Positions 1-64,000 are shown, numbered from the stretch's first letter. The stretch is DNA of 64,000 bases from Desulfatiglandales bacterium (GCA_963666345.1 OY762721.1:3392001-3456000); one strand, 5' to 3'. The notes: generated by a model not told the origin, from the letters alone. A program made the numbers and translations.

Positions 1-351
1 GGAGTATGCGGGGCCTTCTGGGTGAGTAATACCGCCGCTTTGAGCCCGGAGCATTTTCCATGGTTCTGGTCTCTATGGTTGGTGGGTGTTATCTTGATCG
101 GAGGAGTCGGTTCAATTCATGGGGCGATTTTCGGGTCGATATTCATGGTAGTAATCATGGAGCTGTTACAGTTGGCGGTAATTCCCCTTTCCGAGTACTT
201 TCCCAAGTTGCTTATTGATTTCGCCTACATCAAGGACATGGCCTTTGGTCTGGCAATCTGTGCGTTTCTCATCTATGAGCCTAACGGCATTGCCTACCGC
301 TGGTGGCAGGCCAAGAATTATTTTAACCTGTGGCCATTTTCCTATAAGTAG
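1..351 (+). CDS. Branched-chain amino acid-type ABC transporter permease (LivM-like), C-terminal part, runs off window start
   Basis: Hydrophobic ORF with ILIGGVGSIHGAIFG and YEPNG motifs typical of LivM; followed by SBP and ATPase genes. Confidence 0.85.
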   Translation, partial: GVCGAFWVSNTAALSPEHFPWFWSLWLVGVILIGGVGSIHGAIFGSIFMVVIMELLQLAVIPLSEYFPKLLIDFAYIKDMAFGLAICAFLIYEPNGIAYRWWQAKNYFNLWPFSYK

Positions 352-444
352 AAAGGAGGTGAGGAGGGTTCATTTATCTTTCGGATCTTTCGGTTGGAGG
401 TGGAAGTCAACTTCGTTTTTCATGAGAGCAAAGGGGGAGAACCA

Positions 445-1689
445 ATGAAAAAGAGCATTTTTCTGAAGCTTTTATCACTTTTTGCTGTAGTAGCGTTTGT
501 GGCCTGTTTCCCCGCGATAGGAGCCGCAAAACAGATAAAGGTCGGTGGAATTATGGATACCACCGGTGCTACTTCAGATGTGGGAAAGGATTATGCCATC
601 GGTATGGCGGAGGCGTTCAAATACATCAATGAGCAGGGTGGAGTGAACGGAAAGAAGGTCAAATATACATGGTTTGACTACGGATACCGTATCCCTGAGG
701 CCATTACAAAGTACAAACTTGTGAAAAGGCTCAAATGTGTCGCCATCATGGGATGGGGCACAGGTGATACCGAGGCGCTTTCGCCCACCATCAACAAGGA
801 CAAGATACCTTACGTGTCTGCTTCCTATTCAGCCCATTTGACGGATCCGAAGAAAACTCCTTACAATCTTTTCTTCTCATCTGATTATTCCACCAACGCG
901 AGGGCCTGCATTACAGCCTGGTTTGACAAAAAATGGCCCAAGCACAAGGATTTCGGGAAGAGGAAGCCTAGGGTTGCATGCTGCTATATGTTTCCGTCTC
1001 CCTATGCCAGTGCCCCCATAAAAGCCATAAAGGACCAGGCAACGCTCCTCGGTTTCGAGGTCGGTGATGATCAGGATGTGTCCCTTTTCGCGCTCGACAC
1101 AAAGAGTCAGGTCATGGCACTCAAGAAGTTTAAACCTGATCTCGTATGGCACGGTAACACCACGATGTCGGTTTCAGCAACAATCAGGGACGCCTATGCG
1201 CTGGAATTGGGTGCCAGTCATATAGTCAATAACTGGGGGATCGACGAAAACCTTCCCCGTCTGGCCGGAGAGGCAGCGGAAGGTGTGATGGGAGCGACTC
1301 CCTGCGCATTTTACGGTCAGGACTACAAGAATATGGATGTCGTTGTCAAGACCGCCAAGAAATACAATCCAGGTATCCCGCAAGAGAAACGGCTCAACAG
1401 GACCATTCAGGCCTGGGGTGACGCTCTTCTTTTATGGGAGGCCATGAAACGGGCCGACAAGGCCGGAGATCTTTCAGGCCCGGGAATCATGAAAAAGGGT
1501 TTTGAGACGATGAGAAATTTTGAAATCGGCCTGGGCGCTTCACCCATCTCTTTTTCAGCCGGGGATCACAGACCGACCACGGGATGCCTCGTGCAGGAGT
1601 GGAAAAACGGCAAATTCCAGGAAGTCGAAAGAGTCAATCTCAAGGAGCGTTGGCCGGATAAGTGGGAAAAAGAATGGCTTGGATGGTAA
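445..1689 (+). CDS. Liv-family (type I) ABC transporter substrate-binding protein
   Basis: Signal peptide, IKVGGIMDTTGATSDVG and INEQGGVNG motifs; ATG at 445 follows GGGGAG RBS. Confidence 0.9.
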   Translation: MKKSIFLKLLSLFAVVAFVACFPAIGAAKQIKVGGIMDTTGATSDVGKDYAIGMAEAFKYINEQGGVNGKKVKYTWFDYGYRIPEAITKYKLVKRLKCVAIMGWGTGDTEALSPTINKDKIPYVSASYSAHLTDPKKTPYNLFFSSDYSTNARACITAWFDKKWPKHKDFGKRKPRVACCYMFPSPYASAPIKAIKDQATLLGFEVGDDQDVSLFALDTKSQVMALKKFKPDLVWHGNTTMSVSATIRDAYALELGASHIVNNWGIDENLPRLAGEAAEGVMGATPCAFYGQDYKNMDVVVKTAKKYNPGIPQEKRLNRTIQAWGDALLLWEAMKRADKAGDLSGPGIMKKGFETMRNFEIGLGASPISFSAGDHRPTTGCLVQEWKNGKFQEVERVNLKERWPDKWEKEWLGW

Positions 1690-1721
1690 AGAACGCTCAT
1701 TTTCATCCTCGGAGGTAAGTC

Positions 1722-2531
1722 TTGGATAGCTCAGAGTCTATTCTTAAATTGAATAACATAGAGGTCAAGTACCACGAAGTCATCCTGGTACTTAAAGGGG
1801 TGTCGATAGAGGTTCCCAGGGGAGGTATAGCAGCCCTTCTGGGGGCCAACGGCGCCGGCAAAAGCACCACGCTTAAGGCGATTTCAGGCCTTTTAAAGAC
1901 CGAAGACGGTGAGGTCACCGACGGCGCAATCGAGTATGAGGGCCGTCACATTCATCACGCCAAGGCCGCTGATATCGCGAAGATGGGGATAGTGCAGGTT
2001 ATAGAGGGAAGGAGGGTCTTCGAGCATCTTACGGTTGAAGAAAACCTGAAGGTCGGAGCCCACCTCCGCAAAACCGGAACAGTCAAGGAGGGTCTTGAAC
2101 TCGTGTATCACTATTTCCCCCGACTACGCGAAAAAAGAAACGAAGTAGCGGGTTTTGTCAGCGGTGGCGAGCAGCAGATGACCGTGGTCGGAAGGGCGCT
2201 TATGACCGAGCCCAAGCTGGTGCTGCTGGATGAGCCTTCCATGGGACTTGCACCCATGCTTATTCATGAAATCTTTAATATCATAACCAAGCTGAACCGC
2301 GAAGAAAAAATTTCTATCCTCCTGGTTGAACAGAATGCCAAGCTGGCTTTGAATGTGGCCCCCTATGCGTATGTGATGGAGACCGGAAGAATCGTCATGG
2401 ATGATACGGCAGAGACCTTGCGAGAAAACGAAGATATTAAGGATTTTTATCTGGGCCTTGGAGACAAGGGTGGAAAAAAGAGCTTTCGTGAAGTCAAACA
2501 CTATAAGCGAAGAAAAAGGTGGTTGAGTTAG
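1722..2531 (+). CDS. ABC transporter ATP-binding protein (LivF-like)
   Basis: Walker A GANGAGKST, signature VSGGEQQM, LLDEPSMGL. Confidence 0.92.
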   Translation: MDSSESILKLNNIEVKYHEVILVLKGVSIEVPRGGIAALLGANGAGKSTTLKAISGLLKTEDGEVTDGAIEYEGRHIHHAKAADIAKMGIVQVIEGRRVFEHLTVEENLKVGAHLRKTGTVKEGLELVYHYFPRLREKRNEVAGFVSGGEQQMTVVGRALMTEPKLVLLDEPSMGLAPMLIHEIFNIITKLNREEKISILLVEQNAKLALNVAPYAYVMETGRIVMDDTAETLRENEDIKDFYLGLGDKGGKKSFREVKHYKRRKRWLS

Positions 2532-2623
2532 CAACGAAATCTCGCCATATCGGATTTCAAAACCAATCTTTTTTGCCGGAATATTTTGTTTTGAAGTCCG
2601 AAATCGAAAAGGGAGGTCCTATT

Positions 2624-3223
2624 ATGAGCAAGAAACTGGCCATTCTGACCGTGCTGTTTTTCGGCATGGGCATTATTCTCACATCCTGCGTCGGAATGCA
2701 GGTGAAGCCCACTTCAGACAATTTTAAAACCCCTCAAGTAGCCCTTGACTCCGTGCAATTGTCTTATTATGAGGGCTTTTGGTACTATGGCGGAAAAACC
2801 GAAACCGCTATGGGCAAAGCGCCCAAGGGAGGCGGATCGTCACCCGTAACGCTGGACTTTGTATTTGAAATAACCAATCCCAATGAATATCCCGTAAGCC
2901 TTGATTCTTCACAGTTCTTCCTGTTCTTTGATAATTATGAGCTGCGAGTTGTAAATGATGACAATCAGATGTGGATTCCTGCGGGAAAGACTAATTACAA
3001 GGTCCTTCATGTGACCCTTACCCCATTTTCAACTTATGTCAAGTTCCTGTTGGCAAGCAAGGAACTGGCGTTAAAGAGAGGCGATAAGCCCTGGGATAAG
3101 ATAACACAGTGGTGGACCGGACTCCCGGACATGTCCTTCCCCATTGATTTGAAAGACGGCAATTTCACCTTTTCAGCTGACGGGGTGGTAAAAGTCGTGC
3201 CCGTAAACATTACATATCCCTAA
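2624..3223 (+). CDS. Lipoprotein, probable LEA_2/WHy-like fold
   Basis: Lipobox ILTSC after a signal peptide; FEITNPNEYPVSL motif; GGAGG RBS before ATG 2624. Confidence 0.6.
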   Translation: MSKKLAILTVLFFGMGIILTSCVGMQVKPTSDNFKTPQVALDSVQLSYYEGFWYYGGKTETAMGKAPKGGGSSPVTLDFVFEITNPNEYPVSLDSSQFFLFFDNYELRVVNDDNQMWIPAGKTNYKVLHVTLTPFSTYVKFLLASKELALKRGDKPWDKITQWWTGLPDMSFPIDLKDGNFTFSADGVVKVVPVNITYP

Positions 3224-3276
3224 CTGGACAGAGTCGGGGCCGGTGGGGATTCGCCCGGCCCCGCAAAAAAAAAGGA

Positions 3277-4809
3277 ATGAGAAAAACCATGGGACTGTAT
3301 GATTTCACCTTTTATGATCTTGTGGAGCGTAATGCCTTTTCTTTCGGGAAGCAGGATGCCTGGTTCGATGTAGAAGACGACAGGACTATGAGCTTTTCGC
3401 AGTACAAGCAATCCGTTGACAGACTTGCGAACGGTTTGCGGGCCTCAGGTGTTGGAAAGGGTGATCGAATAGGAGTCCTGGGCAAAAACTGTGCTGAATA
3501 TTTCCTCATATTCGGCGCTGCAGCGGCCCTTGGATCAATCGTTGTTCCGGTGAACTGGAGGCTCTCCGCCGAAGAGGTACAGTTCAATCTGAATGACTGC
3601 GGGTGCAAGGCGGTTTTTGTCGGGGATGAGTATCAGGAGATGGTTAACGGCCTGAAAGGTTGGCTAGGCACGGTTGAAAACTATTTCAACCTGGGCGGAT
3701 CAGGTGGTTCATTCTCCGATTTTGACTCACTCATGCAAAAGGGTGATAATTTCACGCCGGAAGAGGTATCGAGTGACGACGGTTTTGTCATAATCCACAC
3801 CGCGGCCGTGGCGGGTAGACCCAGGGGGGCGCTTCTAAGCCATGGAAACGTGCTTTGCGCTGACACGCATTTTGATTATTTTTTCTCACTTACCAGCGAG
3901 GATGTACATCTGAGTTTCCTGCCCCTTTTTCATGTAGGCGGGCTTTTCATGTCCACGGCAAGTTTCCATGCGGGTGCTCTCAACGTTAATGTAACCAAGT
4001 TTGATGCTGAAAAGGCGGTTCAACTGATTGAGGAAAAGAGGATATCGTTTATGATGGATTTCTCACCCATCCTTTCCTCGATACTTGAGGCGCATGAAAA
4101 AAGCGGCAAAGATATCTGTTCTCTCAGGGCCGTTACTGGCCTTGAGACCCCTGAGACCATCGAGAAGTATCAGGAGGTCACGGGAGGTGTTTTCTGGTCC
4201 ATGTACGGACAGACAGAGACCTCATGCCTTGCCTCCTTCAGCCGATATAACGATAGACCCGGTTCGGCCGGAAGGATGCTTCCGCTCGCGCAGGTGAGAC
4301 TTTTCGATGATTATGATAAACCGGTGGAGATGGGACAGGTCGGGGAGATCTGTATGAAAGGTCCGATGGTCTTCAAGGGCTATTGGAACCTGGAAGAAGA
4401 CACCTCTCACACCTTTCGTGAAGGATGGCACCATACGGGTGACATGGGCAGGTTCGACGAGGACGGATTCCTCTGGTATGCAGGAAGAAAAGCAGAAAAG
4501 GAATTGATCAAGCCCGGTGGAGAAAACGTCTATCCCGCAGAGGTTGAAAAGGTCATACTGAAACACCCGGCAGTTGAGCAGACCGTGGTTTTCGGAGTGC
4601 CTGACCCCAAGTGGAAAGAGGGTATAAAGGCGGTGTGTGTTCTGAAGGAGGGGGAAAAACTGGAGGCAAAGGAGCTGATGGACTTTGTCGGGGAGAGGAT
4701 CGCAAGATTTAAAAGGCCTCAATATGTTGAATTCGTGGAAAAACTCCCTCTTCTTGAAGACGGCGGCGTGGACAGGGCCAAGATCAAGGAGATTTACGGG
4801 CAGTCCTAG
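3277..4809 (+). CDS. AMP-dependent acyl-CoA synthetase/ligase
   Basis: HTAAVAGRPRG (variant A3 loop), YGQTE, HTGDMG, IKPGGENVYPAEVE. Confidence 0.92.
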   Translation: MRKTMGLYDFTFYDLVERNAFSFGKQDAWFDVEDDRTMSFSQYKQSVDRLANGLRASGVGKGDRIGVLGKNCAEYFLIFGAAAALGSIVVPVNWRLSAEEVQFNLNDCGCKAVFVGDEYQEMVNGLKGWLGTVENYFNLGGSGGSFSDFDSLMQKGDNFTPEEVSSDDGFVIIHTAAVAGRPRGALLSHGNVLCADTHFDYFFSLTSEDVHLSFLPLFHVGGLFMSTASFHAGALNVNVTKFDAEKAVQLIEEKRISFMMDFSPILSSILEAHEKSGKDICSLRAVTGLETPETIEKYQEVTGGVFWSMYGQTETSCLASFSRYNDRPGSAGRMLPLAQVRLFDDYDKPVEMGQVGEICMKGPMVFKGYWNLEEDTSHTFREGWHHTGDMGRFDEDGFLWYAGRKAEKELIKPGGENVYPAEVEKVILKHPAVEQTVVFGVPDPKWKEGIKAVCVLKEGEKLEAKELMDFVGERIARFKRPQYVEFVEKLPLLEDGGVDRAKIKEIYGQS

Positions 4810-4831
4810 CATATAGATCCTACTTTTACAG

Positions 4832-4864
4832 AAAAAAGCCCCTTAACTTAAAGGGGCTTTTTTT
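4832..4864. terminator. Bidirectional intrinsic terminator
   Basis: AAAAAAGCCCC-TTAACTTAAA-GGGGCTTTTTTT, with T-runs on both strands, between convergent units. Confidence 0.8.
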
Positions 4865-4870
4865 GCAGAC

Positions 4871-4957
4871 CTACGCTGCGGCCCCGGCACCTGCGGTCGT
4901 GCGTAAGGCAGGCAGAGGTATGGGAAAAAGGGTGGAGGTTTTATTCCTTTCCCGCAT
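4871..4957 (-). CDS. Conserved 28-aa small ORF MRERNKTSTLFPIPLPALRTTAGAGAAA (copy 1 of a repeated unit; may instead be an sRNA)
   Basis: AAAGG RBS and TATAAT upstream; paralogous copy at 33948-34049 with several synonymous differences. Confidence 0.45.
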   Translation of the reverse strand: MRERNKTSTLFPIPLPALRTTAGAGAAA

Positions 4958-5250
4958 TTCACGCCTTTCCCTCCCAATTATAACCAATAACAAATAAGAC
5001 AGACCCTGTTTTTAGCCTGTTCAAAGATCCGGCGGTCTTAAATATTGACAAGAGGGTGGGCAGGAGAATAGATGTGAGATGGTTGCTTTCCCGATATTAC
5101 GCCAATGATATCGTATAATGCCAATATGCCGGGGTGAACGGGTTTTTTTGAAAGTCGGGAAAGATATCGATTCTCTGTGAACCATACACACTCAAGTCTC
5201 CCTTAAGGGCCTGAAGCTGTGGAAAGGATGAAAGGATATCAGAGCCAGGC

Positions 5251-6000
5251 ATGGAACCAACAATTTCCCCCGCGATAATCATGCGAACCAGAGAACTTGG
5301 AGAAAGCGATCTCCTTGTGAACTTTTTTACCAGGGACATGGGGCTGCTAAGGGGTATTGCCAAGGGGGCCAAAAGGAGCAAACACAGGTTTTCCAATTGC
5401 CTGGATCTGTTCTGCCTTGCCAGTGTCGAATATGGGAAGAAGAGGGTGCAGAATCTCTATATGCTCAATTCCTGCAAATTGATAGACTCATTTTTCGGCC
5501 TCAGATCCGATTTTTCCGCCCTTTGTCTTGCAAGTTACATGGTAGAGCTGACCGAGGTCCTGTTTCCCGCCCAGATCTCGGAGAGCAGGATCTTTGACCT
5601 GCTGAAGGATTCTCTTTCGGCCCTTGACAGGGGTGTGGAGCCGGGGAGGCTGAGACTGTTTTTCGAGGCGAGGGCAATGGCCCTGGGTGGATATGAAATA
5701 GAACTATCCAAATGCTGTGACTGCGGTAGATCTTACAGGGGCGAGGGAAGGGCGGTCATTAACAGGGAAAAAGGGGGGCTGTCATGCCTGGGGTGCAGGA
5801 AAGAATCGGTTTCATTTCCAGGTATGGACCCTTCAAGTGTAAAGATACTGAAGACCCTCGCATGTAACGGCGAAGGCCTTCCGGATCTGGAGGCTTTAAG
5901 CTCCGAAAACACAAAGGAGATAGCGTGTGCACTCAGGATCCATATCGACTACTGGCTGGGAAGGAGATTAAAAACCTCCCGTTACATGGATGAGTTCTGA
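5251..6000 (+). CDS. recO: DNA repair protein RecO
   Basis: ELGESDLLVNFFTRDMG...IAKGAKRSK N-terminal OB fold; CCDCG...CLGC zinc motif. Confidence 0.9.
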   Translation: MEPTISPAIIMRTRELGESDLLVNFFTRDMGLLRGIAKGAKRSKHRFSNCLDLFCLASVEYGKKRVQNLYMLNSCKLIDSFFGLRSDFSALCLASYMVELTEVLFPAQISESRIFDLLKDSLSALDRGVEPGRLRLFFEARAMALGGYEIELSKCCDCGRSYRGEGRAVINREKGGLSCLGCRKESVSFPGMDPSSVKILKTLACNGEGLPDLEALSSENTKEIACALRIHIDYWLGRRLKTSRYMDEF

Positions 6001-6022
6001 AGACAGGAGATAAACCTTGCCG

Positions 6023-7276
6023 TTACAACATCTCAATGACGCAGGCCATGGAGACTCCACCACCTCCGCAGAGCGTGGCAAGGCCGAGATTTCCCCCCCT
6101 TTTTTTCATCGCATGGATCAGGGTGACTATTATTCTGCTTCCCGTTGATCCGACCGGATGACCCAACCCGATACCTGATCCGTTTACATTGGTTATTTCA
6201 CGATTAAGGCCCAGTTCTCTTTCAACACCAATGTATTGGGCCGCGAATGCTTCGTTTACCTCTGTAAGCTCAAAGTCGTCCATCTTGAAGTTCGGATTTC
6301 TTTTTAAAAGGTCCTTTACCGCGAGAACCGGGCTGAGTCCCATTACAGAGGGATGACAAGCGCCCCTTCCAAATCCTCTTATGCGGGCCAAAGGCTCAAG
6401 CCCGAGTTCCTTTGCTTTTTCCCTGGACATGATGATAAGGGCGCTGGCCCCGTCGTTTATGCCTGAAGAATTTCCTGCCGTCACCTTTCCGGTTTTGGGC
6501 AGAAAAGCGGGAGGGAGACTTCTCAGCTGCTCCATGGTCAGAGCCGGTCTGAAGTGCTCGTCCCTTTCAAAGAGCAGGGGAGGCTTGTTCCCTTTTTGAG
6601 GAATTTCAACCGGTACGATCTCCTCTTTGAAGTCGCCTTCCAAGGTCGCCCTTTCAGTATTGTTGTGACTCCTGAGCGCCACCTCATCCATCTCTTCGCG
6701 GCTTATGTCATGAAGCTGCGCGATAAACTCCGCTGTATGCCCCATTATGTAAGGCTTACCCTTAAAAAGTTCAAGCGGCATGCCTTCCTTTAAAGGGCCG
6801 TCTTCAGGGTGCGGTATAAGGTGAGACCCGCAGTGAAGGGCATGTATCATGGCGTCGACAAATACCTTGTCCTGCAGACGGCATCCCCAGCGGGCATCCG
6901 GAACGATATAGGGCACTCCCGACATCTGTTCGACTCCCCCCGCCAGTATAATATCGGCCATCTCAGACTGAATCATGGCCGCGCCTGAGATAACCGCTTC
7001 CATCCCTGAAATGCATACCCTGTTTATAGTAACCGCCGGTATATCGTCAGGTATGCCAGCGATGAGTGCCGATACCCTGGCCACGTTAAGGGCATCGACC
7101 GGTTCGATACAACAACCGAAGCGAATATCATCTATTATCCCCGGTTCAATAGAGGCGCGCCTTATGGCCTCTTTCATGACAACGCTGCCGAGTTCCGCCG
7201 CATTCAGATCCCGCAGTGAACCACCGAACGCCCCTATGGCTGTCCTGCAGGCGGAAACGATTACTACCTCTTTCAT
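6023..7276 (-). CDS. Acetyl-CoA acetyltransferase (thiolase)
   Basis: INRVCISG, NEAFA, GHPVG and LCGGGG thiolase motifs. Confidence 0.95.
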   Translation of the reverse strand: MKEVVIVSACRTAIGAFGGSLRDLNAAELGSVVMKEAIRRASIEPGIIDDIRFGCCIEPVDALNVARVSALIAGIPDDIPAVTINRVCISGMEAVISGAAMIQSEMADIILAGGVEQMSGVPYIVPDARWGCRLQDKVFVDAMIHALHCGSHLIPHPEDGPLKEGMPLELFKGKPYIMGHTAEFIAQLHDISREEMDEVALRSHNNTERATLEGDFKEEIVPVEIPQKGNKPPLLFERDEHFRPALTMEQLRSLPPAFLPKTGKVTAGNSSGINDGASALIIMSREKAKELGLEPLARIRGFGRGACHPSVMGLSPVLAVKDLLKRNPNFKMDDFELTEVNEAFAAQYIGVERELGLNREITNVNGSGIGLGHPVGSTGSRIIVTLIHAMKKRGGNLGLATLCGGGGVSMACVIEML

Positions 7277-7757
7277 GCAGCCTCCTTTCGATCTGAAGGA
7301 TTGTGAGGCTCATCTCAAAAAGACCTGACAGGGTGGTAAAACAGTTTCGTTATACTGGCCGCCGGATGGAAAAGTCCGAATTACCTTTAATCAGGATGCG
7401 GGCCGGTACCCTCAATGATTTATCTTTAATCGCAGGGGTCTTGAATCAGCGGACGGGATTTTTGCCGACCGGTTTTTTTACCAGGCATTCACCAGTATCC
7501 ACGGCAAGACGATCCTAAGAAAGGAGGAGTTCCTCTCCAGTTTGGAGATGGATCAAGAAATCGGAAATCGAGTAAACAGCCGGAATATAAAAATGCCCGG
7601 TTAATTCAATCCCTGTTACGAAAGATCGGAAAAGGGCTAAATCAAATCTGTTGTGAGCGGTTCCTTTACTCGTATTATAAGACAGTTAAGGAATAAAAAT
7701 GAATGGTACTTCATTTTAGAAAATATTTATACTCCAGAGGGAAGGGCAAGTAAAGAA

Positions 7758-7780
7758 AAAACCCGCCGTTAGGCGGGTTT
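7758..7780 (-). terminator. Intrinsic terminator downstream of the small basic protein gene
   Basis: AAACCCGCC-GTTA-GGCGGGTTT hairpin; A-run on + gives a U-tail on the - strand. Confidence 0.6.
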
Positions 7781-7823
7781 CATATATGAAGATACCCCTT
7801 GCTTTCGGGGAAAAGAAAAGGGG

Positions 7824-7964
7824 TTAAGCATTGTCCTTAGTAGACAGTTCTCTCATGATCTCGATGTTTTTCTGAAGTCGTTTCTGGTTGGCCTTGAGGT
7901 TGGCCTTGTTGGGCCTTTTCTTTCTGTTTCGGATTGCCGATGTCTTTTTACTGTTTGACGCCAT
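7824..7964 (-). CDS. 46-aa basic small protein MASNSKKTSAIRNRKKRPNKANLKANQKRLQKNIEIMRELSTKDNA
   Basis: Below the ORF-track cutoff; GGAG RBS upstream, terminator downstream, protein-like helical composition. Confidence 0.65.
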   Translation of the reverse strand: MASNSKKTSAIRNRKKRPNKANLKANQKRLQKNIEIMRELSTKDNA

Positions 7965-8061
7965 TTTTTTTCTCCGATTTAATATTTATGAATCCGTACC
8001 TTATTACTAACCTCTATTAATTTTGTCAATAACAAAAGGGAAAATATGTAAATAGGGACCT

Positions 8062-8898
8062 CTATGCATTTTCTCTTATGTAATCGACCGCGTTTCTGAA
8101 AAACCTGATGCCTTCGCCTTCGCCTGGAATTCGGCCTTTGCCTTTTTCAAAAAGTCGATCCCTGTCCCTTGTCCAGTCAGGATGATTGGTTACATGGTTG
8201 AATGCCTCAGGGTGGGGCATAAGACCGAAAATCTTTCCGCTCGGGTCGCATATGCCGGCTATATCGCCGATAGACCCATTAGGGTTGAGGGGCCATCTGC
8301 CTTCCGCTGCGTTGCCGTTTCCATCCGCGTACTGCAATGCAACCTGGTTGTTTTCAAAAAGCCGTTCGATCGTATGACCGGAGGCGTAGAATTTGCCCTC
8401 TCCATGCCTCACCGGCAGTTCGATGGAGGAGATGCCTCTTGTAAAAACGCATGGTGAATCAGGATTGATCTTGAGCCTTACCCATGTGTCTATGAAGTTT
8501 CCGGAATCGTTATAGGTTAGAGCTGTGCTGCGCTCGCCTTTGGTGCCTTGAAATCCCGGAAGGAGCCCCATGTTTACAAGGGTTTGAAACCCGTTGCAGA
8601 TCCCAAGTATGAGTTTCCCTTTTTCGATAAAGGCTTCGATCTGCTCACCCAGGTGGTTTTTCATCTTTGTCGCGAGAAGGATACCCGCTCCATGGTCATC
8701 CGCCCAGCTGAACCCTCCTCCAAAAACGAGTATGTCGTAATCCTCAAGTCTTACGGGGCTGTCGGATCCTTCAGATCTTATGAGTTCGTTGATGTGATGC
8801 CTGTGCGACTCAGCCCCGGCGGTAACCAGGGAAAAATCGGTTTCATAATCGCAATTGAGTCCATATCCTGTCAGGACGAGTGCTTTGACCTGTTTCAT
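8062..8898 (-). CDS. purQ: FGAM synthase glutaminase subunit PurQ
   Basis: GGFSWAD, GICNGFQ, HGEG, GLMPHPE motifs. Confidence 0.95.
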   Translation of the reverse strand: MKQVKALVLTGYGLNCDYETDFSLVTAGAESHRHHINELIRSEGSDSPVRLEDYDILVFGGGFSWADDHGAGILLATKMKNHLGEQIEAFIEKGKLILGICNGFQTLVNMGLLPGFQGTKGERSTALTYNDSGNFIDTWVRLKINPDSPCVFTRGISSIELPVRHGEGKFYASGHTIERLFENNQVALQYADGNGNAAEGRWPLNPNGSIGDIAGICDPSGKIFGLMPHPEAFNHVTNHPDWTRDRDRLFEKGKGRIPGEGEGIRFFRNAVDYIRENA

Positions 8899-11888
8899 AT
8901 CAAATCCCCAAAAGGCCTTTTCCAGTAGTCTTTCATTTCCTCTATATCCAGATCAATTACCCGGCTGTTTCCAGGGCCTGTAACGGTAAAATGTCGTGAA
9001 TCAGTAACCTTTCCGATCATGCCGAAACTGAGGCCGGACAGCATATCCTCAAATGCCGCAGCCTTTTCAACGGCTATCGTTACTATGAATCTCCCGCATG
9101 ATTCCGAATAAAGCATCCGGGCGGGGGAAAGGTCCTCTTTTGCGGGTATTTTTTCAAGGTCGATCTGCATTCCCAGTTCACCCGCCATGGCGACCATGGC
9201 CAGGTGCACTACCAGACCACCCCTTGAAACGGCGTGACATGAGGAAACCGTACCCATTGAAATAGCTCGATGAAGCGCCTTGTAAAGAGGCATGAATTTT
9301 TCCGCGTCCACGCTTGGAACGTTGAGCCCCACGTAATTCATGAGCTGGTAAAATTCACTACCGCCGAGCTCATCCGCTGTCTCACCCAGCACATATATAT
9401 GATGGCCCGGTACCTTTGAGTCCATTGTCACGCAGGTGCCTATATCTTCAACAACGCTGTTGGCGGTAAACAGGAGGGTAGGCAGACCGGAAATCTTTCT
9501 CCTTTCGCCATAGGGGCCTTCCAGATTCCCGTCGATATACATGCTGTCTTTCCCTGACAAAAGAGGGATGCCGTAGCTGAGACAATAATCTCTGAGTGCC
9601 CAGTTGGCCCTCACGAGCTGGGCCGCCTTGTATCTTCCGTCCGGATTTTTTTTCGGATCATACTCCACCGTGGGCCAGCAGAAATTGTCCACTCCCCCTA
9701 TATGTTCGGGGTTCCCACCCACTGCCAGCACCCTCCTGACTGCTTCATCTATAACGGCGGCGGCCATGTGATAGGTGTCTATCCGGGAAAACCAGGGATT
9801 GATGGCCTGGGAGACTGCAATCCCCCTTTTTGAATCGAGTACCGGCCTTATTACGGAGGCATCGCTCGGTATGTCGCGGCCTTTTCCTACCAGAGGCTTT
9901 ATAACGCTTCCGCCCTGGACCTCATGGTCGTACTGCCTTGCGATCCAGTTGCGGGAGCATATATTGGGCCTTGAAAGCATATCAAGAAGAAGCCTGTCAT
10001 GATCGTCAGGTTCATTTATGACCGGCTCGCTCAGCCCCCTCAGTCGGGGAGGTATCCAGTGAGCGTCAAATTCCCACTGGGGGAAGTCCGATTTCAGAAG
10101 ATCCATGCGTACGTAGGCGCAGGTCTCACCATTGTAATCGAGCCTGAGAAAACCAGAATCATTATACTCGCCTATTACGGTGCTTTCAACGGCATGTTTT
10201 TTTGAAAGCCGCATGAATCTGTCGAGATTCGCCGGTGTTACGGCAACGGTCATCCTTTCCTGGGATTCCGAGACCCATATCTCCCACTGATCAAGCCCCT
10301 CGTATTTGAGCGGCACCTTGTCCAGATCTACCCTGCAGCCGTTACTGAATCGGGCCGATTCTCCGATCGAGCTGGACAGCCCCCCACCCCCGTTATCGGT
10401 GATATAGGTGATAAGCCCGTCATCCCTTGCCTCTATCAGAAAGTCGTGCATCTTTTTCTGGGTGTAAGGATCGCCTATCTGCACATGCCCGGCCGGCGTG
10501 TGTTCCGTGTAGGTCTCTGATGCGGCGGTAACACCATGTATGCCGTCCTTGCCGACCCTGCCCCCGCACATTATTATCAACTCTCCCGGTGACGTGGTCT
10601 TGAGGTGAGAAGATCGGCCGTCTGTGACGGAAGGCATTATGCCGAGTGCGGTGACAAAAACGAGACATTTTCCGAGGTAGCTTTCGTCAAACAGGAGCAA
10701 CCCGAAGGGGGTGGGGATGCCGCTCTTGTTGCCTCCGTCCCTAACTCCCTCGATAATACCGTCAAGCAGTCGGCGGGGGTGCAGGTGAGGTTTCAGATCC
10801 CCATCGTAGTCCCTGGGACCGACGCAGAAACCGTACATGCCCATGGTCAGCTTGGCGACCTTTCCGGTACCCATCGGGTCTCTGTATATGCCCACGATTC
10901 CGGTTATCGCACCTCCATAGGCCTCCATGTTAGAGGGGCTGTTATGGGTTTCACCGGTAATCACGTAATAATGATCATCATCGAATTTTCCCACTCCGGC
11001 ATTGTCCCACAGCACCGATACGACCCAGTCTTTTTCATCCTTTATCTTCAGTGTCGGCTGCTCAATGCAGGTTTCAAACAGACTGTCCACATCCTCCTTA
11101 TGCCCTGTTTCCAGGTCGCGATAGTGGAAAAGGCCGGTAAAGGTATTGTGGTTGCAGTGGTCGCTGCGGGCCTGGGAGATATATTCAAGTTCAACATCGG
11201 TGGGAAGTTCCAGCCCGACTCCTTTTCTTTCTTCGATAACGTCTTTTCTCAGGAAATATTCCCTTATCACGGGGATATCCCTGTCTTGAAGGGCCAGATT
11301 GCGTTCCTTGGACAGACCTCTCAGTTCCGCGTCACTTTTTATGGAGATCCTATGGACGCATGGTTCATGATCGAGGATCACTTTAGGCAGGAGAAATCCT
11401 ACCCCTTCGCTGTCATTCCATAGCCCTTTGGAGTAGACCTTCCACTGTTGAATGACCTCGTTTGCCAGGAGTTCCGCGGCGATTGTGTTGATCTGGGCCT
11501 CTGTGAGCGCTCCTTTGACTTCATAGAGCTTTGAGGTGTAAACTGCATTATTATGACCGAATTTTATTCCCAGGAGGTCTTCTATCGCCTCTTTTGCGGT
11601 GCTTCCTTCATTGTCTTTGACACCGGGACGAAAACCGGTCCAGATAAGCCAGTCAAAGTCTCCGGCCATGGGAGAAAATGAGGACTCCTCGGTTACAGGA
11701 TTGGTGAAGATCTCCTTGCTTATTCTCGTCAACTGGGCTCTATCAAGTTCGGCATCAATGGTCAGTATCCTGATCACCCTTATGTCATCGACAGAAAAAC
11801 CGAAATATTCTCTGGCCTTTCTTTTTATCCCGGAGCCCTCGGCATCCAAAAGATCTTTTTTAAGCCTTATCTCAAGTCTTGAAATCAT
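8895..11888 (-). CDS. purL: Phosphoribosylformylglycinamidine synthase PurL (long form, probable PurS-like N-terminus)
   Basis: SDHCNH, ETHNSPS, DNGGGGLSS, SESQERM, QYDHEV, GKDSM motifs; likely start ATG 11888 (MISRLEI). Confidence 0.93.
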   Translation of the reverse strand: MISRLEIRLKKDLLDAEGSGIKRKAREYFGFSVDDIRVIRILTIDAELDRAQLTRISKEIFTNPVTEESSFSPMAGDFDWLIWTGFRPGVKDNEGSTAKEAIEDLLGIKFGHNNAVYTSKLYEVKGALTEAQINTIAAELLANEVIQQWKVYSKGLWNDSEGVGFLLPKVILDHEPCVHRISIKSDAELRGLSKERNLALQDRDIPVIREYFLRKDVIEERKGVGLELPTDVELEYISQARSDHCNHNTFTGLFHYRDLETGHKEDVDSLFETCIEQPTLKIKDEKDWVVSVLWDNAGVGKFDDDHYYVITGETHNSPSNMEAYGGAITGIVGIYRDPMGTGKVAKLTMGMYGFCVGPRDYDGDLKPHLHPRRLLDGIIEGVRDGGNKSGIPTPFGLLLFDESYLGKCLVFVTALGIMPSVTDGRSSHLKTTSPGELIIMCGGRVGKDGIHGVTAASETYTEHTPAGHVQIGDPYTQKKMHDFLIEARDDGLITYITDNGGGGLSSSIGESARFSNGCRVDLDKVPLKYEGLDQWEIWVSESQERMTVAVTPANLDRFMRLSKKHAVESTVIGEYNDSGFLRLDYNGETCAYVRMDLLKSDFPQWEFDAHWIPPRLRGLSEPVINEPDDHDRLLLDMLSRPNICSRNWIARQYDHEVQGGSVIKPLVGKGRDIPSDASVIRPVLDSKRGIAVSQAINPWFSRIDTYHMAAAVIDEAVRRVLAVGGNPEHIGGVDNFCWPTVEYDPKKNPDGRYKAAQLVRANWALRDYCLSYGIPLLSGKDSMYIDGNLEGPYGERRKISGLPTLLFTANSVVEDIGTCVTMDSKVPGHHIYVLGETADELGGSEFYQLMNYVGLNVPSVDAEKFMPLYKALHRAISMGTVSSCHAVSRGGLVVHLAMVAMAGELGMQIDLEKIPAKEDLSPARMLYSESCGRFIVTIAVEKAAAFEDMLSGLSFGMIGKVTDSRHFTVTGPGNSRVIDLDIEEMKDYWKRPFGDLI

Positions 11889-12081
11889 TGTTGATTCCCT
11901 GTCTGATCCGTCCTGTGCGAACGAGCCTTGCCGGAGGCGGGCAAGTCCACCACAGGCGTTCGATGGTTTATTCCCCCTAATCCTATGCGGGGGTTGCATT
12001 CCGGTAGTGGAAAACGCTGAGACAAAGGGTAAATGAATTGCCCCGGTGAGTCAATACAATTAGCCCTTGAGTTAATATGGC

Positions 12082-12097
12082 TTGAAATCCCATATTT
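12082..12097 (+). repeat. Left attachment core (TTGAAATCCCATATTT)
   Basis: Identical 16-mer at 27461-27476; lies about 50 bp from the integrase stop codon. Confidence 0.85.
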
Positions 12098-12150
12098 TCT
12101 TACCTAATCTAAAAAAATAAATCAAATAAATTTAAGTGTTTAACTCGTTT

Positions 12151-12852
12151 TTAGTGCTTCCCGTTCCCTTCATTGCTAACGGTTTTGCTAACATTTTTCC
12201 TGAAGGTCTCTAATATCTTTATTGCCTGGATTTTGTCTTGATCGTCAATTCTGTCATACCTTGAATCCATATCTCTTGATGAATGTCCGGTGATTGACAT
12301 CCTGACAGATTTTGAAACTCCGGCCTTTCTTGCATCTGTGACAAAGGTATGCCTCAAGTCATGGAATATAAAACCACCTTTGACCCTTGATCCCCATTGA
12401 ATCCCGGCATCCTTGCAAGCCTTCATCATGGCTTTTCTGAAATAATTTATGTCTCTGTATTGAATAGAAAAAACATGATCGTCATGTATTGACCTAGGAA
12501 TCTTCTTAAGTATCTGGAAGGTCTCTTCTGATATCGGAATGCTTTTCTTTTTACTTTCCTTTGTGTCTTCAGCCTCAAGGGTTATCATTCTATGTTTTAG
12601 GTCCACCTTATCCCATGTCAGATTGACAATTTCACCTTTTCGCATCCCTGACCAGTACCCTAGGGATATAATACCTTCTAACGGTTTTTGAGAATGCTCA
12701 AAAAGGCTGCTGTATTCACTTACAGTCAATATCCTATCCCTGGCATTAGTATTTCCTTTGAGAAGTGACTTGACCCTTCTTAATGCCTTCAGTGGTTCGC
12801 CTGTTATCAGGTCGTTATCAAATGCCTTTATCACCATTGATTTCGTGTATTT
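12151..12852 (-). pseudogene. Tyrosine recombinase/integrase, N-terminus removed by IS21
   Basis: GMRKGEI, FHDLRHTF, TGH and RY catalytic motifs; the ORF-track start MGQFWTP is read from the IS21 inverted repeat. Confidence 0.9.
12173..12192 (+). repeat. Putative integrase arm-type sites (TTGCTAAC x2)
   Basis: Tandem TTGCTAAC at 12173 and 12185; the same pair recurs at 27309 and 27320 near the right att. Confidence 0.65.
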
Positions 12853-12982
12853 TGTGAATGGTTTTTGGTTTAAGGCGGCATGCAAAAATGACCCACCTAT
12901 AGGGCGAATCGGCGTCCAAAATTGACCCACCCCTGAAAGCCTTCTATTCTGCTGTGACTATGGTAGAAGGAGGCGGAAAGGG

Positions 12983-14500
12983 ATGCTCACAGTGGAAACA
13001 ATCCGTAAGATACGATTAGCTGTTCTCAGAGATGGCAAATCCATACGTCAGACAGCGAAGGATCTGCGCCTTAGCAAAAATACAGTAAAAAAGGCGATAA
13101 GGAGCGGAGAAACATCTTTTCAGTACGAACGAAGCAACCAGCCAAGACCCAAGCTGGGGCCGTTTATAGACATGCTGAAAGGCTTTCTGGAAGAAGACGA
13201 GAAACTGCCCAAAAAACTGCGCAGGACAGCCCAGATACTTTTTGAAGAGCTGCAACTCAACGGCTACGAAGGTGGCTATGACAGCGTACGGAGATATGTT
13301 CAAAGATGGCGCCAGGATCAAAGGAGCTTGCCAAAGGAGGTATTTATACCTTTGGTATTTGATCCTGCAGAAGCCTTTCAGTTTGACTGGAGTCATGAGT
13401 GGGTAGATCTGGACGGAAGCAGAGTAAAGGCAAAGGTTGCACATATAAGGTTATGTCACAGCCGCTACTTCCTTTGTATTGCCTACCCCAGAGAAACCCA
13501 GGAGATGGTGTTTGATGCCCATATCAGGGCCTTTGAGTTTTTTGGGGGAGTTTGCCGTAAAGGCATCTATGACAATCTCAAAACAGTGGTTAACAAGATC
13601 CTGGGAGGAAGGGAAAGACAGTTCAACAGCCGCTTCAGCCAACTGTGTTCCCATTATTTATTTGAACCGGTAAGCTGCACCCCTGCTGCAGGTTGGGAAA
13701 AGGGTCAGGTGGAAAACCAGGTAGGTGTGGTCAGAAGGAGATTTTTCACTCCCCGAATCAAGGCCAGGGATTTCACACACCTAAACGAGCTGCTTAGAGA
13801 ACAATGCATCACCTGGGCAAAGACCCGTAAGCATCCAACAATATCTGATAAGACGGTTTGGCAGGTCTACAGTGAAGAGAGACCCTATCTGATAAATCTA
13901 CCACCTCTCTTTGATGGATATGCACAACGTCCAGCCAGGGTTACCCCCAGCTCACTTGTAACCTATGACCGGAACCGATACAGCGTTAATTGCAGCCAGG
14001 TGGGTAAAGCGGTCTATATGAGAGTATATGCCGATCGGATAGTGATAGTAAATAACGGTTGTATCGTAGGAGAGCATGATAGGCATTTTGGAAAGAACAA
14101 GACTATTTTTAATCCCTGGCATTATGTCCCGGTCCTTGAACGTAAGCCCGGGGCTCTCCGTAATGGAGCCCCCTTTAAAGACTGGCAACTTCCCGATCCT
14201 GTCGAAGGCGTCCTAAATGGGCTTCAAAACCGTTTTTCCGACTGGGACCGTCAGTTTGTGGCCATTCTAAATGCTGTTCCTTTCTACGGACTTGAGGCTG
14301 TAAGTAAAGCCTGTAAGGAGGCCCTAAAGATAAGGGCCGTAAGTAAAGAGGTGGTTCTCAATCTTTTAAACAGGGATCAGGATCAGGATTGCACGCCTGA
14401 TTTGGGTATCCCCTCCCATCTGATTCTCAAGCAAGAGCCCATAGCAGACTGCCGCCGCTATGAACGTTTGGTAAGGGAGGGATACCATGCTGCGCAATGA
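12983..14500 (+). CDS. istA: IS21 transposase
   Basis: N-terminal HTH, FQFDW, YDNLK and EKGQVE (DDE) motifs. Confidence 0.95.
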
Positions 14501-15218
14501 TATCATGGACCAGATGGAAAAACTAAAGTTGCGGGGTATGCAGTCCATTTATGATGAAGTTGTCTCCAATGGACGCAAGAGCCATTCAACGCCTGAAAAG
14601 GTAATCCTGGAACTGCTCAAGGCTGAAGCTGCCGAAAGATATATAAGGAGTATCCGATATCGTATGGGACAGGCCAGGTTTCCTGTCCTTAAAGATATCG
14701 ATGGCTTTGATTTTAACGGGGCCTGTGTTGATGAAGCCCAGATTAGGTCTATTTATCAGGGTGATTTTATAGCCGAACATATCAACCTGATTTTTGTAGG
14801 TGGCACCGGTACGGGCAAAACCCATTTAGCCATAACTATAGCGGCCCAGGCCATAAGGAATGGCAGGAAGTGCAAGTTTTATAACCTGGTGGATCTGGCA
14901 AATGAGCTTGAGCAGGAGAAAATGATTGGATTGGCCGGCAAAATCACAGCAAGACTACTTCGATTTGATCTTGTGGTCCTCGATGAACTGGGTTATCTGC
15001 CTTTTTCCAAAAACGGCAGTCAACTGCTCTTTCATCTTATATCAAAACTCTACGAACAGACATCCATAGTAATCACCACCAACTTGACCTTCGGTGAATG
15101 GCCCCAAGTCTTTGGAGATAAAAAAATGACTACGGCCATGCTTGATCGGTTGACTCATCATTGTGAAATTATAGAAACAGGTAACGAAAGCTGGAGAATG
15201 AAACACGCAGCTTCATAG
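14487..15218 (+). CDS. istB: IS21 helper ATPase
   Basis: [29 protein letters not shown]. Confidence 0.95.
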
Positions 15219-15321
15219 ATAAAGAAGGGATCAACTACTCAACTATTTAACCATATTTTTTTCTCAGGGGTGGGTCAATTTTGGACGCCGATGATGGGTC
15301 AATTTTCAACGCCTATTGACA

Positions 15322-17423
15322 TTCAGGTAGTCGCCTACAATAGAAGGGTCTAGGACATTGATATTTCTTACTCTTAATTCGGGAGTTACGCTTTCCTTGT
15401 CTACCTGTGCCAAGTTATTCATAGGGGATACTTTCTCCGGTCCCCTTTCTCCAAATTCATAGAGTTGTCCGCTTTCCCCAATACCCTTGATATGCTCGTT
15501 TATTGTCCCGCCACCAGCCATGAACTGCACCGGGTTATCAAAATTCGGAGTAAACCCACCACTAAACATCCCGGTAATTGCGCCTGCCGCTTTACTTATC
15601 AAACCATTACCTGAAGACCCTCCGGTCAAGGTATTAAATAGCGGTTCAATGGTGTACTTCTGAAGCATCATTTGTGTAACCATTTTTGAATATGATTTCA
15701 GGATGTCATTAAAAGAGGTATCAGCACCCCAGACCATTTCATTGAGGGTGCTTGACCATGAAGAGGCCCAACCGGACATAGCGTTTTCAAGTTCATTACT
15801 CAAAGACTTGACTTCGGTCTTCTGCTTTTCATAATAGACCTCTGTTAATTGCTCTATGGCTTTCTGTTTGGCCTCTTCATCTTGAATGCTTTTTTCTATA
15901 TATTCCCGCTGTACGTCGTACCAGTCAGACAGCCTTTGTTCTTCAGTCTGGAAATGTTCATTCCATAGGGTTTGGATGTCCTTTATGGTATCGCTTTCTA
16001 AGCTGATCCTGGCTTCCCAACCTTCAATGTTAAGTTGGTTCTCCTGTCTTATCCTGTCCGCTGCGGCTGCTAGTCTTTCTATGTCTGCGTTTCTGTTTGC
16101 CTTTGAAATGAATGCCAGTTTGTCGGCCTCAGTCAGCCCGGTAACTTTTGGCTGTATTGTTTTAATGTTCGCTGCTTTAGGGGTGAAAGAGGAAAAATCC
16201 GGCTGGGAAAGCATCCAACTATCTTTGATCTTGTTAAGCTCGGCATATTGCTGTCTGTTCTGAAGGTCTGAAATGGTCTTGTCTATCAATGCAATATTAG
16301 CAGTCAGCCTTTTTGCGCCCTCTCTTGCCTCTTCTTTCGTGATATATCCCGGCACCCATGCAAGGGCCTTGTCAGTAAAGTCTGATCCTGTAGTGGCACT
16401 CTGAAACTTATTCAGTTCCTTTTGTAGGTCTTCTCGCTGTTCTTTAAGCCTACCCATGACTGTATCAGGACCATACAGAAGCCCGGCCCACCACTCAGCG
16501 GCAAAGGCAACACTACCCACCGCGCCACCAGCGGCACTACTCACCAGCTTTAAAGACTGCGCGATATTTCCCAAATAAGTTGGGATATCCTGTCTTAAAA
16601 ATTCCTGATTCTGTGCAACCCAACTGGTCATGTCTTCGGCGATTTCTGCAATGCTAGGAGCTGCGGAAATAACAGCACTCGTCATTTGTGTTTTTATAAC
16701 AGTTGATAGGTCTGTTAATCTGTCATTTGCCGTTGCTGACCCCCGGATAAGGTGTTCATCTATGGCAAGGCCAAGACGTTCAAAAGTGGCCCTTAGCTCT
16801 TCTACTGACTTCATGCCGCCCTTTACGACATTGGTCATTCCCACACCAGCCGACCGGCCAAAAGCGGCAGATGAAAAAGCGGCCTTGTCCGTTGCATTCT
16901 CAATACCGGCCATTCGGTTTATGTAAATATCAAGGGCTTCCCCGGTTGTGTTCGTGGCTACAAGCTGATTTAATAGCTCTTCATCGTATTTCTTCAGATA
17001 GGTGAGCATCGCCCCGGTACCAACCTTGAGTTCACCTATTCGCTTTGTGAATGCTTCCAGGGCTCCATCGAGTTTGCCGGTTTCAACCCCCGAACGTTCA
17101 GCCATAAACCTATATTCCTGAAGTTTATCGGTAGATATGCCTATTCTGTCTGCTGTCTTTCCGATCGTGTCAGCGGCATCAATATTTCTTTTGATCAGAT
17201 ACCCTAGACCAGTTGCACCAGCCGCTAGAACCATGCCGCTCCTGAAGTTTAAAACTGACTTTCTTAAGGAGGTCCATTGCCGTTCAGCCTTTGCAAGATA
17301 TCTGTTTGTTTTGGCTGAAAAGGAATTGACTGAGCTGGCCGCGCTTCTTAGGTCTGCTTTGAATTTATCATCATTGACAATCAGGTCAGTTACCAGACTG
17401 CCAATGTCCATTTTATTTGCCAT
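15322..17423 (-). CDS. Phage tail tape measure protein, C-terminus clipped by IS21
   Basis: N-terminal IGSLVTDLIVNDDKF and ADTIGKTADRIGISTDKLQ; long helical body; C-terminal MAGGG...GERGPE...NINVLDP typical of siphophage TMPs. Confidence 0.8.
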
Positions 17424-17698
17424 TACGTCTCCTTTCCTTAAAAATAAGCCCCAGGATCGTTTTTTGACTTAGACATATACATATTCAACCCTAGGGTAAT
17501 ATATTAAATACAACCTCGTGCCGATTAAGGCCCATAAAAGGCGCATTTTAGTTTGACACTAGATAGAGGTTCCCCCAGGCGGCTAAGAAGGCGCAAAACC
17601 GCCCAGGGGATAGGGGGGCTGTCCAGGCCCCAACTTTCTTGTTATGACTTGGAATGCTTTTCATTATAGTGTTTTATGGATCTAGCCTCTCGCTTCCT

Positions 17699-18235
17699 TT
17701 ATTCAAAATCTTTTGCCGTCAATATTTCCGGCTCAAAATCGGCATCCTTCAATCTGCTTTTCTCCGCGTCTGTCAAAAGCCCCACTCGATCCAAGTAAGC
17801 GGCCTGTGATTCAACAATTAACCGTTCATCCGGGTTAAACTCATAGGGGTCTAATATTGGTACTCCAAAAACAAAAGATTGTGTCTCTTCAAGCGGCTCT
17901 TCATCTGGTTTTCTTTGGTAATTTTGGGGGCATTCCAAGATTTTGCGATTTCCCGGCGCTTCAAGCTGCCACCATGCAAACGGTTTTTGCCCTGGATGTT
18001 CCTTTAACCAGCTTATAACCGTTGCTGAATTTTTAATTTCAGCCCATGTTTCAAACCATGTCGGTCCTTTACCATGCCTGACTGAAGGTTCACCCGGTAT
18101 GGCCCAACAAAATGAAAAACCCCTAAAACCTTCATTTTGTGGCTCATCCCCAGTAAGTAAAAATTTCACTTGCCAATCTTCAAGGCTATTGGCGTTTACT
18201 CTTTTTCTTGTAATTTTTTTCCTTTTTGTTGGCAT
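17699..18235 (-). CDS. Hypothetical protein coupled to small terminase
   Basis: 178-aa ORF starting 1 nt after the terS stop; basic N-terminus, HPGQKPFAWW and ESQAAYLDRVGLL segments. Confidence 0.7.
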   Translation of the reverse strand: MPTKRKKITRKRVNANSLEDWQVKFLLTGDEPQNEGFRGFSFCWAIPGEPSVRHGKGPTWFETWAEIKNSATVISWLKEHPGQKPFAWWQLEAPGNRKILECPQNYQRKPDEEPLEETQSFVFGVPILDPYEFNPDERLIVESQAAYLDRVGLLTDAEKSRLKDADFEPEILTAKDFE

Positions 18236-18236
18236 T

Positions 18237-18581
18237 CTAGCTCCTTCCGCCTGGCCTTCCCGGTTTGTCCCTTAGCGGTTCAATGTCCAGGTTTAAGGCC
18301 CTTAACGCGTGGAATTTTTGTCCCCTGGCATCGCGTTCAATCCCTAATAGAGGATGTAATTTTTTCTGTTGAAAACGGTCCAAAATAGTTTGACCTTCCT
18401 TTTTAATCTGCTTGCGGCATTTGATCTCTCGCGACTCTGCGTTCCCGTATTGCTGTAAAAGCAGTAATCCGGCAACATCATTAATAAGATATTCGTCAGC
18501 TAAAGATTCTATTCTTAAAACAGTCTCTTTTGGCCAATGTTTACATGGCCTCAAGTGACTTGGTACGTCATTCCAGTCCAT
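18237..18581 (-). CDS. Terminase small subunit, P27 family
   Basis: LLQQYG...IKKEGQTILDRFQQKKLHPLLGIERDAR...ALRALNL pattern of P27-type TerS; GAGGAG RBS. Confidence 0.78.
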   Translation of the reverse strand: MDWNDVPSHLRPCKHWPKETVLRIESLADEYLINDVAGLLLLQQYGNAESREIKCRKQIKKEGQTILDRFQQKKLHPLLGIERDARGQKFHALRALNLDIEPLRDKPGRPGGRS

Positions 18582-18717
18582 TCCATAGACTCCTCAATTT
18601 TTTTTAAGGAAAAACTCAATTTAAAAAAGAAATTCCTAGGCACATGGTTATAGGCATAGGTCGTATAAGGCTATATAGGCCCCCCTGTAAAAGGGGGGAC
18701 CGCTAAACCCGACTGGC

Positions 18718-19443
18718 TTATAGTTTGGCTAGTTTTGCGTCAATCCTTGCAACCCTTGAAGCAAGATCTTCGTCAGTTGGTAGTAAGTGAAAGGGGTTTA
18801 TGTCGGAAACATCGCGGTCAGATTTTTCAATGTTAAAGTCTTCTAGTTGGTGCGGATCTGGAATATTATCCTTAAGCTTCTCAAGCAATACTTCGTCAAA
18901 CTCTGGCTCTAGCTTCATGGCCTCAAGCAACTTGATAGATTGCTGACAGTATTCTACAGCTCTCAATATAGAATTTTTGTTGCTATAGGTAACTAGCTTC
19001 TTTTTCAGCTTGATTAAATTTAAGCCCATGTTTCGTGTTTGGCTATTGGCTTTCAACCTTCGGAAGTCAGCTAGCTTGGTATTAAAAAACTCAATCCCCC
19101 GGTCAATTTCAGGATCGTAAGTTGTATAAATAATTTCCTGCCACTTGTTTATAGCATTGTTCAACCTCGCACTCTCACCCCATTTTTTTAATCGCAACCT
19201 GTTCACTTCCTTTTCTGCATCTCTTAGGGCATCTGCTGCGGAATTCATAGTCTGTGTCGCTTTTTCAAGATCGTCATTAAGTTTGAAAATCCTCTTTTCT
19301 CCTTCCGTCTTCAGCTTGTCGATTTCCTTTGCTGCCGCCTTTCGTTTTTTAATGACTTCGCGTTCTGCTGCTTCCCGCGCTGCTCTTATTCCTGCTGATT
19401 CTTCAATCTCCTTAAGCCTTTTCTCTAATGCTGTGTTTTCCAT
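18718..19443 (-). CDS. Coiled-coil hypothetical protein
   Basis: E/K/A-rich heptad pattern; GGAGG RBS before ATG 19443. Confidence 0.7.
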   Translation of the reverse strand: MENTALEKRLKEIEESAGIRAAREAAEREVIKKRKAAAKEIDKLKTEGEKRIFKLNDDLEKATQTMNSAADALRDAEKEVNRLRLKKWGESARLNNAINKWQEIIYTTYDPEIDRGIEFFNTKLADFRRLKANSQTRNMGLNLIKLKKKLVTYSNKNSILRAVEYCQQSIKLLEAMKLEPEFDEVLLEKLKDNIPDPHQLEDFNIEKSDRDVSDINPFHLLPTDEDLASRVARIDAKLAKL

Positions 19444-19472
19444 AATGCCTCCATTTTGTTTAGTGTTTTTGT

Positions 19473-19670
19473 TTATAAAGCCCCACATCTTTTAAGGATC
19501 TTCTTTCGGCGTATATTTGCCTGCAGTCTCTTTGCTCTTTTACGGTCTGATTTTTTGGGGTTTTTCAACCTTTCAGAGAGGGTCTTGAAACTGCCGTCTT
19601 TCTCAACTTTTTTCCTAAGTTTCAAGATCGCTAATCGAAGGTCACTTTTCCCCACCTTGACGCTAAGCAT
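19473..19670 (-). CDS. rpsU: Ribosomal protein bS21-like protein (element-encoded, divergent)
   Basis: 65 aa MLSVKVGKSDLRLAILKLRKKVEKDGSFKTLSERLKNPKKSDRKRAKRLQANIRRKK fits the bS21 pattern VKV...A(L/I)xx(F/L)xxxxEKxG...R...KxS..RKRAK; GGAAGGG RBS. Confidence 0.65.
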   Translation of the reverse strand: MLSVKVGKSDLRLAILKLRKKVEKDGSFKTLSERLKNPKKSDRKRAKRLQANIRRKKILKRCGAL

Positions 19671-19740
19671 AACTATCCCTTCCAGGCATCGCTTGCCTTT
19701 TGTGTGCTGTTCAGTGTTAATTGTATAATTGATAAGAGAT

Positions 19741-19944
19741 TTAATTTTGGGAGTAGGGAAGGGATTCAATAAACTTTCTGACATCAACGGAGTCAAATAG
19801 AACTCGGCGGCCTAACCGCTTGGCCTTGATAGGAAAAGGGTTCTTTGCTTTACGACAAATCCTATTTCGTATGGTGCGCGGTGAAAGGTTTAATCTATTG
19901 GCAACCTGTTCAACTGATAACAGTTGCCGCTGCTCCTGGCTCAT
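19741..19944 (-). CDS. AlpA/excisionase-like HTH protein
   Basis: LLSVEQVANRLNLSPRTIRN...FP...RLGRRVLFD. Confidence 0.82.
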   Translation of the reverse strand: MSQEQRQLLSVEQVANRLNLSPRTIRNRICRKAKNPFPIKAKRLGRRVLFDSVDVRKFIESLPYSQN

Positions 19945-20119
19945 GACGCCCCCCTTTGGTTAAATTGTTATTGTTGACAAGACATCGGAAACACTTATTC
20001 TTAAGAATCCTTTTTAATACCTCGTAACCCTTTGTATTATCAGATTCAGTTAGACCCTGAATCCTAACGCTTTCAATCGGACATCCTTTGTCTGATTTAC
20101 ATTCAAAAGTTATTTCCAA
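19910..20119 (-). CDS. Small hypothetical protein (TTG start)
   Basis: AAGGAGGT RBS before TTG 20119; fills the gap between prim-pol and alpA. Confidence 0.5.
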   Translation of the reverse strand: MEITFECKSDKGCPIESVRIQGLTESDNTKGYEVLKRILKNKCFRCLVNNNNLTKGGRHEPGAAATVIS

Positions 20120-20217
20120 GAATCCACCTCCTTTAATTGTTTTTAGCCCCTGTTCTAATTTTTTATTGCCCGCCCGTTCCCGGTCCCCGGAGCTAGCGAA
20201 GGACCACACCAAATATG

Positions 20218-21834
20218 TTATTTATGCCATTTATCTGTTGGCACAATTTCGCACCCCTTAACGATCTTAAAAGTTCGCTTTAGGTAATTTGGGTTATGTC
20301 CCTGCCTTGCCCAGGCTTTAGCCTTCCTGATTGTGATAATGGTTCCGTCTGGCGGATTCTGGTCAAGATTTAGATAAAGCCTCGGTTTCTCAAGGCCAAA
20401 GTCTCCGCCCCGCCCCTCTGCCTTATCTTGTGACTTCTGAAGACATACAATGCAGATTCCTTTGTCTAGCTTTTCATATATCCGCTTTAGGTCCGCCGAT
20501 ATCTTCCAGAAGTCAGAGCTAATTTCATAAAAGTCAATTATATTGAAGTCATTCGGTAGGATTGCATCTGAGAAGTTTGAGGACCTTTCCCTGAAGTCAA
20601 GAGACTTCCATTCATCAAGAGGTACAGGAAACAGCTTTAATCTTGTCTTTAGTTCCTGACTTCCCATTTCTGAGGAAAGATAACGCACCTTGTGGCGCTT
20701 CCTGTTCATATAGGCAAGGTTTAAGGCAAGGGCGCTTTTGCCTGCGTTTTGGGTCCCTGCGATTACAGCAATGTTTTTAGGATATAGCGTTGCAAGTTTT
20801 TCGATCCCTAGAGGCCATTGAATATTAAAGGGTGCATCATCTGCCGTTTGCCAGTCTATGGCATCGCATTCAGACTCAACCTTTCGATACTGCCCGCGCT
20901 TGTTTCCGTATTTCTCAATTATTCCTTCTGCCTTGAGTCTTGACAAATAGACCTTTACAGCGTTTCTTTCTTCCCTTGTTACTATCTGTAACTCTTTGTA
21001 ACTATCTGTTACTAAAAAGTAACCATCTGTTACTAACACCCACTCGCGGACCTCTTCAGCAAGGTTCCTCTCGCGCCTCTGTAACCTTTTCATGGCTGAT
21101 TGAATTTTTACTGAAATATCTCTTTCAGGATATGGAGGATTGCAGGCTTTTGATGCTATAACCCTAAGATATTGCTGTATTTCTTCTTGAGGCATCCCGC
21201 CTTTTACAAGATAATTGGTAAGGTGAAAAAGGTCATTATCACGACGGCCTTGTGTAAGTAAATTGTTACTATCTGTTACTATTTGTAACCTTTTGTTACT
21301 ATCTGGACTGGACCCCTCTATATAAATGCTTTTATTTAAAGAATTATATATAGGCTGCGGCAGCGGCTCGGTTTGAACCTCGCCTAATGACTTACCCGGT
21401 ACCCAGGCATAAGGCTTGCCGTTTTCTCCAATGCTTGGAGGTGCGACGATATATCCGCCCTGACCCCGGTAATCGACATCTTGAATAAAGCCTGTTGCAT
21501 TGCCTAGGCCCTCTCTATGACTAACGTATAAATGCCGACCTCCGCGCGGCGTTGTCGCTTCTGCCGTTTTAAACCCTTCAGGAAGTAGCTTTGTGACCTC
21601 AGAAAAGCCCTTGCCTGAATCAATGTCTATGACATCAACATTGCTTAGATCACCTGTGACAATGCCGATATTTGCATCAGGCCACTTTTGCCACCATTCA
21701 TTGACTTGATCCGTAGTCGGCCTTTCTTTTTGGAATTTTTCCCATTTGACTAGGGGCTTTTTGCCCTTTGCCTGAATGGGAATTACTGAAAGCCCTGCGC
21801 TTTCATACCTTAAGGCATCGTTTGAAAAGTTCAT
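20218..21834 (-). CDS. Bifunctional primase-polymerase (Prim-Pol) fused to a RecA/DnaB-like helicase domain
   Basis: GLSVIP..KKP, WPDANIGIVTG, DVIDID, TPRGGRHLY, GGYIVAPPS; C-terminal Walker A AGTQNAGKS. Confidence 0.88.
   Translation of the reverse strand: MNFSNDALRYESAGLSVIPIQAKGKKPLVKWEKFQKERPTTDQVNEWWQKWPDANIGIVTGDLSNVDVIDIDSGKGFSEVTKLLPEGFKTAEATTPRGGRHLYVSHREGLGNATGFIQDVDYRGQGGYIVAPPSIGENGKPYAWVPGKSLGEVQTEPLPQPIYNSLNKSIYIEGSSPDSNKRLQIVTDSNNLLTQGRRDNDLFHLTNYLVKGGMPQEEIQQYLRVIASKACNPPYPERDISVKIQSAMKRLQRRERNLAEEVREWVLVTDGYFLVTDSYKELQIVTREERNAVKVYLSRLKAEGIIEKYGNKRGQYRKVESECDAIDWQTADDAPFNIQWPLGIEKLATLYPKNIAVIAGTQNAGKSALALNLAYMNRKRHKVRYLSSEMGSQELKTRLKLFPVPLDEWKSLDFRERSSNFSDAILPNDFNIIDFYEISSDFWKISADLKRIYEKLDKGICIVCLQKSQDKAEGRGGDFGLEKPRLYLNLDQNPPDGTIITIRKAKAWARQGHNPNYLKRTFKIVKGCEIVPTDKWHK
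20977..21037. repeat. Iteron array 1 inside the prim-pol gene (six 10-bp units, consensus TGT(T/A)ACTATC)
   Basis: TGTTACTATC TGTAACTCTT TGTAACTATC TGTTACTAAA (A) AGTAACCATC TGTTACTAAC. Confidence 0.75.
21264..21303. repeat. Iteron array 2 inside the prim-pol gene (four 10-bp units) next to an AT-rich tract
   Basis: TGTTACTATC TGTTACTATT TGTAACCTTT TGTTACTATC followed by AT-rich 21317-21352. Confidence 0.75.
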
Positions 21835-21901
21835 TTTGTTCTAGCTCCTATCCCGGACACTCCGCCCGGAAGTTGGCTTTCAAGAAGCTCGGAGTTAGGT
21901 G

Positions 21902-22102
21902 TTAAAAAACCTCTTTTTCACTGACCCCCAGGAAATGACAGATTTTTTCCTTCATTTCCTGCGTGGGCGTTTCGTACCCTCGGATAACCTTTGAAACTCG
22001 GCTTTCTGCAATCCGTGTTTGAAATGCCAAATCTCTTTGGCTTACACCCTTCAGAAAAATTGCATTCCGTAACTTGATATTTCTTTCAGTTTCCATGATC
22101 AC
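21902..22102 (-). CDS. Cro/XRE-family HTH regulator
   Basis: GVSQRDLAFQTRIAESRVSKVIRGYETP. Confidence 0.82.
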   Translation of the reverse strand: MIMETERNIKLRNAIFLKGVSQRDLAFQTRIAESRVSKVIRGYETPTQEMKEKICHFLGVSEKEVF

Positions 22103-22400
22103 CTCCCTTAAATAAATATTGTTTGAATCTACGGTAAAAAAACATTTCTCCTTCCCGTCATTGACAATTTAGACAAAATTATCTGTTTTATCTTGTCAAT
22201 TTGGTATCTTATCCGCCTATGCGGATAAATCATACCCGGCCCCGATACTCTACTAGCTATCTGCTTATAGGTAAGTGGTGGATCTCCATAAAAAAGACTT
22301 AGGCATTTGTTTTGAAGTTAGGTTCTGGGGAAGGAGAAATATCAGACAGATATAAACGATAAATCAAATTACTGATTTATATGAATCAAAAAAAAGACTG

Positions 22401-22835
22401 TTAAAGAATGCCTTCCGCTATGGCGTTGAGGTTGACAAGTAGAAGAGACCTTCGATTACCTAGCTTATGGGTAAGCTCTCTGTGTTTATGTGAACGATGA
22501 ACCTTGATATGCTCCGACACTTCCACTGTGTACCATTCATTAGTGTTGCCGATAAAATTGTTGGGGTCTAGGAAATCGAAATTCGGTTCGTTTCTAAATT
22601 CTTTGTATAGTTGAAAAAATCTCTTTATCTTGCGGAACTCAATGTTTAATTCGGCCAGTTCTTTAATTAATGCTAACTCTAGTAAGTTCCTTTTTGTATA
22701 TCTGCGGGGGACACCTCTTCCAGGCTGCTTGCTGTCTTCTTCAAGCGTCAACAGCCCTTCATCTGAATAGAACTGTATCCGTCGCCCTGGTAGGCCAATA
22801 AGTTTTTCAATATCTTTTCGGGTGTATGTTTCCAT
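22401..22835 (-). CDS. MerR-like HTH protein
   Basis: YTRKDIEKLIGLPGRRIQFYSDEGLL...GRGVPRRYT. Confidence 0.75.
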   Translation of the reverse strand: METYTRKDIEKLIGLPGRRIQFYSDEGLLTLEEDSKQPGRGVPRRYTKRNLLELALIKELAELNIEFRKIKRFFQLYKEFRNEPNFDFLDPNNFIGNTNEWYTVEVSEHIKVHRSHKHRELTHKLGNRRSLLLVNLNAIAEGIL

Positions 22836-23002
22836 AATTTAAAAGTCGTAATCAGATTTATGATTTATAATAAAGTAAAAAAAATATATGTCAAGCGCTA
22901 ATGCTGCATTGATGGGCCATAAATCAGATTAATGGTTATTCCCTTTCACTAATAAGCATAAATTCCTAAAATGTTATATATCTTATTGATATTAAATCCA
23001 AA

Positions 23003-24288
23003 TTAGTCAATGGGCGTTTTTACGAAAAAACCGTGTTCTGTGTACTCGTCTTTATATTTTGAAAAGTCTATTCTGTCTTCAGGGTAATTTCTTGGCATTA
23101 AATCATATTCTCGGCCTAGATCCAGACTTTTAAGCTTTGCACAGGTCCCGCACTGTTCTTTCGGTAATCCATGAATACAGAGAAAGCAGAAAGATTCTGG
23201 CCCATTGCTTGAATTATCTAAATAACGCCGCTCAATAAATAAATTGTCCTTATCGAATCTTTTCAGAATATCATCGGCTTGGGTTATGTTGTTTACCAAA
23301 AACCCCTGGCAAACCTGGCTCCGCTTGCCTACTTCATTGTTTATAAGCAAAAGGGAATAGCCATCTGTTCCACAAGAAGTCGTTCTAAAGAACTTTAGAA
23401 ATTTATACAAGCCTTGCTGTATGTATGGGGTGCATTCCTTGCACTTTGCCGATCCAACATCCCTGTGACATAAATCACATAGTAAGCCCCTGGAGCTTTG
23501 TCCCTTTCTTGTGTCTGTCTTTTCAGGTTCTTTATATTTTAATGCAAGGCTTGCTTCAATAAAACTTCCCTGTTCAATGGTTAATTTAAACGGGTCTGAT
23601 TCCCCCCTAGATCCTATTGATTCTAACCCGTTATCAATAAGGGTCTGCCCCGGTTTTTCTCCTGTTCCCCTGTCAATTTTACCAAACACTTCAAAAAGTT
23701 CTTTATCATCAAACTTATCATTATATTGATTATATGAAAATTCCGGTTTCCAGTTTTCCTCATCAAAAGGTTTTTGCTTTGGCATCGCACGGACACCGAT
23801 TAACCAAAAAATCTTCATCATTCTATGTAAGCTGATTCTGTTTTTTATGTACCTTAAAGGATCTTGAAGTAGTGGGATAGCTTCGCCATTTACAGCAAGC
23901 ATCTTTCCCTTATCGGCTCTAAGTGCATAATGAAAGGCGTAATCACAATTATATTTTGTCCCCAGCCCGGCAAGTTTTTTTCTGCTCGCTTTATTTAACG
24001 GGTCCCTATTCATAAAAGCATAAAGGGGCAGACAGGGGATAAGCGCATCTTTCAAACCTGTATGCTTGCATAGATCTTTGAAAAATCTCTTTAGGTATGG
24101 CTTTTTTGTCAAAGATCCATCTTTTATTTTTTTTCTTTTTGCAGATTGAATTAAGTTATCAACCTTTTTTGTATCAACCTCCATTAAATATGCTGCGTCT
24201 GGATATTTATACTTTTGACCATAAACTAAATTTAAGGCCATGTTTTCTTGAATGGAAAGCCCTTCAATGTTAGCCCATTCGGTTCTAT
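23003..24288 (-). pseudogene. C-terminal part of an IS-interrupted Cys-rich protein with a sigma70 region-4-like HTH
   Basis: Frame joins 26743-27172 across IS copy 2 (..EANRTEW..); EGLSIQENMALNLVYGQKYKYPDAAYLMEVDTKKVDNLIQSAKRK; CDLC..CKEC and CFLC..CGTC. Confidence 0.7.
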
Positions 24289-24402
24289 TGTGAATCGGCA
24301 TGCAAAAATGACCCACCTATAGGGCGAATCGGCGTCCAAAATTGACCCACCCCTGAAAGCCTTCTATTCTGCTGTGACTATGGTAGAAGGAGGCGGAAAG
24401 GG

Positions 24403-25920
24403 ATGCTCACAGTGGAAACAATCCGTAAGATACGATTAGCTGTTCTCAGAGATGGCAAATCCATACGTCAGACAGCGAAGGATCTGCGCCTTAGCAAAAA
24501 TACAGTAAAAAAGGCGATAAGGAGCGGAGAAACATCTTTTCAGTACGAACGAAGCAACCAGCCAAGACCCAAGCTGGGGCCGTTTATAGACATGCTGAAA
24601 GGCTTTCTGGAAGAAGACGAGAAACTGCCCAAAAAACTGCGCAGGACAGCCCAGATACTTTTTGAAGAGCTGCAACTCAACGGCTACGAAGGTGGCTATG
24701 ACAGCGTACGGAGATATGTTCAAAGATGGCGCCAGGATCAAAGGAGCTTGCCAAAGGAGGTATTTATACCTTTGGTATTTGATCCTGCAGAAGCCTTTCA
24801 GTTTGACTGGAGTCATGAGTGGGTAGATCTGGACGGAAGCAGAGTAAAGGCAAAGGTTGCACATATAAGGTTATGTCACAGCCGCTACTTCCTTTGTATT
24901 GCCTACCCCAGAGAAACCCAGGAGATGGTGTTTGATGCCCATATCAGGGCCTTTGAGTTTTTTGGGGGAGTTTGCCGTAAAGGCATCTATGACAATCTCA
25001 AAACAGTGGTTAACAAGATCCTGGGAGGAAGGGAAAGACAGTTCAACAGCCGCTTCAGCCAACTGTGTTCCCATTATTTATTTGAACCGGTAAGCTGCAC
25101 CCCTGCTGCAGGTTGGGAAAAGGGTCAGGTGGAAAACCAGGTAGGTGTGGTCAGAAGGAGATTTTTCACTCCCCGAATCAAGGCCAGGGATTTCACACAC
25201 CTAAACGAGCTGCTTAGAGAACAATGCATCACCTGGGCAAAGACCCGTAAGCATCCAACAATATCTGATAAGACGGTTTGGCAGGTCTACAGTGAAGAGA
25301 GACCCTATCTGATAAATCTACCACCTCTCTTTGATGGATATGCACAACGTCCAGCCAGGGTTACCCCCAGCTCACTTGTAACCTATGACCGGAACCGATA
25401 CAGCGTTAATTGCAGCCAGGTGGGTAAAGCGGTCTATATGAGAGTATATGCCGATCGGATAGTGATAGTAAATAACGGTTGTATCGTAGGAGAGCATGAT
25501 AGGCATTTTGGAAAGAACAAGACTATTTTTAATCCCTGGCATTATGTCCCGGTCCTTGAACGTAAGCCCGGGGCTCTCCGTAATGGAGCCCCCTTTAAAG
25601 ACTGGCAACTTCCCGATCCTGTCGAAGGCGTCCTAAATGGGCTTCAAAACCGTTTTTCCGACTGGGACCGTCAGTTTGTGGCCATTCTAAATGCTGTTCC
25701 TTTCTACGGACTTGAGGCTGTAAGTAAAGCCTGTAAGGAGGCCCTAAAGATAAGGGCCGTAAGTAAAGAGGTGGTTCTCAATCTTTTAAACAGGGATCAG
25801 GATCAGGATTGCACGCCTGATTTGGGTATCCCCTCCCATCTGATTCTCAAGCAAGAGCCCATAGCAGACTGCCGCCGCTATGAACGTTTGGTAAGGGAGG
25901 GATACCATGCTGCGCAATGA
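24403..25920 (+). CDS. istA: IS21 transposase
   Basis: Identical translation to 12983-14500. Confidence 0.95.
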
Positions 25921-26638
25921 TATCATGGACCAGATGGAAAAACTAAAGTTGCGGGGTATGCAGTCCATTTATGATGAAGTTGTCTCCAATGGACGCAAGA
26001 GCCATTCAACGCCTGAAAAGGTAATCCTGGAACTGCTCAAGGCTGAAGCTGCCGAAAGATATATAAGGAGTATCCGATATCGTATGGGACAGGCCAGGTT
26101 TCCTGTCCTTAAAGATATCGATGGCTTTGATTTTAACGGGGCCTGTGTTGATGAAGCCCAGATTAGGTCTATTTATCAGGGTGATTTTATAGCCGAACAT
26201 ATCAACCTGATTTTTGTAGGTGGCACCGGTACGGGCAAAACCCATTTAGCCATAACTATAGCGGCCCAGGCCATAAGGAATGGCAGGAAGTGCAAGTTTT
26301 ATAACCTGGTGGATCTGGCAAATGAGCTTGAGCAGGAGAAAATGATTGGATTGGCCGGCAAAATCACAGCAAGACTACTTCGATTTGATCTTGTGGTCCT
26401 CGATGAACTGGGTTATCTGCCTTTTTCCAAAAACGGCAGTCAACTGCTCTTTCATCTTATATCAAAACTCTACGAACAGACATCCATAGTAATCACCACC
26501 AACTTGACCTTCGGTGAATGGCCCCAAGTCTTTGGAGATAAAAAAATGACTACGGCCATGCTTGATCGGTTGACTCATCATTGTGAAATTATAGAAACAG
26601 GTAACGAAAGCTGGAGAATGAAACACGCAGCTTCATAG
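25907..26638 (+). CDS. istB: IS21 helper ATPase
   Basis: Identical translation to 14487-15218. Confidence 0.95.
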
Positions 26639-26741
26639 ATAAAGAAGGGATCAACTACTCAACTATTTAACCATATTTTTTTCTCAGGGGTGGGTCAATT
26701 TTGGACGCCGATGATGGGTCAATTTTCAACGCCTATTGACA

Positions 26742-27172
26742 ATTCTATTGGCTTCTATCAGATCGCTTAAATCAAAATTAGCAGTATCGCTAGCATCTAA
26801 TAACGGACCATACCTAGCTTCTGTGTCTCTAAATCTTTTATTTAAACCGTGGTTAACATATTTCCTTTTTGAATTACACATTACCCATGTCAGTGTTCGA
26901 TCTTCAAAATCATTTTCAGTTGTTGTAGTTGAAAATCTCTTGAATCTGCGCGCTGCTTTCCGATTGCAAGTATCATATCTTTCACAAGTAAAACCTTTTG
27001 CCTTGCAAGGCTTCCTGATTGTTGGCTCTTTCTTGGGGATATTTGGTTCTGTGTCTGTCTGATTGATTTTAACTGTTGGAGGTCTATTTATAGGATATAG
27101 CCAATCCTTGTAGTCATTTTCAGGCATATATAGAGATTTCCGCTTTTCGTTGGCTGGTTTCCAGCGGGTCAT
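26742..27172 (-). pseudogene. N-terminal part of the IS-interrupted Cys-rich protein
   Basis: In frame with 23003-24288 once the IS and one target copy are removed; start uncertain (27172 or 27127). Confidence 0.65.
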
Positions 27173-27308
27173 ATCAGCCCAAAAAGTATCAGCTATGTCA
27201 GTTAATTTAAAGATAACATACCCCCATACAACCAGTTTAAGGGCCACACAATAAAACTCAAGAAAAATCAAAACGCTATTGTAAGAAATCTGGTTCATAG
27301 TCAGCATT

Positions 27309-27368
27309 TTGCTAACATTTTGCTAACACTTGGCGGAAAATACCCCCCTATGTCACCTTATGTCACTA
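27309..27368 (+). repeat. Arm-type sites (TTGCTAAC x2) and TATGTCAC x2 near the right att
   Basis: TTGCTAAC at 27309 and 27320; TATGTCAC tandem at 27349 and 27359. Confidence 0.6.
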
Positions 27369-27460
27369 GGTATCATATAGGCATTTAACTTACTGAATTA
27401 ATTTAAGAATAACGTTAAATTTGACTTATTTAAGCAAAGGAAAGAAAATGTTTATGCGGG

Positions 27461-27476
27461 TTGAAATCCCATATTT
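27461..27476 (+). repeat. Right attachment core (TTGAAATCCCATATTT)
   Basis: Identical to 12082-12097. Confidence 0.85.
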
Positions 27477-27803
27477 CAATGAATATATTCCTGCATACGC
27501 ACCAAAGGGCGTCAATGGGAAAGAGTAAAAAACCGGGCCCGGAGGGTCGGGAATAGGGTTACCCCTGAAAAGAGCAGGCTGCTATGCAGGGCATTTTAAG
27601 ATGCCTAAAGGTAAGTGCCCGGCATTCATAAAATTAAGGAACCCTGCAAGGTCAAGAAACGGCTGAGTGGATCCGATCCTCATTTAGGCAGTTTTAGCTT
27701 TTGAGCATTACAGGTACTTCGATTCATTCGGGGATAGCGATTTATCAGGCCTGGGTCAAAGGACCAAGTATTCTATAATGAAATAAAATATAGGTGGTAA
27801 AAT

Positions 27804-29618
27804 ATGGATGGATATGAAATTACACTTGAGGATTCCCGTGACGGGGAACTTCCTGATCAGAAAGAGCTTGAGAAGGAACTGGGTGATTATCTTTCAAAGA
27901 AGTATGGAAACAGGGTAAAGATAATGTCGCCACTCGTGTTTCCGAAAAATGATGAACTGTCAACGGAACAGTCAGGAGGGGAAGGCGGAGGAGTTCTGGC
28001 CGATTTCGACCTTCTGCCTGAAGAACTTGAAAGTTATCTCCAGAGTTTTGTGGTAAAGCAGGATGACGCAAAGGCTGTTTTGTCCACAAAGGTGTGTACC
28101 CATTTCAACAGGATTAAACATTTCAAAAAACTGAAATCAAGGAAGAACGGATCCGGTGTCGGAATGATCAAGAACAATGTGTTGATGATCGGACCGACCG
28201 GAGTGGGAAAGACATATATTATAAAACTTATCGCCGAAAAACTTGGTGTCCCGTTTGTAAAGGGAGATGCCACCAAATTCAGCGAAACCGGATATGTGGG
28301 AGGTGATGTCGAGGACCTTGTACGCGATCTTGTTTATGAGGCGGATGAAGACATCGAACTTGCGGAAAACGGTATAATCTATATCGATGAGATAGACAAA
28401 ATCTCGTCATCTCAGAATATCATAGGCCACGATGTGTCAAGGACCGGAGTTCAGAGGGCTCTGCTGAAACCCATGGAAGAGACGGACGTGGATCTCAAGG
28501 TAGCCCATGATCCGATCTCTCAGATACAGGCCATAGAGCAGTACCGAAGGACGGGGAAAAAGGAAAAAAAGGTCGTAAATACCAAAAATATCCTTTTTAT
28601 AATGAGTGGTGCCTTTGGTGAACTCACCAAGATAATAAGAAAGAGGCTTCAGAGTCAGGGTATAGGTTTTGAGGCGGATGTGAGACCAGCGGAGATCCCC
28701 TGGGAGATTCTCAAGGAGACAACCGCCCAGGATCTTGTAGAATTCGGGTTTGAATCGGAATTTGTCGGCAGGCTTCCGGTTATCGTGGTCTTTGATGAAT
28801 TGAAAAAGGAAGATCTGTTTGAAATCCTCAAAAATCCGAATAATCCTATTGTCATAAGCAAGCGTCTCGATTTCGGGGCCTACGGAATAGACATGGAATT
28901 TGAAGAAGAGGCCCTGAGCAGGATAGCCGACCTTGCAGCCATTGAAACGACCGGGGCCAGGGGGATAGTGAGCGCGGTTGAAAGGACACTGATACCTTTT
29001 GAAAAGAGGCTTCCATCGACAGATATGAATAAATTTCTGGTTACCCCTGAACTGGTTGATGATCCTCATTGCTACCTGGACTGGTTGATAAATAACCCTG
29101 ATAATGAGGATACGTGCCTAAGATTCGACAAGGCGAGGGAAAAACAACTCGCCCATATAAGGGAATATATCCTGGAAAGGGCGGAGGAGCTGGGCAGAAG
29201 ACTCGGTATGGAGATTTACGATAAGAGGGTGGACCTGATAGCCGTGCTCAGCATGAAAACGCCGTCGGCCATAACAAAGGCGATAGATGATTTCCGCCAG
29301 ATGTATAACGAGGTAAGGATTGAGGAGTCATCGCTGGTGGAAAGCCTTGAGGTGAATTTTTCCTTTGATGACAGCGCAATTGATGAGATAGTCGGAAAGG
29401 CCATCGAGACAGGTCAGCAGGCCGGGGAACTCGCCATGCAGGTGGTAAAAAGGCTCGAGTATGGGCTTAAGCTTGTGAAAGACAGATCCGGCATGGATGA
29501 GTTCACCATAAACGATGAGGCCGTGCGGGACATGGAAAATTTTATAAACAGGCTTATTAAGATTTACTACAGACAGGATTACGAACCGGTACGTGAATCA
29601 GAGGAAAAAGGAGACTGA
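27804..29618 (+). CDS. ClpX-like AAA+ ATPase without the N-terminal zinc finger, with C-terminal extension
   Basis: GPTGVGKT, DATKFSETGYVGGDVE, IYIDEIDK, GIGF loop, TGARG. Confidence 0.85.
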   Translation: MDGYEITLEDSRDGELPDQKELEKELGDYLSKKYGNRVKIMSPLVFPKNDELSTEQSGGEGGGVLADFDLLPEELESYLQSFVVKQDDAKAVLSTKVCTHFNRIKHFKKLKSRKNGSGVGMIKNNVLMIGPTGVGKTYIIKLIAEKLGVPFVKGDATKFSETGYVGGDVEDLVRDLVYEADEDIELAENGIIYIDEIDKISSSQNIIGHDVSRTGVQRALLKPMEETDVDLKVAHDPISQIQAIEQYRRTGKKEKKVVNTKNILFIMSGAFGELTKIIRKRLQSQGIGFEADVRPAEIPWEILKETTAQDLVEFGFESEFVGRLPVIVVFDELKKEDLFEILKNPNNPIVISKRLDFGAYGIDMEFEEEALSRIADLAAIETTGARGIVSAVERTLIPFEKRLPSTDMNKFLVTPELVDDPHCYLDWLINNPDNEDTCLRFDKAREKQLAHIREYILERAEELGRRLGMEIYDKRVDLIAVLSMKTPSAITKAIDDFRQMYNEVRIEESSLVESLEVNFSFDDSAIDEIVGKAIETGQQAGELAMQVVKRLEYGLKLVKDRSGMDEFTINDEAVRDMENFINRLIKIYYRQDYEPVRESEEKGD

Positions 29619-29629
29619 TTGGGAGACAT

Positions 29630-30808
29630 ATGATTGGAATATCGAAACTTTACTGCGGAACGGTGGAACCCTCGGATGCATTAAGATATGGAAGGCGCTC
29701 AAAGGACCTTCCCTCACATCTTCTCCAGTTTTCTCTTGATAAGAAGCCGGTGGTGGTGTGGAATATTACAAGGGCATGCAATCTAAACTGTGTTCACTGC
29801 TATGCCAGGGCGGGTGAAAAAGTACGGGAAAAGGAACTTTCCTACGGACAGGGTGTTTGTCTGATAGACGATCTCGCCGATTTCGGGGTGCCTGTTATCC
29901 TTTTTTCAGGCGGTGAACCGCTCATGCACCCTGATCTCATCAGATTCGCCAGTTATGCCGTCAAAAAGGGGATCAGGGCGGTCATCTCAACAAACGGCAC
30001 TCTCATAGACAAAGACAAGGCAAAAGGGCTCAAGGAGATCGGTCTGTCGTACGTAGGGGTCAGCCTTGACGGGATGGAGCCTATACATGATCGATTCCGG
30101 GGTAAAAAGGGCGCCTTCAAAGAGGCTATTCAGGGTTTGAAAAACTGTCAGGAGGCAGGACTCAAGGTAGGTCTGCGTTTTACCATCAACAAGATGAATG
30201 CGGGGGAACTACCGGCCATCTTCGATCTGCTCGAGGAATATGATATCCCCAGGGCCTGTTTCTATCACCTCGTCTATTCAGGCAGAGGTTCAAACCTTGT
30301 TCATGACGATCTGAATCACGATGAAACCAGGGATGTCGTAGACCTCATAATGAAAAGGACCAGGCAGATGCATCAGAAGGGGCTTGAAAAGGAGATCCTG
30401 ACTGTTGATAATCATGCAGATGGTCCATACCTCTATCTCAAGATGGTGGAAGAGAATGATCCGAGGGCCGGTGAGGTACTGGAACTTCTTGAAATGAACC
30501 AGGGAAACAGCTCGGGAAGGGGAATAGGTTGCGTCAGCTGGGACGGATCGGTCTATGCGGATCAGTTCTGGAGGCATCATAGCTTCGGAAATGTTCTGGA
30601 AAGGCCCTTTAGTGAAATCTGGTCCGATCTTTCAGATCCGCTTATGGCAAGACTGAAGGAAAAAAAGAGATATGTAAAGGGCCGCTGCGCCGGATGTCGG
30701 TGGCTGTCCGTTTGCGCTGGGAATTTCCGCGTCAGGGCGGAGGCCGTTACAGGAGATATATGGGCCCCGGATCCTGCCTGCTATCTGACGGATGAAGAGA
30801 TCTCCTGA
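29630..30808 (+). CDS. ahbC: Radical SAM 12,18-didecarboxysiroheme deacetylase (Fe-coproporphyrin synthase)
   Basis: [11 protein letters not shown]-terminus, [25 protein letters not shown]-type C-terminus; next to hemB and ahbD. Confidence 0.85.
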
Positions 30809-30849
30809 CGGAAAACCGAATCCTCACAAAGGAAAGGACAAATCGTAAT

Positions 30850-31818
30850 ATGATCATAAGACCCAGAAGACTGAGAAAAACCCCCGCAATAAGGGACATG
30901 GTGCGAGAGACCTCCCTTTCCGTAAAAGATTTCATTGCGCCTCTTTTTGTAAAACCGGGAAAAGGCAAGGCGGACCCCATAGCCTCAATGCCGGGGCAGT
31001 ACCAGTATTCCGTGGATACCCTTACGGAAAAGACAAAGGTGTTGAATGGGCTTGGGATCCCGTCCGTTATCCTTTTCGGAATTCCGGACAGCAAGGATGA
31101 TTCCGGCAGCAGGTCCTGGGCGGAGGACGGCATAGTCCAGCAGGCGGTATCATCGATAAAGAATGCCGTTCCTGATATCGTGGTTATCACGGATGTGTGC
31201 CTGTGTGAGTATACCGATCATGGCCACTGCGGGGTTATAAGGGACGGCGAAGTGGACAATGACGCAACCCTTGAGCTGCTGGCAAGGCAGGCGGTATCCC
31301 ACGCGGCGGCAGGCGCCGACTTCGTGGCCCCGTCCGACATGATGGATGGGCGGGTGGCGGCGATAAGAGACGCTCTTGAGGCGGAGAATTTCAAGAATAC
31401 CGGGATACTTTCCTATGCGGTCAAGTACGCCTCCGCGTTTTACGGGCCTTTCCGTGACGCGGCCGATTCCACGCCCCGGTTCGGTGACAGGTCGGGGTAT
31501 CAGATGGACCCTGCAAATTCGCAGGAGGCAATCAAAGAGGCCCTGCTGGATATCGAGGAAGGTGCCGACATGATCATGGTAAAACCCGCCATGCCCTATC
31601 TGGATGTAATAAGAAATGTGCGCGAGATCAGCCTTCTGCCTCTGGCAGCCTACAACGTGAGCGGGGAATATGCCATGCTAAAGGCCGCCGATAGCAAGGG
31701 GTGGCTGGACGGCAAAAGGGCCATGATGGAAATGCTGACATCCATAAAGAGGGCCGGTGCCGACCTTATTATCTCATATTTTTCAGAAGAAGCAGCCCGC
31801 AGCCTTAAGGGGCTTTAG
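30850..31818 (+). CDS. hemB: Porphobilinogen synthase
   Basis: [45 protein letters not shown]. Confidence 0.97.
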
Positions 31819-31904
31819 CCTCAGGCTTCCTTCCTAAGGAAACAGCCTATAAAAGAGGAGTGCTATGATGAAATTACCCGAGTTGCCCATGGGAGGGCGT
31901 TGTT

Positions 31905-33017
31905 TTGCGAAGTTCAGTTGAAAAGAAAGTGCGACCCGGCAGTCAGTTAAGGCTTGTGGCATGGGAGGTGACTCGTAAGTGCAATCTGAACTGCGTTCAC
32001 TGCAGGGCCGCATCCCGGAAAGGCCCCTATCCCGGAGAGCTTGATACTGAGAAATGCCTGCAGATATTGGATGAGATAAGTCTTGTGGGCAAACCGATCG
32101 TGATCCTCACCGGAGGGGAACCTCTGTTAAAGGAGGATATATTCGAACTGGCAAGATATGGAACCGAAAAGGGCCTCAGGATGGTAATGGCAACCAACGG
32201 GACCCTGTTGACCAGGCAGATGGTCCTTAAGATGAAAGATTCGGGCATAAAGAGGGTCAGCATATCTCTTGACGGAGACACTCCGGCGCAGCATGACGAT
32301 TTCAGAAAGGTCCCGGGTGCCTTTGAAAGATCCCTGAACGGGATCGAACTGATGAAACAGGAGGGTATGGAGTTTCAGATCAACACCACGGTTACCAGAC
32401 ACAATGTCTCAAACGTAGGAGATATCCTTGCACTGGCAACAGGCCTCGGCGCGGTTGCCCATCACCTTTTTCTTCTTGTCCCTACAGGTCGGGCAAAGGA
32501 GATGGTCAATCAGGAAATAGATTCCGAGGAATATGAGAAACTCCTTTTGTGGTTCTACAGGATGAGAGACAAGGTGCCGCTTCATCTCAAGGCCACGTGC
32601 GCACCGCACTTTTACAGGATATTGAGGCAGGAGGCGCGAAAAGAGGAAAAAGAGGTGGATTTCGATACCTACGGGCTTGATGCCGTTACCCGAGGCTGCC
32701 TCGGAGGAACGGCCTTCTGCTTTATTTCCCATGACGGTATAGTGCAGCCTTGCGGATATCTTGAGCTTGATTGCGGGGACCTCAAGAAGACCTCTTTCGA
32801 AGACATATGGAAGAATTCGGGCATATTCAAGGAATTACGGGATTTTTCATTGTACAGGGGCAAATGCGGCCGGTGCAAATACATAAGGTTTTGCGGCGGT
32901 TGCAGGGCCAGGGCGTATGCCGCGACAGGCGATTACCTGGCCGAGGAACCGCTTTGTGCCTACCAGCCGGAGGCGGGAAAAAGGGGGGATGACCTTAAGC
33001 CCTCGATTTTCCTGTGA
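31905..33017 (+). CDS. ahbD: Radical SAM heme b synthase
   Basis: [46 protein letters not shown]. Confidence 0.85.
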   Translation: MRSSVEKKVRPGSQLRLVAWEVTRKCNLNCVHCRAASRKGPYPGELDTEKCLQILDEISLVGKPIVILTGGEPLLKEDIFELARYGTEKGLRMVMATNGTLLTRQMVLKMKDSGIKRVSISLDGDTPAQHDDFRKVPGAFERSLNGIELMKQEGMEFQINTTVTRHNVSNVGDILALATGLGAVAHHLFLLVPTGRAKEMVNQEIDSEEYEKLLLWFYRMRDKVPLHLKATCAPHFYRILRQEARKEEKEVDFDTYGLDAVTRGCLGGTAFCFISHDGIVQPCGYLELDCGDLKKTSFEDIWKNSGIFKELRDFSLYRGKCGRCKYIRFCGGCRARAYAATGDYLAEEPLCAYQPEAGKRGDDLKPSIFL

Positions 33018-33057
33018 CATGGAAGATCTCAAACCGCAAGATCGGGGCTCAACCAGG

Positions 33058-33504
33058 ATGGACGATACTGACAGAGGCATACTAAATGAGATACAGTCGG
33101 ATTTTCCTATTACATCGCGTCCCTTCAGGGATCTTGGCAGCAGACTCGGTATTGAAGAGGATGAGGTCCTTGAAAGGGTCGGCAGGCTCAGGGAAAAAGG
33201 CGTCATAAGGAGAATAGGCGGGAACTTTCATTCGGGAAGGCTTGATTTTTCGAGCACTCTCTGTGCCGCCAGGGTGCCTCAGGATAAAATCGAAGATTTT
33301 GTTGAGACAGTTAACTCCTATCCGGGAGTCACACACAATTACCTCAGGAACAACCGATACAATATCTGGTTTACCTTTATCGCCAAAGACATGAAAACGA
33401 TAGAAGACTCCCTTCAGGAGATTTCAAGAAAAACGGGTATAGAGGAAATTTACAGCATGCCGGCTGTAAAGACCTTCAAGATAAAGGTCGACTTTGATGT
33501 TTGA
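33058..33504 (+). CDS. ahbA: Siroheme decarboxylase subunit (Lrp/AsnC-like, AhbA/NirD type)
   Basis: IQSDFPITSRPF, GVIRRIG, STLCAA, VTHNYLR, YNIWFT. Confidence 0.85.
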   Translation: MDDTDRGILNEIQSDFPITSRPFRDLGSRLGIEEDEVLERVGRLREKGVIRRIGGNFHSGRLDFSSTLCAARVPQDKIEDFVETVNSYPGVTHNYLRNNRYNIWFTFIAKDMKTIEDSLQEISRKTGIEEIYSMPAVKTFKIKVDFDV

Positions 33505-33509
33505 TAGTA

Positions 33510-33797
33510 TCAGTCATCATACCGGGAAAGTATTTCATTGGCCTCTGATTCACTCATAAACCCTTCTTCCACAAGGATTTCGGCGATTCCATTCCTTCTC
33601 AGGCTGTCAATCTCAAGGATCTTCTCATTGCTCTTGGCATGGGTGCTGAATATGGTCTGCTCCAGCGTGAATTCCGATTTCTTTAATAGCCTCAATTTCC
33701 AGCCGTCCAGAATGATGTAATGGTAGCCCATGAGAAAGTAGAGGAGGGCTGCGAGACCGCCCCAGAAAATTAGTTTTTTCAGAAATCTTGCAAGCAT
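33510..33797 (-). CDS. Small membrane-anchored hypothetical protein
   Basis: 95 aa with one N-terminal TM helix. Confidence 0.6.
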   Translation of the reverse strand: MLARFLKKLIFWGGLAALLYFLMGYHYIILDGWKLRLLKKSEFTLEQTIFSTHAKSNEKILEIDSLRRNGIAEILVEEGFMSESEANEILSRYDD

Positions 33798-33947
33798 TTC
33801 AATCCCCTGGTTTTTCTAGAGTGCATGCTGATGCCGCATGCTTCAGATATGCTACTTTAGTAATTTTCCTCAATCTTAGCAAGACAGATCTTGCGCTGCG
33901 GCGCCGGTACTCCTTTCTCCGGCCGCTGTTACTTTCCGTGGTATTTT

Positions 33948-34049
33948 TTATGAGATAAGGCCGGAAAAAAGAGCCCCGGCGCCTGCGCTTGTGCGTAAGG
34001 CAGGCAGAGGTATGGGAAAAAGGGAGGGGGTCTTTTCCCTTTCCCGCAT
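33948..34049 (-). CDS. Conserved 33-aa small ORF MREREKTPSLFPIPLPALRTSAGAGALFSGLIS (copy 2 of repeated unit)
   Basis: Paralog of 4871-4957 with the same upstream GGTTATAA...AAAGGCGTGAAATG. Confidence 0.45.
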   Translation of the reverse strand: MREREKTPSLFPIPLPALRTSAGAGALFSGLIS

Positions 34050-34264
34050 TTCACGCCTTTCTCGCCCACTTATAACCAGTAACGAATAAGGCCGCCGTTG
34101 GTTTGTTTTTACGTATTTTTCGTCCATTTATCGACCACTATGGAACTGCAAATTAATCGGGTAGTGCGGTCTTTTTTATTGCAAAGGCGGTGCATGTTCT
34201 GTATGGGATAAGGGTGAAATTTACCGAATGACTCCATATAATATGAAACCGAAAGGGATGAGGT

Positions 34265-35152
34265 ATGAAAGGAATAATTCTCGCGGGCGGGTCCGGTACC
34301 AGGCTCTATCCCATTACACGTGTGGTGTGCAAACAACTTCTGCCCGTATATGACAAGCCGATGATATATTACCCCCTGTCCGTGCTTATGCTTGCAGGCA
34401 TTCGCGATATACTTGTGATCTCGACTCCCACCGATCTGCCCCTGTTCAAGGAACTTCTGATGGACGGATCTCAGTGGGGGCTGAACCTGTCATATATCGA
34501 ACAGCCAAGGCCAGAGGGTCTGGCCCAGGCGTTTATCCTGGGACGCGATTTTATCGGTAAGGACAATGTATGTATGATCCTTGGGGACAATATCTTTTAC
34601 GGGCATGGAATGCCTGATAAACTGAAGAAGGCGGTAGACAAAAAAGACGGGGCAACCGTTTTCGGATACTGGGTCAAGGATCCGGAACGTTACGGAGTGG
34701 TAAGCTTCGGTGACAAGGGCCGTGCAAAGGAGATAGAGGAAAAGCCTTCCCGGCCAAAGTCGAACTACGCAGTCACCGGGCTCTACTTTTATGATAACAG
34801 GGTAGTGGAGATCGCTTCAGGCCTTAAACCTTCAAAACGGGGTGAGCTTGAGATCACGGATGTGAATCGGGCATATTTGGAGTCCGGGTCTCTGTTCGTG
34901 GAAACCCTGGGAAGGGGAATCGCCTGGCTTGATACAGGCACGCATGCCAGCCTGCTGCAGGCGTCCAATTTTATCCAGGTTCTTGAGGAAAGACAGGGTC
35001 TGAAGGTATCATGCGTTGAGGAGATAGCATACAGAATGGGCTATATAGACGCAGGGCAACTGGAAGCCCTTGCAAAGCCGCTTTCAAAGAACCGCTACGG
35101 TCAGTATATCATGGAACTGGTAAGACATTATGAAACATCGGGCTCGGCATAA
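34265..35152 (+). CDS. rfbA: Glucose-1-phosphate thymidylyltransferase
   Basis: [35 protein letters not shown]. Confidence 0.97.
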
Positions 35153-35272
35153 TCGATTAGGTGATTTAAGGATGCCCGGGTCCATTTTCCTGAAGTAGAC
35201 CGGCAGAGGTTTTAAAGGCAGGAAGAGGCCGGTACATGGGCCATGCATCCGGACCATGAAAGGATATCCGTT

Positions 35273-35833
35273 TTGAAAGTAACTGCTACTTCATTACCCG
35301 AAGTGCTTGTCATAGAACCTGATGTGTTCCGGGACAAAAGGGGATATTTTGAGGAAACATACCATGTGCGGAGGTACAGGGAGTTTGGAATGGGAGCCTC
35401 TTTTGTGCAGGATAATGTGTCTTTTTCGTCTAAAGGCACCCTGCGGGGGCTTCATTTCCAGTATCCTTTTCCGCAGGCAAAGCTTGTCCAGGTCCTCAGG
35501 GGTGAGGTCTTTGATGTGGCTGTCGACATCAGGCGCGGATCTCCTACCTTCGGGCGATGGACCGGGATCCGACTGACAGAGATTAATATGAAGCAGTTAT
35601 ATATCCCGGAGGGCTTTGCCCATGGTTTCTGCGTTATGAGCGATCATGCCCTTTTTATCTACAAGTGCAGTAACTTCTACAACCGTGAAACCGAGCGGGG
35701 CATCCTCTGGAATGACCCGGACCTGGATATAGACTGGCCCGTTAAGGAGCCTGTCATCTCTGAAAAGGACGGTGAAAATCCCCTTCTTAAAGACCTGCCG
35801 GATGAATTCATGCCCTTATCAGACGAGGAATAA
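35273..35833 (+). CDS. rfbC: dTDP-4-dehydrorhamnose 3,5-epimerase
   Basis: DKRGYFEETY, LRGLHFQ, VAVDIRRGSPTFG, PEGFAHGF; probable TTG start. Confidence 0.95.
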   Translation: MKVTATSLPEVLVIEPDVFRDKRGYFEETYHVRRYREFGMGASFVQDNVSFSSKGTLRGLHFQYPFPQAKLVQVLRGEVFDVAVDIRRGSPTFGRWTGIRLTEINMKQLYIPEGFAHGFCVMSDHALFIYKCSNFYNRETERGILWNDPDLDIDWPVKEPVISEKDGENPLLKDLPDEFMPLSDEE

Positions 35834-36127
35834 GAAACGCGCTAGAGATTCAGCAACCGAATGCCGGTTTCTTCACTCCGCTATCCGGTTCCTTTACTTC
35901 AGGTTTTCCACAAGGGACTTTTTATTCAACTATGGAAAATCCGGTTCCGCCTGAATGACCCGGCATAGGGGACGTCAGTTCCTTAATCAACGGGTCAGTG
36001 GAGGGTGGATGAAATCAGTCGAGGGCCTCCAAGGTTTTGAGGGGGGGGGCCAAGAAAATCATTGATCTAAAGAGCCCACCTCTGGCAGAGTGGGGCGTGA
36101 TTTTAAAAATATGGAGAGGTATATGTC

Positions 36128-36778
36128 ATGCTGCTCAAAGATAAAATTGAAAAACTGAATAAGTCATTTTTTAAGGACTTTCCCGAAGACGATCTCAAGG
36201 TCTTGAAAGATGGCATCGATGAACTTGTCAGATCCGATATAAGCCAGCGCGCGATCGATGTGGGAGAAAAAATACCCGCCTTTACCCTTCCAAACAGCAA
36301 TGGAGAGGAACGCGACATAAAATCCCTGCTGCAGAAAGGACCGCTTATTATCTCATTTTACCGGGGCCAGTGGTGTCCATACTGTAATCTGGAGCTGAGG
36401 GCCTATGATGAGGTCGTGGAAAATATAGCGGATCTCGGCGCATCCCTTGTGGCTGTTTCACCTCAGACGATCAAATATTCGGAATCCACGCGCCGCATGA
36501 ACGACCTGGAATATGAGCTTTTGAGCGATGCCGGCAATAGAATCGCCGGTTCTTTCGGCCTGGCATTCAGGGTCTCCCGGGACATGCAGAGGGTCTATTC
36601 AGATCACGGTATGCTGCTTCCCAAATACAACGGGGATGAATCATGGCAACTGCCGGTGCCGGGCACCTTTGTGATAGATTCAGACGGCATTGTTATCGGC
36701 CGTTTCATGGATGAAGACTATTCCAGACGTGCGGAACCTTCCGAGGTAGTGGATGTGTTAAGGTCACTGAGGCAATAA
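36128..36778 (+). CDS. Peroxiredoxin-like AhpC/TSA family protein
   Basis: FYRGQWCPYCNLEL, LPVPGTFVID. Confidence 0.88.
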   Translation: MLLKDKIEKLNKSFFKDFPEDDLKVLKDGIDELVRSDISQRAIDVGEKIPAFTLPNSNGEERDIKSLLQKGPLIISFYRGQWCPYCNLELRAYDEVVENIADLGASLVAVSPQTIKYSESTRRMNDLEYELLSDAGNRIAGSFGLAFRVSRDMQRVYSDHGMLLPKYNGDESWQLPVPGTFVIDSDGIVIGRFMDEDYSRRAEPSEVVDVLRSLRQ

Positions 36779-36888
36779 TCGGGCGGAGGCGGATCCTTGT
36801 GAGGGTGCTGCTAAGGGGGGCCTTTGGATTAGCTGAATAACGGGTTTAATAGACGCAGTTCTGAACTGGGAGAGAAGGGCTGTGAGGG

Positions 36889-37140
36889 ATGGGGAAAATG
36901 CATACCCGAAAAAATCCGGACATAGACCCTGATATGACTGTTTTTGATATCATCGACAACTGGCGGGAAACCGAATCGGTTTTCAAAGGCTATGATGAGA
37001 TTGCGGGAGAGTGCGTGTGCTGCAATGCACTATTTGATACTGTCAGGCAGATGGTCATGCGGTATGAACTTGATCTGGACAAAGTTGTTTCCGAATTAAA
37101 GGGTGCGGCCTTTAAAACTACTGGCCGACCCGGTGACTGA
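36889..37140 (+). CDS. Small Cys-containing protein (DUF1858/ScdA-N-like)
   Basis: IDPDMTVFDII...ETESVF...GECVCCNALFDTV. Confidence 0.55.
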   Translation: MGKMHTRKNPDIDPDMTVFDIIDNWRETESVFKGYDEIAGECVCCNALFDTVRQMVMRYELDLDKVVSELKGAAFKTTGRPGD

Positions 37141-37439
37141 TTCACCGGGTCGTAAGGACACCTTTAAAAAAACCAACAAAATTCAGTATACCAGCCTAAA
37201 CTCAATTCATGGCTTCCCGAGGCGGTCGCAATTTTACCTAGGTTGAGGCATCCTCCGGTTCAGTAAGAAATTGAGCATGGAGAAAGTTTTGTGGGATGCT
37301 CTAGGAATGATTAGGAGTGGCCAACATCTGAGAAAAAACTTTTGAGAAGGTAATTTCTATCGGATAAGAAAATGTATCCTGCGCCAAATCGTAGTTTATT
37401 TTAGATGATCGATATCGGGCACCTTGAAAATATGCCCTG

Positions 37440-37601
37440 CTATTCTCCTCTGATCCATTTGTCAATGGCTTCTTTGTCGAAACGCCATCTGCTTCCTATC
37501 CTGACTGCCGGAATTTTTCCCTCTGCAGCATACTTTAGAATGCTGATCTCATGCAGCCTCAGATATTTGGCTACTTCTTTTGTTGTCATTATCTGTGCCA
37601 T
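37440..37601 (-). CDS. Excisionase-family (HTH_17) DNA-binding protein
   Basis: MTTKEVAKYLRLHE...GKIPAVRIGSRWRFDKEAIDKW; AAGGAG RBS. Confidence 0.82.
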   Translation of the reverse strand: MAQIMTTKEVAKYLRLHEISILKYAAEGKIPAVRIGSRWRFDKEAIDKWIRGE

Positions 37602-38103
37602 GATGAACTCCTTTCCAATCATATTTTGTAACGGTTTCCCCTACTTCACAACAAATAAAGGAAACTAAATTCCTTAAAAAATAATACCGAATATATGAAA
37701 ATTCAACCATTGAACTGAGAAAAAACAAATAATTTGAGTAAATATTTGCTTTTTAAACCTTATTTATTGGGCTGATTTACATTTATCGCTGAATATTTAC
37801 TTTAATATGTTTTCGGGTGAAAAGATATAGATTCCTAATAAACCGGATCGGCAGAAAGGATTCGAGGGGCATTCAGGATAATACAGAGGCAAGGTTATCG
37901 GGCCTTTGCCCTTTTCATCTTGACTTAATGGCGTCTCCAATTTATTTTGACCTGCAGTCGGTTTTTTTCGAATGCTTTCAAAACGTAAGACAGTTTGAAA
38001 GGATTTGGAGGGGATATGTCGTTTCGCCTAATCAGGGTTGATTTCGCTTATCTTCTTTTTTAACAGAAACAGAAATATTCAATGAAGGAGCAGATAAGGG
38101 ACC

Positions 38104-38382
38104 ATGACGCTTACGAAAGCAAGTGTAGTCGATCATATTGCAAATAATGGATATTCAGGAAAAGAAGCCTCTGATATGGTAGAGACGCTTTTGGAGATTA
38201 TCAAAGGCACGCTTGAAAAAGGCGATGACCTTCTCATTTCAGGCTTCGGGAAGTTTTCCGTAAAGGACAAGAGGAAACGAAAGGGCAGAAATCCTGCAAG
38301 CGGCGAGGAAATGATGCTCAGCCCCCGCAGGGTTGTTACATTTAAATGCTCGAACTTACTGAGGGAAAAGATAAATAAGTGA
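38104..38382 (+). CDS. ihfA: Integration host factor alpha subunit
   Basis: MTLTKA, ISGFGKF, RKGRNP, RRVVTFKCS. Confidence 0.85.
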   Translation: MTLTKASVVDHIANNGYSGKEASDMVETLLEIIKGTLEKGDDLLISGFGKFSVKDKRKRKGRNPASGEEMMLSPRRVVTFKCSNLLREKINK

Positions 38383-38463
38383 AAAAACACCGTTGATTTT
38401 TGCTGTTTCAGTTTCATGCCTTTTGCCTTGGAACAGGTTTTCCCGGGCATCGGAAAAAAAGTT

Positions 38464-38790
38464 ATGGACGTGTCCAGGGCCTTTGATATCCTTGAAGTAA
38501 AAAAAGATGCCACCCTTGAGGAGGTGCAGCAGGCCTACAAAGATCTGGTGAACGTCTGGCACCCTGATCGGTTTTCCCATAACCAGAGACTCAAGAAAAA
38601 GGCTGAGGAAAAACTAAAGGAGACCAACATCGCCTATGAAAGACTGCTGGAGTTTCTGGGCACCGGGAACAGGTCGGCAGGTGTCTCAAAAGGGGCAAGG
38701 ACTGAAGCCGCCTTTGAGGTCGGCACGGAGATCGTCCTTACTGTTTTTTCTCAGGTCTGTAAGGCCGTCAGAAAGGTCGTGAATGGTTAA
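38464..38790 (+). CDS. J-domain protein
   Basis: AYKDLVNVWHPDRF...AEEKLKETNIAY. Confidence 0.85.
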   Translation: MDVSRAFDILEVKKDATLEEVQQAYKDLVNVWHPDRFSHNQRLKKKAEEKLKETNIAYERLLEFLGTGNRSAGVSKGARTEAAFEVGTEIVLTVFSQVCKAVRKVVNG

Positions 38791-38897
38791 CCTTCCGGCA
38801 GGGGATCCGGGTGTGGCCTCTGAATATATCGGCAGGTTTATGCCCCGGCCGGTTTTTGTAATTGCTATCCATTGATAACTTTTCCCCGCGTCACTGA

Positions 38898-39281
38898 TCA
38901 GGAATTGAGCCTTTGTTCCCAATCGAAATTCCTTTCGGTTACCCTGTGCTCCATCCTCTGGATGCGATGTTCCAGGTTTTCATATTTTTTCCTTATCCGT
39001 TCTGTCGCGCCCCTTCTTGAATTGAGGTAGCTGTCATAAAATTCCTGCTGGTCGATGTTTTCTATAGGTATTACAGGCTCAGGCTTTAGAAGAAGTGCTG
39101 CAATAAAATACATTGCCATTAAAGGCCAAAGCCCTGTAAAGATAAGCAGTATAAAGGCAGTTGCCCTTGTCCAGAAGATGGAAAAATCGAAGTATTCCGC
39201 GATTCCCCTGCATACGCCCAATATGATCCCTTTGCGGGAACGGTACATGCCGCCATGAACCAACCTGTCAAATCTTTTCAT
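38898..39281 (-). CDS. pspC: Phage shock protein C
   Basis: MYRSRKGIILGVCRGIAEYF, RIQRMEHRVT; in psp operon. Confidence 0.88.
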   Translation of the reverse strand: MKRFDRLVHGGMYRSRKGIILGVCRGIAEYFDFSIFWTRATAFILLIFTGLWPLMAMYFIAALLLKPEPVIPIENIDQQEFYDSYLNSRRGATERIRKKYENLEHRIQRMEHRVTERNFDWEQRLNS

Positions 39282-39526
39282 AAGGAGTGGTCCTTTCCTT
39301 TGTGATCCAGAATAATCGTTTCTAGTGCCCCTATCCTTTCCTCCATCCTTGAAAGGCCTTGATATATCTCCTGAATCATCCTGGCTTCGTCGGCCTTTAT
39401 TTTTTTTCCTCTTGGGGAGTCTTCCCCCCTTATTATCTTAATCGCCATCACTACAGTGCTTCCGATAATGGCCAGGGCCAGGACGATGGCTGCAAGGATG
39501 GTTGCGAAGAAAAAGAGTGCATTCAT
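39278..39526 (-). CDS. pspB: Phage shock protein B-like
   Basis: N-terminal TM, RMEERIGALETIILD; between pspA and pspC. Confidence 0.75.
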   Translation of the reverse strand: MNALFFFATILAAIVLALAIIGSTVVMAIKIIRGEDSPRGKKIKADEARMIQEIYQGLSRMEERIGALETIILDHKGKDHSL

Positions 39527-39718
39527 ATTTCAATTATCTCCGGAAAATTTGTTCCCGCTTTTATTAGGCTTTGTTAAAATCTCCTGCAGTTTGCCGCAGG
39601 AAGCTCCATCTGATTTTGCCTCTGTACCGCCTTTTGAAATGATACATGCAGGCGGCAGCGATTTCAATCATTTCCGGGGATCACCCTTATCCTTCGGAAA
39701 AATGATATCTGATGCCTG

Positions 39719-40405
39719 TTATTGCCCTTCCTTGTCTTTGCCGGGATCCTTTGAGATAGAAGACTTTATTCTTTCGAGCTCTTTTTCGATGTCATCGTCC
39801 GCCGTAATGCTTACGAATTGTGTCTCAAGGGATTCCTTTCTGCCGTAGTTAACCAGATCCGCTTCAGCCTCCATCCTTTCGATGCGGTTTTCCAGTTCCT
39901 CGAACTTGAGGATGGCATCTGAAGACTCTATTTTTCTTATCTCTTTCTGTGCCTGCCTTTTTGTCCTGGCATGAATATGCCTTTGTACCAGCATGCGCTG
40001 TTTGTCTTTTGCCGAGCCAAGCTTGTCTTCAAGCTGGCTGATATCCTCCTGGTAGTTTTCCACAAGGGCTTTGGCTTCAATAAGTTCTCTTTCAAGCGAG
40101 CCGGCCTTTTCAGAGAATCTGCGTCTCTCCAGGAGAGCCTCCCTTGCGAGATCGTCGCGACCTTTGCTTACTGCAAGTCCGGCCCGATCTTTCCACAGGA
40201 ATTCCTGGGATTTAGCGTCTTCAAGTTGCCTTTCAACCTTTTTGCCCTGAGCCATTATACCCGCACAGGATGCCTTTATTTCGACAAGGGTGTCTTCCAT
40301 CTCCCTTATCATGAGTCTTATAAGTTTTTCAGGGTCTTCAGCCCTGTCAAGCATGGCATTGATGTTTGAACTGACAATATCGCGAAATCTGGTGAAAATT
40401 CCCAT
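39719..40405 (-). CDS. pspA: Phage shock protein A
   Basis: MGIFTRFRDIVSSNINAMLDRAEDPEK; GGAGG RBS. Confidence 0.95.
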   Translation of the reverse strand: MGIFTRFRDIVSSNINAMLDRAEDPEKLIRLMIREMEDTLVEIKASCAGIMAQGKKVERQLEDAKSQEFLWKDRAGLAVSKGRDDLAREALLERRRFSEKAGSLERELIEAKALVENYQEDISQLEDKLGSAKDKQRMLVQRHIHARTKRQAQKEIRKIESSDAILKFEELENRIERMEAEADLVNYGRKESLETQFVSITADDDIEKELERIKSSISKDPGKDKEGQ

Positions 40406-40446
40406 GGCACGACCTCCGGATAGATGTTTTTTCAGATATCTAAAAG

Positions 40447-40462
40447 GCATGAATCGTGCCAA
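40447..40462 (-). promoter_or_regulatory. Sigma54 promoter of pspA
   Basis: TTGGCACGATTCATGC on the - strand (-24 GG / -12 GC), divergent from pspF. Confidence 0.8.
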
Positions 40463-40563
40463 AAGGGTTGCTTAAACGATATATTTGAAAAATCAGGGTG
40501 TTATGCCTTGACAAAAATGGTTTAACTGCAGTAATAAAAACTATTAATTAACGATATAGCTAT

Positions 40564-41628
40564 TTGTTGGTAATAATTACCATGATATCTGAAGATGACC
40601 GCATGTTTGATAGCGATGAAAAGGACCCTTTAAACCTGCCCGAGGCCTTGGGCCAGTCAGATGTATTCCTCGAATTCCAGGAACGACTTTCCCTTGTGGC
40701 TCCGGTTGAAAGGCCGGTGATACTTCTGGGTGAAAGAGGTACGGGTAAGGAGCTTGCCGCGATAAGGCTCCATTATCTATCAAGGCGATGGAAAGGCCCC
40801 TTTATGGCGCTCAATTGCGCCGCATTGAGTCCCACCCTGCTTGAGTCTGAGCTGTTCGGTTATGAAAAGGGCGCCTTTACAGGGGCAGATCGACGCCGAA
40901 CCGGAAGATTCGAAGCTGCCCACGGCGGCACCCTGTTCCTGGATGAAATAGGAAGCATACCCCTTGAGGTACAGGAAAAGATACTTCGTGTTGTTGAATA
41001 CGGTTCCTTTGAGCGGGTTGGAAGCCCTCAAAAGGTCGAGATCGATGTAAGGATCATCGCAGCCACTAACGCGGACCTCAAGGGCATCGCCTCTTCGGGT
41101 GGTTTCAAGGAGGATCTTTTGGACAGGCTGTCCTTTGAGGTATTAATCCTGCCGCCTCTGAGAGAAAGGGGAGATGATATCCTCCTTCTTGCCCACCATT
41201 TTGCCGCCAGGATGGCGTTCGAACTGGAAAGGGAGGAGATCCCCGGCTTTGATGATGATGCAATCAGGGCGCTTGAAGCCTATCAATGGCCCGGGAACAT
41301 AAGAGAATTGAAAAATGTGGTTGAAAGGGCGGTATACCGTTCCGGGACTTGTCTTGTAAAAGAGGTCGATTTTGATCCATTTAAAAGAGGCGAGCCTGTT
41401 TCAAGACAGTTACCGGTCGGCAGGGATGATGAAAAAAATGATACTGTTTTTGAAAAAGGCTTTTTTTCCATGCCTTTTAAGTCGGCTCAAAAGGAACTTG
41501 AGCTTGTATTTCTGAAAAAATCATTGCGGCAGTCAAGGTATAATCAGAAAAAGGCCGCGTTAATTCTCGGCCTCACCTACCATCAATTCAGGGGCCTTTA
41601 CAGAAAGTACAAGGATGAACTGGATTGA
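40564..41628 (+). CDS. pspF: Sigma54 enhancer-binding activator PspF
   Basis: [29 protein letters not shown]-terminal [12 protein letters not shown]; start may be 40582 or 40603. Confidence 0.92.
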
Positions 41629-41698
41629 TTCTGAATCATTTGATCTGTGCGCGTTTAACTGAAGGAATAAAACCGTATCTTAATGGATAATTTAAAAG

Positions 41699-42676
41699 AT
41701 GTTTAACCTCCTTTTTTCCCTGGGTCTTATTTTGTCAGGTCTGACTCTCGGCTATTTGATTCAGCAATTAGACAGATGTGGGGCTTTAAAACTCCCTTTT
41801 CCTTTGGAAGAGGTCAGAAAATTTCTTCAGAAAATCGGGCTTTTTTTCTTTATGTCGATCTCATTCCTGGGCGCGGTATGGGTGATCAGGATAGGTGATA
41901 TGAGGATTATAACACTGCCTGCACTCTGTGTTTTAGCGCTTCTGCTCGGAGGGGTTCTCGCCCTTTTCGCCGCGCGTGTTATGCGCCTCGGCAGAAGACA
42001 GACCGGGGCGTACTATGCCTGCGGATCATTTACGAACATAGGGTCTGTAGGCGCGCTGGTTGTTTTTATTTTTTTAGGGGAACAGGCCTTTGCCTTGGTA
42101 CCGCTCTATAAGTTGTTCGAAGAGATGACATATTACGCCATTGGATTTCCGATCACCAAGTTTTATTCCTCGGAGCGGGGCAAAAAAGAAAGGCTTGGCA
42201 GCAGATTGAAAAAGGTCTTTACCGATGCATTTGTTCTTGTTGCGCTCGGCGCGCTGACAGTGGGAGGAGTTTTGAACCTGACGGGGATTGAAAGGCCTCC
42301 CTTTTTTGGAGCGGTTACCTCCCTTTTTGTTCCTGTCGGCACCTTTATCCTTCTGGTATCGATAGGAATGGCAATGAGGATATCGAGTATAAATAAATAT
42401 CTGACTCAGGGGATGGTGATTGCGGCAATAAAATTTGTTGCTATCCCTGCGGTCATAGGGAGCCTTGCCTATATGCTTGGTTTCGGAAAAATAGAAGGGG
42501 GCCTTCCCTTGAAGGTCGTTCTTATACTAAGTTCCATGCCCGTTGCATTCACGGCATTGGTTCCCCCGTCACTCTACGACCTTGACATAGATCTGGCGAA
42601 TGCCTGCTGGTTTACAACAACCGTCGGTCTTTTGGCGATCCTTCCCTGGCTCTATTTTTTGATCTCTTTCATTTGA
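41699..42676 (+). CDS. AEC/membrane-transport-family permease
   Basis: About 10 TM helices; FTNIG and SSMPVAF motifs. Confidence 0.7.
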   Translation: MFNLLFSLGLILSGLTLGYLIQQLDRCGALKLPFPLEEVRKFLQKIGLFFFMSISFLGAVWVIRIGDMRIITLPALCVLALLLGGVLALFAARVMRLGRRQTGAYYACGSFTNIGSVGALVVFIFLGEQAFALVPLYKLFEEMTYYAIGFPITKFYSSERGKKERLGSRLKKVFTDAFVLVALGALTVGGVLNLTGIERPPFFGAVTSLFVPVGTFILLVSIGMAMRISSINKYLTQGMVIAAIKFVAIPAVIGSLAYMLGFGKIEGGLPLKVVLILSSMPVAFTALVPPSLYDLDIDLANACWFTTTVGLLAILPWLYFLISFI

Positions 42677-42854
42677 GATCCTCCTGTATTTTATCTTTCA
42701 TGCCTTCTGCAAGTACATATCCGTTCTGAGTCAAATAAATACTCCTATTTTAAACTGGAAAATCCGGTGCGGGACCTCTTTCCCTTAATCTGTAAAGGGA
42801 TTTTTTAACGGTCAATGATTTTTTTCTTGACAGCATGCCGGGGGGCGTATATTG

Positions 42855-42872
42855 AATTTTGTATGCAAAATT
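42855..42872. promoter_or_regulatory. Palindromic GntR-type operator just downstream of a TTGACA/TATATT promoter
   Basis: AATTTTGTATGCAAAATT; TTGACA at 42827 and TATATT at 42848. Confidence 0.55.
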
Positions 42873-42950
42873 TTTAATTCAAAAAGTGCTGTTGAATAAT
42901 CATCTGAACGATTCCTTATAACCCTCAAACTAACCCTATGGAGTGCCCTG

Positions 42951-43628
42951 ATGGCAAAGCTGGGAATTGAGCACGAGAACCTGGATTACAAGGCCTACCA
43001 GGTCATAAAGGAAATGATTATCAATAGAAAACTCCTGCCCGGCCGGAAAATTCCTCAGGAAAAACTTGCTTCCGACCTCGGCATAAGCCGTACCCCTCTT
43101 GTAAATGCCTTGAAGTATCTTGAACATGAAAAACTTATAAAATCCATGCCCCGCAGAGGCTATTTCGTCCGCCTATTCGGCTATGAGGAAATGATATCCA
43201 TATTCGAGTTGCGTGAAATTCTTGAAGGTCTCGCAGCTCGAAGGGCCTGTCATGAAATTACCGATGAGCAGAAAAAGAGACTTCAGTGCTTTTTCAAAAA
43301 GTTCAGGGGCGTTAAGGAAATTGGAGATTACAAGGCATATGCGGCGGAAGACAGGCTGTTTCATAATTTTGTGACAGACGTAGGGTCGAAGGAATTCCTG
43401 AAAAGTATTCTTGAGACCTGCAATATCGTCACCTTCAGTTATCAGCTTGATGCCACGGAAGGCCTGGTAAGGCCTCCCATCGACACCTTGGAGGAGCACC
43501 TCAGTATTATTGATGCGATTTCAAAAAGAGACGAACTGAAGGCCGAGGAATTAATGCGCCTTCATCTAAGAAAATCCCTTGAGGTGTTAAAGAGGGATTT
43601 TGAAGAAAAGGACATGGCTTATACCTAA
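42951..43628 (+). CDS. GntR (FadR/FCD) family regulator
   Basis: LASDLGISRTPL, RRGYFV, ELREILEG, DRLFH, EEH. Confidence 0.92.
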   Translation: MAKLGIEHENLDYKAYQVIKEMIINRKLLPGRKIPQEKLASDLGISRTPLVNALKYLEHEKLIKSMPRRGYFVRLFGYEEMISIFELREILEGLAARRACHEITDEQKKRLQCFFKKFRGVKEIGDYKAYAAEDRLFHNFVTDVGSKEFLKSILETCNIVTFSYQLDATEGLVRPPIDTLEEHLSIIDAISKRDELKAEELMRLHLRKSLEVLKRDFEEKDMAYT

Positions 43629-43746
43629 GTGCGGATATGAACAGGAGGCTGCTGATCCGTTTGAGTGCCTTTTTGCGCCTGGAATGCATATCTTGGATTT
43701 TTTTATAAGTTCGAGTTTTATAAAACGATTTGAATTAAGAAGAGAT

Positions 43747-44580
43747 ATGGAAAAGGGGAAGACCATGGAAGACCTGATAATATGCGTCGCACCGGTAGCA
43801 GGGGAAAATCAGAGCGAGAAGTTTCAAGGGGAAATGGACGTGGTCCGTGAAGTCATTAGATCTTATGACTCGGGCGCTTCGATCGCGCATCTGCACGTGC
43901 GTGACGGCAGAGGAATTCAGACGGCGGATCCGACCTGTTTTACAGGACAGGTGCGGGGAATTCATTCTGCCTGTCGGATAATAATTGAGGGATCAACAGG
44001 GGGTACACCTGAACATTCCCTTGAACAACGCTGTGTTGCCATTACCGTGCCTGGTATTGAAATGGGGTCCTTGAATATGGGCTCGGTAAATATGGCAGGC
44101 GGTGTCTACCAGAACCCCTTCTCCGATATCCGCTATTATTCAGAGCAACTGATGAGAAAAGGAATAAAACCCTCCCTCTGCATATTCGATCTGTCCATGA
44201 TTAATAATGCCGGGATATTTCTCGATATGGGTTTTTTGGAACAACCTCTGATCTACAATTTCGTCTTGGACGTGCCTGAGGCATTGCCCTATTCAAGGGA
44301 TGTAATTGAGTTTTTTACCGGCCGGATTAAAGAAGACAGTGTTTGGTTCCTTACCAGACATCATGCAAAAGGTGCTCTAGGCTTTATGGATGCCCTGGAG
44401 TTGGGAGGGCATGTCAGGGTGGGTTATGAGGACGGTCCTTTTCTTTCAAACGGAGACAGGGCCAAATCAAATGCGAAATTGGTGGATGAAATCGTCAGAG
44501 CGGCTCAAGAGGTGGGACGCAAGGTTGTCGATCCTGATCGGGCGAGAGAGATTCTGGGTATTCCAGGTTTAAAAGGATGA
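43747..44580 (+). CDS. BKACE / 3-keto-5-aminohexanoate cleavage enzyme family
   Basis: GASIAHLHVRD, STGG, SLNMGS, GGHVRVGYED. Confidence 0.85.
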   Translation: MEKGKTMEDLIICVAPVAGENQSEKFQGEMDVVREVIRSYDSGASIAHLHVRDGRGIQTADPTCFTGQVRGIHSACRIIIEGSTGGTPEHSLEQRCVAITVPGIEMGSLNMGSVNMAGGVYQNPFSDIRYYSEQLMRKGIKPSLCIFDLSMINNAGIFLDMGFLEQPLIYNFVLDVPEALPYSRDVIEFFTGRIKEDSVWFLTRHHAKGALGFMDALELGGHVRVGYEDGPFLSNGDRAKSNAKLVDEIVRAAQEVGRKVVDPDRAREILGIPGLKG

Positions 44581-44858
44581 CCTTGCCGCTTTCAAGACAT
44601 GGAATGCTTTTGAGAAGGATGAAGGGGGGTGATAATTCTCCTGGGCCTCGGGCTTAAAGTTCAATGCCGTAGATGATAAAGGTCCATGCGTTGGGGGTCC
44701 GTCGTTCGGATTCCTGAGGAATCGGCTCGCCATGTTGCTTGTCAGTGATTGCTTTCGGTTTAGTTGCGATAGTCGGAAAATTTTTAAAGATGATTTTGCG
44801 GCAAGATAACCTGGTATGCCTTTTAGGCTAACACCAATATATGCAGGAGGAATTGGCA

Positions 44859-45863
44859 ATGAAGAAGGTAATGGTGATGACTCTGGCTTTGATATTGACG
44901 GTATTTACCTGTGCTTATGCGGGTAAGGCTTATCCAAAAAGAAACATAACCTGTGCCGTGGTCTGGGGTGCCGGTGGCGGGACCGATACCTGCAACAGGA
45001 TCATCCATGCGGAGATGTCCAAATTTCTTGGTGTTAATGTAAACGTTATCAACAAAACCGGCGGTGTTGCAGGTTCGGTGGGTATGAGCTATGCCTATTC
45101 AAGACCGCACGACGGATACACCCTCTGCGGACTGTCTGAATCGAATGTCACCGCCGGCGTGCAGGGCGGCTGGGACAAAAAATTTGACGTATGGGATACC
45201 TTCATCGTGGGCGGATCACCTGACATAATTTCGGTTACGCCTGATACCCCCTATAAGACCTTAAAAGACCTTGTCGAAAGCGCTAAAAAGAGTCCCAACA
45301 GTATCAAGGCCGCGGCAAGTGGTGCCGGCTCCATACACCATTTGAATCTGCTGGCGCTTGAAAAGGGATCAGGGGCGGACTTTAATTTTATTCCTTATAA
45401 GGGTTCCGCTCCAAGCCAGAATGCCGCTATGACGGGCGAGGTATCGGTGGTAGTAACCTCCCTGGCCGAACAACAGCAGTTGCTCCGTGGCGGGAAACTT
45501 CGTGCACTGGGCATGCTTATTCCTGATCCTTTCAGCGTAGAGGGACTGGGAACGATCCCTTCCTCCTTTGATTCTTATCCGGGATTATCGGAGTACCTGC
45601 CGATCTCACAGGCAATCGGATTTGCGGTTCCTGCCGACGCCCCCGAAGGGGCCAAGGCAGTGTTGGCTGCCGCCTTTAAAAAGGCAATCGCCACGGATAA
45701 GGTTAAAAAATGGGCCAAAGACAATTATTACCTGCTCTCCGGAAAAACCGGGACAGAGTCAAAGGCCGTGTTTAATGCGCTTGAATCAAATTTTGCATGG
45801 ACCCTTTGGGAACTGAAGGCCGCAAAGGTTAATCCTGCAGATCTTGGTATTCCTAAACCATGA
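44859..45863 (+). CDS. Tripartite tricarboxylate transporter substrate-binding protein (TctC/Bug)
   Basis: YPKRNI..VVWGAGGGTD, NKTGG..G, PHDGYT, IPYKG. Confidence 0.9.
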   Translation: MKKVMVMTLALILTVFTCAYAGKAYPKRNITCAVVWGAGGGTDTCNRIIHAEMSKFLGVNVNVINKTGGVAGSVGMSYAYSRPHDGYTLCGLSESNVTAGVQGGWDKKFDVWDTFIVGGSPDIISVTPDTPYKTLKDLVESAKKSPNSIKAAASGAGSIHHLNLLALEKGSGADFNFIPYKGSAPSQNAAMTGEVSVVVTSLAEQQQLLRGGKLRALGMLIPDPFSVEGLGTIPSSFDSYPGLSEYLPISQAIGFAVPADAPEGAKAVLAAAFKKAIATDKVKKWAKDNYYLLSGKTGTESKAVFNALESNFAWTLWELKAAKVNPADLGIPKP

Positions 45864-45965
45864 GTAAAATGTAGTGAAAGGGCCGGTATCGACAGTGACG
45901 CCGGCCCTCGCTGCGAGCAATGGTTGTGAAAACGTTTTGAATCTTACCTTTGAGGCGCTCTCACC

Positions 45966-46730
45966 ATGCTAGAGAAAGATAAACTGCGCAGGGCGGATAT
46001 ATTTTCAGGTGGCCTGATTTGCTGTTTCGGCCTGTGGGTCATAAGCCAGGCCCTTCAGATGCCTATGAAGGATTCCTGGGGCGGGGTTCAGAACGTTTGG
46101 TATGTCTCGCCCGCACTTTTTCCTCTGTTGGTAGGAACTGTGATAGCCCTGCTGGGAGGGTTGCTTATCCGAACCGCGCTCAAGACTGTGGGATTGGGAC
46201 AACTAAGGCAGGTCCTTAACTGGTTATGCAGCAATAAGTTGATCAAATTTATGTGGTCGGTGCCGATCTTCAGGTTTTATGCAACAGTGGTCCTGTTTTT
46301 CTCATTTGTATATCTGAATATACCTCGAATCGATTTTTTTCTGAGCAGCATCCTCTTCCTGGCGGCATTTATAAGCATGTTCTATTTTGATGACGATATC
46401 CTGCTGAAAAAGATGCTTTTTTTCTATTGCGGCGGAAGCCTCTTTTTTGTCGCATATTTTATCTCCGGTCTTGAAACGGTAATGGAGACTTTCCTTCCCT
46501 ATCCCAGTGACTGGATGGCCCTCGTCTTTATCGTTTTCTACTGCCTATACTGTCTCAGCCTTACGCGTGAAAACCCGGAACTGGGGAAAAAATACAGGAC
46601 CGCCCTTATATTGTCTCTGACAACCCCCTTTTTGATCTGTCCCATATTTAAATATTTTCTGATGGTACCCATGCCTAAAGAAGGCCTGGTCGTAGCGCTG
46701 TTGGACGCTGTCTGGTATTTGGAGTTCTAG
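45966..46730 (+). CDS. TTT small membrane subunit (TctB-like, long form)
   Basis: Multi-TM protein between tctC and tctA; SPALFP motif. Confidence 0.7.
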   Translation: MLEKDKLRRADIFSGGLICCFGLWVISQALQMPMKDSWGGVQNVWYVSPALFPLLVGTVIALLGGLLIRTALKTVGLGQLRQVLNWLCSNKLIKFMWSVPIFRFYATVVLFFSFVYLNIPRIDFFLSSILFLAAFISMFYFDDDILLKKMLFFYCGGSLFFVAYFISGLETVMETFLPYPSDWMALVFIVFYCLYCLSLTRENPELGKKYRTALILSLTTPFLICPIFKYFLMVPMPKEGLVVALLDAVWYLEF

Positions 46731-46757
46731 CATGAAAGATGGGGAGAACCTGCAGCC

Positions 46758-48305
46758 ATGATGCTTTTTGAACGTATCGCTTCTTTTTTCGAGATCGTTT
46801 TCCAGATCGCAGCCGATCCGATGAATATCGCCATTCTGTTCGGTTCGGTCCTGCTGGGAATAATATTCGGAGCAATGCCGGGGCTGACCTCGACCCTTGG
46901 AGTGGCCCTTTTGACGGCCTTGACCTACGGCATGGATACCTCAATGGCCATGGTGTGTTTGCTGGCTATCTATGTCGGAGGCACATATGGAGGCTCCTAT
47001 GCGTCCATCCTTATAAATATCCCGGGCACGGCTGCCGCCGCTGCAACCGCCCTGGACGGCTATCCGCTCGCATGCAAGGGAGAAGGGGGGCGGGCGATAG
47101 GGCTTACAACCACCGCCTCAGCCATAGGAACCTCGATCAGCATGCTCTTTGTGGTAAGTATTTCACCAATCATATCCCACTTTGCACTCCAGTTTACCTC
47201 TTTTGAGTTTTTCCTGCTTGCATTTTTCGGAATATTAATAAGCGGCACCCTTACAAGCCCTGACCTGGTAATAAAAGGATGGATCGCGGGTTTTCTGGGT
47301 CTGTTTCTGGCCTGCATAGGCAGGGATCAACTGCAGTTTTTCCCTCGTTTTACTTTTGGATATTCCGAGCTTGAAAGCGGCATTGAGGTAGTCCCCGTGC
47401 TCATAGGGGCCTTCGGGATTCCGCAGATTATCCAGGTTCTAAAGGACAAATTCAAGATAGGTGAGACCCAGAAACTGCAGCGTATAATGCCTGAACTGGG
47501 TACGATTTTCAGGAATATACCCGCAATAATAAGATCGGCCTTGATCGGTGTCGGCATAGGCGCTGTCCCAGGGATAGGAGAAGACATCGCGGGATGGGTA
47601 TCATACGGGACAGCGAAAAACACATCAAAACATCCGGAGACTTTCGGCAGGGGAGAAATTAAAGGGGTTCTAGCCAGTGAAACCGCCAACAACGCCTGTG
47701 TAGGCGGTGCCCAGATTCCCCTTCTGAATCTGGGAATACCGGGCAGTCCACCGGCGGCGATGCTCCTGGGCGCGCTTATGCTTCACGGGGTTACACCAGG
47801 CCCCATGATTACCTTCGAACATCCTACATTTATCCTTGAGGTGGCCGCGATACTGCTGCTTGCCTCCGTGGCAATGTGGATCACCGGCATGGTCCTGGCC
47901 AAACAGGTTGTCAAGGTCCTGCGAATTCCCACTCAGATATTTATGCCGATAATAGGGATGCTTTGCATTATCGGCTCTTATTCCCTGGGGCTCAATATAT
48001 TCAACCTTTATCTTATGCTGCCTGTGGGCATAATATGCTATTTTCTGACGGAGATGGGCTATCCTATCGCTCCCCTTGTAATCGGCGTTATCCTGGGGCC
48101 TATGGCGGATGAAAACCTGCGCAGGGCGCTTATGGTGTCTCAAGGCAGTTTCATGCCGGTATTTACAAGGCCTGTTTCATTACTGCTCTTCTTGGTTATT
48201 GTATGGACCGTCATAAGCCAGTTCGGTTTTTACAAGAGTTTCATAACCTGGATAAAAAAGAGGGTCTTTAATAAAAAAACAGATAATCCTAAGGAAGGCT
48301 GTTGA
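46758..48305 (+). CDS. TTT large permease TctA
   Basis: GAMPGL, YGGS..SILINIPG, ETANNA, LGIPGS. Confidence 0.92.
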   Translation: MMLFERIASFFEIVFQIAADPMNIAILFGSVLLGIIFGAMPGLTSTLGVALLTALTYGMDTSMAMVCLLAIYVGGTYGGSYASILINIPGTAAAAATALDGYPLACKGEGGRAIGLTTTASAIGTSISMLFVVSISPIISHFALQFTSFEFFLLAFFGILISGTLTSPDLVIKGWIAGFLGLFLACIGRDQLQFFPRFTFGYSELESGIEVVPVLIGAFGIPQIIQVLKDKFKIGETQKLQRIMPELGTIFRNIPAIIRSALIGVGIGAVPGIGEDIAGWVSYGTAKNTSKHPETFGRGEIKGVLASETANNACVGGAQIPLLNLGIPGSPPAAMLLGALMLHGVTPGPMITFEHPTFILEVAAILLLASVAMWITGMVLAKQVVKVLRIPTQIFMPIIGMLCIIGSYSLGLNIFNLYLMLPVGIICYFLTEMGYPIAPLVIGVILGPMADENLRRALMVSQGSFMPVFTRPVSLLLFLVIVWTVISQFGFYKSFITWIKKRVFNKKTDNPKEGC

Positions 48306-49171
48306 TGGGGGAAAAAAGGACCGGTTTTTCAATCGGGGTTTCTCCTGCCTATTTTATATCGAGGTACACGGACAGGTTCTCTTGGCAGGATGTCGCAGAA
48401 TGCCTTGCAGATATAGCTCGGCTCGGCTTTGACGGCTTTCAGCTTGAGATCTATCATAATGAAAACCTTGACAGATGGAGATCTAAGGGTGCCGTATACA
48501 TACGCAATCGTTCCACTGATCTGGGATTGACTGTTTCGCAGTTTGTGGCCCACTTTATGATCAAGGCATTTTCCAACCCTTATGAGCTTGCCTCAGATGA
48601 GATCTTTGAGCATATGAGATCGGTCGTCGAAATAGTTGAGCCTTTTGATGAATGCAGGGTCATTACGATTCCTTTGGGGCCCTTTGAGACTCCGGCAGGG
48701 GGATCAAATAATGAGGCCGGATTTTTTTTGGATCAGGTCGGCGAAAAGATACGGCGTCTGATTGAAATGGCGGAGGTTATCGAACGTAAAATTGCCTTGG
48801 AGATAATGCCTTCGGCGGTTATCGACGGCATGGAAGGATTCCATGTCCTTTGCGAGCGTCTCGGCACTGAGGGGCTCGGCCTTAATTTTGACACAGGGCA
48901 TACATGGGCATCCATGGAGAGTCTTTATGATGTCCCGTCAAGGCTCGGATCGCGCATTTTAGGGACACACCTGTGCGACAACTTCGGCAAAGAAAACCTG
49001 TCTCTTGGCCCGGGAAAGGGTTCGATTGACTGGCCCAGGCTGATATCGGAGCTTATTTCTGCAGGTTATCCAGGCTCCTTTGATGTTGAGATCATATGTG
49101 CAAAGGAAGATACGGAAAGGGAATATAAGGCAGCTCTGGGATTTATCCAATCCCTGCTGCAGGTAAATTGA
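48302..49171 (+). CDS. Sugar phosphate isomerase/epimerase (xylose-isomerase-like TIM barrel)
   Basis: ALE, NFDTGH, HLCDN, PGKGSIDW, DVE. Confidence 0.85.
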   Translation: MMGEKRTGFSIGVSPAYFISRYTDRFSWQDVAECLADIARLGFDGFQLEIYHNENLDRWRSKGAVYIRNRSTDLGLTVSQFVAHFMIKAFSNPYELASDEIFEHMRSVVEIVEPFDECRVITIPLGPFETPAGGSNNEAGFFLDQVGEKIRRLIEMAEVIERKIALEIMPSAVIDGMEGFHVLCERLGTEGLGLNFDTGHTWASMESLYDVPSRLGSRILGTHLCDNFGKENLSLGPGKGSIDWPRLISELISAGYPGSFDVEIICAKEDTEREYKAALGFIQSLLQVN

Positions 49172-49204
49172 AAACAGTGTTATCCCTGAAGGGAGAGTGC
49201 AACC

Positions 49205-50170
49205 ATGTTGAATCTGGCGATAATAACAGGGTTTCTGTCGGCTACAAAGGATCGTTTTCATGAGTATAATGTGCCTTTGAGCCTTGAAGAGAAATTTCGG
49301 TTGATGACCCAAATAGACGGATACGACGGGGTGGAAATCGTTTATCCTTATGAAGTGATGAGTGTGGATAAGACCAGGGACCTGCTCGAAAAGTACAAAT
49401 TAAAGGTGGCCGCGATAAACGTAAATGTGAAGGCGGAGCCTGAATTTCGAAACGGAGGTTTGACCTCTCGGGACAGGTCTGTTAGGGAAAAGGCCGTGCG
49501 ATTTATCAAAGAGGCAAAGGATTTCGCTTCAGGTGTCGGTGCGGACAAGGTGACCTGCTGTCCTTTGGGTGACGGTTATGAGTTCGCATTTCAGTATGAC
49601 TATGCCAAGGCATGGAGACATCTGGCGAATGCATTCGGGGAAGCCGGGTCATATAAAAAAGAGATACCGCTTTTTATAGAATACAAACCCAGTGAAACGA
49701 GGGGCCACTGCTTCGTCGATACTGCCGCAAAGGCGATGTGCCTTTTAAATGACATCCAGTGCAGGGAAATGGGGGTAACCCTGGATTTCGGGCACTCGAC
49801 CTATGGAAATGAAAACCCCGCAGAGGCCCTGGCGCTCCTTGCGGAGAGTCCGTACCGTTACTATATCCATATAAACGACAACGACGGGAAATGGGATTGG
49901 GACTATTTCTGCGGCAGCAAGCATTTTCTGGAATATGTCGAGTTCCTCTATTATCTCAAGAGATATGAATACCGTGATTATCTCACTTCCGATACCTCTC
50001 CCACACGCTGGGACATACGAGGGGTGTTTGAAATAAACAGTCGCATCTCAAACAAGATCTGGAAGATGCTTGATAATATCGACAACGGAAAAATCGAAAA
50101 TCTGCTTAATGCTGAGGACTATCTCAAGATGTGGCGGTTTATCGAAGAAAATATATTTTCACTGGATTAG
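49205..50170 (+). CDS. Xylose-isomerase-like protein
   Basis: IEYKPSETR, LDFGH, HINDNDGKWDWD. Confidence 0.85.
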   Translation: MLNLAIITGFLSATKDRFHEYNVPLSLEEKFRLMTQIDGYDGVEIVYPYEVMSVDKTRDLLEKYKLKVAAINVNVKAEPEFRNGGLTSRDRSVREKAVRFIKEAKDFASGVGADKVTCCPLGDGYEFAFQYDYAKAWRHLANAFGEAGSYKKEIPLFIEYKPSETRGHCFVDTAAKAMCLLNDIQCREMGVTLDFGHSTYGNENPAEALALLAESPYRYYIHINDNDGKWDWDYFCGSKHFLEYVEFLYYLKRYEYRDYLTSDTSPTRWDIRGVFEINSRISNKIWKMLDNIDNGKIENLLNAEDYLKMWRFIEENIFSLD

Positions 50171-50178
50171 AGTGAAGT

Positions 50179-51027
50179 ATGGAAACTCAGATAGTAGTGA
50201 GCACGGCCGCCTTTGACGGTTATGATTATTCCGTTTCCTTAAGGGAGATATCGAGACTCGGAGTGAGCCTGGTAGAATTCGCTTTTATAGAAGGTTATAC
50301 CGATCCCTTTACAGATGACTATTTCATTGGGAAAAATGCAAGGGCGATATCCTCTCTTTTGGATGAAAACGGATTGACCTGCCTTGGCTTTTCGGCGCAT
50401 ATCGATCTTTCTCAGGAGGGCGCGGCAGACAGGTTTTCAAGACGCATGGATTTTGCGAAGTCCCTCGGAGCAAGGTTCATTATTTCAAATGCGGCACCGG
50501 CTGAAAGGGAAAGCCGGTTTATGACCAATATAGCTAAGCTCGCAAGACTTGCGGATTTGCTCGATATGGATATCGCGCTTGAAAACCCCGGTGACGGCAG
50601 AAGCAATATACTGGACAGGGGGGCGCAGGCAAAGAGAGTAATCGAAAAAATCGGTTCCGACAGGGTCAGGATAAATTACGATTTCGGAAATCTCATCTCC
50701 CATCTCTTCGAGAGGGTCAGGCCTGAAATCGATTACAAGGATGCCCTGCCGTATATCTCATACTTCCATATCAAGGATGTGGCATCCGATGAACAGGGAT
50801 GGTATTTTACGGAGATAGGCAAGGGTGAAATAGATTACAGGGCCGTACTCAATGAATTGAAATTGCTGCCTGAATGTCTTCCCGTCTCCCTGGAGATTCC
50901 CCTCAGAATCAGAAGGGGAAAGGATGCTCTTCCTTTGAGAAAGTCTTCTCCTGTTGAACTTGAAAGGATAATCGAGGTGCTTGAAAACTCGGTAAGATTT
51001 GTAAGGGATATCCTGGACATGACCTGA
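50179..51027 (+). CDS. Sugar phosphate isomerase/epimerase
   Basis: LENPG, NYDFGN, HIKD, IGKGEIDY, SLE. Confidence 0.85.
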   Translation: METQIVVSTAAFDGYDYSVSLREISRLGVSLVEFAFIEGYTDPFTDDYFIGKNARAISSLLDENGLTCLGFSAHIDLSQEGAADRFSRRMDFAKSLGARFIISNAAPAERESRFMTNIAKLARLADLLDMDIALENPGDGRSNILDRGAQAKRVIEKIGSDRVRINYDFGNLISHLFERVRPEIDYKDALPYISYFHIKDVASDEQGWYFTEIGKGEIDYRAVLNELKLLPECLPVSLEIPLRIRRGKDALPLRKSSPVELERIIEVLENSVRFVRDILDMT

Positions 51028-51095
51028 TGAATGTGGGCGGAGGGCGGACTCCGCAATCCCGGGTTTTTTATTCAACCATATAGGAGAAAAATGAT

Positions 51096-51542
51096 ATGGA
51101 TAAGATAGCGCTGGGATGTGACCCTAATGCGGTTGGGCTCAAGGAGATCATAAAGGGTCATCTAAACGAGCTTGGATACGAGTGGGAGGATTACGGAAGC
51201 GATGATTCCATCTACGCAAATGTGGCGATCAGGGTGGCTGAGGCGGTTTCTGCGGGAAGGCACAGAAGAGGCATCCTTTTTTGCGGTACCGGAATAGGTA
51301 TGTCAATTGCCGCCAACAAGGTGCCGGGGGCCTATGCGGCCAACTGCTCTGACCCATACTCGGCGGAACGCTCGATAAAGAGCAACAATGCCAATATCCT
51401 GACCCTCGGGTCTCAGGTCCTGGGGCATGAAGTGGCAAAGTACCTTGTTACTATCTGGATGGAATCGGAGTATGTCCCGGGTGGAAGGTCGGAGCCTAAG
51501 ATACAGCGGATCCTTGAATACGCTGCTCAGCATGATAAATAA
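51096..51542 (+). CDS. RpiB/LacAB-family sugar-phosphate isomerase
   Basis: ALGCD, GILFCGTGIGMSIAANKVPG, NNANIL. Confidence 0.92.
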   Translation: MDKIALGCDPNAVGLKEIIKGHLNELGYEWEDYGSDDSIYANVAIRVAEAVSAGRHRRGILFCGTGIGMSIAANKVPGAYAANCSDPYSAERSIKSNNANILTLGSQVLGHEVAKYLVTIWMESEYVPGGRSEPKIQRILEYAAQHDK

Positions 51543-51586
51543 AAGAGCACAAGGCAAACCCATTTTTCGAATCATGGAGGCGGAAG

Positions 51587-52594
51587 ATGAAGAAATTCAT
51601 TAATGATCCCTACGATGTTGTCGATGAGATGCTTGAAGGCTTTCTTGACGTTCACAAGGATTATGTAAGAAAGCTCGACACTGCCAGGGTCCTGGTAAGA
51701 AGGGACGCACCGGTGCGGGAAAAGGTCGGAATAGTATCGGGAGGAGGCTCAGGGCACAAGCCCGCCTTCATAGGATTTATAGGCGAAGGAATCCTTGATG
51801 CGGTTGCAGTAGGGGAGATCTTTACATCTCCTCCTCCGCTTGCATGCCTTGAGGCGGCCAAGGCGGTCGATTCCGGAAAGGGGGTGCTTTTTCTCCTGGG
51901 CAATTATGCAGGGGATGTGATGAATTTTCAGATGGCCTCTGATATGGCAAAGGCCGAAGGTATAGAAGTGGCCCAGGCCATATCCACCGATGATGTCGGC
52001 TCCATGCCCAGGGAGGAATCTTCCAAGAGAAGGGGGGTCGTGGGTTCTTTTCTCGGCTGGAAGGTTGCGGGTGCCAAGGCCGCTGCCGGGGGGACCCTCG
52101 AGGAATGTAAAAAGGCCGTTGAAAAGGTAAACGGCAATACTAGGACCCTTGGTGTGGCCCTTTCGCCATGCACGGTACCGGCCAAAGGTTCTCCCACCTT
52201 CACGCTCGCAGAAGATGAGATGGAATATGCTGTCGGTCATCATGGGGAACCGGGTACGGCCAAGATAAAGATGATGAGTGCCGATGCGATTACGGAGAGA
52301 ATGACGGGTGAAATTATCGATGATCTTCCTTTTAAAAAAGGCGATGAAGTCGCGGTGCTTATAAACGGGCTTGGCGGAACGCCTCATCTGGAGCTCTATA
52401 TCTGCTACAGAAGGGTGAGACGGATATTGAAAGAGATCGGGATAGACGTCGGGCTTTCATATGTGGGGGAGTTTTTTACAGGGCTTGAAATGGCCGGTTT
52501 TTCCGTTACACTCATGAGACTTGATGACGAACTCAAGGGGCTTCTCAAGGCCCCGGCCGACACACCATACTACAAGATACAGAGGGGCGGATGA
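51587..52594 (+). CDS. dhaK: Dihydroxyacetone kinase-family subunit K
   Basis: MKKFIN, SGGGSGHKP, NYAGDVMNF, GHHGEPG, NGLGGT. Confidence 0.9.
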   Translation: MKKFINDPYDVVDEMLEGFLDVHKDYVRKLDTARVLVRRDAPVREKVGIVSGGGSGHKPAFIGFIGEGILDAVAVGEIFTSPPPLACLEAAKAVDSGKGVLFLLGNYAGDVMNFQMASDMAKAEGIEVAQAISTDDVGSMPREESSKRRGVVGSFLGWKVAGAKAAAGGTLEECKKAVEKVNGNTRTLGVALSPCTVPAKGSPTFTLAEDEMEYAVGHHGEPGTAKIKMMSADAITERMTGEIIDDLPFKKGDEVAVLINGLGGTPHLELYICYRRVRRILKEIGIDVGLSYVGEFFTGLEMAGFSVTLMRLDDELKGLLKAPADTPYYKIQRGG

Positions 52595-52595
52595 A

Positions 52596-53234
52596 ATGGC
52601 GGAAACAATAAAACCGGATCAGGTCCACAGGGCCTTGGAAGATATCTGCGACGCAATCGAAGCACATAAGGAATACCTCTCGGAACTCGACGGCGCCATA
52701 GGTGACGGAGACCATGGGGTGAACATGGCCAAATGCTTCAGGGAGGTTAAGAAGAAATTGGCCGATACCGAGGCAACGGATATCGAAGCGCCTTTTAAGG
52801 CAGTGGGCATGGTTGTTCTAAATTCGGTGGGAGGGGCCATGGGCGCCCTTTACGGCACATTTTTTTTAAGGCTTGCCAAGGAGGCGGCCGGGCTCAAAGA
52901 GGCTTCGCTTTCAGACCTTGTCAGGATGTTTCAGGCAGCTGAAAAGGGAATACTTGAAATCGGAAAGGCCAAGCCGGGGGATAAGACCCTCCTTGATACC
53001 CTCGTACCTGCGGTGAGGGCGCTTGAGCATGCGGAAAAGGAAGGCAAAAAACTGAATGAGGCGTTTTCGATATTTGAGCAGGCAGCGGAAAAGGGGATGG
53101 AATCGACCAGGGAAATGATTGCAAAGATGGGCCGCGCAAGCCGTCTGGGTGAGCGGACCATCGGGCATCAGGATGCGGGCGCCACCTCCTGCTATCTCAT
53201 ACTTAGTGCCATGGCTAGAAGGCTGTATGAATAA
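52596..53234 (+). CDS. dhaL: Dihydroxyacetone kinase-family subunit L
   Basis: LDGAIGDGDHG, GDKTLLD, GRASRLGER, DAGA. Confidence 0.9.
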   Translation: MAETIKPDQVHRALEDICDAIEAHKEYLSELDGAIGDGDHGVNMAKCFREVKKKLADTEATDIEAPFKAVGMVVLNSVGGAMGALYGTFFLRLAKEAAGLKEASLSDLVRMFQAAEKGILEIGKAKPGDKTLLDTLVPAVRALEHAEKEGKKLNEAFSIFEQAAEKGMESTREMIAKMGRASRLGERTIGHQDAGATSCYLILSAMARRLYE

Positions 53235-53261
53235 AGGCACGACAGAATTCAGGGTTTTATC

Positions 53262-53412
53262 TAGAACCCATCCAGAAATGGATCATTTCTGGATGTTGTT
53301 TTCAGCCGACAGTTATCACCAAGCAGCCAATAAGTTGATCAAGTGTTTTACGGACTGCTGAAAGCTGATGGCTGATAGCGTGACTCCATAAATCTTGATT
53401 TATGGATGAACC
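53262..53412. repeat. MITE-like element, copy 1
   Basis: Terminal hairpins CATCCAGAAATG..CATTTCTGGATG and CCATAAATC..GATTTATGG; homologous to 57605-57745. Confidence 0.6.
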
Positions 53413-53741
53413 GGGTATTACCGGCTGCAGGCCAGATATCTCTTCTTCAGTATGTTCAGAAATAATAACACTTGAAAATATTGTATTTGTATATTTAAAT
53501 CCCCTCCTTAAAAGCGGATGTCATTCCATTATAGAAAACCTGGTTTTGAAACCCGGGCATTCCAGGTTTCGGCATGGCAAACTGTATCCTTGCAGGGTCA
53601 ATGCGTTGTCTCCCGGGCGGGATCTTTTACTGATCATATGCGCTGGTTTATCTTCCTTAGACATGCAGCCCTTTATATGTCTTATCCTGATCATCTTCGT
53701 GCGAGCCTTTTTCTCAGGGGGAGCTTATTATATGGAGAGCC

Positions 53742-54989
53742 TTGATGAACATTTCAGGCATTTCTGCCTCTTCCGGTGGTAAAAAAAACAGGTGGGACCT
53801 TGTCCTGCTTTTTGTCGGCGCGGGGGTCGTCGCCTCTTTTCAGGTCGGTAAGGCCCCTCCCATGCTCCCCTCCATCAGGGATGAACTTGGGATGAGCCTG
53901 GTGCTTGCCGGGTGGGTGCTTTCGACCTTCAACGTGCTGGGGCTTGCAGTGGGTTCCCTCGCCGGTGCCGTATCAGACGCACTGGGGCACCGCCTCGTGC
54001 TCTTCTCCGGCCTTGTTTTACAGGCCGCCGGGAGCATTATCGGCGCCTTTTCTCCCGTGGCTTCCATTCTTCTGACAACCAGGTTGTTTGAAGGCCTCGG
54101 TTTTCTTATGATCGCGTCTTCGGCCCCTGTATTGATCTTCAAGGTTACAAGGCCCTCAGACGTGAGGTTTTCCCTTGCGGTATGGAGCTGTTTTCTGCCT
54201 GCAGGCGCATCCATTATCATGCTGCTTGCGCCCATGTTCAACTCTTTTTCGGGGTGGAGGGGGTTGTGGCTTGCAAACGGGGCTGTCCTGGTCCTATTCG
54301 CTGTTTTTTTCATGAAAAAGACGGATGGGATGTCTATGCCCGAGGTGAAAACCAGCCTTAATCTGAAGCGGTTTATAGGGGATTTTGCGGGTACGGTCAC
54401 TTCAGCCGGTCCTCTGCTGCTGTCTTTTATTTTTGCGGCCTATACACTGCAGTGGCTTACCGTCATGGGTTTTCTTCCCACCCTTCTCATAGATGATTTC
54501 GGGATAGGAAAGGGATCGGCCTCGATTTTTACGGCTGTCATGGTGGCGGTTAATATCCCCGGCAATCTGGCCGGCGGGTGGCTCATGCAGAAGGGTATCG
54601 GCAGGGGAAAACTTATCTGTACTGCAATCCTTATAATGGGACTCAACTCTTTTGTGATCTACTCATCCGGGCTGCATTTCTGGATTCGATATGGAGGGTG
54701 TCTTGCGTTTTCCGGATTCGGAGGGCTGCTTCCGGCTTCAATCCTAAGCGGGGCACCTGTGCATGCTCCCTGTTCCGATCAGGTAGGAACTACAAATGGT
54801 CTCATAATGCAGGGAGGCCAGCTGGGGCAGCTGGTCGGACCTCCCGTGCTGGCAGTGCTTGTTTCGCACACGGGGACCTGGCAATCCGCCCCTTTCATGC
54901 TTTTTGCAGCAGCCCTGACAGGGGCGGGCCTTTCCCTCATCCTTTCGATGAAAGAGAAAAAAATGGAGTCTGATGTAACCGGTCTTTAA
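53742..54989 (+). CDS. MFS transporter (CynX/NimT-like)
   Basis: About 12 TM helices; GAVSDALGHR, RLFEGLGF. Confidence 0.88.
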   Translation: MMNISGISASSGGKKNRWDLVLLFVGAGVVASFQVGKAPPMLPSIRDELGMSLVLAGWVLSTFNVLGLAVGSLAGAVSDALGHRLVLFSGLVLQAAGSIIGAFSPVASILLTTRLFEGLGFLMIASSAPVLIFKVTRPSDVRFSLAVWSCFLPAGASIIMLLAPMFNSFSGWRGLWLANGAVLVLFAVFFMKKTDGMSMPEVKTSLNLKRFIGDFAGTVTSAGPLLLSFIFAAYTLQWLTVMGFLPTLLIDDFGIGKGSASIFTAVMVAVNIPGNLAGGWLMQKGIGRGKLICTAILIMGLNSFVIYSSGLHFWIRYGGCLAFSGFGGLLPASILSGAPVHAPCSDQVGTTNGLIMQGGQLGQLVGPPVLAVLVSHTGTWQSAPFMLFAAALTGAGLSLILSMKEKKMESDVTGL

Positions 54990-55016
54990 GTAACACGTAA
55001 AGGATTAAAAAGCTCG

Positions 55017-56294
55017 TTAAAGATGTTTGTGGGTAAATGTCTTTTTCCCGTCCGCATAGTCGGCCACGACCTGGCCCTTGCCCTTGAGCTTCCACTTGTA
55101 GATCATGAGGCCTTCAAGCCCCACAGGCCCGCGAGCGTGTATCTTCCCCGTGCTTATGCCTACCTCGGCCCCCAGCCCGTAACGGTATCCGTCGCTGAAA
55201 CGGGTGCTGCAGTTCCAGAATACATTTCCGGAATCGACCAGATTCATAAAATTTCCGGCAACCGATTCATCGGCCGTGACAATGGAATCGGTGTGTCCCG
55301 ATCCGTAGGTGTTTATGTGATCTATCGCCTCATCAGCGTCTTTGACCACCTTTATGGAGATGATCAGGTCCAGGTATTCCGTGCGCCAGTCTTTTTCTGT
55401 GGCCGGCTTGACATCAACTATACCGGCGGTACCGGGGCATCCCCTCAATTCAACCCCCTTCTCCGAAAGGGCGCTACATACCAGGGGAAGAAAATCGGGC
55501 GCGACAGACTCATGAACCAGAAGGGTTTCAACCGCGTTACAGACCGCCACATACTGGCACTTGGAATCCACCGTTATGTCACATGCCATCTGGAGATCCG
55601 CATCCTTATCGATGTAGAGATGACATATACCGTCGGCATGCCCCATAACAGGGATGTCGGAATTGTCCATAATGAACCTGACGAATTCATTGGACCCGCG
55701 CGGTATGACAAGGTCGATAAGGTCATCCATCTTGAGCATCTCCATCACGTCGGATCTGGTCTCAAGAAGCTGCAGCCAGCCGGCAGGGATGCCCTCCGCC
55801 TCGCTTGCATTTTTTATAATCTCGGCAAGGACCCTGTTCGTGTTTGCAGCCTCGCTTCCTCCCTTTAAAAGTGCTGAGTTTCCACTCTTGAGACAAAGGG
55901 TGGATATCTGAACGAGTGCGTCAGGCCTTGATTCAAATATCACTCCGGTCACCCCGATGGGGCAGCTTACCTGATAAAGCTCAAGTCCTCTGTCAAGTTC
56001 CCTGGCACTGATCGTCCTGCCGACAGGTTCATCAAGCTTGATGAGACTTCCGATCCCGTCTATTACTCCGGCAAGTTTTGCCCGATCAAACCTGAGTCGT
56101 TTTAAAAGGGGGGGCGCGAGGTTGTTTTCCCGGCTTACGGCGAGATCTTTTTCATTTGCCTCAAACAGGGCCTGCCTGTTTGAATCGAGGGCATCTGCGA
56201 CGGCCTTTAGCGCCCTGTTTTTTGTCTCTGTTCCTGTGGCGGCAAGTTTTATTGAGGCGGCTTTTGCCGCGCGCGCGGATTCCCTGATATCCAT
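55017..56294 (-). CDS. proA: Gamma-glutamyl phosphate reductase
   Basis: IFESRPD, LKGGSEA, CNAVETLL, STRFSDG, GAEVGIST, HARGPVG. Confidence 0.97.
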   Translation of the reverse strand: MDIRESARAAKAASIKLAATGTETKNRALKAVADALDSNRQALFEANEKDLAVSRENNLAPPLLKRLRFDRAKLAGVIDGIGSLIKLDEPVGRTISARELDRGLELYQVSCPIGVTGVIFESRPDALVQISTLCLKSGNSALLKGGSEAANTNRVLAEIIKNASEAEGIPAGWLQLLETRSDVMEMLKMDDLIDLVIPRGSNEFVRFIMDNSDIPVMGHADGICHLYIDKDADLQMACDITVDSKCQYVAVCNAVETLLVHESVAPDFLPLVCSALSEKGVELRGCPGTAGIVDVKPATEKDWRTEYLDLIISIKVVKDADEAIDHINTYGSGHTDSIVTADESVAGNFMNLVDSGNVFWNCSTRFSDGYRYGLGAEVGISTGKIHARGPVGLEGLMIYKWKLKGKGQVVADYADGKKTFTHKHL

Positions 56295-56697
56295 AGATAA
56301 GCCTCCCTGTTGAAATAACCCGAACGGCCAATATGAGATGAATACATGAAAGAGCATATATAAGTCAAATGCTTATATGATTTAAAGAGTTACAGATCGT
56401 GGGCGCCTCAATGGGATATCCCGTTTCTTCATCTGTTCCCGGATCCCGGTCCTGCCGGAACCAATCCTTCCGCCTGTCTCGGATTTATTCCGGCAGCAGC
56501 CCCAAGGTATTTGCCGGAAATCCTTGCTGATTTATTTTTCTCACTTGATTATCGGATAATGATACTTAATTGTTACTGCAAAGTAATTAGGGCCTTACAT
56601 GCCTGGCAAGTTAAATGAAGATTTTCCGACAATTCAAATTTTCGGGTGTTTTTTGTTTAGACCGGATTCATGATGTCCATCTCTTTTGGAGGAGACC

Positions 56698-57528
56698 ATG
56701 AAAATAAAAAAAATAACATCTCTTACGGCGATGCTCTGCTTTGGGCTGCTTTTGATCACAGGATTTATCCTTTATATAGTGCCTCACGGCAGGGTGGCGT
56801 ACTGGGCCGACTGGCGCCTGTGGGGGCTTTCAAAGACTCAATGGACAGATATACATGTTAACGTGAGCCTGCTGTTCATTCTGTCAGGTTTTCTCCATAT
56901 CTATTATAACTGGAAACAGATCGTGTCCTATCTCAAAAACAGGGCAAAGGAAATCAAGATTTTTACGAGGGATTTCAACATCGCCCTGCTTGTAACCGTG
57001 ATTTTCGTGGCCGGTACCTATTTTATGATCCCGCCCCTCAGCTGGGTAATCAATCTCAGTGAATCAATCAAAGATGCAGCATCGGTAAAATATGGAGAAC
57101 CTCCTTACGGACATGCCGAGCTTTCCACTGTCAAGACATTTGCAAAAAAGATGGGCTTTGATGCTGAAGATGCAATCCAAAAGGTTAAAAAGAGAGGGCT
57201 TAAGATAGAAGGCCCTGAACAGACACTTAAAGATATCGCGAATGCCAACGGTTTGTCACCGCATGGTTTGTATCTCATGATGAAGCCTGAAAAAGAGGAT
57301 TCCCTGACAGGAACCGGAAGCCTTCCTGATTCACCTCCTCCAGGTATCGGAAGAAGACCCCTGGCTGATTTATGCAGTGAATTCGGGCTCAATATGAAGG
57401 AGGTCCTCAGGGGCCTTTCAGAAAAAAAGATCGAGGCCTCCGCCGAGATGACCATGAAAGAGATAGGCGAAAAGATGGATATGAGCCCGGTCGATGTCTA
57501 TGGGATAATAAGGGAAATTTCAGGATAA
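56698..57528 (+). CDS. DUF4405-like membrane protein
   Basis: ITGFILYIVPHGRVAYW, WTDIH, HIYYNWK; conserved-looking His in TM helices. Confidence 0.7.
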   Translation: MKIKKITSLTAMLCFGLLLITGFILYIVPHGRVAYWADWRLWGLSKTQWTDIHVNVSLLFILSGFLHIYYNWKQIVSYLKNRAKEIKIFTRDFNIALLVTVIFVAGTYFMIPPLSWVINLSESIKDAASVKYGEPPYGHAELSTVKTFAKKMGFDAEDAIQKVKKRGLKIEGPEQTLKDIANANGLSPHGLYLMMKPEKEDSLTGTGSLPDSPPPGIGRRPLADLCSEFGLNMKEVLRGLSEKKIEASAEMTMKEIGEKMDMSPVDVYGIIREISG

Positions 57529-57604
57529 CGGTCGTGATTAAGCCATTGAGGTGTTGCCATCGGTTCAGGATGTCTTATCTTGATAGGAAAGTATTTTATG
57601 TGGT

Positions 57605-57745
57605 GCCCATCCGGAAACACACCATTCCTGGATGTTGCTTTCAGCCGGCGGCTATCGGCAAGTAACCAATAAGCTGATATCGCAGATGTTTAACTGAAAT
57701 CTGATTGCTGATGGCATGAGGCCATAAATCTTCATTTATGCACGA
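57605..57745. repeat. MITE-like element, copy 2 (diverged)
   Basis: CCCATCCGGAA..TTCCTGGATG...CCAATAAG...CCATAAATC..ATTTATG collinear with 53262-53412. Confidence 0.55.
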
Positions 57746-57795
57746 TGACAAGGTAGACATAATCGGTGTGATTCTATTTTTTTAAGGGAGCTTAT

Positions 57796-57969
57796 ATGAA
57801 AACCCTGGCTATATTCGCTGTATTTTTTGGAATATATTTTCTGTTACAACTGGTTATCCTTCCCAAGCTCGGCATAAACAGCTGAATGAGGCAGGCCTGT
57901 CAGGTGACGGGCAAGACTCTTATCGAAGACAAGGACGGCTCTGCAAAGGACACTGAGAAGCCTGAATAA
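57796..57969 (+). CDS. Candidate 57-aa membrane selenoprotein (Sec at codon 30)
   Basis: AAGGGAG RBS; TM helix then in-frame TGA 57883-57885; frame continues MRQACQVTGK...; SECIS-like hairpin with loop 16 nt after the UGA. Confidence 0.65.
57895..57912 (+). promoter_or_regulatory. Putative bacterial SECIS element
   Basis: GCCTGTC-AGGT-GACGGGC stem-loop with G in the apical loop. Confidence 0.6.
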
Positions 57970-58633
57970 GATTCAGCGCTTCCCATATCCGCAGCAGGCT
58001 CATTGAATCCTTCTTTTTTTCTTCCCAATACTTTTCATGCGGCCCTAAGGCGCTGGTAAACAGAAGGGCGTTTTATCTCGTATGCCTTTTGTTTTTACAT
58101 GCCGAACCCCGGCCGGCTATTGTCAGATACCTGATGATTTGTGTCTTGTTATGGATGAAAGCCTTGGTTCAAGGCCTAATCTCATAATAATCAGCATGTG
58201 ATATTGATGTCTTATATATTTTTTTATTCAAACATGAATATTGCAATGACAACATGATTTTTATTTGTTAATATCCACCAACTTTGCAATATAGAACCTC
58301 CTGTTCTTGCGGTACATCTCAAATTCCCCCTCCATCTCTTACAATCGTGCCGTTTCCTTTTACCTTCTCCTGCTGGGTAGCTGTTCACCCGGTAACTTCG
58401 CCTTTAGGATGGAATTTTCCGCTCCCTTTCGAGGGAGGGTCTTTGATATCCCGATTGTTCTAAACTGGTGTCCGTCGTAAAAATCATCCGCTTGCGGATG
58501 AGACAGTCGTCGTTCGGCATTCAATTTCCGATTTGTGCGATGAGTTTTTCTGCCTGCGTGAAAAGGGTTTTAGACTGGAAGCCGAAGACACTGAGGTTTT
58601 AGTCAGACACCAAGCAAGAGAAAGGGGGGTAAA

Positions 58634-59911
58634 ATGATCAGATTCATGCTTAGAGGTTTAATCATCCTTACATCGATAACCATCACCTTGGGGGCCTTTA
58701 TAGCGGTTCCCGGCATCATGGCCGCATCCGATCCTATCGTGATAGGCGCACCGGTGCCCAGGGCCAGTGCATACGGGCAGAACGGCGAAAGGGGCATGAT
58801 ACTTGCCGCAGAACAGATCAACGCCGAGGGAGGTATAAAAATCGGTGGAGTCATGCGCCCGTTGAAGCTGGAAATAATCGACGACAGGGACGAGGAACCG
58901 GGGGTCCCCACCAACGAAGTCCTTCTTGCCATTGAGAAACTGATTCTTCAGAAAAAGGTGGATCTGGTGGCCGGCGGGCCCTGTATGTCGGAATGCGGGA
59001 TGGCGGCCATGGATCTATATGCCAGGTACAAGGTGATAGATCTTGTCAGTATAGGGTGCTACACCCCCAGCTGGGACAAAAAAGTGGAAAAGGCCCGGGA
59101 CAAATACAAACATTCTTTCAGGGTAAGCGGCAGTGTGAAGTGGTATATAAAGGAAGGGCTCGATCTTTTGGCAAAGATCAAGGCGGATTACGGCTTTGAC
59201 AAGATGTTCATCTCAATCGATGACAGCCTCATGTGCCGAAAAGCCGCAGGAATAGTGGAAAAGCTTGCAACCAAGTCTGGGTGGAAAATCGTGGGGAGGG
59301 ACAAGCATCCGATCGGAACGACCGACTATGCAATGGCCCTGAGCGAGTGCAAGAAGTCGGGCGCGCAGGTCCTTTTCATGTGGGCCTATGCCCCTGAAAC
59401 CTCGATACTTCTGAAACAGTGGGCCGACATGGAGGTGCCGGCCCTTCCGATAGGATTCATAGGGGCGGCCGAAGACCCCGGATTCTGGAAGGCCACAAAC
59501 GGAAAGGGCGCATATACCATAGTGACCCTTTCGGAGACAGGCAATGTGCCTGCCGATGTAATGCCGGGCACCATGACCTTTTATAATGCGTTCGAGAAGA
59601 GATGGGGCGTGCCGCCCCGAAGCACCGGGTGCGTAAGCGCCTATGAGGCGCTCTTTGTGCTCAAGGATGCTATCGAGCGGGCCGGGAGTCTTGATAAGGC
59701 AGCCTTGATTGAGGCGCTCTCCAAAACCAACCTTCCCGCTGTCAGAGGAACCATACGCTTTGATGAGAACCACCAGATAGTGTACGGCTACGACCCCAAG
59801 ACCAGCGTGCTGGGCAACTGGGTCCAGTGGCAGAACGGCGAACGGGTATGCGTGTTTCCCGAGGCAGCTGCCACAGGGAAGATCCAGATTCCGCCCTGGT
59901 TGAAAAACTAG
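58634..59911 (+). CDS. Liv-family ABC substrate-binding protein
   Basis: PIVIGAP, INAEGGI, TDY; heads a livH/M/G/F + CoA ligase operon. Confidence 0.9.
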   Translation: MIRFMLRGLIILTSITITLGAFIAVPGIMAASDPIVIGAPVPRASAYGQNGERGMILAAEQINAEGGIKIGGVMRPLKLEIIDDRDEEPGVPTNEVLLAIEKLILQKKVDLVAGGPCMSECGMAAMDLYARYKVIDLVSIGCYTPSWDKKVEKARDKYKHSFRVSGSVKWYIKEGLDLLAKIKADYGFDKMFISIDDSLMCRKAAGIVEKLATKSGWKIVGRDKHPIGTTDYAMALSECKKSGAQVLFMWAYAPETSILLKQWADMEVPALPIGFIGAAEDPGFWKATNGKGAYTIVTLSETGNVPADVMPGTMTFYNAFEKRWGVPPRSTGCVSAYEALFVLKDAIERAGSLDKAALIEALSKTNLPAVRGTIRFDENHQIVYGYDPKTSVLGNWVQWQNGERVCVFPEAAATGKIQIPPWLKN

Positions 59912-60033
59912 TCGAACCCCGGCGGTTATTTTCGCGTGAGGGAACCCCGCAGAGTATGTCCCTCACCCCTCCGTAATCGATCTATGCCGTTCCGGCTGAC
60001 TGCCGGAGCGGCAACCACACACCACATAGAGAT

Positions 60034-60918
60034 ATGGAAATAATCATATACGGCGCCATTAACAGCATCGTCTTCGCGCTCATCGCAGTGGGGTTTTCGC
60101 TGGTGTACGGGGTGAGCCGGATACCCAACTTCGCGCACGGCTCGATTTACGTGCTGGTGGGATTTCTCACCTGGAGTTTTCTGAACGACCTCAAAATGCC
60201 CTATTGGGCTGCCATATTGAGCTCCCTTGTGATCGCGGCCGCTTTGGGCCTTGCCATTTACCGGTTCGTGCTCATGCGCCTCAGGGGACTTCCAACCTCG
60301 GAGATCATAGCCTCCTTTGCGGTCAGCCTCATTATCCTGGAAGGCCTTCGGATGCAGGGTATTGCCGGGTTCAAGGGTTTCATAGGGCCCTTTTACGTCC
60401 TGCCGCCCCTGATCGAGGGAAAAATCCTTGTAATGGGGGTGTTCGTTGATTATCAGAGGCTCATTATCATGGGCGGCGGGATATCTATGCTGCTTTTTTT
60501 GTGGGCCTTCACCCATTACTCCAAGATGGGGCTTTCCCTAAGGGCTATCGCCCAGGATGAGCAGGCCGCAATGATGCTTGGTATAAACTCGGACCGAGTG
60601 GCCATGGTCGCGCTTGCCATCGGATCCGCACTTGCCGGACTTGCCGCGGTTCTGATCCTGCCTCTGGGCAATATCGCCGCGGAACAGGGCTACCGGGTGC
60701 TCATCTATGCCCTTGCGGTATGTATCATAGGAGGGCTGGGCAGTTGGGCCGGTACCATACTGGCCTCATTCGTGCTCGGTTTTGCAATGATCATAAGCAC
60801 GTCTTTATTCGGTGCCCTGTGGGAATCGGTCGTGCTGGTGGGCACCATCATACTAATCCTCCTGGTTAAGCCCTCGGGCCTGCTGGGGAAACAGAAGGAA
60901 CTGGAGGAAAGAGTCTAA
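60034..60918 (+). CDS. ABC permease LivH-like
   Basis: GFSLVYGVSRIPNFAHG, RAIAQD, GGLGS. Confidence 0.92.
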   Translation: MEIIIYGAINSIVFALIAVGFSLVYGVSRIPNFAHGSIYVLVGFLTWSFLNDLKMPYWAAILSSLVIAAALGLAIYRFVLMRLRGLPTSEIIASFAVSLIILEGLRMQGIAGFKGFIGPFYVLPPLIEGKILVMGVFVDYQRLIIMGGGISMLLFLWAFTHYSKMGLSLRAIAQDEQAAMMLGINSDRVAMVALAIGSALAGLAAVLILPLGNIAAEQGYRVLIYALAVCIIGGLGSWAGTILASFVLGFAMIISTSLFGALWESVVLVGTIILILLVKPSGLLGKQKELEERV

Positions 60919-61929
60919 ATGCCTGCAGAGACCCGTCGTAAGAAACGGCTGGACAGGAGTATCAAGGTGCGCAGTGAGGGGCTCTACGGCCTTGCTTCCT
61001 GGCGTGAAATGACCTACCTGGCATGCCCCAGAGTAATTCTGATTGCCGGACTTCTGGTGCTGCCCCTGGTTCTGGACATGTACTGGCAGCGGGTATTATG
61101 TGCGGCCGGTATCTACGCTCTGCTTGCGCTCAGCTTTGATTTTCTGGCGCATTTCGTGGGACTGGTCTGCCTGGGAGGCGCCATGTTCATAGGCTTCGGG
61201 GGTTACATTTCCGGGAGCCTCAACGAATACATGGGATGGGCCCCGATTGTCACGATTCCTATCGCCACGGTGGCGGGGGCGTTTCTGTCCACCTTGGTGC
61301 TCGTTCCATGTCTGAGGCTGCGCGGCATATATTTCGCCATCGTGAGCTTTATGCTTCCCCTGTTTGCCGTCTACGTTATAATCGCGCTAAGCCTTTTCGG
61401 GAGCACCGAAGGACTCAGCGCCCTGGCGACCTTTCCCAATTCATGGGTGGAACAGTACCTGATCCTGGTGGTTGTACTGGTGGCCCTTTTTTCGGTCAGA
61501 CGACTGGTCTCGGAGGATATCGGCCTAATCCTTCGCAGTATCAAAGACAATGACCAGGCGGTAAAGGCCTCCGGTATCAGTATCACCATTTACCGCATAA
61601 AGGCGGTTTTCATAGCCTCCCTCATCGGATGTTTCGCCGGGGCCTACCTGTGCCATCTTTACGGGTGGGTGGGGCTCAGCCTGTTTGCCATGGATTTTTC
61701 AATACTCCCGATAGCCGCTACCGTGCTTGGCGGTATGGGAAGCCTTGTGGGTGCGGTCCTGGGGGCCTTCATCCTAACCCCCCTTTCAGAGGCGTTGAGG
61801 GGATTCGGGCAGCTTCGGGTGGTTCTCTACTGCTTGGTTCTGCTCTGTTTCATCCTCTACAAACCGGAGGGGCTCATGAATGTGCTTGAAAGGAAATATC
61901 ACCAGTTCGAAAAATGGGAAAAGGTTTAG
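60919..61929 (+). CDS. ABC permease LivM-like
   Basis: LRLRGIYFAI, LGGMGS, KPEGL. Confidence 0.92.
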   Translation: MPAETRRKKRLDRSIKVRSEGLYGLASWREMTYLACPRVILIAGLLVLPLVLDMYWQRVLCAAGIYALLALSFDFLAHFVGLVCLGGAMFIGFGGYISGSLNEYMGWAPIVTIPIATVAGAFLSTLVLVPCLRLRGIYFAIVSFMLPLFAVYVIIALSLFGSTEGLSALATFPNSWVEQYLILVVVLVALFSVRRLVSEDIGLILRSIKDNDQAVKASGISITIYRIKAVFIASLIGCFAGAYLCHLYGWVGLSLFAMDFSILPIAATVLGGMGSLVGAVLGAFILTPLSEALRGFGQLRVVLYCLVLLCFILYKPEGLMNVLERKYHQFEKWEKV

Positions 61930-61930
61930 C

Positions 61931-62689
61931 ATGGCCGAAGAACCTATACTTCATGTCGAGAAACTGAGCAAGTCGTTCGGCGGGGTTCAGGCGGTATTTG
62001 ACGTGGGCTTTGATCTGAATCATGGAGAGATCCTCGGCGTAATCGGACCGAACGGGGCAGGAAAGACCACTCTTGTAAACCTGATAAGCGGTTTTGTCAC
62101 ACCTGACAGGGGTGAGGTCATGTTCAAGGGTGAGGAGATCACGAGAAAGCCTCCGCATAGGATCGCCAACCTGGGTCTTGCTCGCACCTTCCAGGTCATG
62201 CGACCTTATCACAGCCTTCCCGCCTACAAAAATCTTATCGTTCCGCTCAATTCTCCCAGGGTTCGCAGGACCCGCGGAGGAAAACTGGGTGACAGAGACT
62301 CGGTTGCGATCGATCTGCTTGAGGAGGTAGGTTTTGAAAGAGACGCGCGGGTCCCTTACAAGACAGCCGGGTCACTCCCACTGGGTTATCTCAAGCGGCT
62401 GGAGCTGGCACGCTGCATGGCATTGAGGCCGGAGGTGATTTTGTGTGACGAAATTTTTTCAGGGCTGAGCATGTCTGAGATCTCCAGCCTCATACCCCTC
62501 CTGGAAAAGCTCAAGATGGAGGGTGTCACCCTTATGATGATTGAGCATCGTCTGCGGGAACTGTTCCGGCTCGCGGACCGGGTTATGGTAATGAGTTTCG
62601 GGAGCAAGATCGCCGAAGGGATTGCGGCCGAGGTTATGGAGGAGCCGAGGGTCAAAGAGGCCTACCTGGGTAAGGAGAAAACCGGATGA
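61931..62689 (+). CDS. ABC ATP-binding LivG-like
   Basis: GPNGAGKTT, ARTFQ, KRLELAR, IEH. Confidence 0.92.
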   Translation: MAEEPILHVEKLSKSFGGVQAVFDVGFDLNHGEILGVIGPNGAGKTTLVNLISGFVTPDRGEVMFKGEEITRKPPHRIANLGLARTFQVMRPYHSLPAYKNLIVPLNSPRVRRTRGGKLGDRDSVAIDLLEEVGFERDARVPYKTAGSLPLGYLKRLELARCMALRPEVILCDEIFSGLSMSEISSLIPLLEKLKMEGVTLMMIEHRLRELFRLADRVMVMSFGSKIAEGIAAEVMEEPRVKEAYLGKEKTG

Positions 62690-63438
62690 ATGTCCTGGAA
62701 GTAAGAGACCTGATGGTGTTCTATGAAAACGCCATTGCCATTAATAACGTGAATCTTTCCTGCGTAAAAGGTGAGATCACCGGGGCCTTCGGTGCCAACA
62801 GCGCCGGAAAATCCACCTTCATGTACACGGTTTCCGGAATCATCCTGGATCTGAAACGGAAGGAGAAGATGCGGGGAGGGGAACGTATTACAGTCATGGG
62901 CAGTATCCTGCACATGGGAGAGGAGATCATCGGCATGGAACCCAGCCTTCGGGCAAGGCAGGGAATCGTGCTCTGCCCGGAGCGGCGCCGTATCTTTCAG
63001 GAAAGCAGCGTAATGGAGAATCTCAGGATCGGCGGTATCCTTGCAACAAAGGCTCAGGCAAAGAAGACCCTCGATTATGTGTTTGATCTTTTTCCTCCGC
63101 TCTGGCGATTGAAAAAAAGGGAAGGTGGATTCCTGAGCGGGGGGGAGCAACAGATGCTCGCAATAGGCCGCGCCCTCATGGCCCAGCCCACGCTGCTGCT
63201 GCTCGACGAACCGCTGCTCGGTTTGAGCCCGGTCATGGAGGAGATGCTGACAGACGCAATCGAGAACATAAACAGGGAGACCGGGATAACCGTATGCATC
63301 ACGGAGCAGTACGCCAGACCGATTCTTCCGATTATCCATCATGGGTATGTCCTTGAAAACGGGGGAGTAGTTCTGGAAGGAACTTCTGAAGAACTGATGG
63401 ACAACCCGGATGTGAAGTCCGCCTATTTCGGTATGTAG
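62686..63438 (+). CDS. ABC ATP-binding LivF-like
   Basis: GANSAGKST, LSGGEQQMLAIGRALM, LDEP. Confidence 0.92.
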   Translation: MNVLEVRDLMVFYENAIAINNVNLSCVKGEITGAFGANSAGKSTFMYTVSGIILDLKRKEKMRGGERITVMGSILHMGEEIIGMEPSLRARQGIVLCPERRRIFQESSVMENLRIGGILATKAQAKKTLDYVFDLFPPLWRLKKREGGFLSGGEQQMLAIGRALMAQPTLLLLDEPLLGLSPVMEEMLTDAIENINRETGITVCITEQYARPILPIIHHGYVLENGGVVLEGTSEELMDNPDVKSAYFGM

Positions 63439-63491
63439 GCCCCTTAACCCCCAAACTGATTCATAAAGCCGCTGCATTCGGAGGAATGCCG

Positions 63492-64000
63492 ATGTCGGAA
63501 GTAAATGAACTGCTAATAGCCGGGTTTCACCGCGCCTGCGAAAGATTCCCCGACCACGTTGCCATTATCTATCTGGGGGAACGTTTCACCTACACCCGCC
63601 TGAGCAGGCTTATCGACCGGTTTGCCTCAGGGCTGCATCAGATGGGTGTCGGTAAGCAGGACAAGGTGATGATCTATCTGCCGAACTGTCCGCAGTTTCT
63701 GATCGGTTACCTTGGAGCGCAGCAGATAGGAGCGATTCCGGTTCCGGTCTCACCAATCTACACCCCCCACGAACTCAGATACCTGATCAACGACGCAGGG
63801 GCCGAAACGGTCCTTTGCCAGGACACCAATTTTCGCTACATAAAAGAGGTGTTACCTTCGACAGGGATAAAACGTGTCGTGGTGACGAACTACGTGGACC
63901 TGCTTCCGATGTACAAGCGTGCCTTCGGGTTCCTCTTCGACATCGTGCCGGACGGCGTGATTGAAAAGGATGACCATGTGCGAACATTCAAGGACCTGCT
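63492..64000 (+). CDS. Long-chain acyl-CoA ligase, N-terminal part, runs off window end
   Basis: GGAGGA RBS; FPDHVAIIYLGERFTY, GVGKQDKVMIYLPNCPQF, SPIYTPHEL. Confidence 0.85.
   Translation, partial: MSEVNELLIAGFHRACERFPDHVAIIYLGERFTYTRLSRLIDRFASGLHQMGVGKQDKVMIYLPNCPQFLIGYLGAQQIGAIPVPVSPIYTPHELRYLINDAGAETVLCQDTNFRYIKEVLPSTGIKRVVVTNYVDLLPMYKRAFGFLFDIVPDGVIEKDDHVRTFKDL

Follow-up and report, generated by a model that had tools for sequence, protein, structure and literature searches.

A 15.4-kb island in the genome of a Desulfatiglandales bacterium is probably a PICI-type phage satellite, integrated and no longer mobile, whose ancestor would have used three of its proteins on a helper phage in the manner proposed below: a tail tape measure protein (TMP), a small terminase (TerS) and a 178-aa partner of TerS, here called o178. 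The island lies in the analysed stretch of 64,000 nucleotides (the window), extends from 12082 to 27476 and is flanked by direct copies of a 16-bp repeat. It comprises the following features.

12082–12097, no strand: attL core, a 16-bp direct repeat with exactly two genome copies; an imperfect repeat reaches out to 12071
12151–12875, minus: tyrosine integrase remnant, catalytic domain only (Pfam Phage_integrase, 1.3e-20; phrog_1, 2.1e-38)
12876–15321, plus: IS21-family IS, copy 1, shortened by 7 bp at the start relative to the full 2453 bp; IstA of 505 aa, IstB of 243 aa
15322–17423, minus: TMP gene with an intact start and 700 native codons; IS copy 1 removed the final 15–45
17424–17698, no strand: non-coding gap of 275 bp, 5′ of the TMP gene, with Shine-Dalgarno-like AAGGAAAGGAG ahead of the ATG
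17699–18235, minus: o178, partner of TerS, its N-terminal half homologous, by hhalign, to the N-terminal extension of phage TerL
18237–18581, minus: TerS, 114 aa, divergent P27/Terminase_4 type (Pfam, E 0.002; phrog_83, 8e-4)
18718–19488, minus: 256-aa ORF with weak matches to coiled-coil proteins only
19473–19796, minus: 107-aa basic ORF, without match in family searches
19741–19944, minus: AlpA-type HTH_17 regulator or excisionase (PF12728, 4.5e-9; phrog_66, 2e-9)
19910–20212, minus: 100-aa ORF, no function assigned
20218–21834, minus: Prim-Pol/PriCT_1/DnaB-like primase-helicase, the replication module (Pfam, PHROG)
21902–22102, minus: Cro/C1-type HTH regulator (PF01381, 8e-9)
22401–22835, minus: MerR-family regulator (PF13411, 1.3e-10)
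23003–24288, minus: 3′ part of a Cys-rich gene of ~619 codons, split by IS copy 2
24289–26741, plus: IS21-family IS, copy 2, complete at 2453 bp, with a 7-bp duplication at its flanks (one mismatch)
26742–27307, minus: 5′ part of the Cys-rich gene, frame restored on IS removal
27461–27476, no strand: attR core, supported by the genome repeat count and by empty-site contigs

The island was inserted where purL adjoins an AAA+ gene, and has the 16-bp repeat at each border. A search of the whole 4.16-Mb genome returns exactly two copies of the core, at 12082 and 27461, and contigs of runs X1 and X2, assembled from two metagenome studies, carry the empty site, joining position 12097 straight to the letters of 27477–27506. 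Both observations bear out the sequence-only reading, which had described an att-bounded element. In 8 of 11 loci of relatives, purL and the AAA+ gene are neighbours.

Subtraction of the two IS21-family copies leaves an element of ~10.5 kb. Their family assignment is based on rve and Mu-transpos_C_2 domains, on IstB_IS21 (6.9e-74, Pfam) and on terminal inverted repeats compared by eye. The genome holds 15 copies of this IS, 14 of them full-length; copy 1, aligning from position 8 to 2453, is the sole one without the first 7 bp. It cuts the 3′ end of the TMP gene and the 5′ part of the integrase gene, and everything from TMP residue 700 to integrase residue ~155 is gone, which confirms the deletion previously proposed at this copy. 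When copy 2 and its 7-bp duplication are removed, the Cys-rich gene regains one open frame. Both copies would have entered the island later, and the deletion beside copy 1 would have taken the end of the TMP gene and the beginning of the integrase gene with anything between them; additional genes, for the tail or of other phage origin, may have been located there, which counts against the satellite reading. Comparison with full-length integrase relatives (390–396 aa, 59–64% identity) shows ~155 N-terminal residues to be absent. The present copy is dead, as both integrase and TMP are truncated: it can neither move nor make a full TMP.

All native genes are co-directional on the minus strand, and the gene list and order drawn up from the sequence alone hold except for the 107-aa ORF, which had been called bS21-like and matches no family at E ≤ 0.01 in Pfam, PHROG and further family searches. 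The primase-helicase contains Prim-Pol (1.6e-32) and PriCT_1 domains; its DnaB_C match, at 24 bits, lies below the 27-bit Pfam cut-off. Iteron-like repeats within its gene (20976–21036 and 21263–21311) may represent the replication origin. Pfam and further family searches found no family for the Cys-rich gene.

Judging by sequence membership and by the tail-module placement of its relatives, the 705-aa ORF at 15322–17423 is a tail tape measure protein, as the sequence-only reading had it. It matches nine PHROG tape-measure families (best E 1.1e-27) and no Pfam family, and some of its 47 homologues carry Tape_meas_lam_C or PhageMin_Tail. Relatives are placed in complete siphovirus tail modules, in loci L008 and L009 between chaperone and distal tail genes. 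Identity to TMPs of phage contigs is 47–59% across the first ~300 residues, and the alignment stops 17–47 residues short of the homologues' C-termini, the gene being ~95% complete. The 275-bp gap ahead of it shows no conservation against the gaps of relatives, no fold above shuffled sequence (z −0.88) and, on the minus strand, no pattern typical of a promoter or terminator.

The interval from terS to the TMP gene contains just the o178 ORF and this gap. It is free of IS sequence, and a tblastn search with 26 proteins of head, packaging and tail detects no structural gene remnant at the junction. The single short ORF and the lack of an IS scar, both noted earlier, stand. Pfam, PHROG and tblastn detect no gene for terL, portal, protease, capsid or head-tail adaptor/connector in the island, nor a capsid-type match in any of its ORFs; tail tube and lysis genes are likewise absent from it. 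The whole genome yields 0 matches to TerL_ATPase, Terminase_6N, Phage_portal and Phage_capsid, and no structural gene remnant by tblastn with the 26 queries. A tail assembly chaperone gene is found neither in the window by PHROG nor upstream of the TMP gene by tblastn, and the region downstream is lost.

Such a gene content could also be left by a decayed temperate siphovirus prophage, in which deletions took the genes from terL to the chaperone, out of the interval between o178 and the TMP gene, together with the distal tail and lysis genes, out of that between the TMP gene and int, the satellite look being accidental. The genome is indeed IS-rich, with 15 copies of the island's IS, one deletion (beside copy 1) is certain, TMP relatives normally occur within full phage modules, and the 275-bp non-coding gap precedes the TMP gene. 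However, the terS–TMP junction contains neither IS nor gene remnant, and the TMP gene has kept both its start codon and its ribosome-binding site. Further evidence against decay comes from o178 and from the relatives of the island.

TerS itself scores 19 bits against Terminase_4, under the Pfam cut-off of 24.7, a shortfall that counts against the satellite reading; relatives at 45–53% identity clear that cut-off, in line with the P27 assignment made earlier. The o178 family counts 2991 cluster representatives and consists of intact proteins of 150–250 aa; in every o178-positive locus extending upstream, o178 and terS are adjacent. TerS and o178 form an invariant pair, which many small terL-free elements carry. 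On the evidence of hhalign (95.2%, E 2.4e-8, 74 columns; control 0.3%), the N-terminal half of o178 and the N-terminal extension of phage TerL are homologues. Against this, the link spans that half only, and the underlying hmmsearch scores are low (best 15 bits; E < 1e-3 for 3 of 11 TerLs in an 11-sequence search). The AF2 model of o178 (pLDDT 87.4) has no match to a known fold. In 11 loci, which are real phages, terL follows the same TerS clade, and o178 occurs in 0 of these 11.

Among 26 o178-positive loci whose downstream flank measures 1.5 kb or more, a census found head genes in 14, a TMP without recognised head gene in two (L132 and L173), terL in one (L124) and nothing recognised in nine. 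In most relatives, the slot after TerS/o178 is occupied by a gene for a capsid, protease or portal protein, in the island and two independent relatives by one for a TMP; the scarcity of TMP-bearing relatives (2/26) counts against the satellite reading. The closest backbone relative, L108, is a whole 8.9-kb contig with the order MerR, prim-pol (41% identical to the island primase-helicase over the full length), TerS, o178 homologue, capsid and integrase. In L173, the order is DnaB, HNH, TerS, o178, an HK97-gp10-like gene and a TMP (Tape_meas_lam_C, 1.6e-22), with no capsid or integrase within the 16.2-kb record; an MmeI-type restriction-modification gene lies nearby. L132 has its TMP right after TerS/o178 and no chaperone gene beside it; the ORFs past this TMP, including one of 125 aa, have no Pfam or PHROG match, the locus being outside the later capsid scan. 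Two further loci, L182 and L183, have a TerS of this clade together with a gene from a tail chaperone family and a TMP. Because L132, L173 and L182 are fragmentary contigs (by CheckV, L173 is 26% and L182 8% complete), head genes could lie past their ends.

No relative proves to be a complete prophage in which terL, portal, capsid and tail genes separate terS from the TMP. The recurrence by which the sequence-only reading had proposed to judge the element is found, in that IS-free relatives with a TerS/o178 pair are small elements without terL. That o178 comes from an intact family and takes terL's place beside the TerS clade in small elements, that the order terS–o178–TMP is also found in L132 and L173, and that L108 is a small element with its integrase at the end make a decayed prophage an improbable source of the island. 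The satellite interpretation offered earlier is partly supported: the relatives favour it, even though the copy itself is dead.

The island TMP shows 22–27% identity to those of L132, L173 and L183, against 45–50% between the island TerS and those of L132 and L173. Being much closer to siphovirus TMPs than to those of other satellites, it suggests local acquisition from a phage.

An alternative within the satellite framework is that the TMP stays outside transducing particles, being either a recombination passenger or a weapon that poisons helper tails as a host anti-phage defence. The TMP is without a chaperone gene in the window and in L132, tail-interfering factors are carried by PICIs and PLEs (Tai systems, PMC11364771; Rta, PMC12987554), and the restriction-modification gene near the L173 TMP locus indicates that defence cargo occurs in the o178 satellite family. 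Yet a full-length phage-like TMP is retained at the same position in at least three independent elements, and in PLEs, the one tested case, the TMP is structural and needed for transfer (PMC12987554). We regard a passenger or weapon role as unlikely. The missing chaperone gene nevertheless counts against the satellite reading in general, as PLEs, L182 and L183 pair a chaperone with the TMP.

Even less probable, to the point of being hardly credible, is a helper-independent integrative element of another sort, such as a phage-plasmid remnant or a gene-transfer-agent-like cluster, with phage-derived genes present by chance. Related genomes do contain the same backbone (Cro, primase, AlpA, cargo, integrase) with other cargo, namely an ERCC4 nuclease in L203 and a TerL-like gene in L209, and no helper is known. 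However, a TerS that lacks a TerL, like a TMP that is the sole virion protein encoded, would be useless unless a phage supplies the rest.

For the PICI-like satellite that we favour, we propose the following mechanism. The helper would be a siphovirus whose TerS is of the P27 type and whose TerL bears a long extension at its N-terminus; its TMP would be a related one. On helper infection, the ancestral element would have excised by means of Int and AlpA and then replicated with its prim-pol/helicase, and its TerS would have steered the helper TerL onto satellite DNA. In this scheme o178 would combine a stand-alone copy of the N-terminal extension of TerL with a separate C-terminal domain and would most likely dock on TerS, either as a decoy titrating the helper TerS or as an adaptor. 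The satellite TMP, obtained from a local phage, would be built into helper tails and give chimeric tails; this tail role is proposed by the precedent of PLEs, for which it was shown experimentally.

A bolder idea, possible although we lean against it, is that TerS/o178 marks an undescribed, widespread satellite lineage (~3000 protein clusters) in which a docking copy of the TerL N-terminus replaces terL, and a single structural slot swaps between a capsid and a helper-matched TMP. If this were true, o178, as a free-standing TerL N-terminal docking domain, would hijack or jam the helper terminase, TMP-only members would use helper heads and chimeric tails, and classifiers forbidding tail genes would systematically miss TMP-bearing members.

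Together with L132, L173, L182 and L183, the island suggests that the satellite TMP trick arose repeatedly. These elements have a different PICI-like backbone in common, one that is widespread in the environment, and in each case local phages seem to have been the source of the TMP. The finding matters for annotation because classifiers that read tail genes as proof of a prophage discard such satellites. In addition, o178 is a concrete candidate for terminase seizure: predicted to be confidently folded, it apparently copies the TerL N-terminal extension and sits in terL's place by TerS.

Among known systems, PICIs are defined for SatelliteFinder by an integrase, an alpA/merR/stl regulator, a primase-replicase, a capsid-morphogenesis gene (optional in Type B) and TerS, with tail and holin genes forbidden (PMC10085698). 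The island is similarly small, att-bounded and without lysis genes, and has four of the five core functions: integrase (truncated), AlpA/MerR regulators, primase-helicase and TerS. In place of the fifth, the capsid-morphogenesis gene, it has a tail gene, that of the TMP, whereas its relative L108 has a capsid-type gene. Judged by gene content against the published definition, it carries a forbidden component, its TMP, and TMP-bearing elements of this type are consequently filtered out by design. Its integrase lies at the downstream end, in the same direction as the other genes, and its TerS is paired with o178, which resembles the TerL N-terminus. In the SaPI protein Ppi and the E. coli PICI protein Rpp, satellites possess proteins that bind the helper's TerS. 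The role proposed for o178 would be alike, that of a small satellite protein encoded beside the packaging genes and acting on terminase; o178 instead appears related to the TerL N-terminus.

The cf-PICIs have the int/AlpA/primase backbone and P27-type TerS in common with the island, but carry terL, portal, protease, capsid and head-tail connectors (PMC10085698), all of which are absent from the island by Pfam, PHROG and tblastn. Putative tmp genes are reported in some of them (PMC12987554, Extended Data Fig. 10 legend).

The premise of the sequence-only reading that satellites add head rather than tail genes is thereby outdated, as it is by Vibrio PLEs and mycobacterial EPIPs, in which satellite-encoded TMPs were first shown in 2025–26 (PMC12987554, PMC12822802); with these published, the island is a variant of an already known design. 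EPIPs of Mycolicibacterium are ~11-kb satellites with TerS and TMP that form particles of altered tail length (PMC12822802, bioRxiv, December 2025). The island shares this scale and gene pair. However, EPIPs also encode a major capsid protein, scaffold, adaptor, stopper and a serine integrase (PMC12822802), whereas no head gene is recognised in the island and its integrase is of the tyrosine type.

PLEs of Vibrio cholerae, whose host phage is a myovirus, form chimeric tails from their own TMP, chaperone and baseplate hub; their TMPs enter virions, and tmp deletion lowers transduction by 96–99.9% (PMC12987554, Nature 2026). The island backbone looks unrelated to that of PLEs, by description rather than sequence comparison, and its tyrosine integrase differs from their serine-type recombinase (PMC9618062). 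The PLE TMP is accompanied by a chaperone and a hub, whereas in the island neither is found upstream (PHROG, tblastn) and the downstream region is lost. Read as a satellite, the island resembles PLEs, for which it is likewise the case that a TMP of their own is encoded but no tail tube, sheath or fibre.

The element at 12082–27476 reads as an integrated phage satellite resembling phage-inducible chromosomal islands (PICIs), with its own tape measure protein (TMP) and no head genes; this reading is well supported by recurrence among its sequence relatives. The island has a GC content of 0.36–0.47, against 0.48–0.55 in its flanks, and all of its native genes lie on the minus strand. In transcription order, from 27476 downward, these are:

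Gene 1, 26742–27307 and 23003–24288 (−): cysteine-rich gene of ~619 codons, split by an insertion sequence (IS)
Gene 2 (−): MerR
Gene 3 (−): Cro-type HTH regulator
Gene 4 (−): Prim-Pol/PriCT/DnaB-like primase-helicase
Gene 5 (−): 100-aa ORF
Gene 6 (−): AlpA-type HTH_17 protein
Gene 7 (−): 107-aa ORF
Gene 8 (−): 256-aa ORF
Gene 9, 18237–18581 (−): 114-aa small terminase, TerS
Gene 10, 17699–18235 (−): 178-aa ORF, o178, followed by a 275-bp gap
Gene 11, 15322–17423 (−): 705-aa ORF, the TMP, followed by an IS
Gene 12, the last (−): integrase remnant

The 4.16-Mb genome contains exactly two copies of a 16-bp repeat core, one at 12082 and one at 27461. Contigs of two metagenome runs from different studies (X1 and X2, both labelled marine sediment metagenome) are identical to 11800–12097 and then to 27477–27506, forming an empty site with one core copy. 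The co-directional, att-bounded element described from the sequence alone is borne out. The share of sampled words belonging to the element was 0.07 in X1 and 0.05 in X2; it consists of the shared IS and a few short low-depth pieces and gives no firm measure of abundance. The genes flanking the island, purL and an AAA+ gene, are divergent neighbours in 8 of 11 related-genome loci, the other three comprising two with too little flank and one whose 1.5 kb of flank lacks purL. The AAA+ gene (604 aa, Clp-like, AAA_2) and a radical SAM/SPASM gene after it lie within 27804–30808, and the AAA+ gene is kept at 58–76% identity in 37 of 40 related genomes searched; the other three gave matches of only 36–41%.

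Searches of the unknown ORFs against PADLOC and NCBIfam gave nothing useful. The cysteine-rich gene contains several CxxC pairs and has no family match in Pfam, PHROGs, PADLOC or NCBIfam; it lies at the island's accessory end, a frequent location of defence genes in satellites. Within the primase-helicase gene, clusters of an 18–39-nt repeat (GTAACTATCTGTTACTA-like) at 20976–21036 and 21263–21311 may be iterons of the element's replication origin.

Both IS copies in the island belong to an IS21-family element of 2453 bp encoding IstA and IstB, present in 15 copies in the genome. Eight are 100% identical to the query copy (seven complete ones and the truncated copy 1), one is 99.8% and six are 98.7–98.8% identical, and this near-identity points to a recent burst. 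Copy 2 (24289–26741) is complete; its excision in silico together with a 7-bp duplication restores a single 619-codon frame, so the 193-aa and 437-aa ORFs on either side are one gene. The 193-aa ORF had also been considered as a lost integrase N-terminus, which was rejected, as it is the 5′ part of the cysteine-rich gene. Copy 1 (12876–15321) is the only one of the 15 without the first 7 bp of the IS. Its intact end truncates the 705-aa ORF: native sequence stops at residue 700, and the final five codons and the stop come from the IS. Its damaged end borders the integrase remnant, which starts near position 155 of a ~395-residue protein. Copy 1 therefore does mark damage beside the TMP gene, as had been proposed, and the window's copy of the element is dead.

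Full-length relatives of the integrase are 390–396 aa long (59–64% identity), and a sequence search found no full-length copy of the window's own integrase on record. Among 208 other genomes from the class, 15 have relatives at 45–59% identity, and the nine loci fetched show no linkage to this TerS pair. A 1428-nt contig from run X4, which derives from the same sample as the element-holding run X3, matches 12068–12853 exactly, has eight extra letters around 12853–12856, shares 12857–12876 and continues for 611 nt unlike the IS; the matching X3 contig ends at 12853. The X4 contig may be a variant integrase/IS junction, possibly the undeleted form.

The 705-aa ORF has no match in Pfam and matches nine PHROG TMP families (best E 1.1e-27). 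Among 8000 scored candidates, 47 homologues were found at E ≤ 0.001, some with Tape_meas_lam_C or PhageMin_Tail domains. A scan of viral contigs with the single sequence gave no match, and the profile scan gave 454 relatives among 596 pattern matches, 80 of which were kept. L008 and L009, the closest two of the long loci that were annotated, both place the homologue in a canonical siphovirus gene order: terL/portal, protease, capsid, neck, (terminator, tube, chaperone), TMP and distal tail. Identity to phage TMPs is 47–59% across the first ~300 residues. A TMP among the Logan and ENA proteins (P0002), encoded on a contig of 28.3 kb, is 56% identical. The start of the gene is intact, and the alignment reaches within 17–47 residues of the homologues' C-termini, so the gene is about 95% complete. 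By homology, then, the ORF encodes a tape measure protein, in agreement with the sequence-only reading. The 275-bp gap 5′ of it is not conserved relative to the gaps of relatives, folds no better than shuffled sequences and contains no promoter or terminator pattern on the minus strand.

The assignment of the 114-aa ORF as TerS also stands. Taken alone it falls below threshold for Terminase_4 (E 0.002; 19 bits against the Pfam cut-off of 24.7), but it is 45–53% identical to proteins of loci L115, L132, L173 and others, several of which pass that cut-off. The adjacent o178 has no named family in Pfam, PHROGs, PADLOC or NCBIfam. Its profile retrieves 2991 cluster representatives at E ≤ 0.001, of which 1670 reach E ≤ 1e-10, and the family members listed are 147–247 aa long. 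A homologue with 38% identity (P0049, from the Logan and ENA proteins) is encoded on a contig of 17.4 kb. Given this large family of similar-length proteins, o178 is an intact gene; a truncated terL was considered and rejected, all members falling at roughly 150–250 aa. No match was found in viral contigs scanned with the single o178 sequence, and searches for the family in 401 genomes of a second phylum and in three genomes with TMP relatives gave nothing. The AlphaFold model of o178 is confident (pLDDT 87.4, pTM 0.79) and matched nothing in the PDB by Foldseek (best E 4.6), in the predicted viral structures of BFVD (best E 2.0) or in a wide VIA-align search (best Z 2.1).

In phages, the large terminases (TerLs) following this TerS clade are 663–842 aa long and carry ~100 extra N-terminal residues. 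In a profile–profile comparison, residues 1–96 of the o178 family align with the N-terminal 84 residues of these TerLs (probability 95.2%, E 2.4e-8, 74 columns), against 0.3% for the control, the o178 profile versus the TerS alignment. Plain hmmsearch is weak, with 3 of the 11 TerL sequences searched at E < 1e-3 and a best score of 15 bits. On this alignment, the o178 of satellites replaces terL, apparently keeping only the TerL N-terminal extension joined to a conserved C-terminal part of its own. The large terminase subunit of lambda binds the small one through its N-terminus. By analogy, we hypothesize that the TerL extension docks on TerS and that the o178 protein could act as a decoy for the helper's TerS or as an adaptor; the predicted complex of TerS and o178 scored 0.02, which speaks neither for nor against binding. 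Word searches turned up no publication describing a partner of TerS that derives from the TerL N-terminus; such searches cannot find a protein by its sequence, so this carries little weight.

Loci positive for o178 were collected from viral contigs (6 of 80 pattern matches and a further 3 of 6), metagenome contigs (28 of 148), same-phylum genomes (6 of 400 other genomes, only two full-length) and a TerS-seeded scan (36 of 116). In every locus reaching upstream, the o178 homologue directly follows a TerS of the same clade. None occurs in 100 loci seeded with the TMP profile, and o178 is missing from all 11 loci of real phages in which this TerS clade is followed by terL. The census comprised the 26 o178-positive loci with at least 1.5 kb downstream, loci with less flank being left out; the genes after the TerS/o178 pair were:

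Head genes (capsid, protease or portal), 14 of 26: L106, L107, L108, L110, L111, L125, L133, L140, L148, L166, L168, L175, L177, L180
TMP and no recognised head gene, 2 of 26: L132, L173
Endonuclease, second terS and terL, 1 of 26: L124
No recognisable downstream gene, 9 of 26: L115, L116, L123, L128, L131, L149, L164, L179, L189

In two further loci with short flanks, outside the census (L109 and L127), a capsid gene begins. Several of the relatives are clearly small elements. The whole L108 contig spans 8.9 kb and encodes MerR, a prim-pol sharing 41% identity with that of the window, TerS and o178, then, after a gap of 295 bp, capsid and integrase; L149 runs from integrase to TerS-o178 in ~7 kb, and L133 and L180 have a serine recombinase at the end.

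The proposed recurrence of a TerS-TMP set free of terL and of recognised head genes holds for L132 and L173; 14 of 26 loci carry head genes. L132 encodes RecE, RecT, AAA_25, an SNF2 helicase, a PDDEXK nuclease, TerS, o178 and, 16 bp further, a 766-aa TMP (phrog_8462, 1.1e-19; profile of the window's TMP family, 3.2e-17). Its ORFs beyond the TMP, one of 125 aa, gave no match, and the locus lay outside the capsid and integrase scans. L173 encodes DnaB, HNH, TerS, o178, an HK97-gp10-like tail completion protein and a 729-aa TMP (Tape_meas_lam_C, 1.6e-22), then convergent genes; neither capsid nor integrase was found in its 16.2-kb record. The convergent genes include an MmeI-type restriction-modification gene (6833–9952, minus strand, 1039 aa), and IS21-type remnants adjoin the satellite module (L200:3444–5094). 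Two other loci lack an o178 match: L182, with the same TerS clade, a Phage_TAC_11 protein and a TMP, and L183, a 10.4-kb record classed as provirus with integrase, TerS, capsid, protease, TAC_11, TMP and a gp10-like gene.

TerS identity among the window, L132 and L173 is 45–50%, and the TMPs of these three and L183 share only 22–27% mutual identity. The simplest reading is that a conserved satellite backbone acquires the TMP of whichever phage it exploits. The cargo of the Cro/Prim-Pol/AlpA/integrase backbone is modular: in L209 (G946:C51, 6500–16200), a small element from the same bacterial family, it comprises an ERCC4 nuclease and a TerL-like gene of 462 aa (Terminase_3, 6.8e-13), no capsid being seen, and in L203 ERCC4 is the only such cargo.

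A helper siphophage elsewhere in the host genome, which had been suggested, was not found. Searches of the complete genome for TerL_ATPase, Terminase_6N, Phage_portal and Phage_capsid gave no match, only cellular ClpP-like genes matched 26 structural proteins of related phages and satellites, and the element's genes have no paralogues in this genome. Any helper would have to enter the cell from outside.

According to the SatelliteFinder description (PMC10085698), a PICI comprises an integrase, a regulator (alpA, merR or stl), a primase-replicase, a capsid-morphogenesis gene and TerS, with tail and holin genes as 'forbidden' components. The window element has four of these five core components and, unlike a PICI, carries one forbidden gene; nor is it a capsid-forming PICI (cf-PICI), which has terL, portal, protease, capsid and connectors. 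In the sections of the marine VEIME report considered here (PMC9618062), some VEIMEs have TerS, capsid genes are absent and tail genes are mentioned only as presumed helper functions. The premise that satellites add head but not tail genes is contradicted by PLEs and EPIPs. PLEs are described as encoding a TMP together with a chaperone and a baseplate hub; in virions the PLE TMP takes the place of the phage one, tails are ~10 nm shorter, and tmp deletion lowers transduction by 96–99.9% (PMC12987554). PLE-like elements and some of the cf-PICIs are listed in the legend of Extended Data Fig. 10 there as having putative tmp genes. The EPIPs of Mycolicibacterium, satellites of 11 kb, are reported to encode TerS, a capsid protein, scaffold, adaptor, stopper, serine integrase and a TMP, and their tails are longer (PMC12822802).

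The original observation, the combination of TerS and TMP without head genes, is confirmed by gene content, boundaries and TMP identity. The reading as a satellite is well supported by recurrence in relatives; this copy is dead, and the role of the TMP in the satellite would follow that in PLEs by analogy. Satellite-encoded TMPs are a recently established kind, of which the window element is not the first; what it adds is the TerS/o178 family, an interchangeable capsid/TMP slot and a protein resembling the TerL N-terminus.
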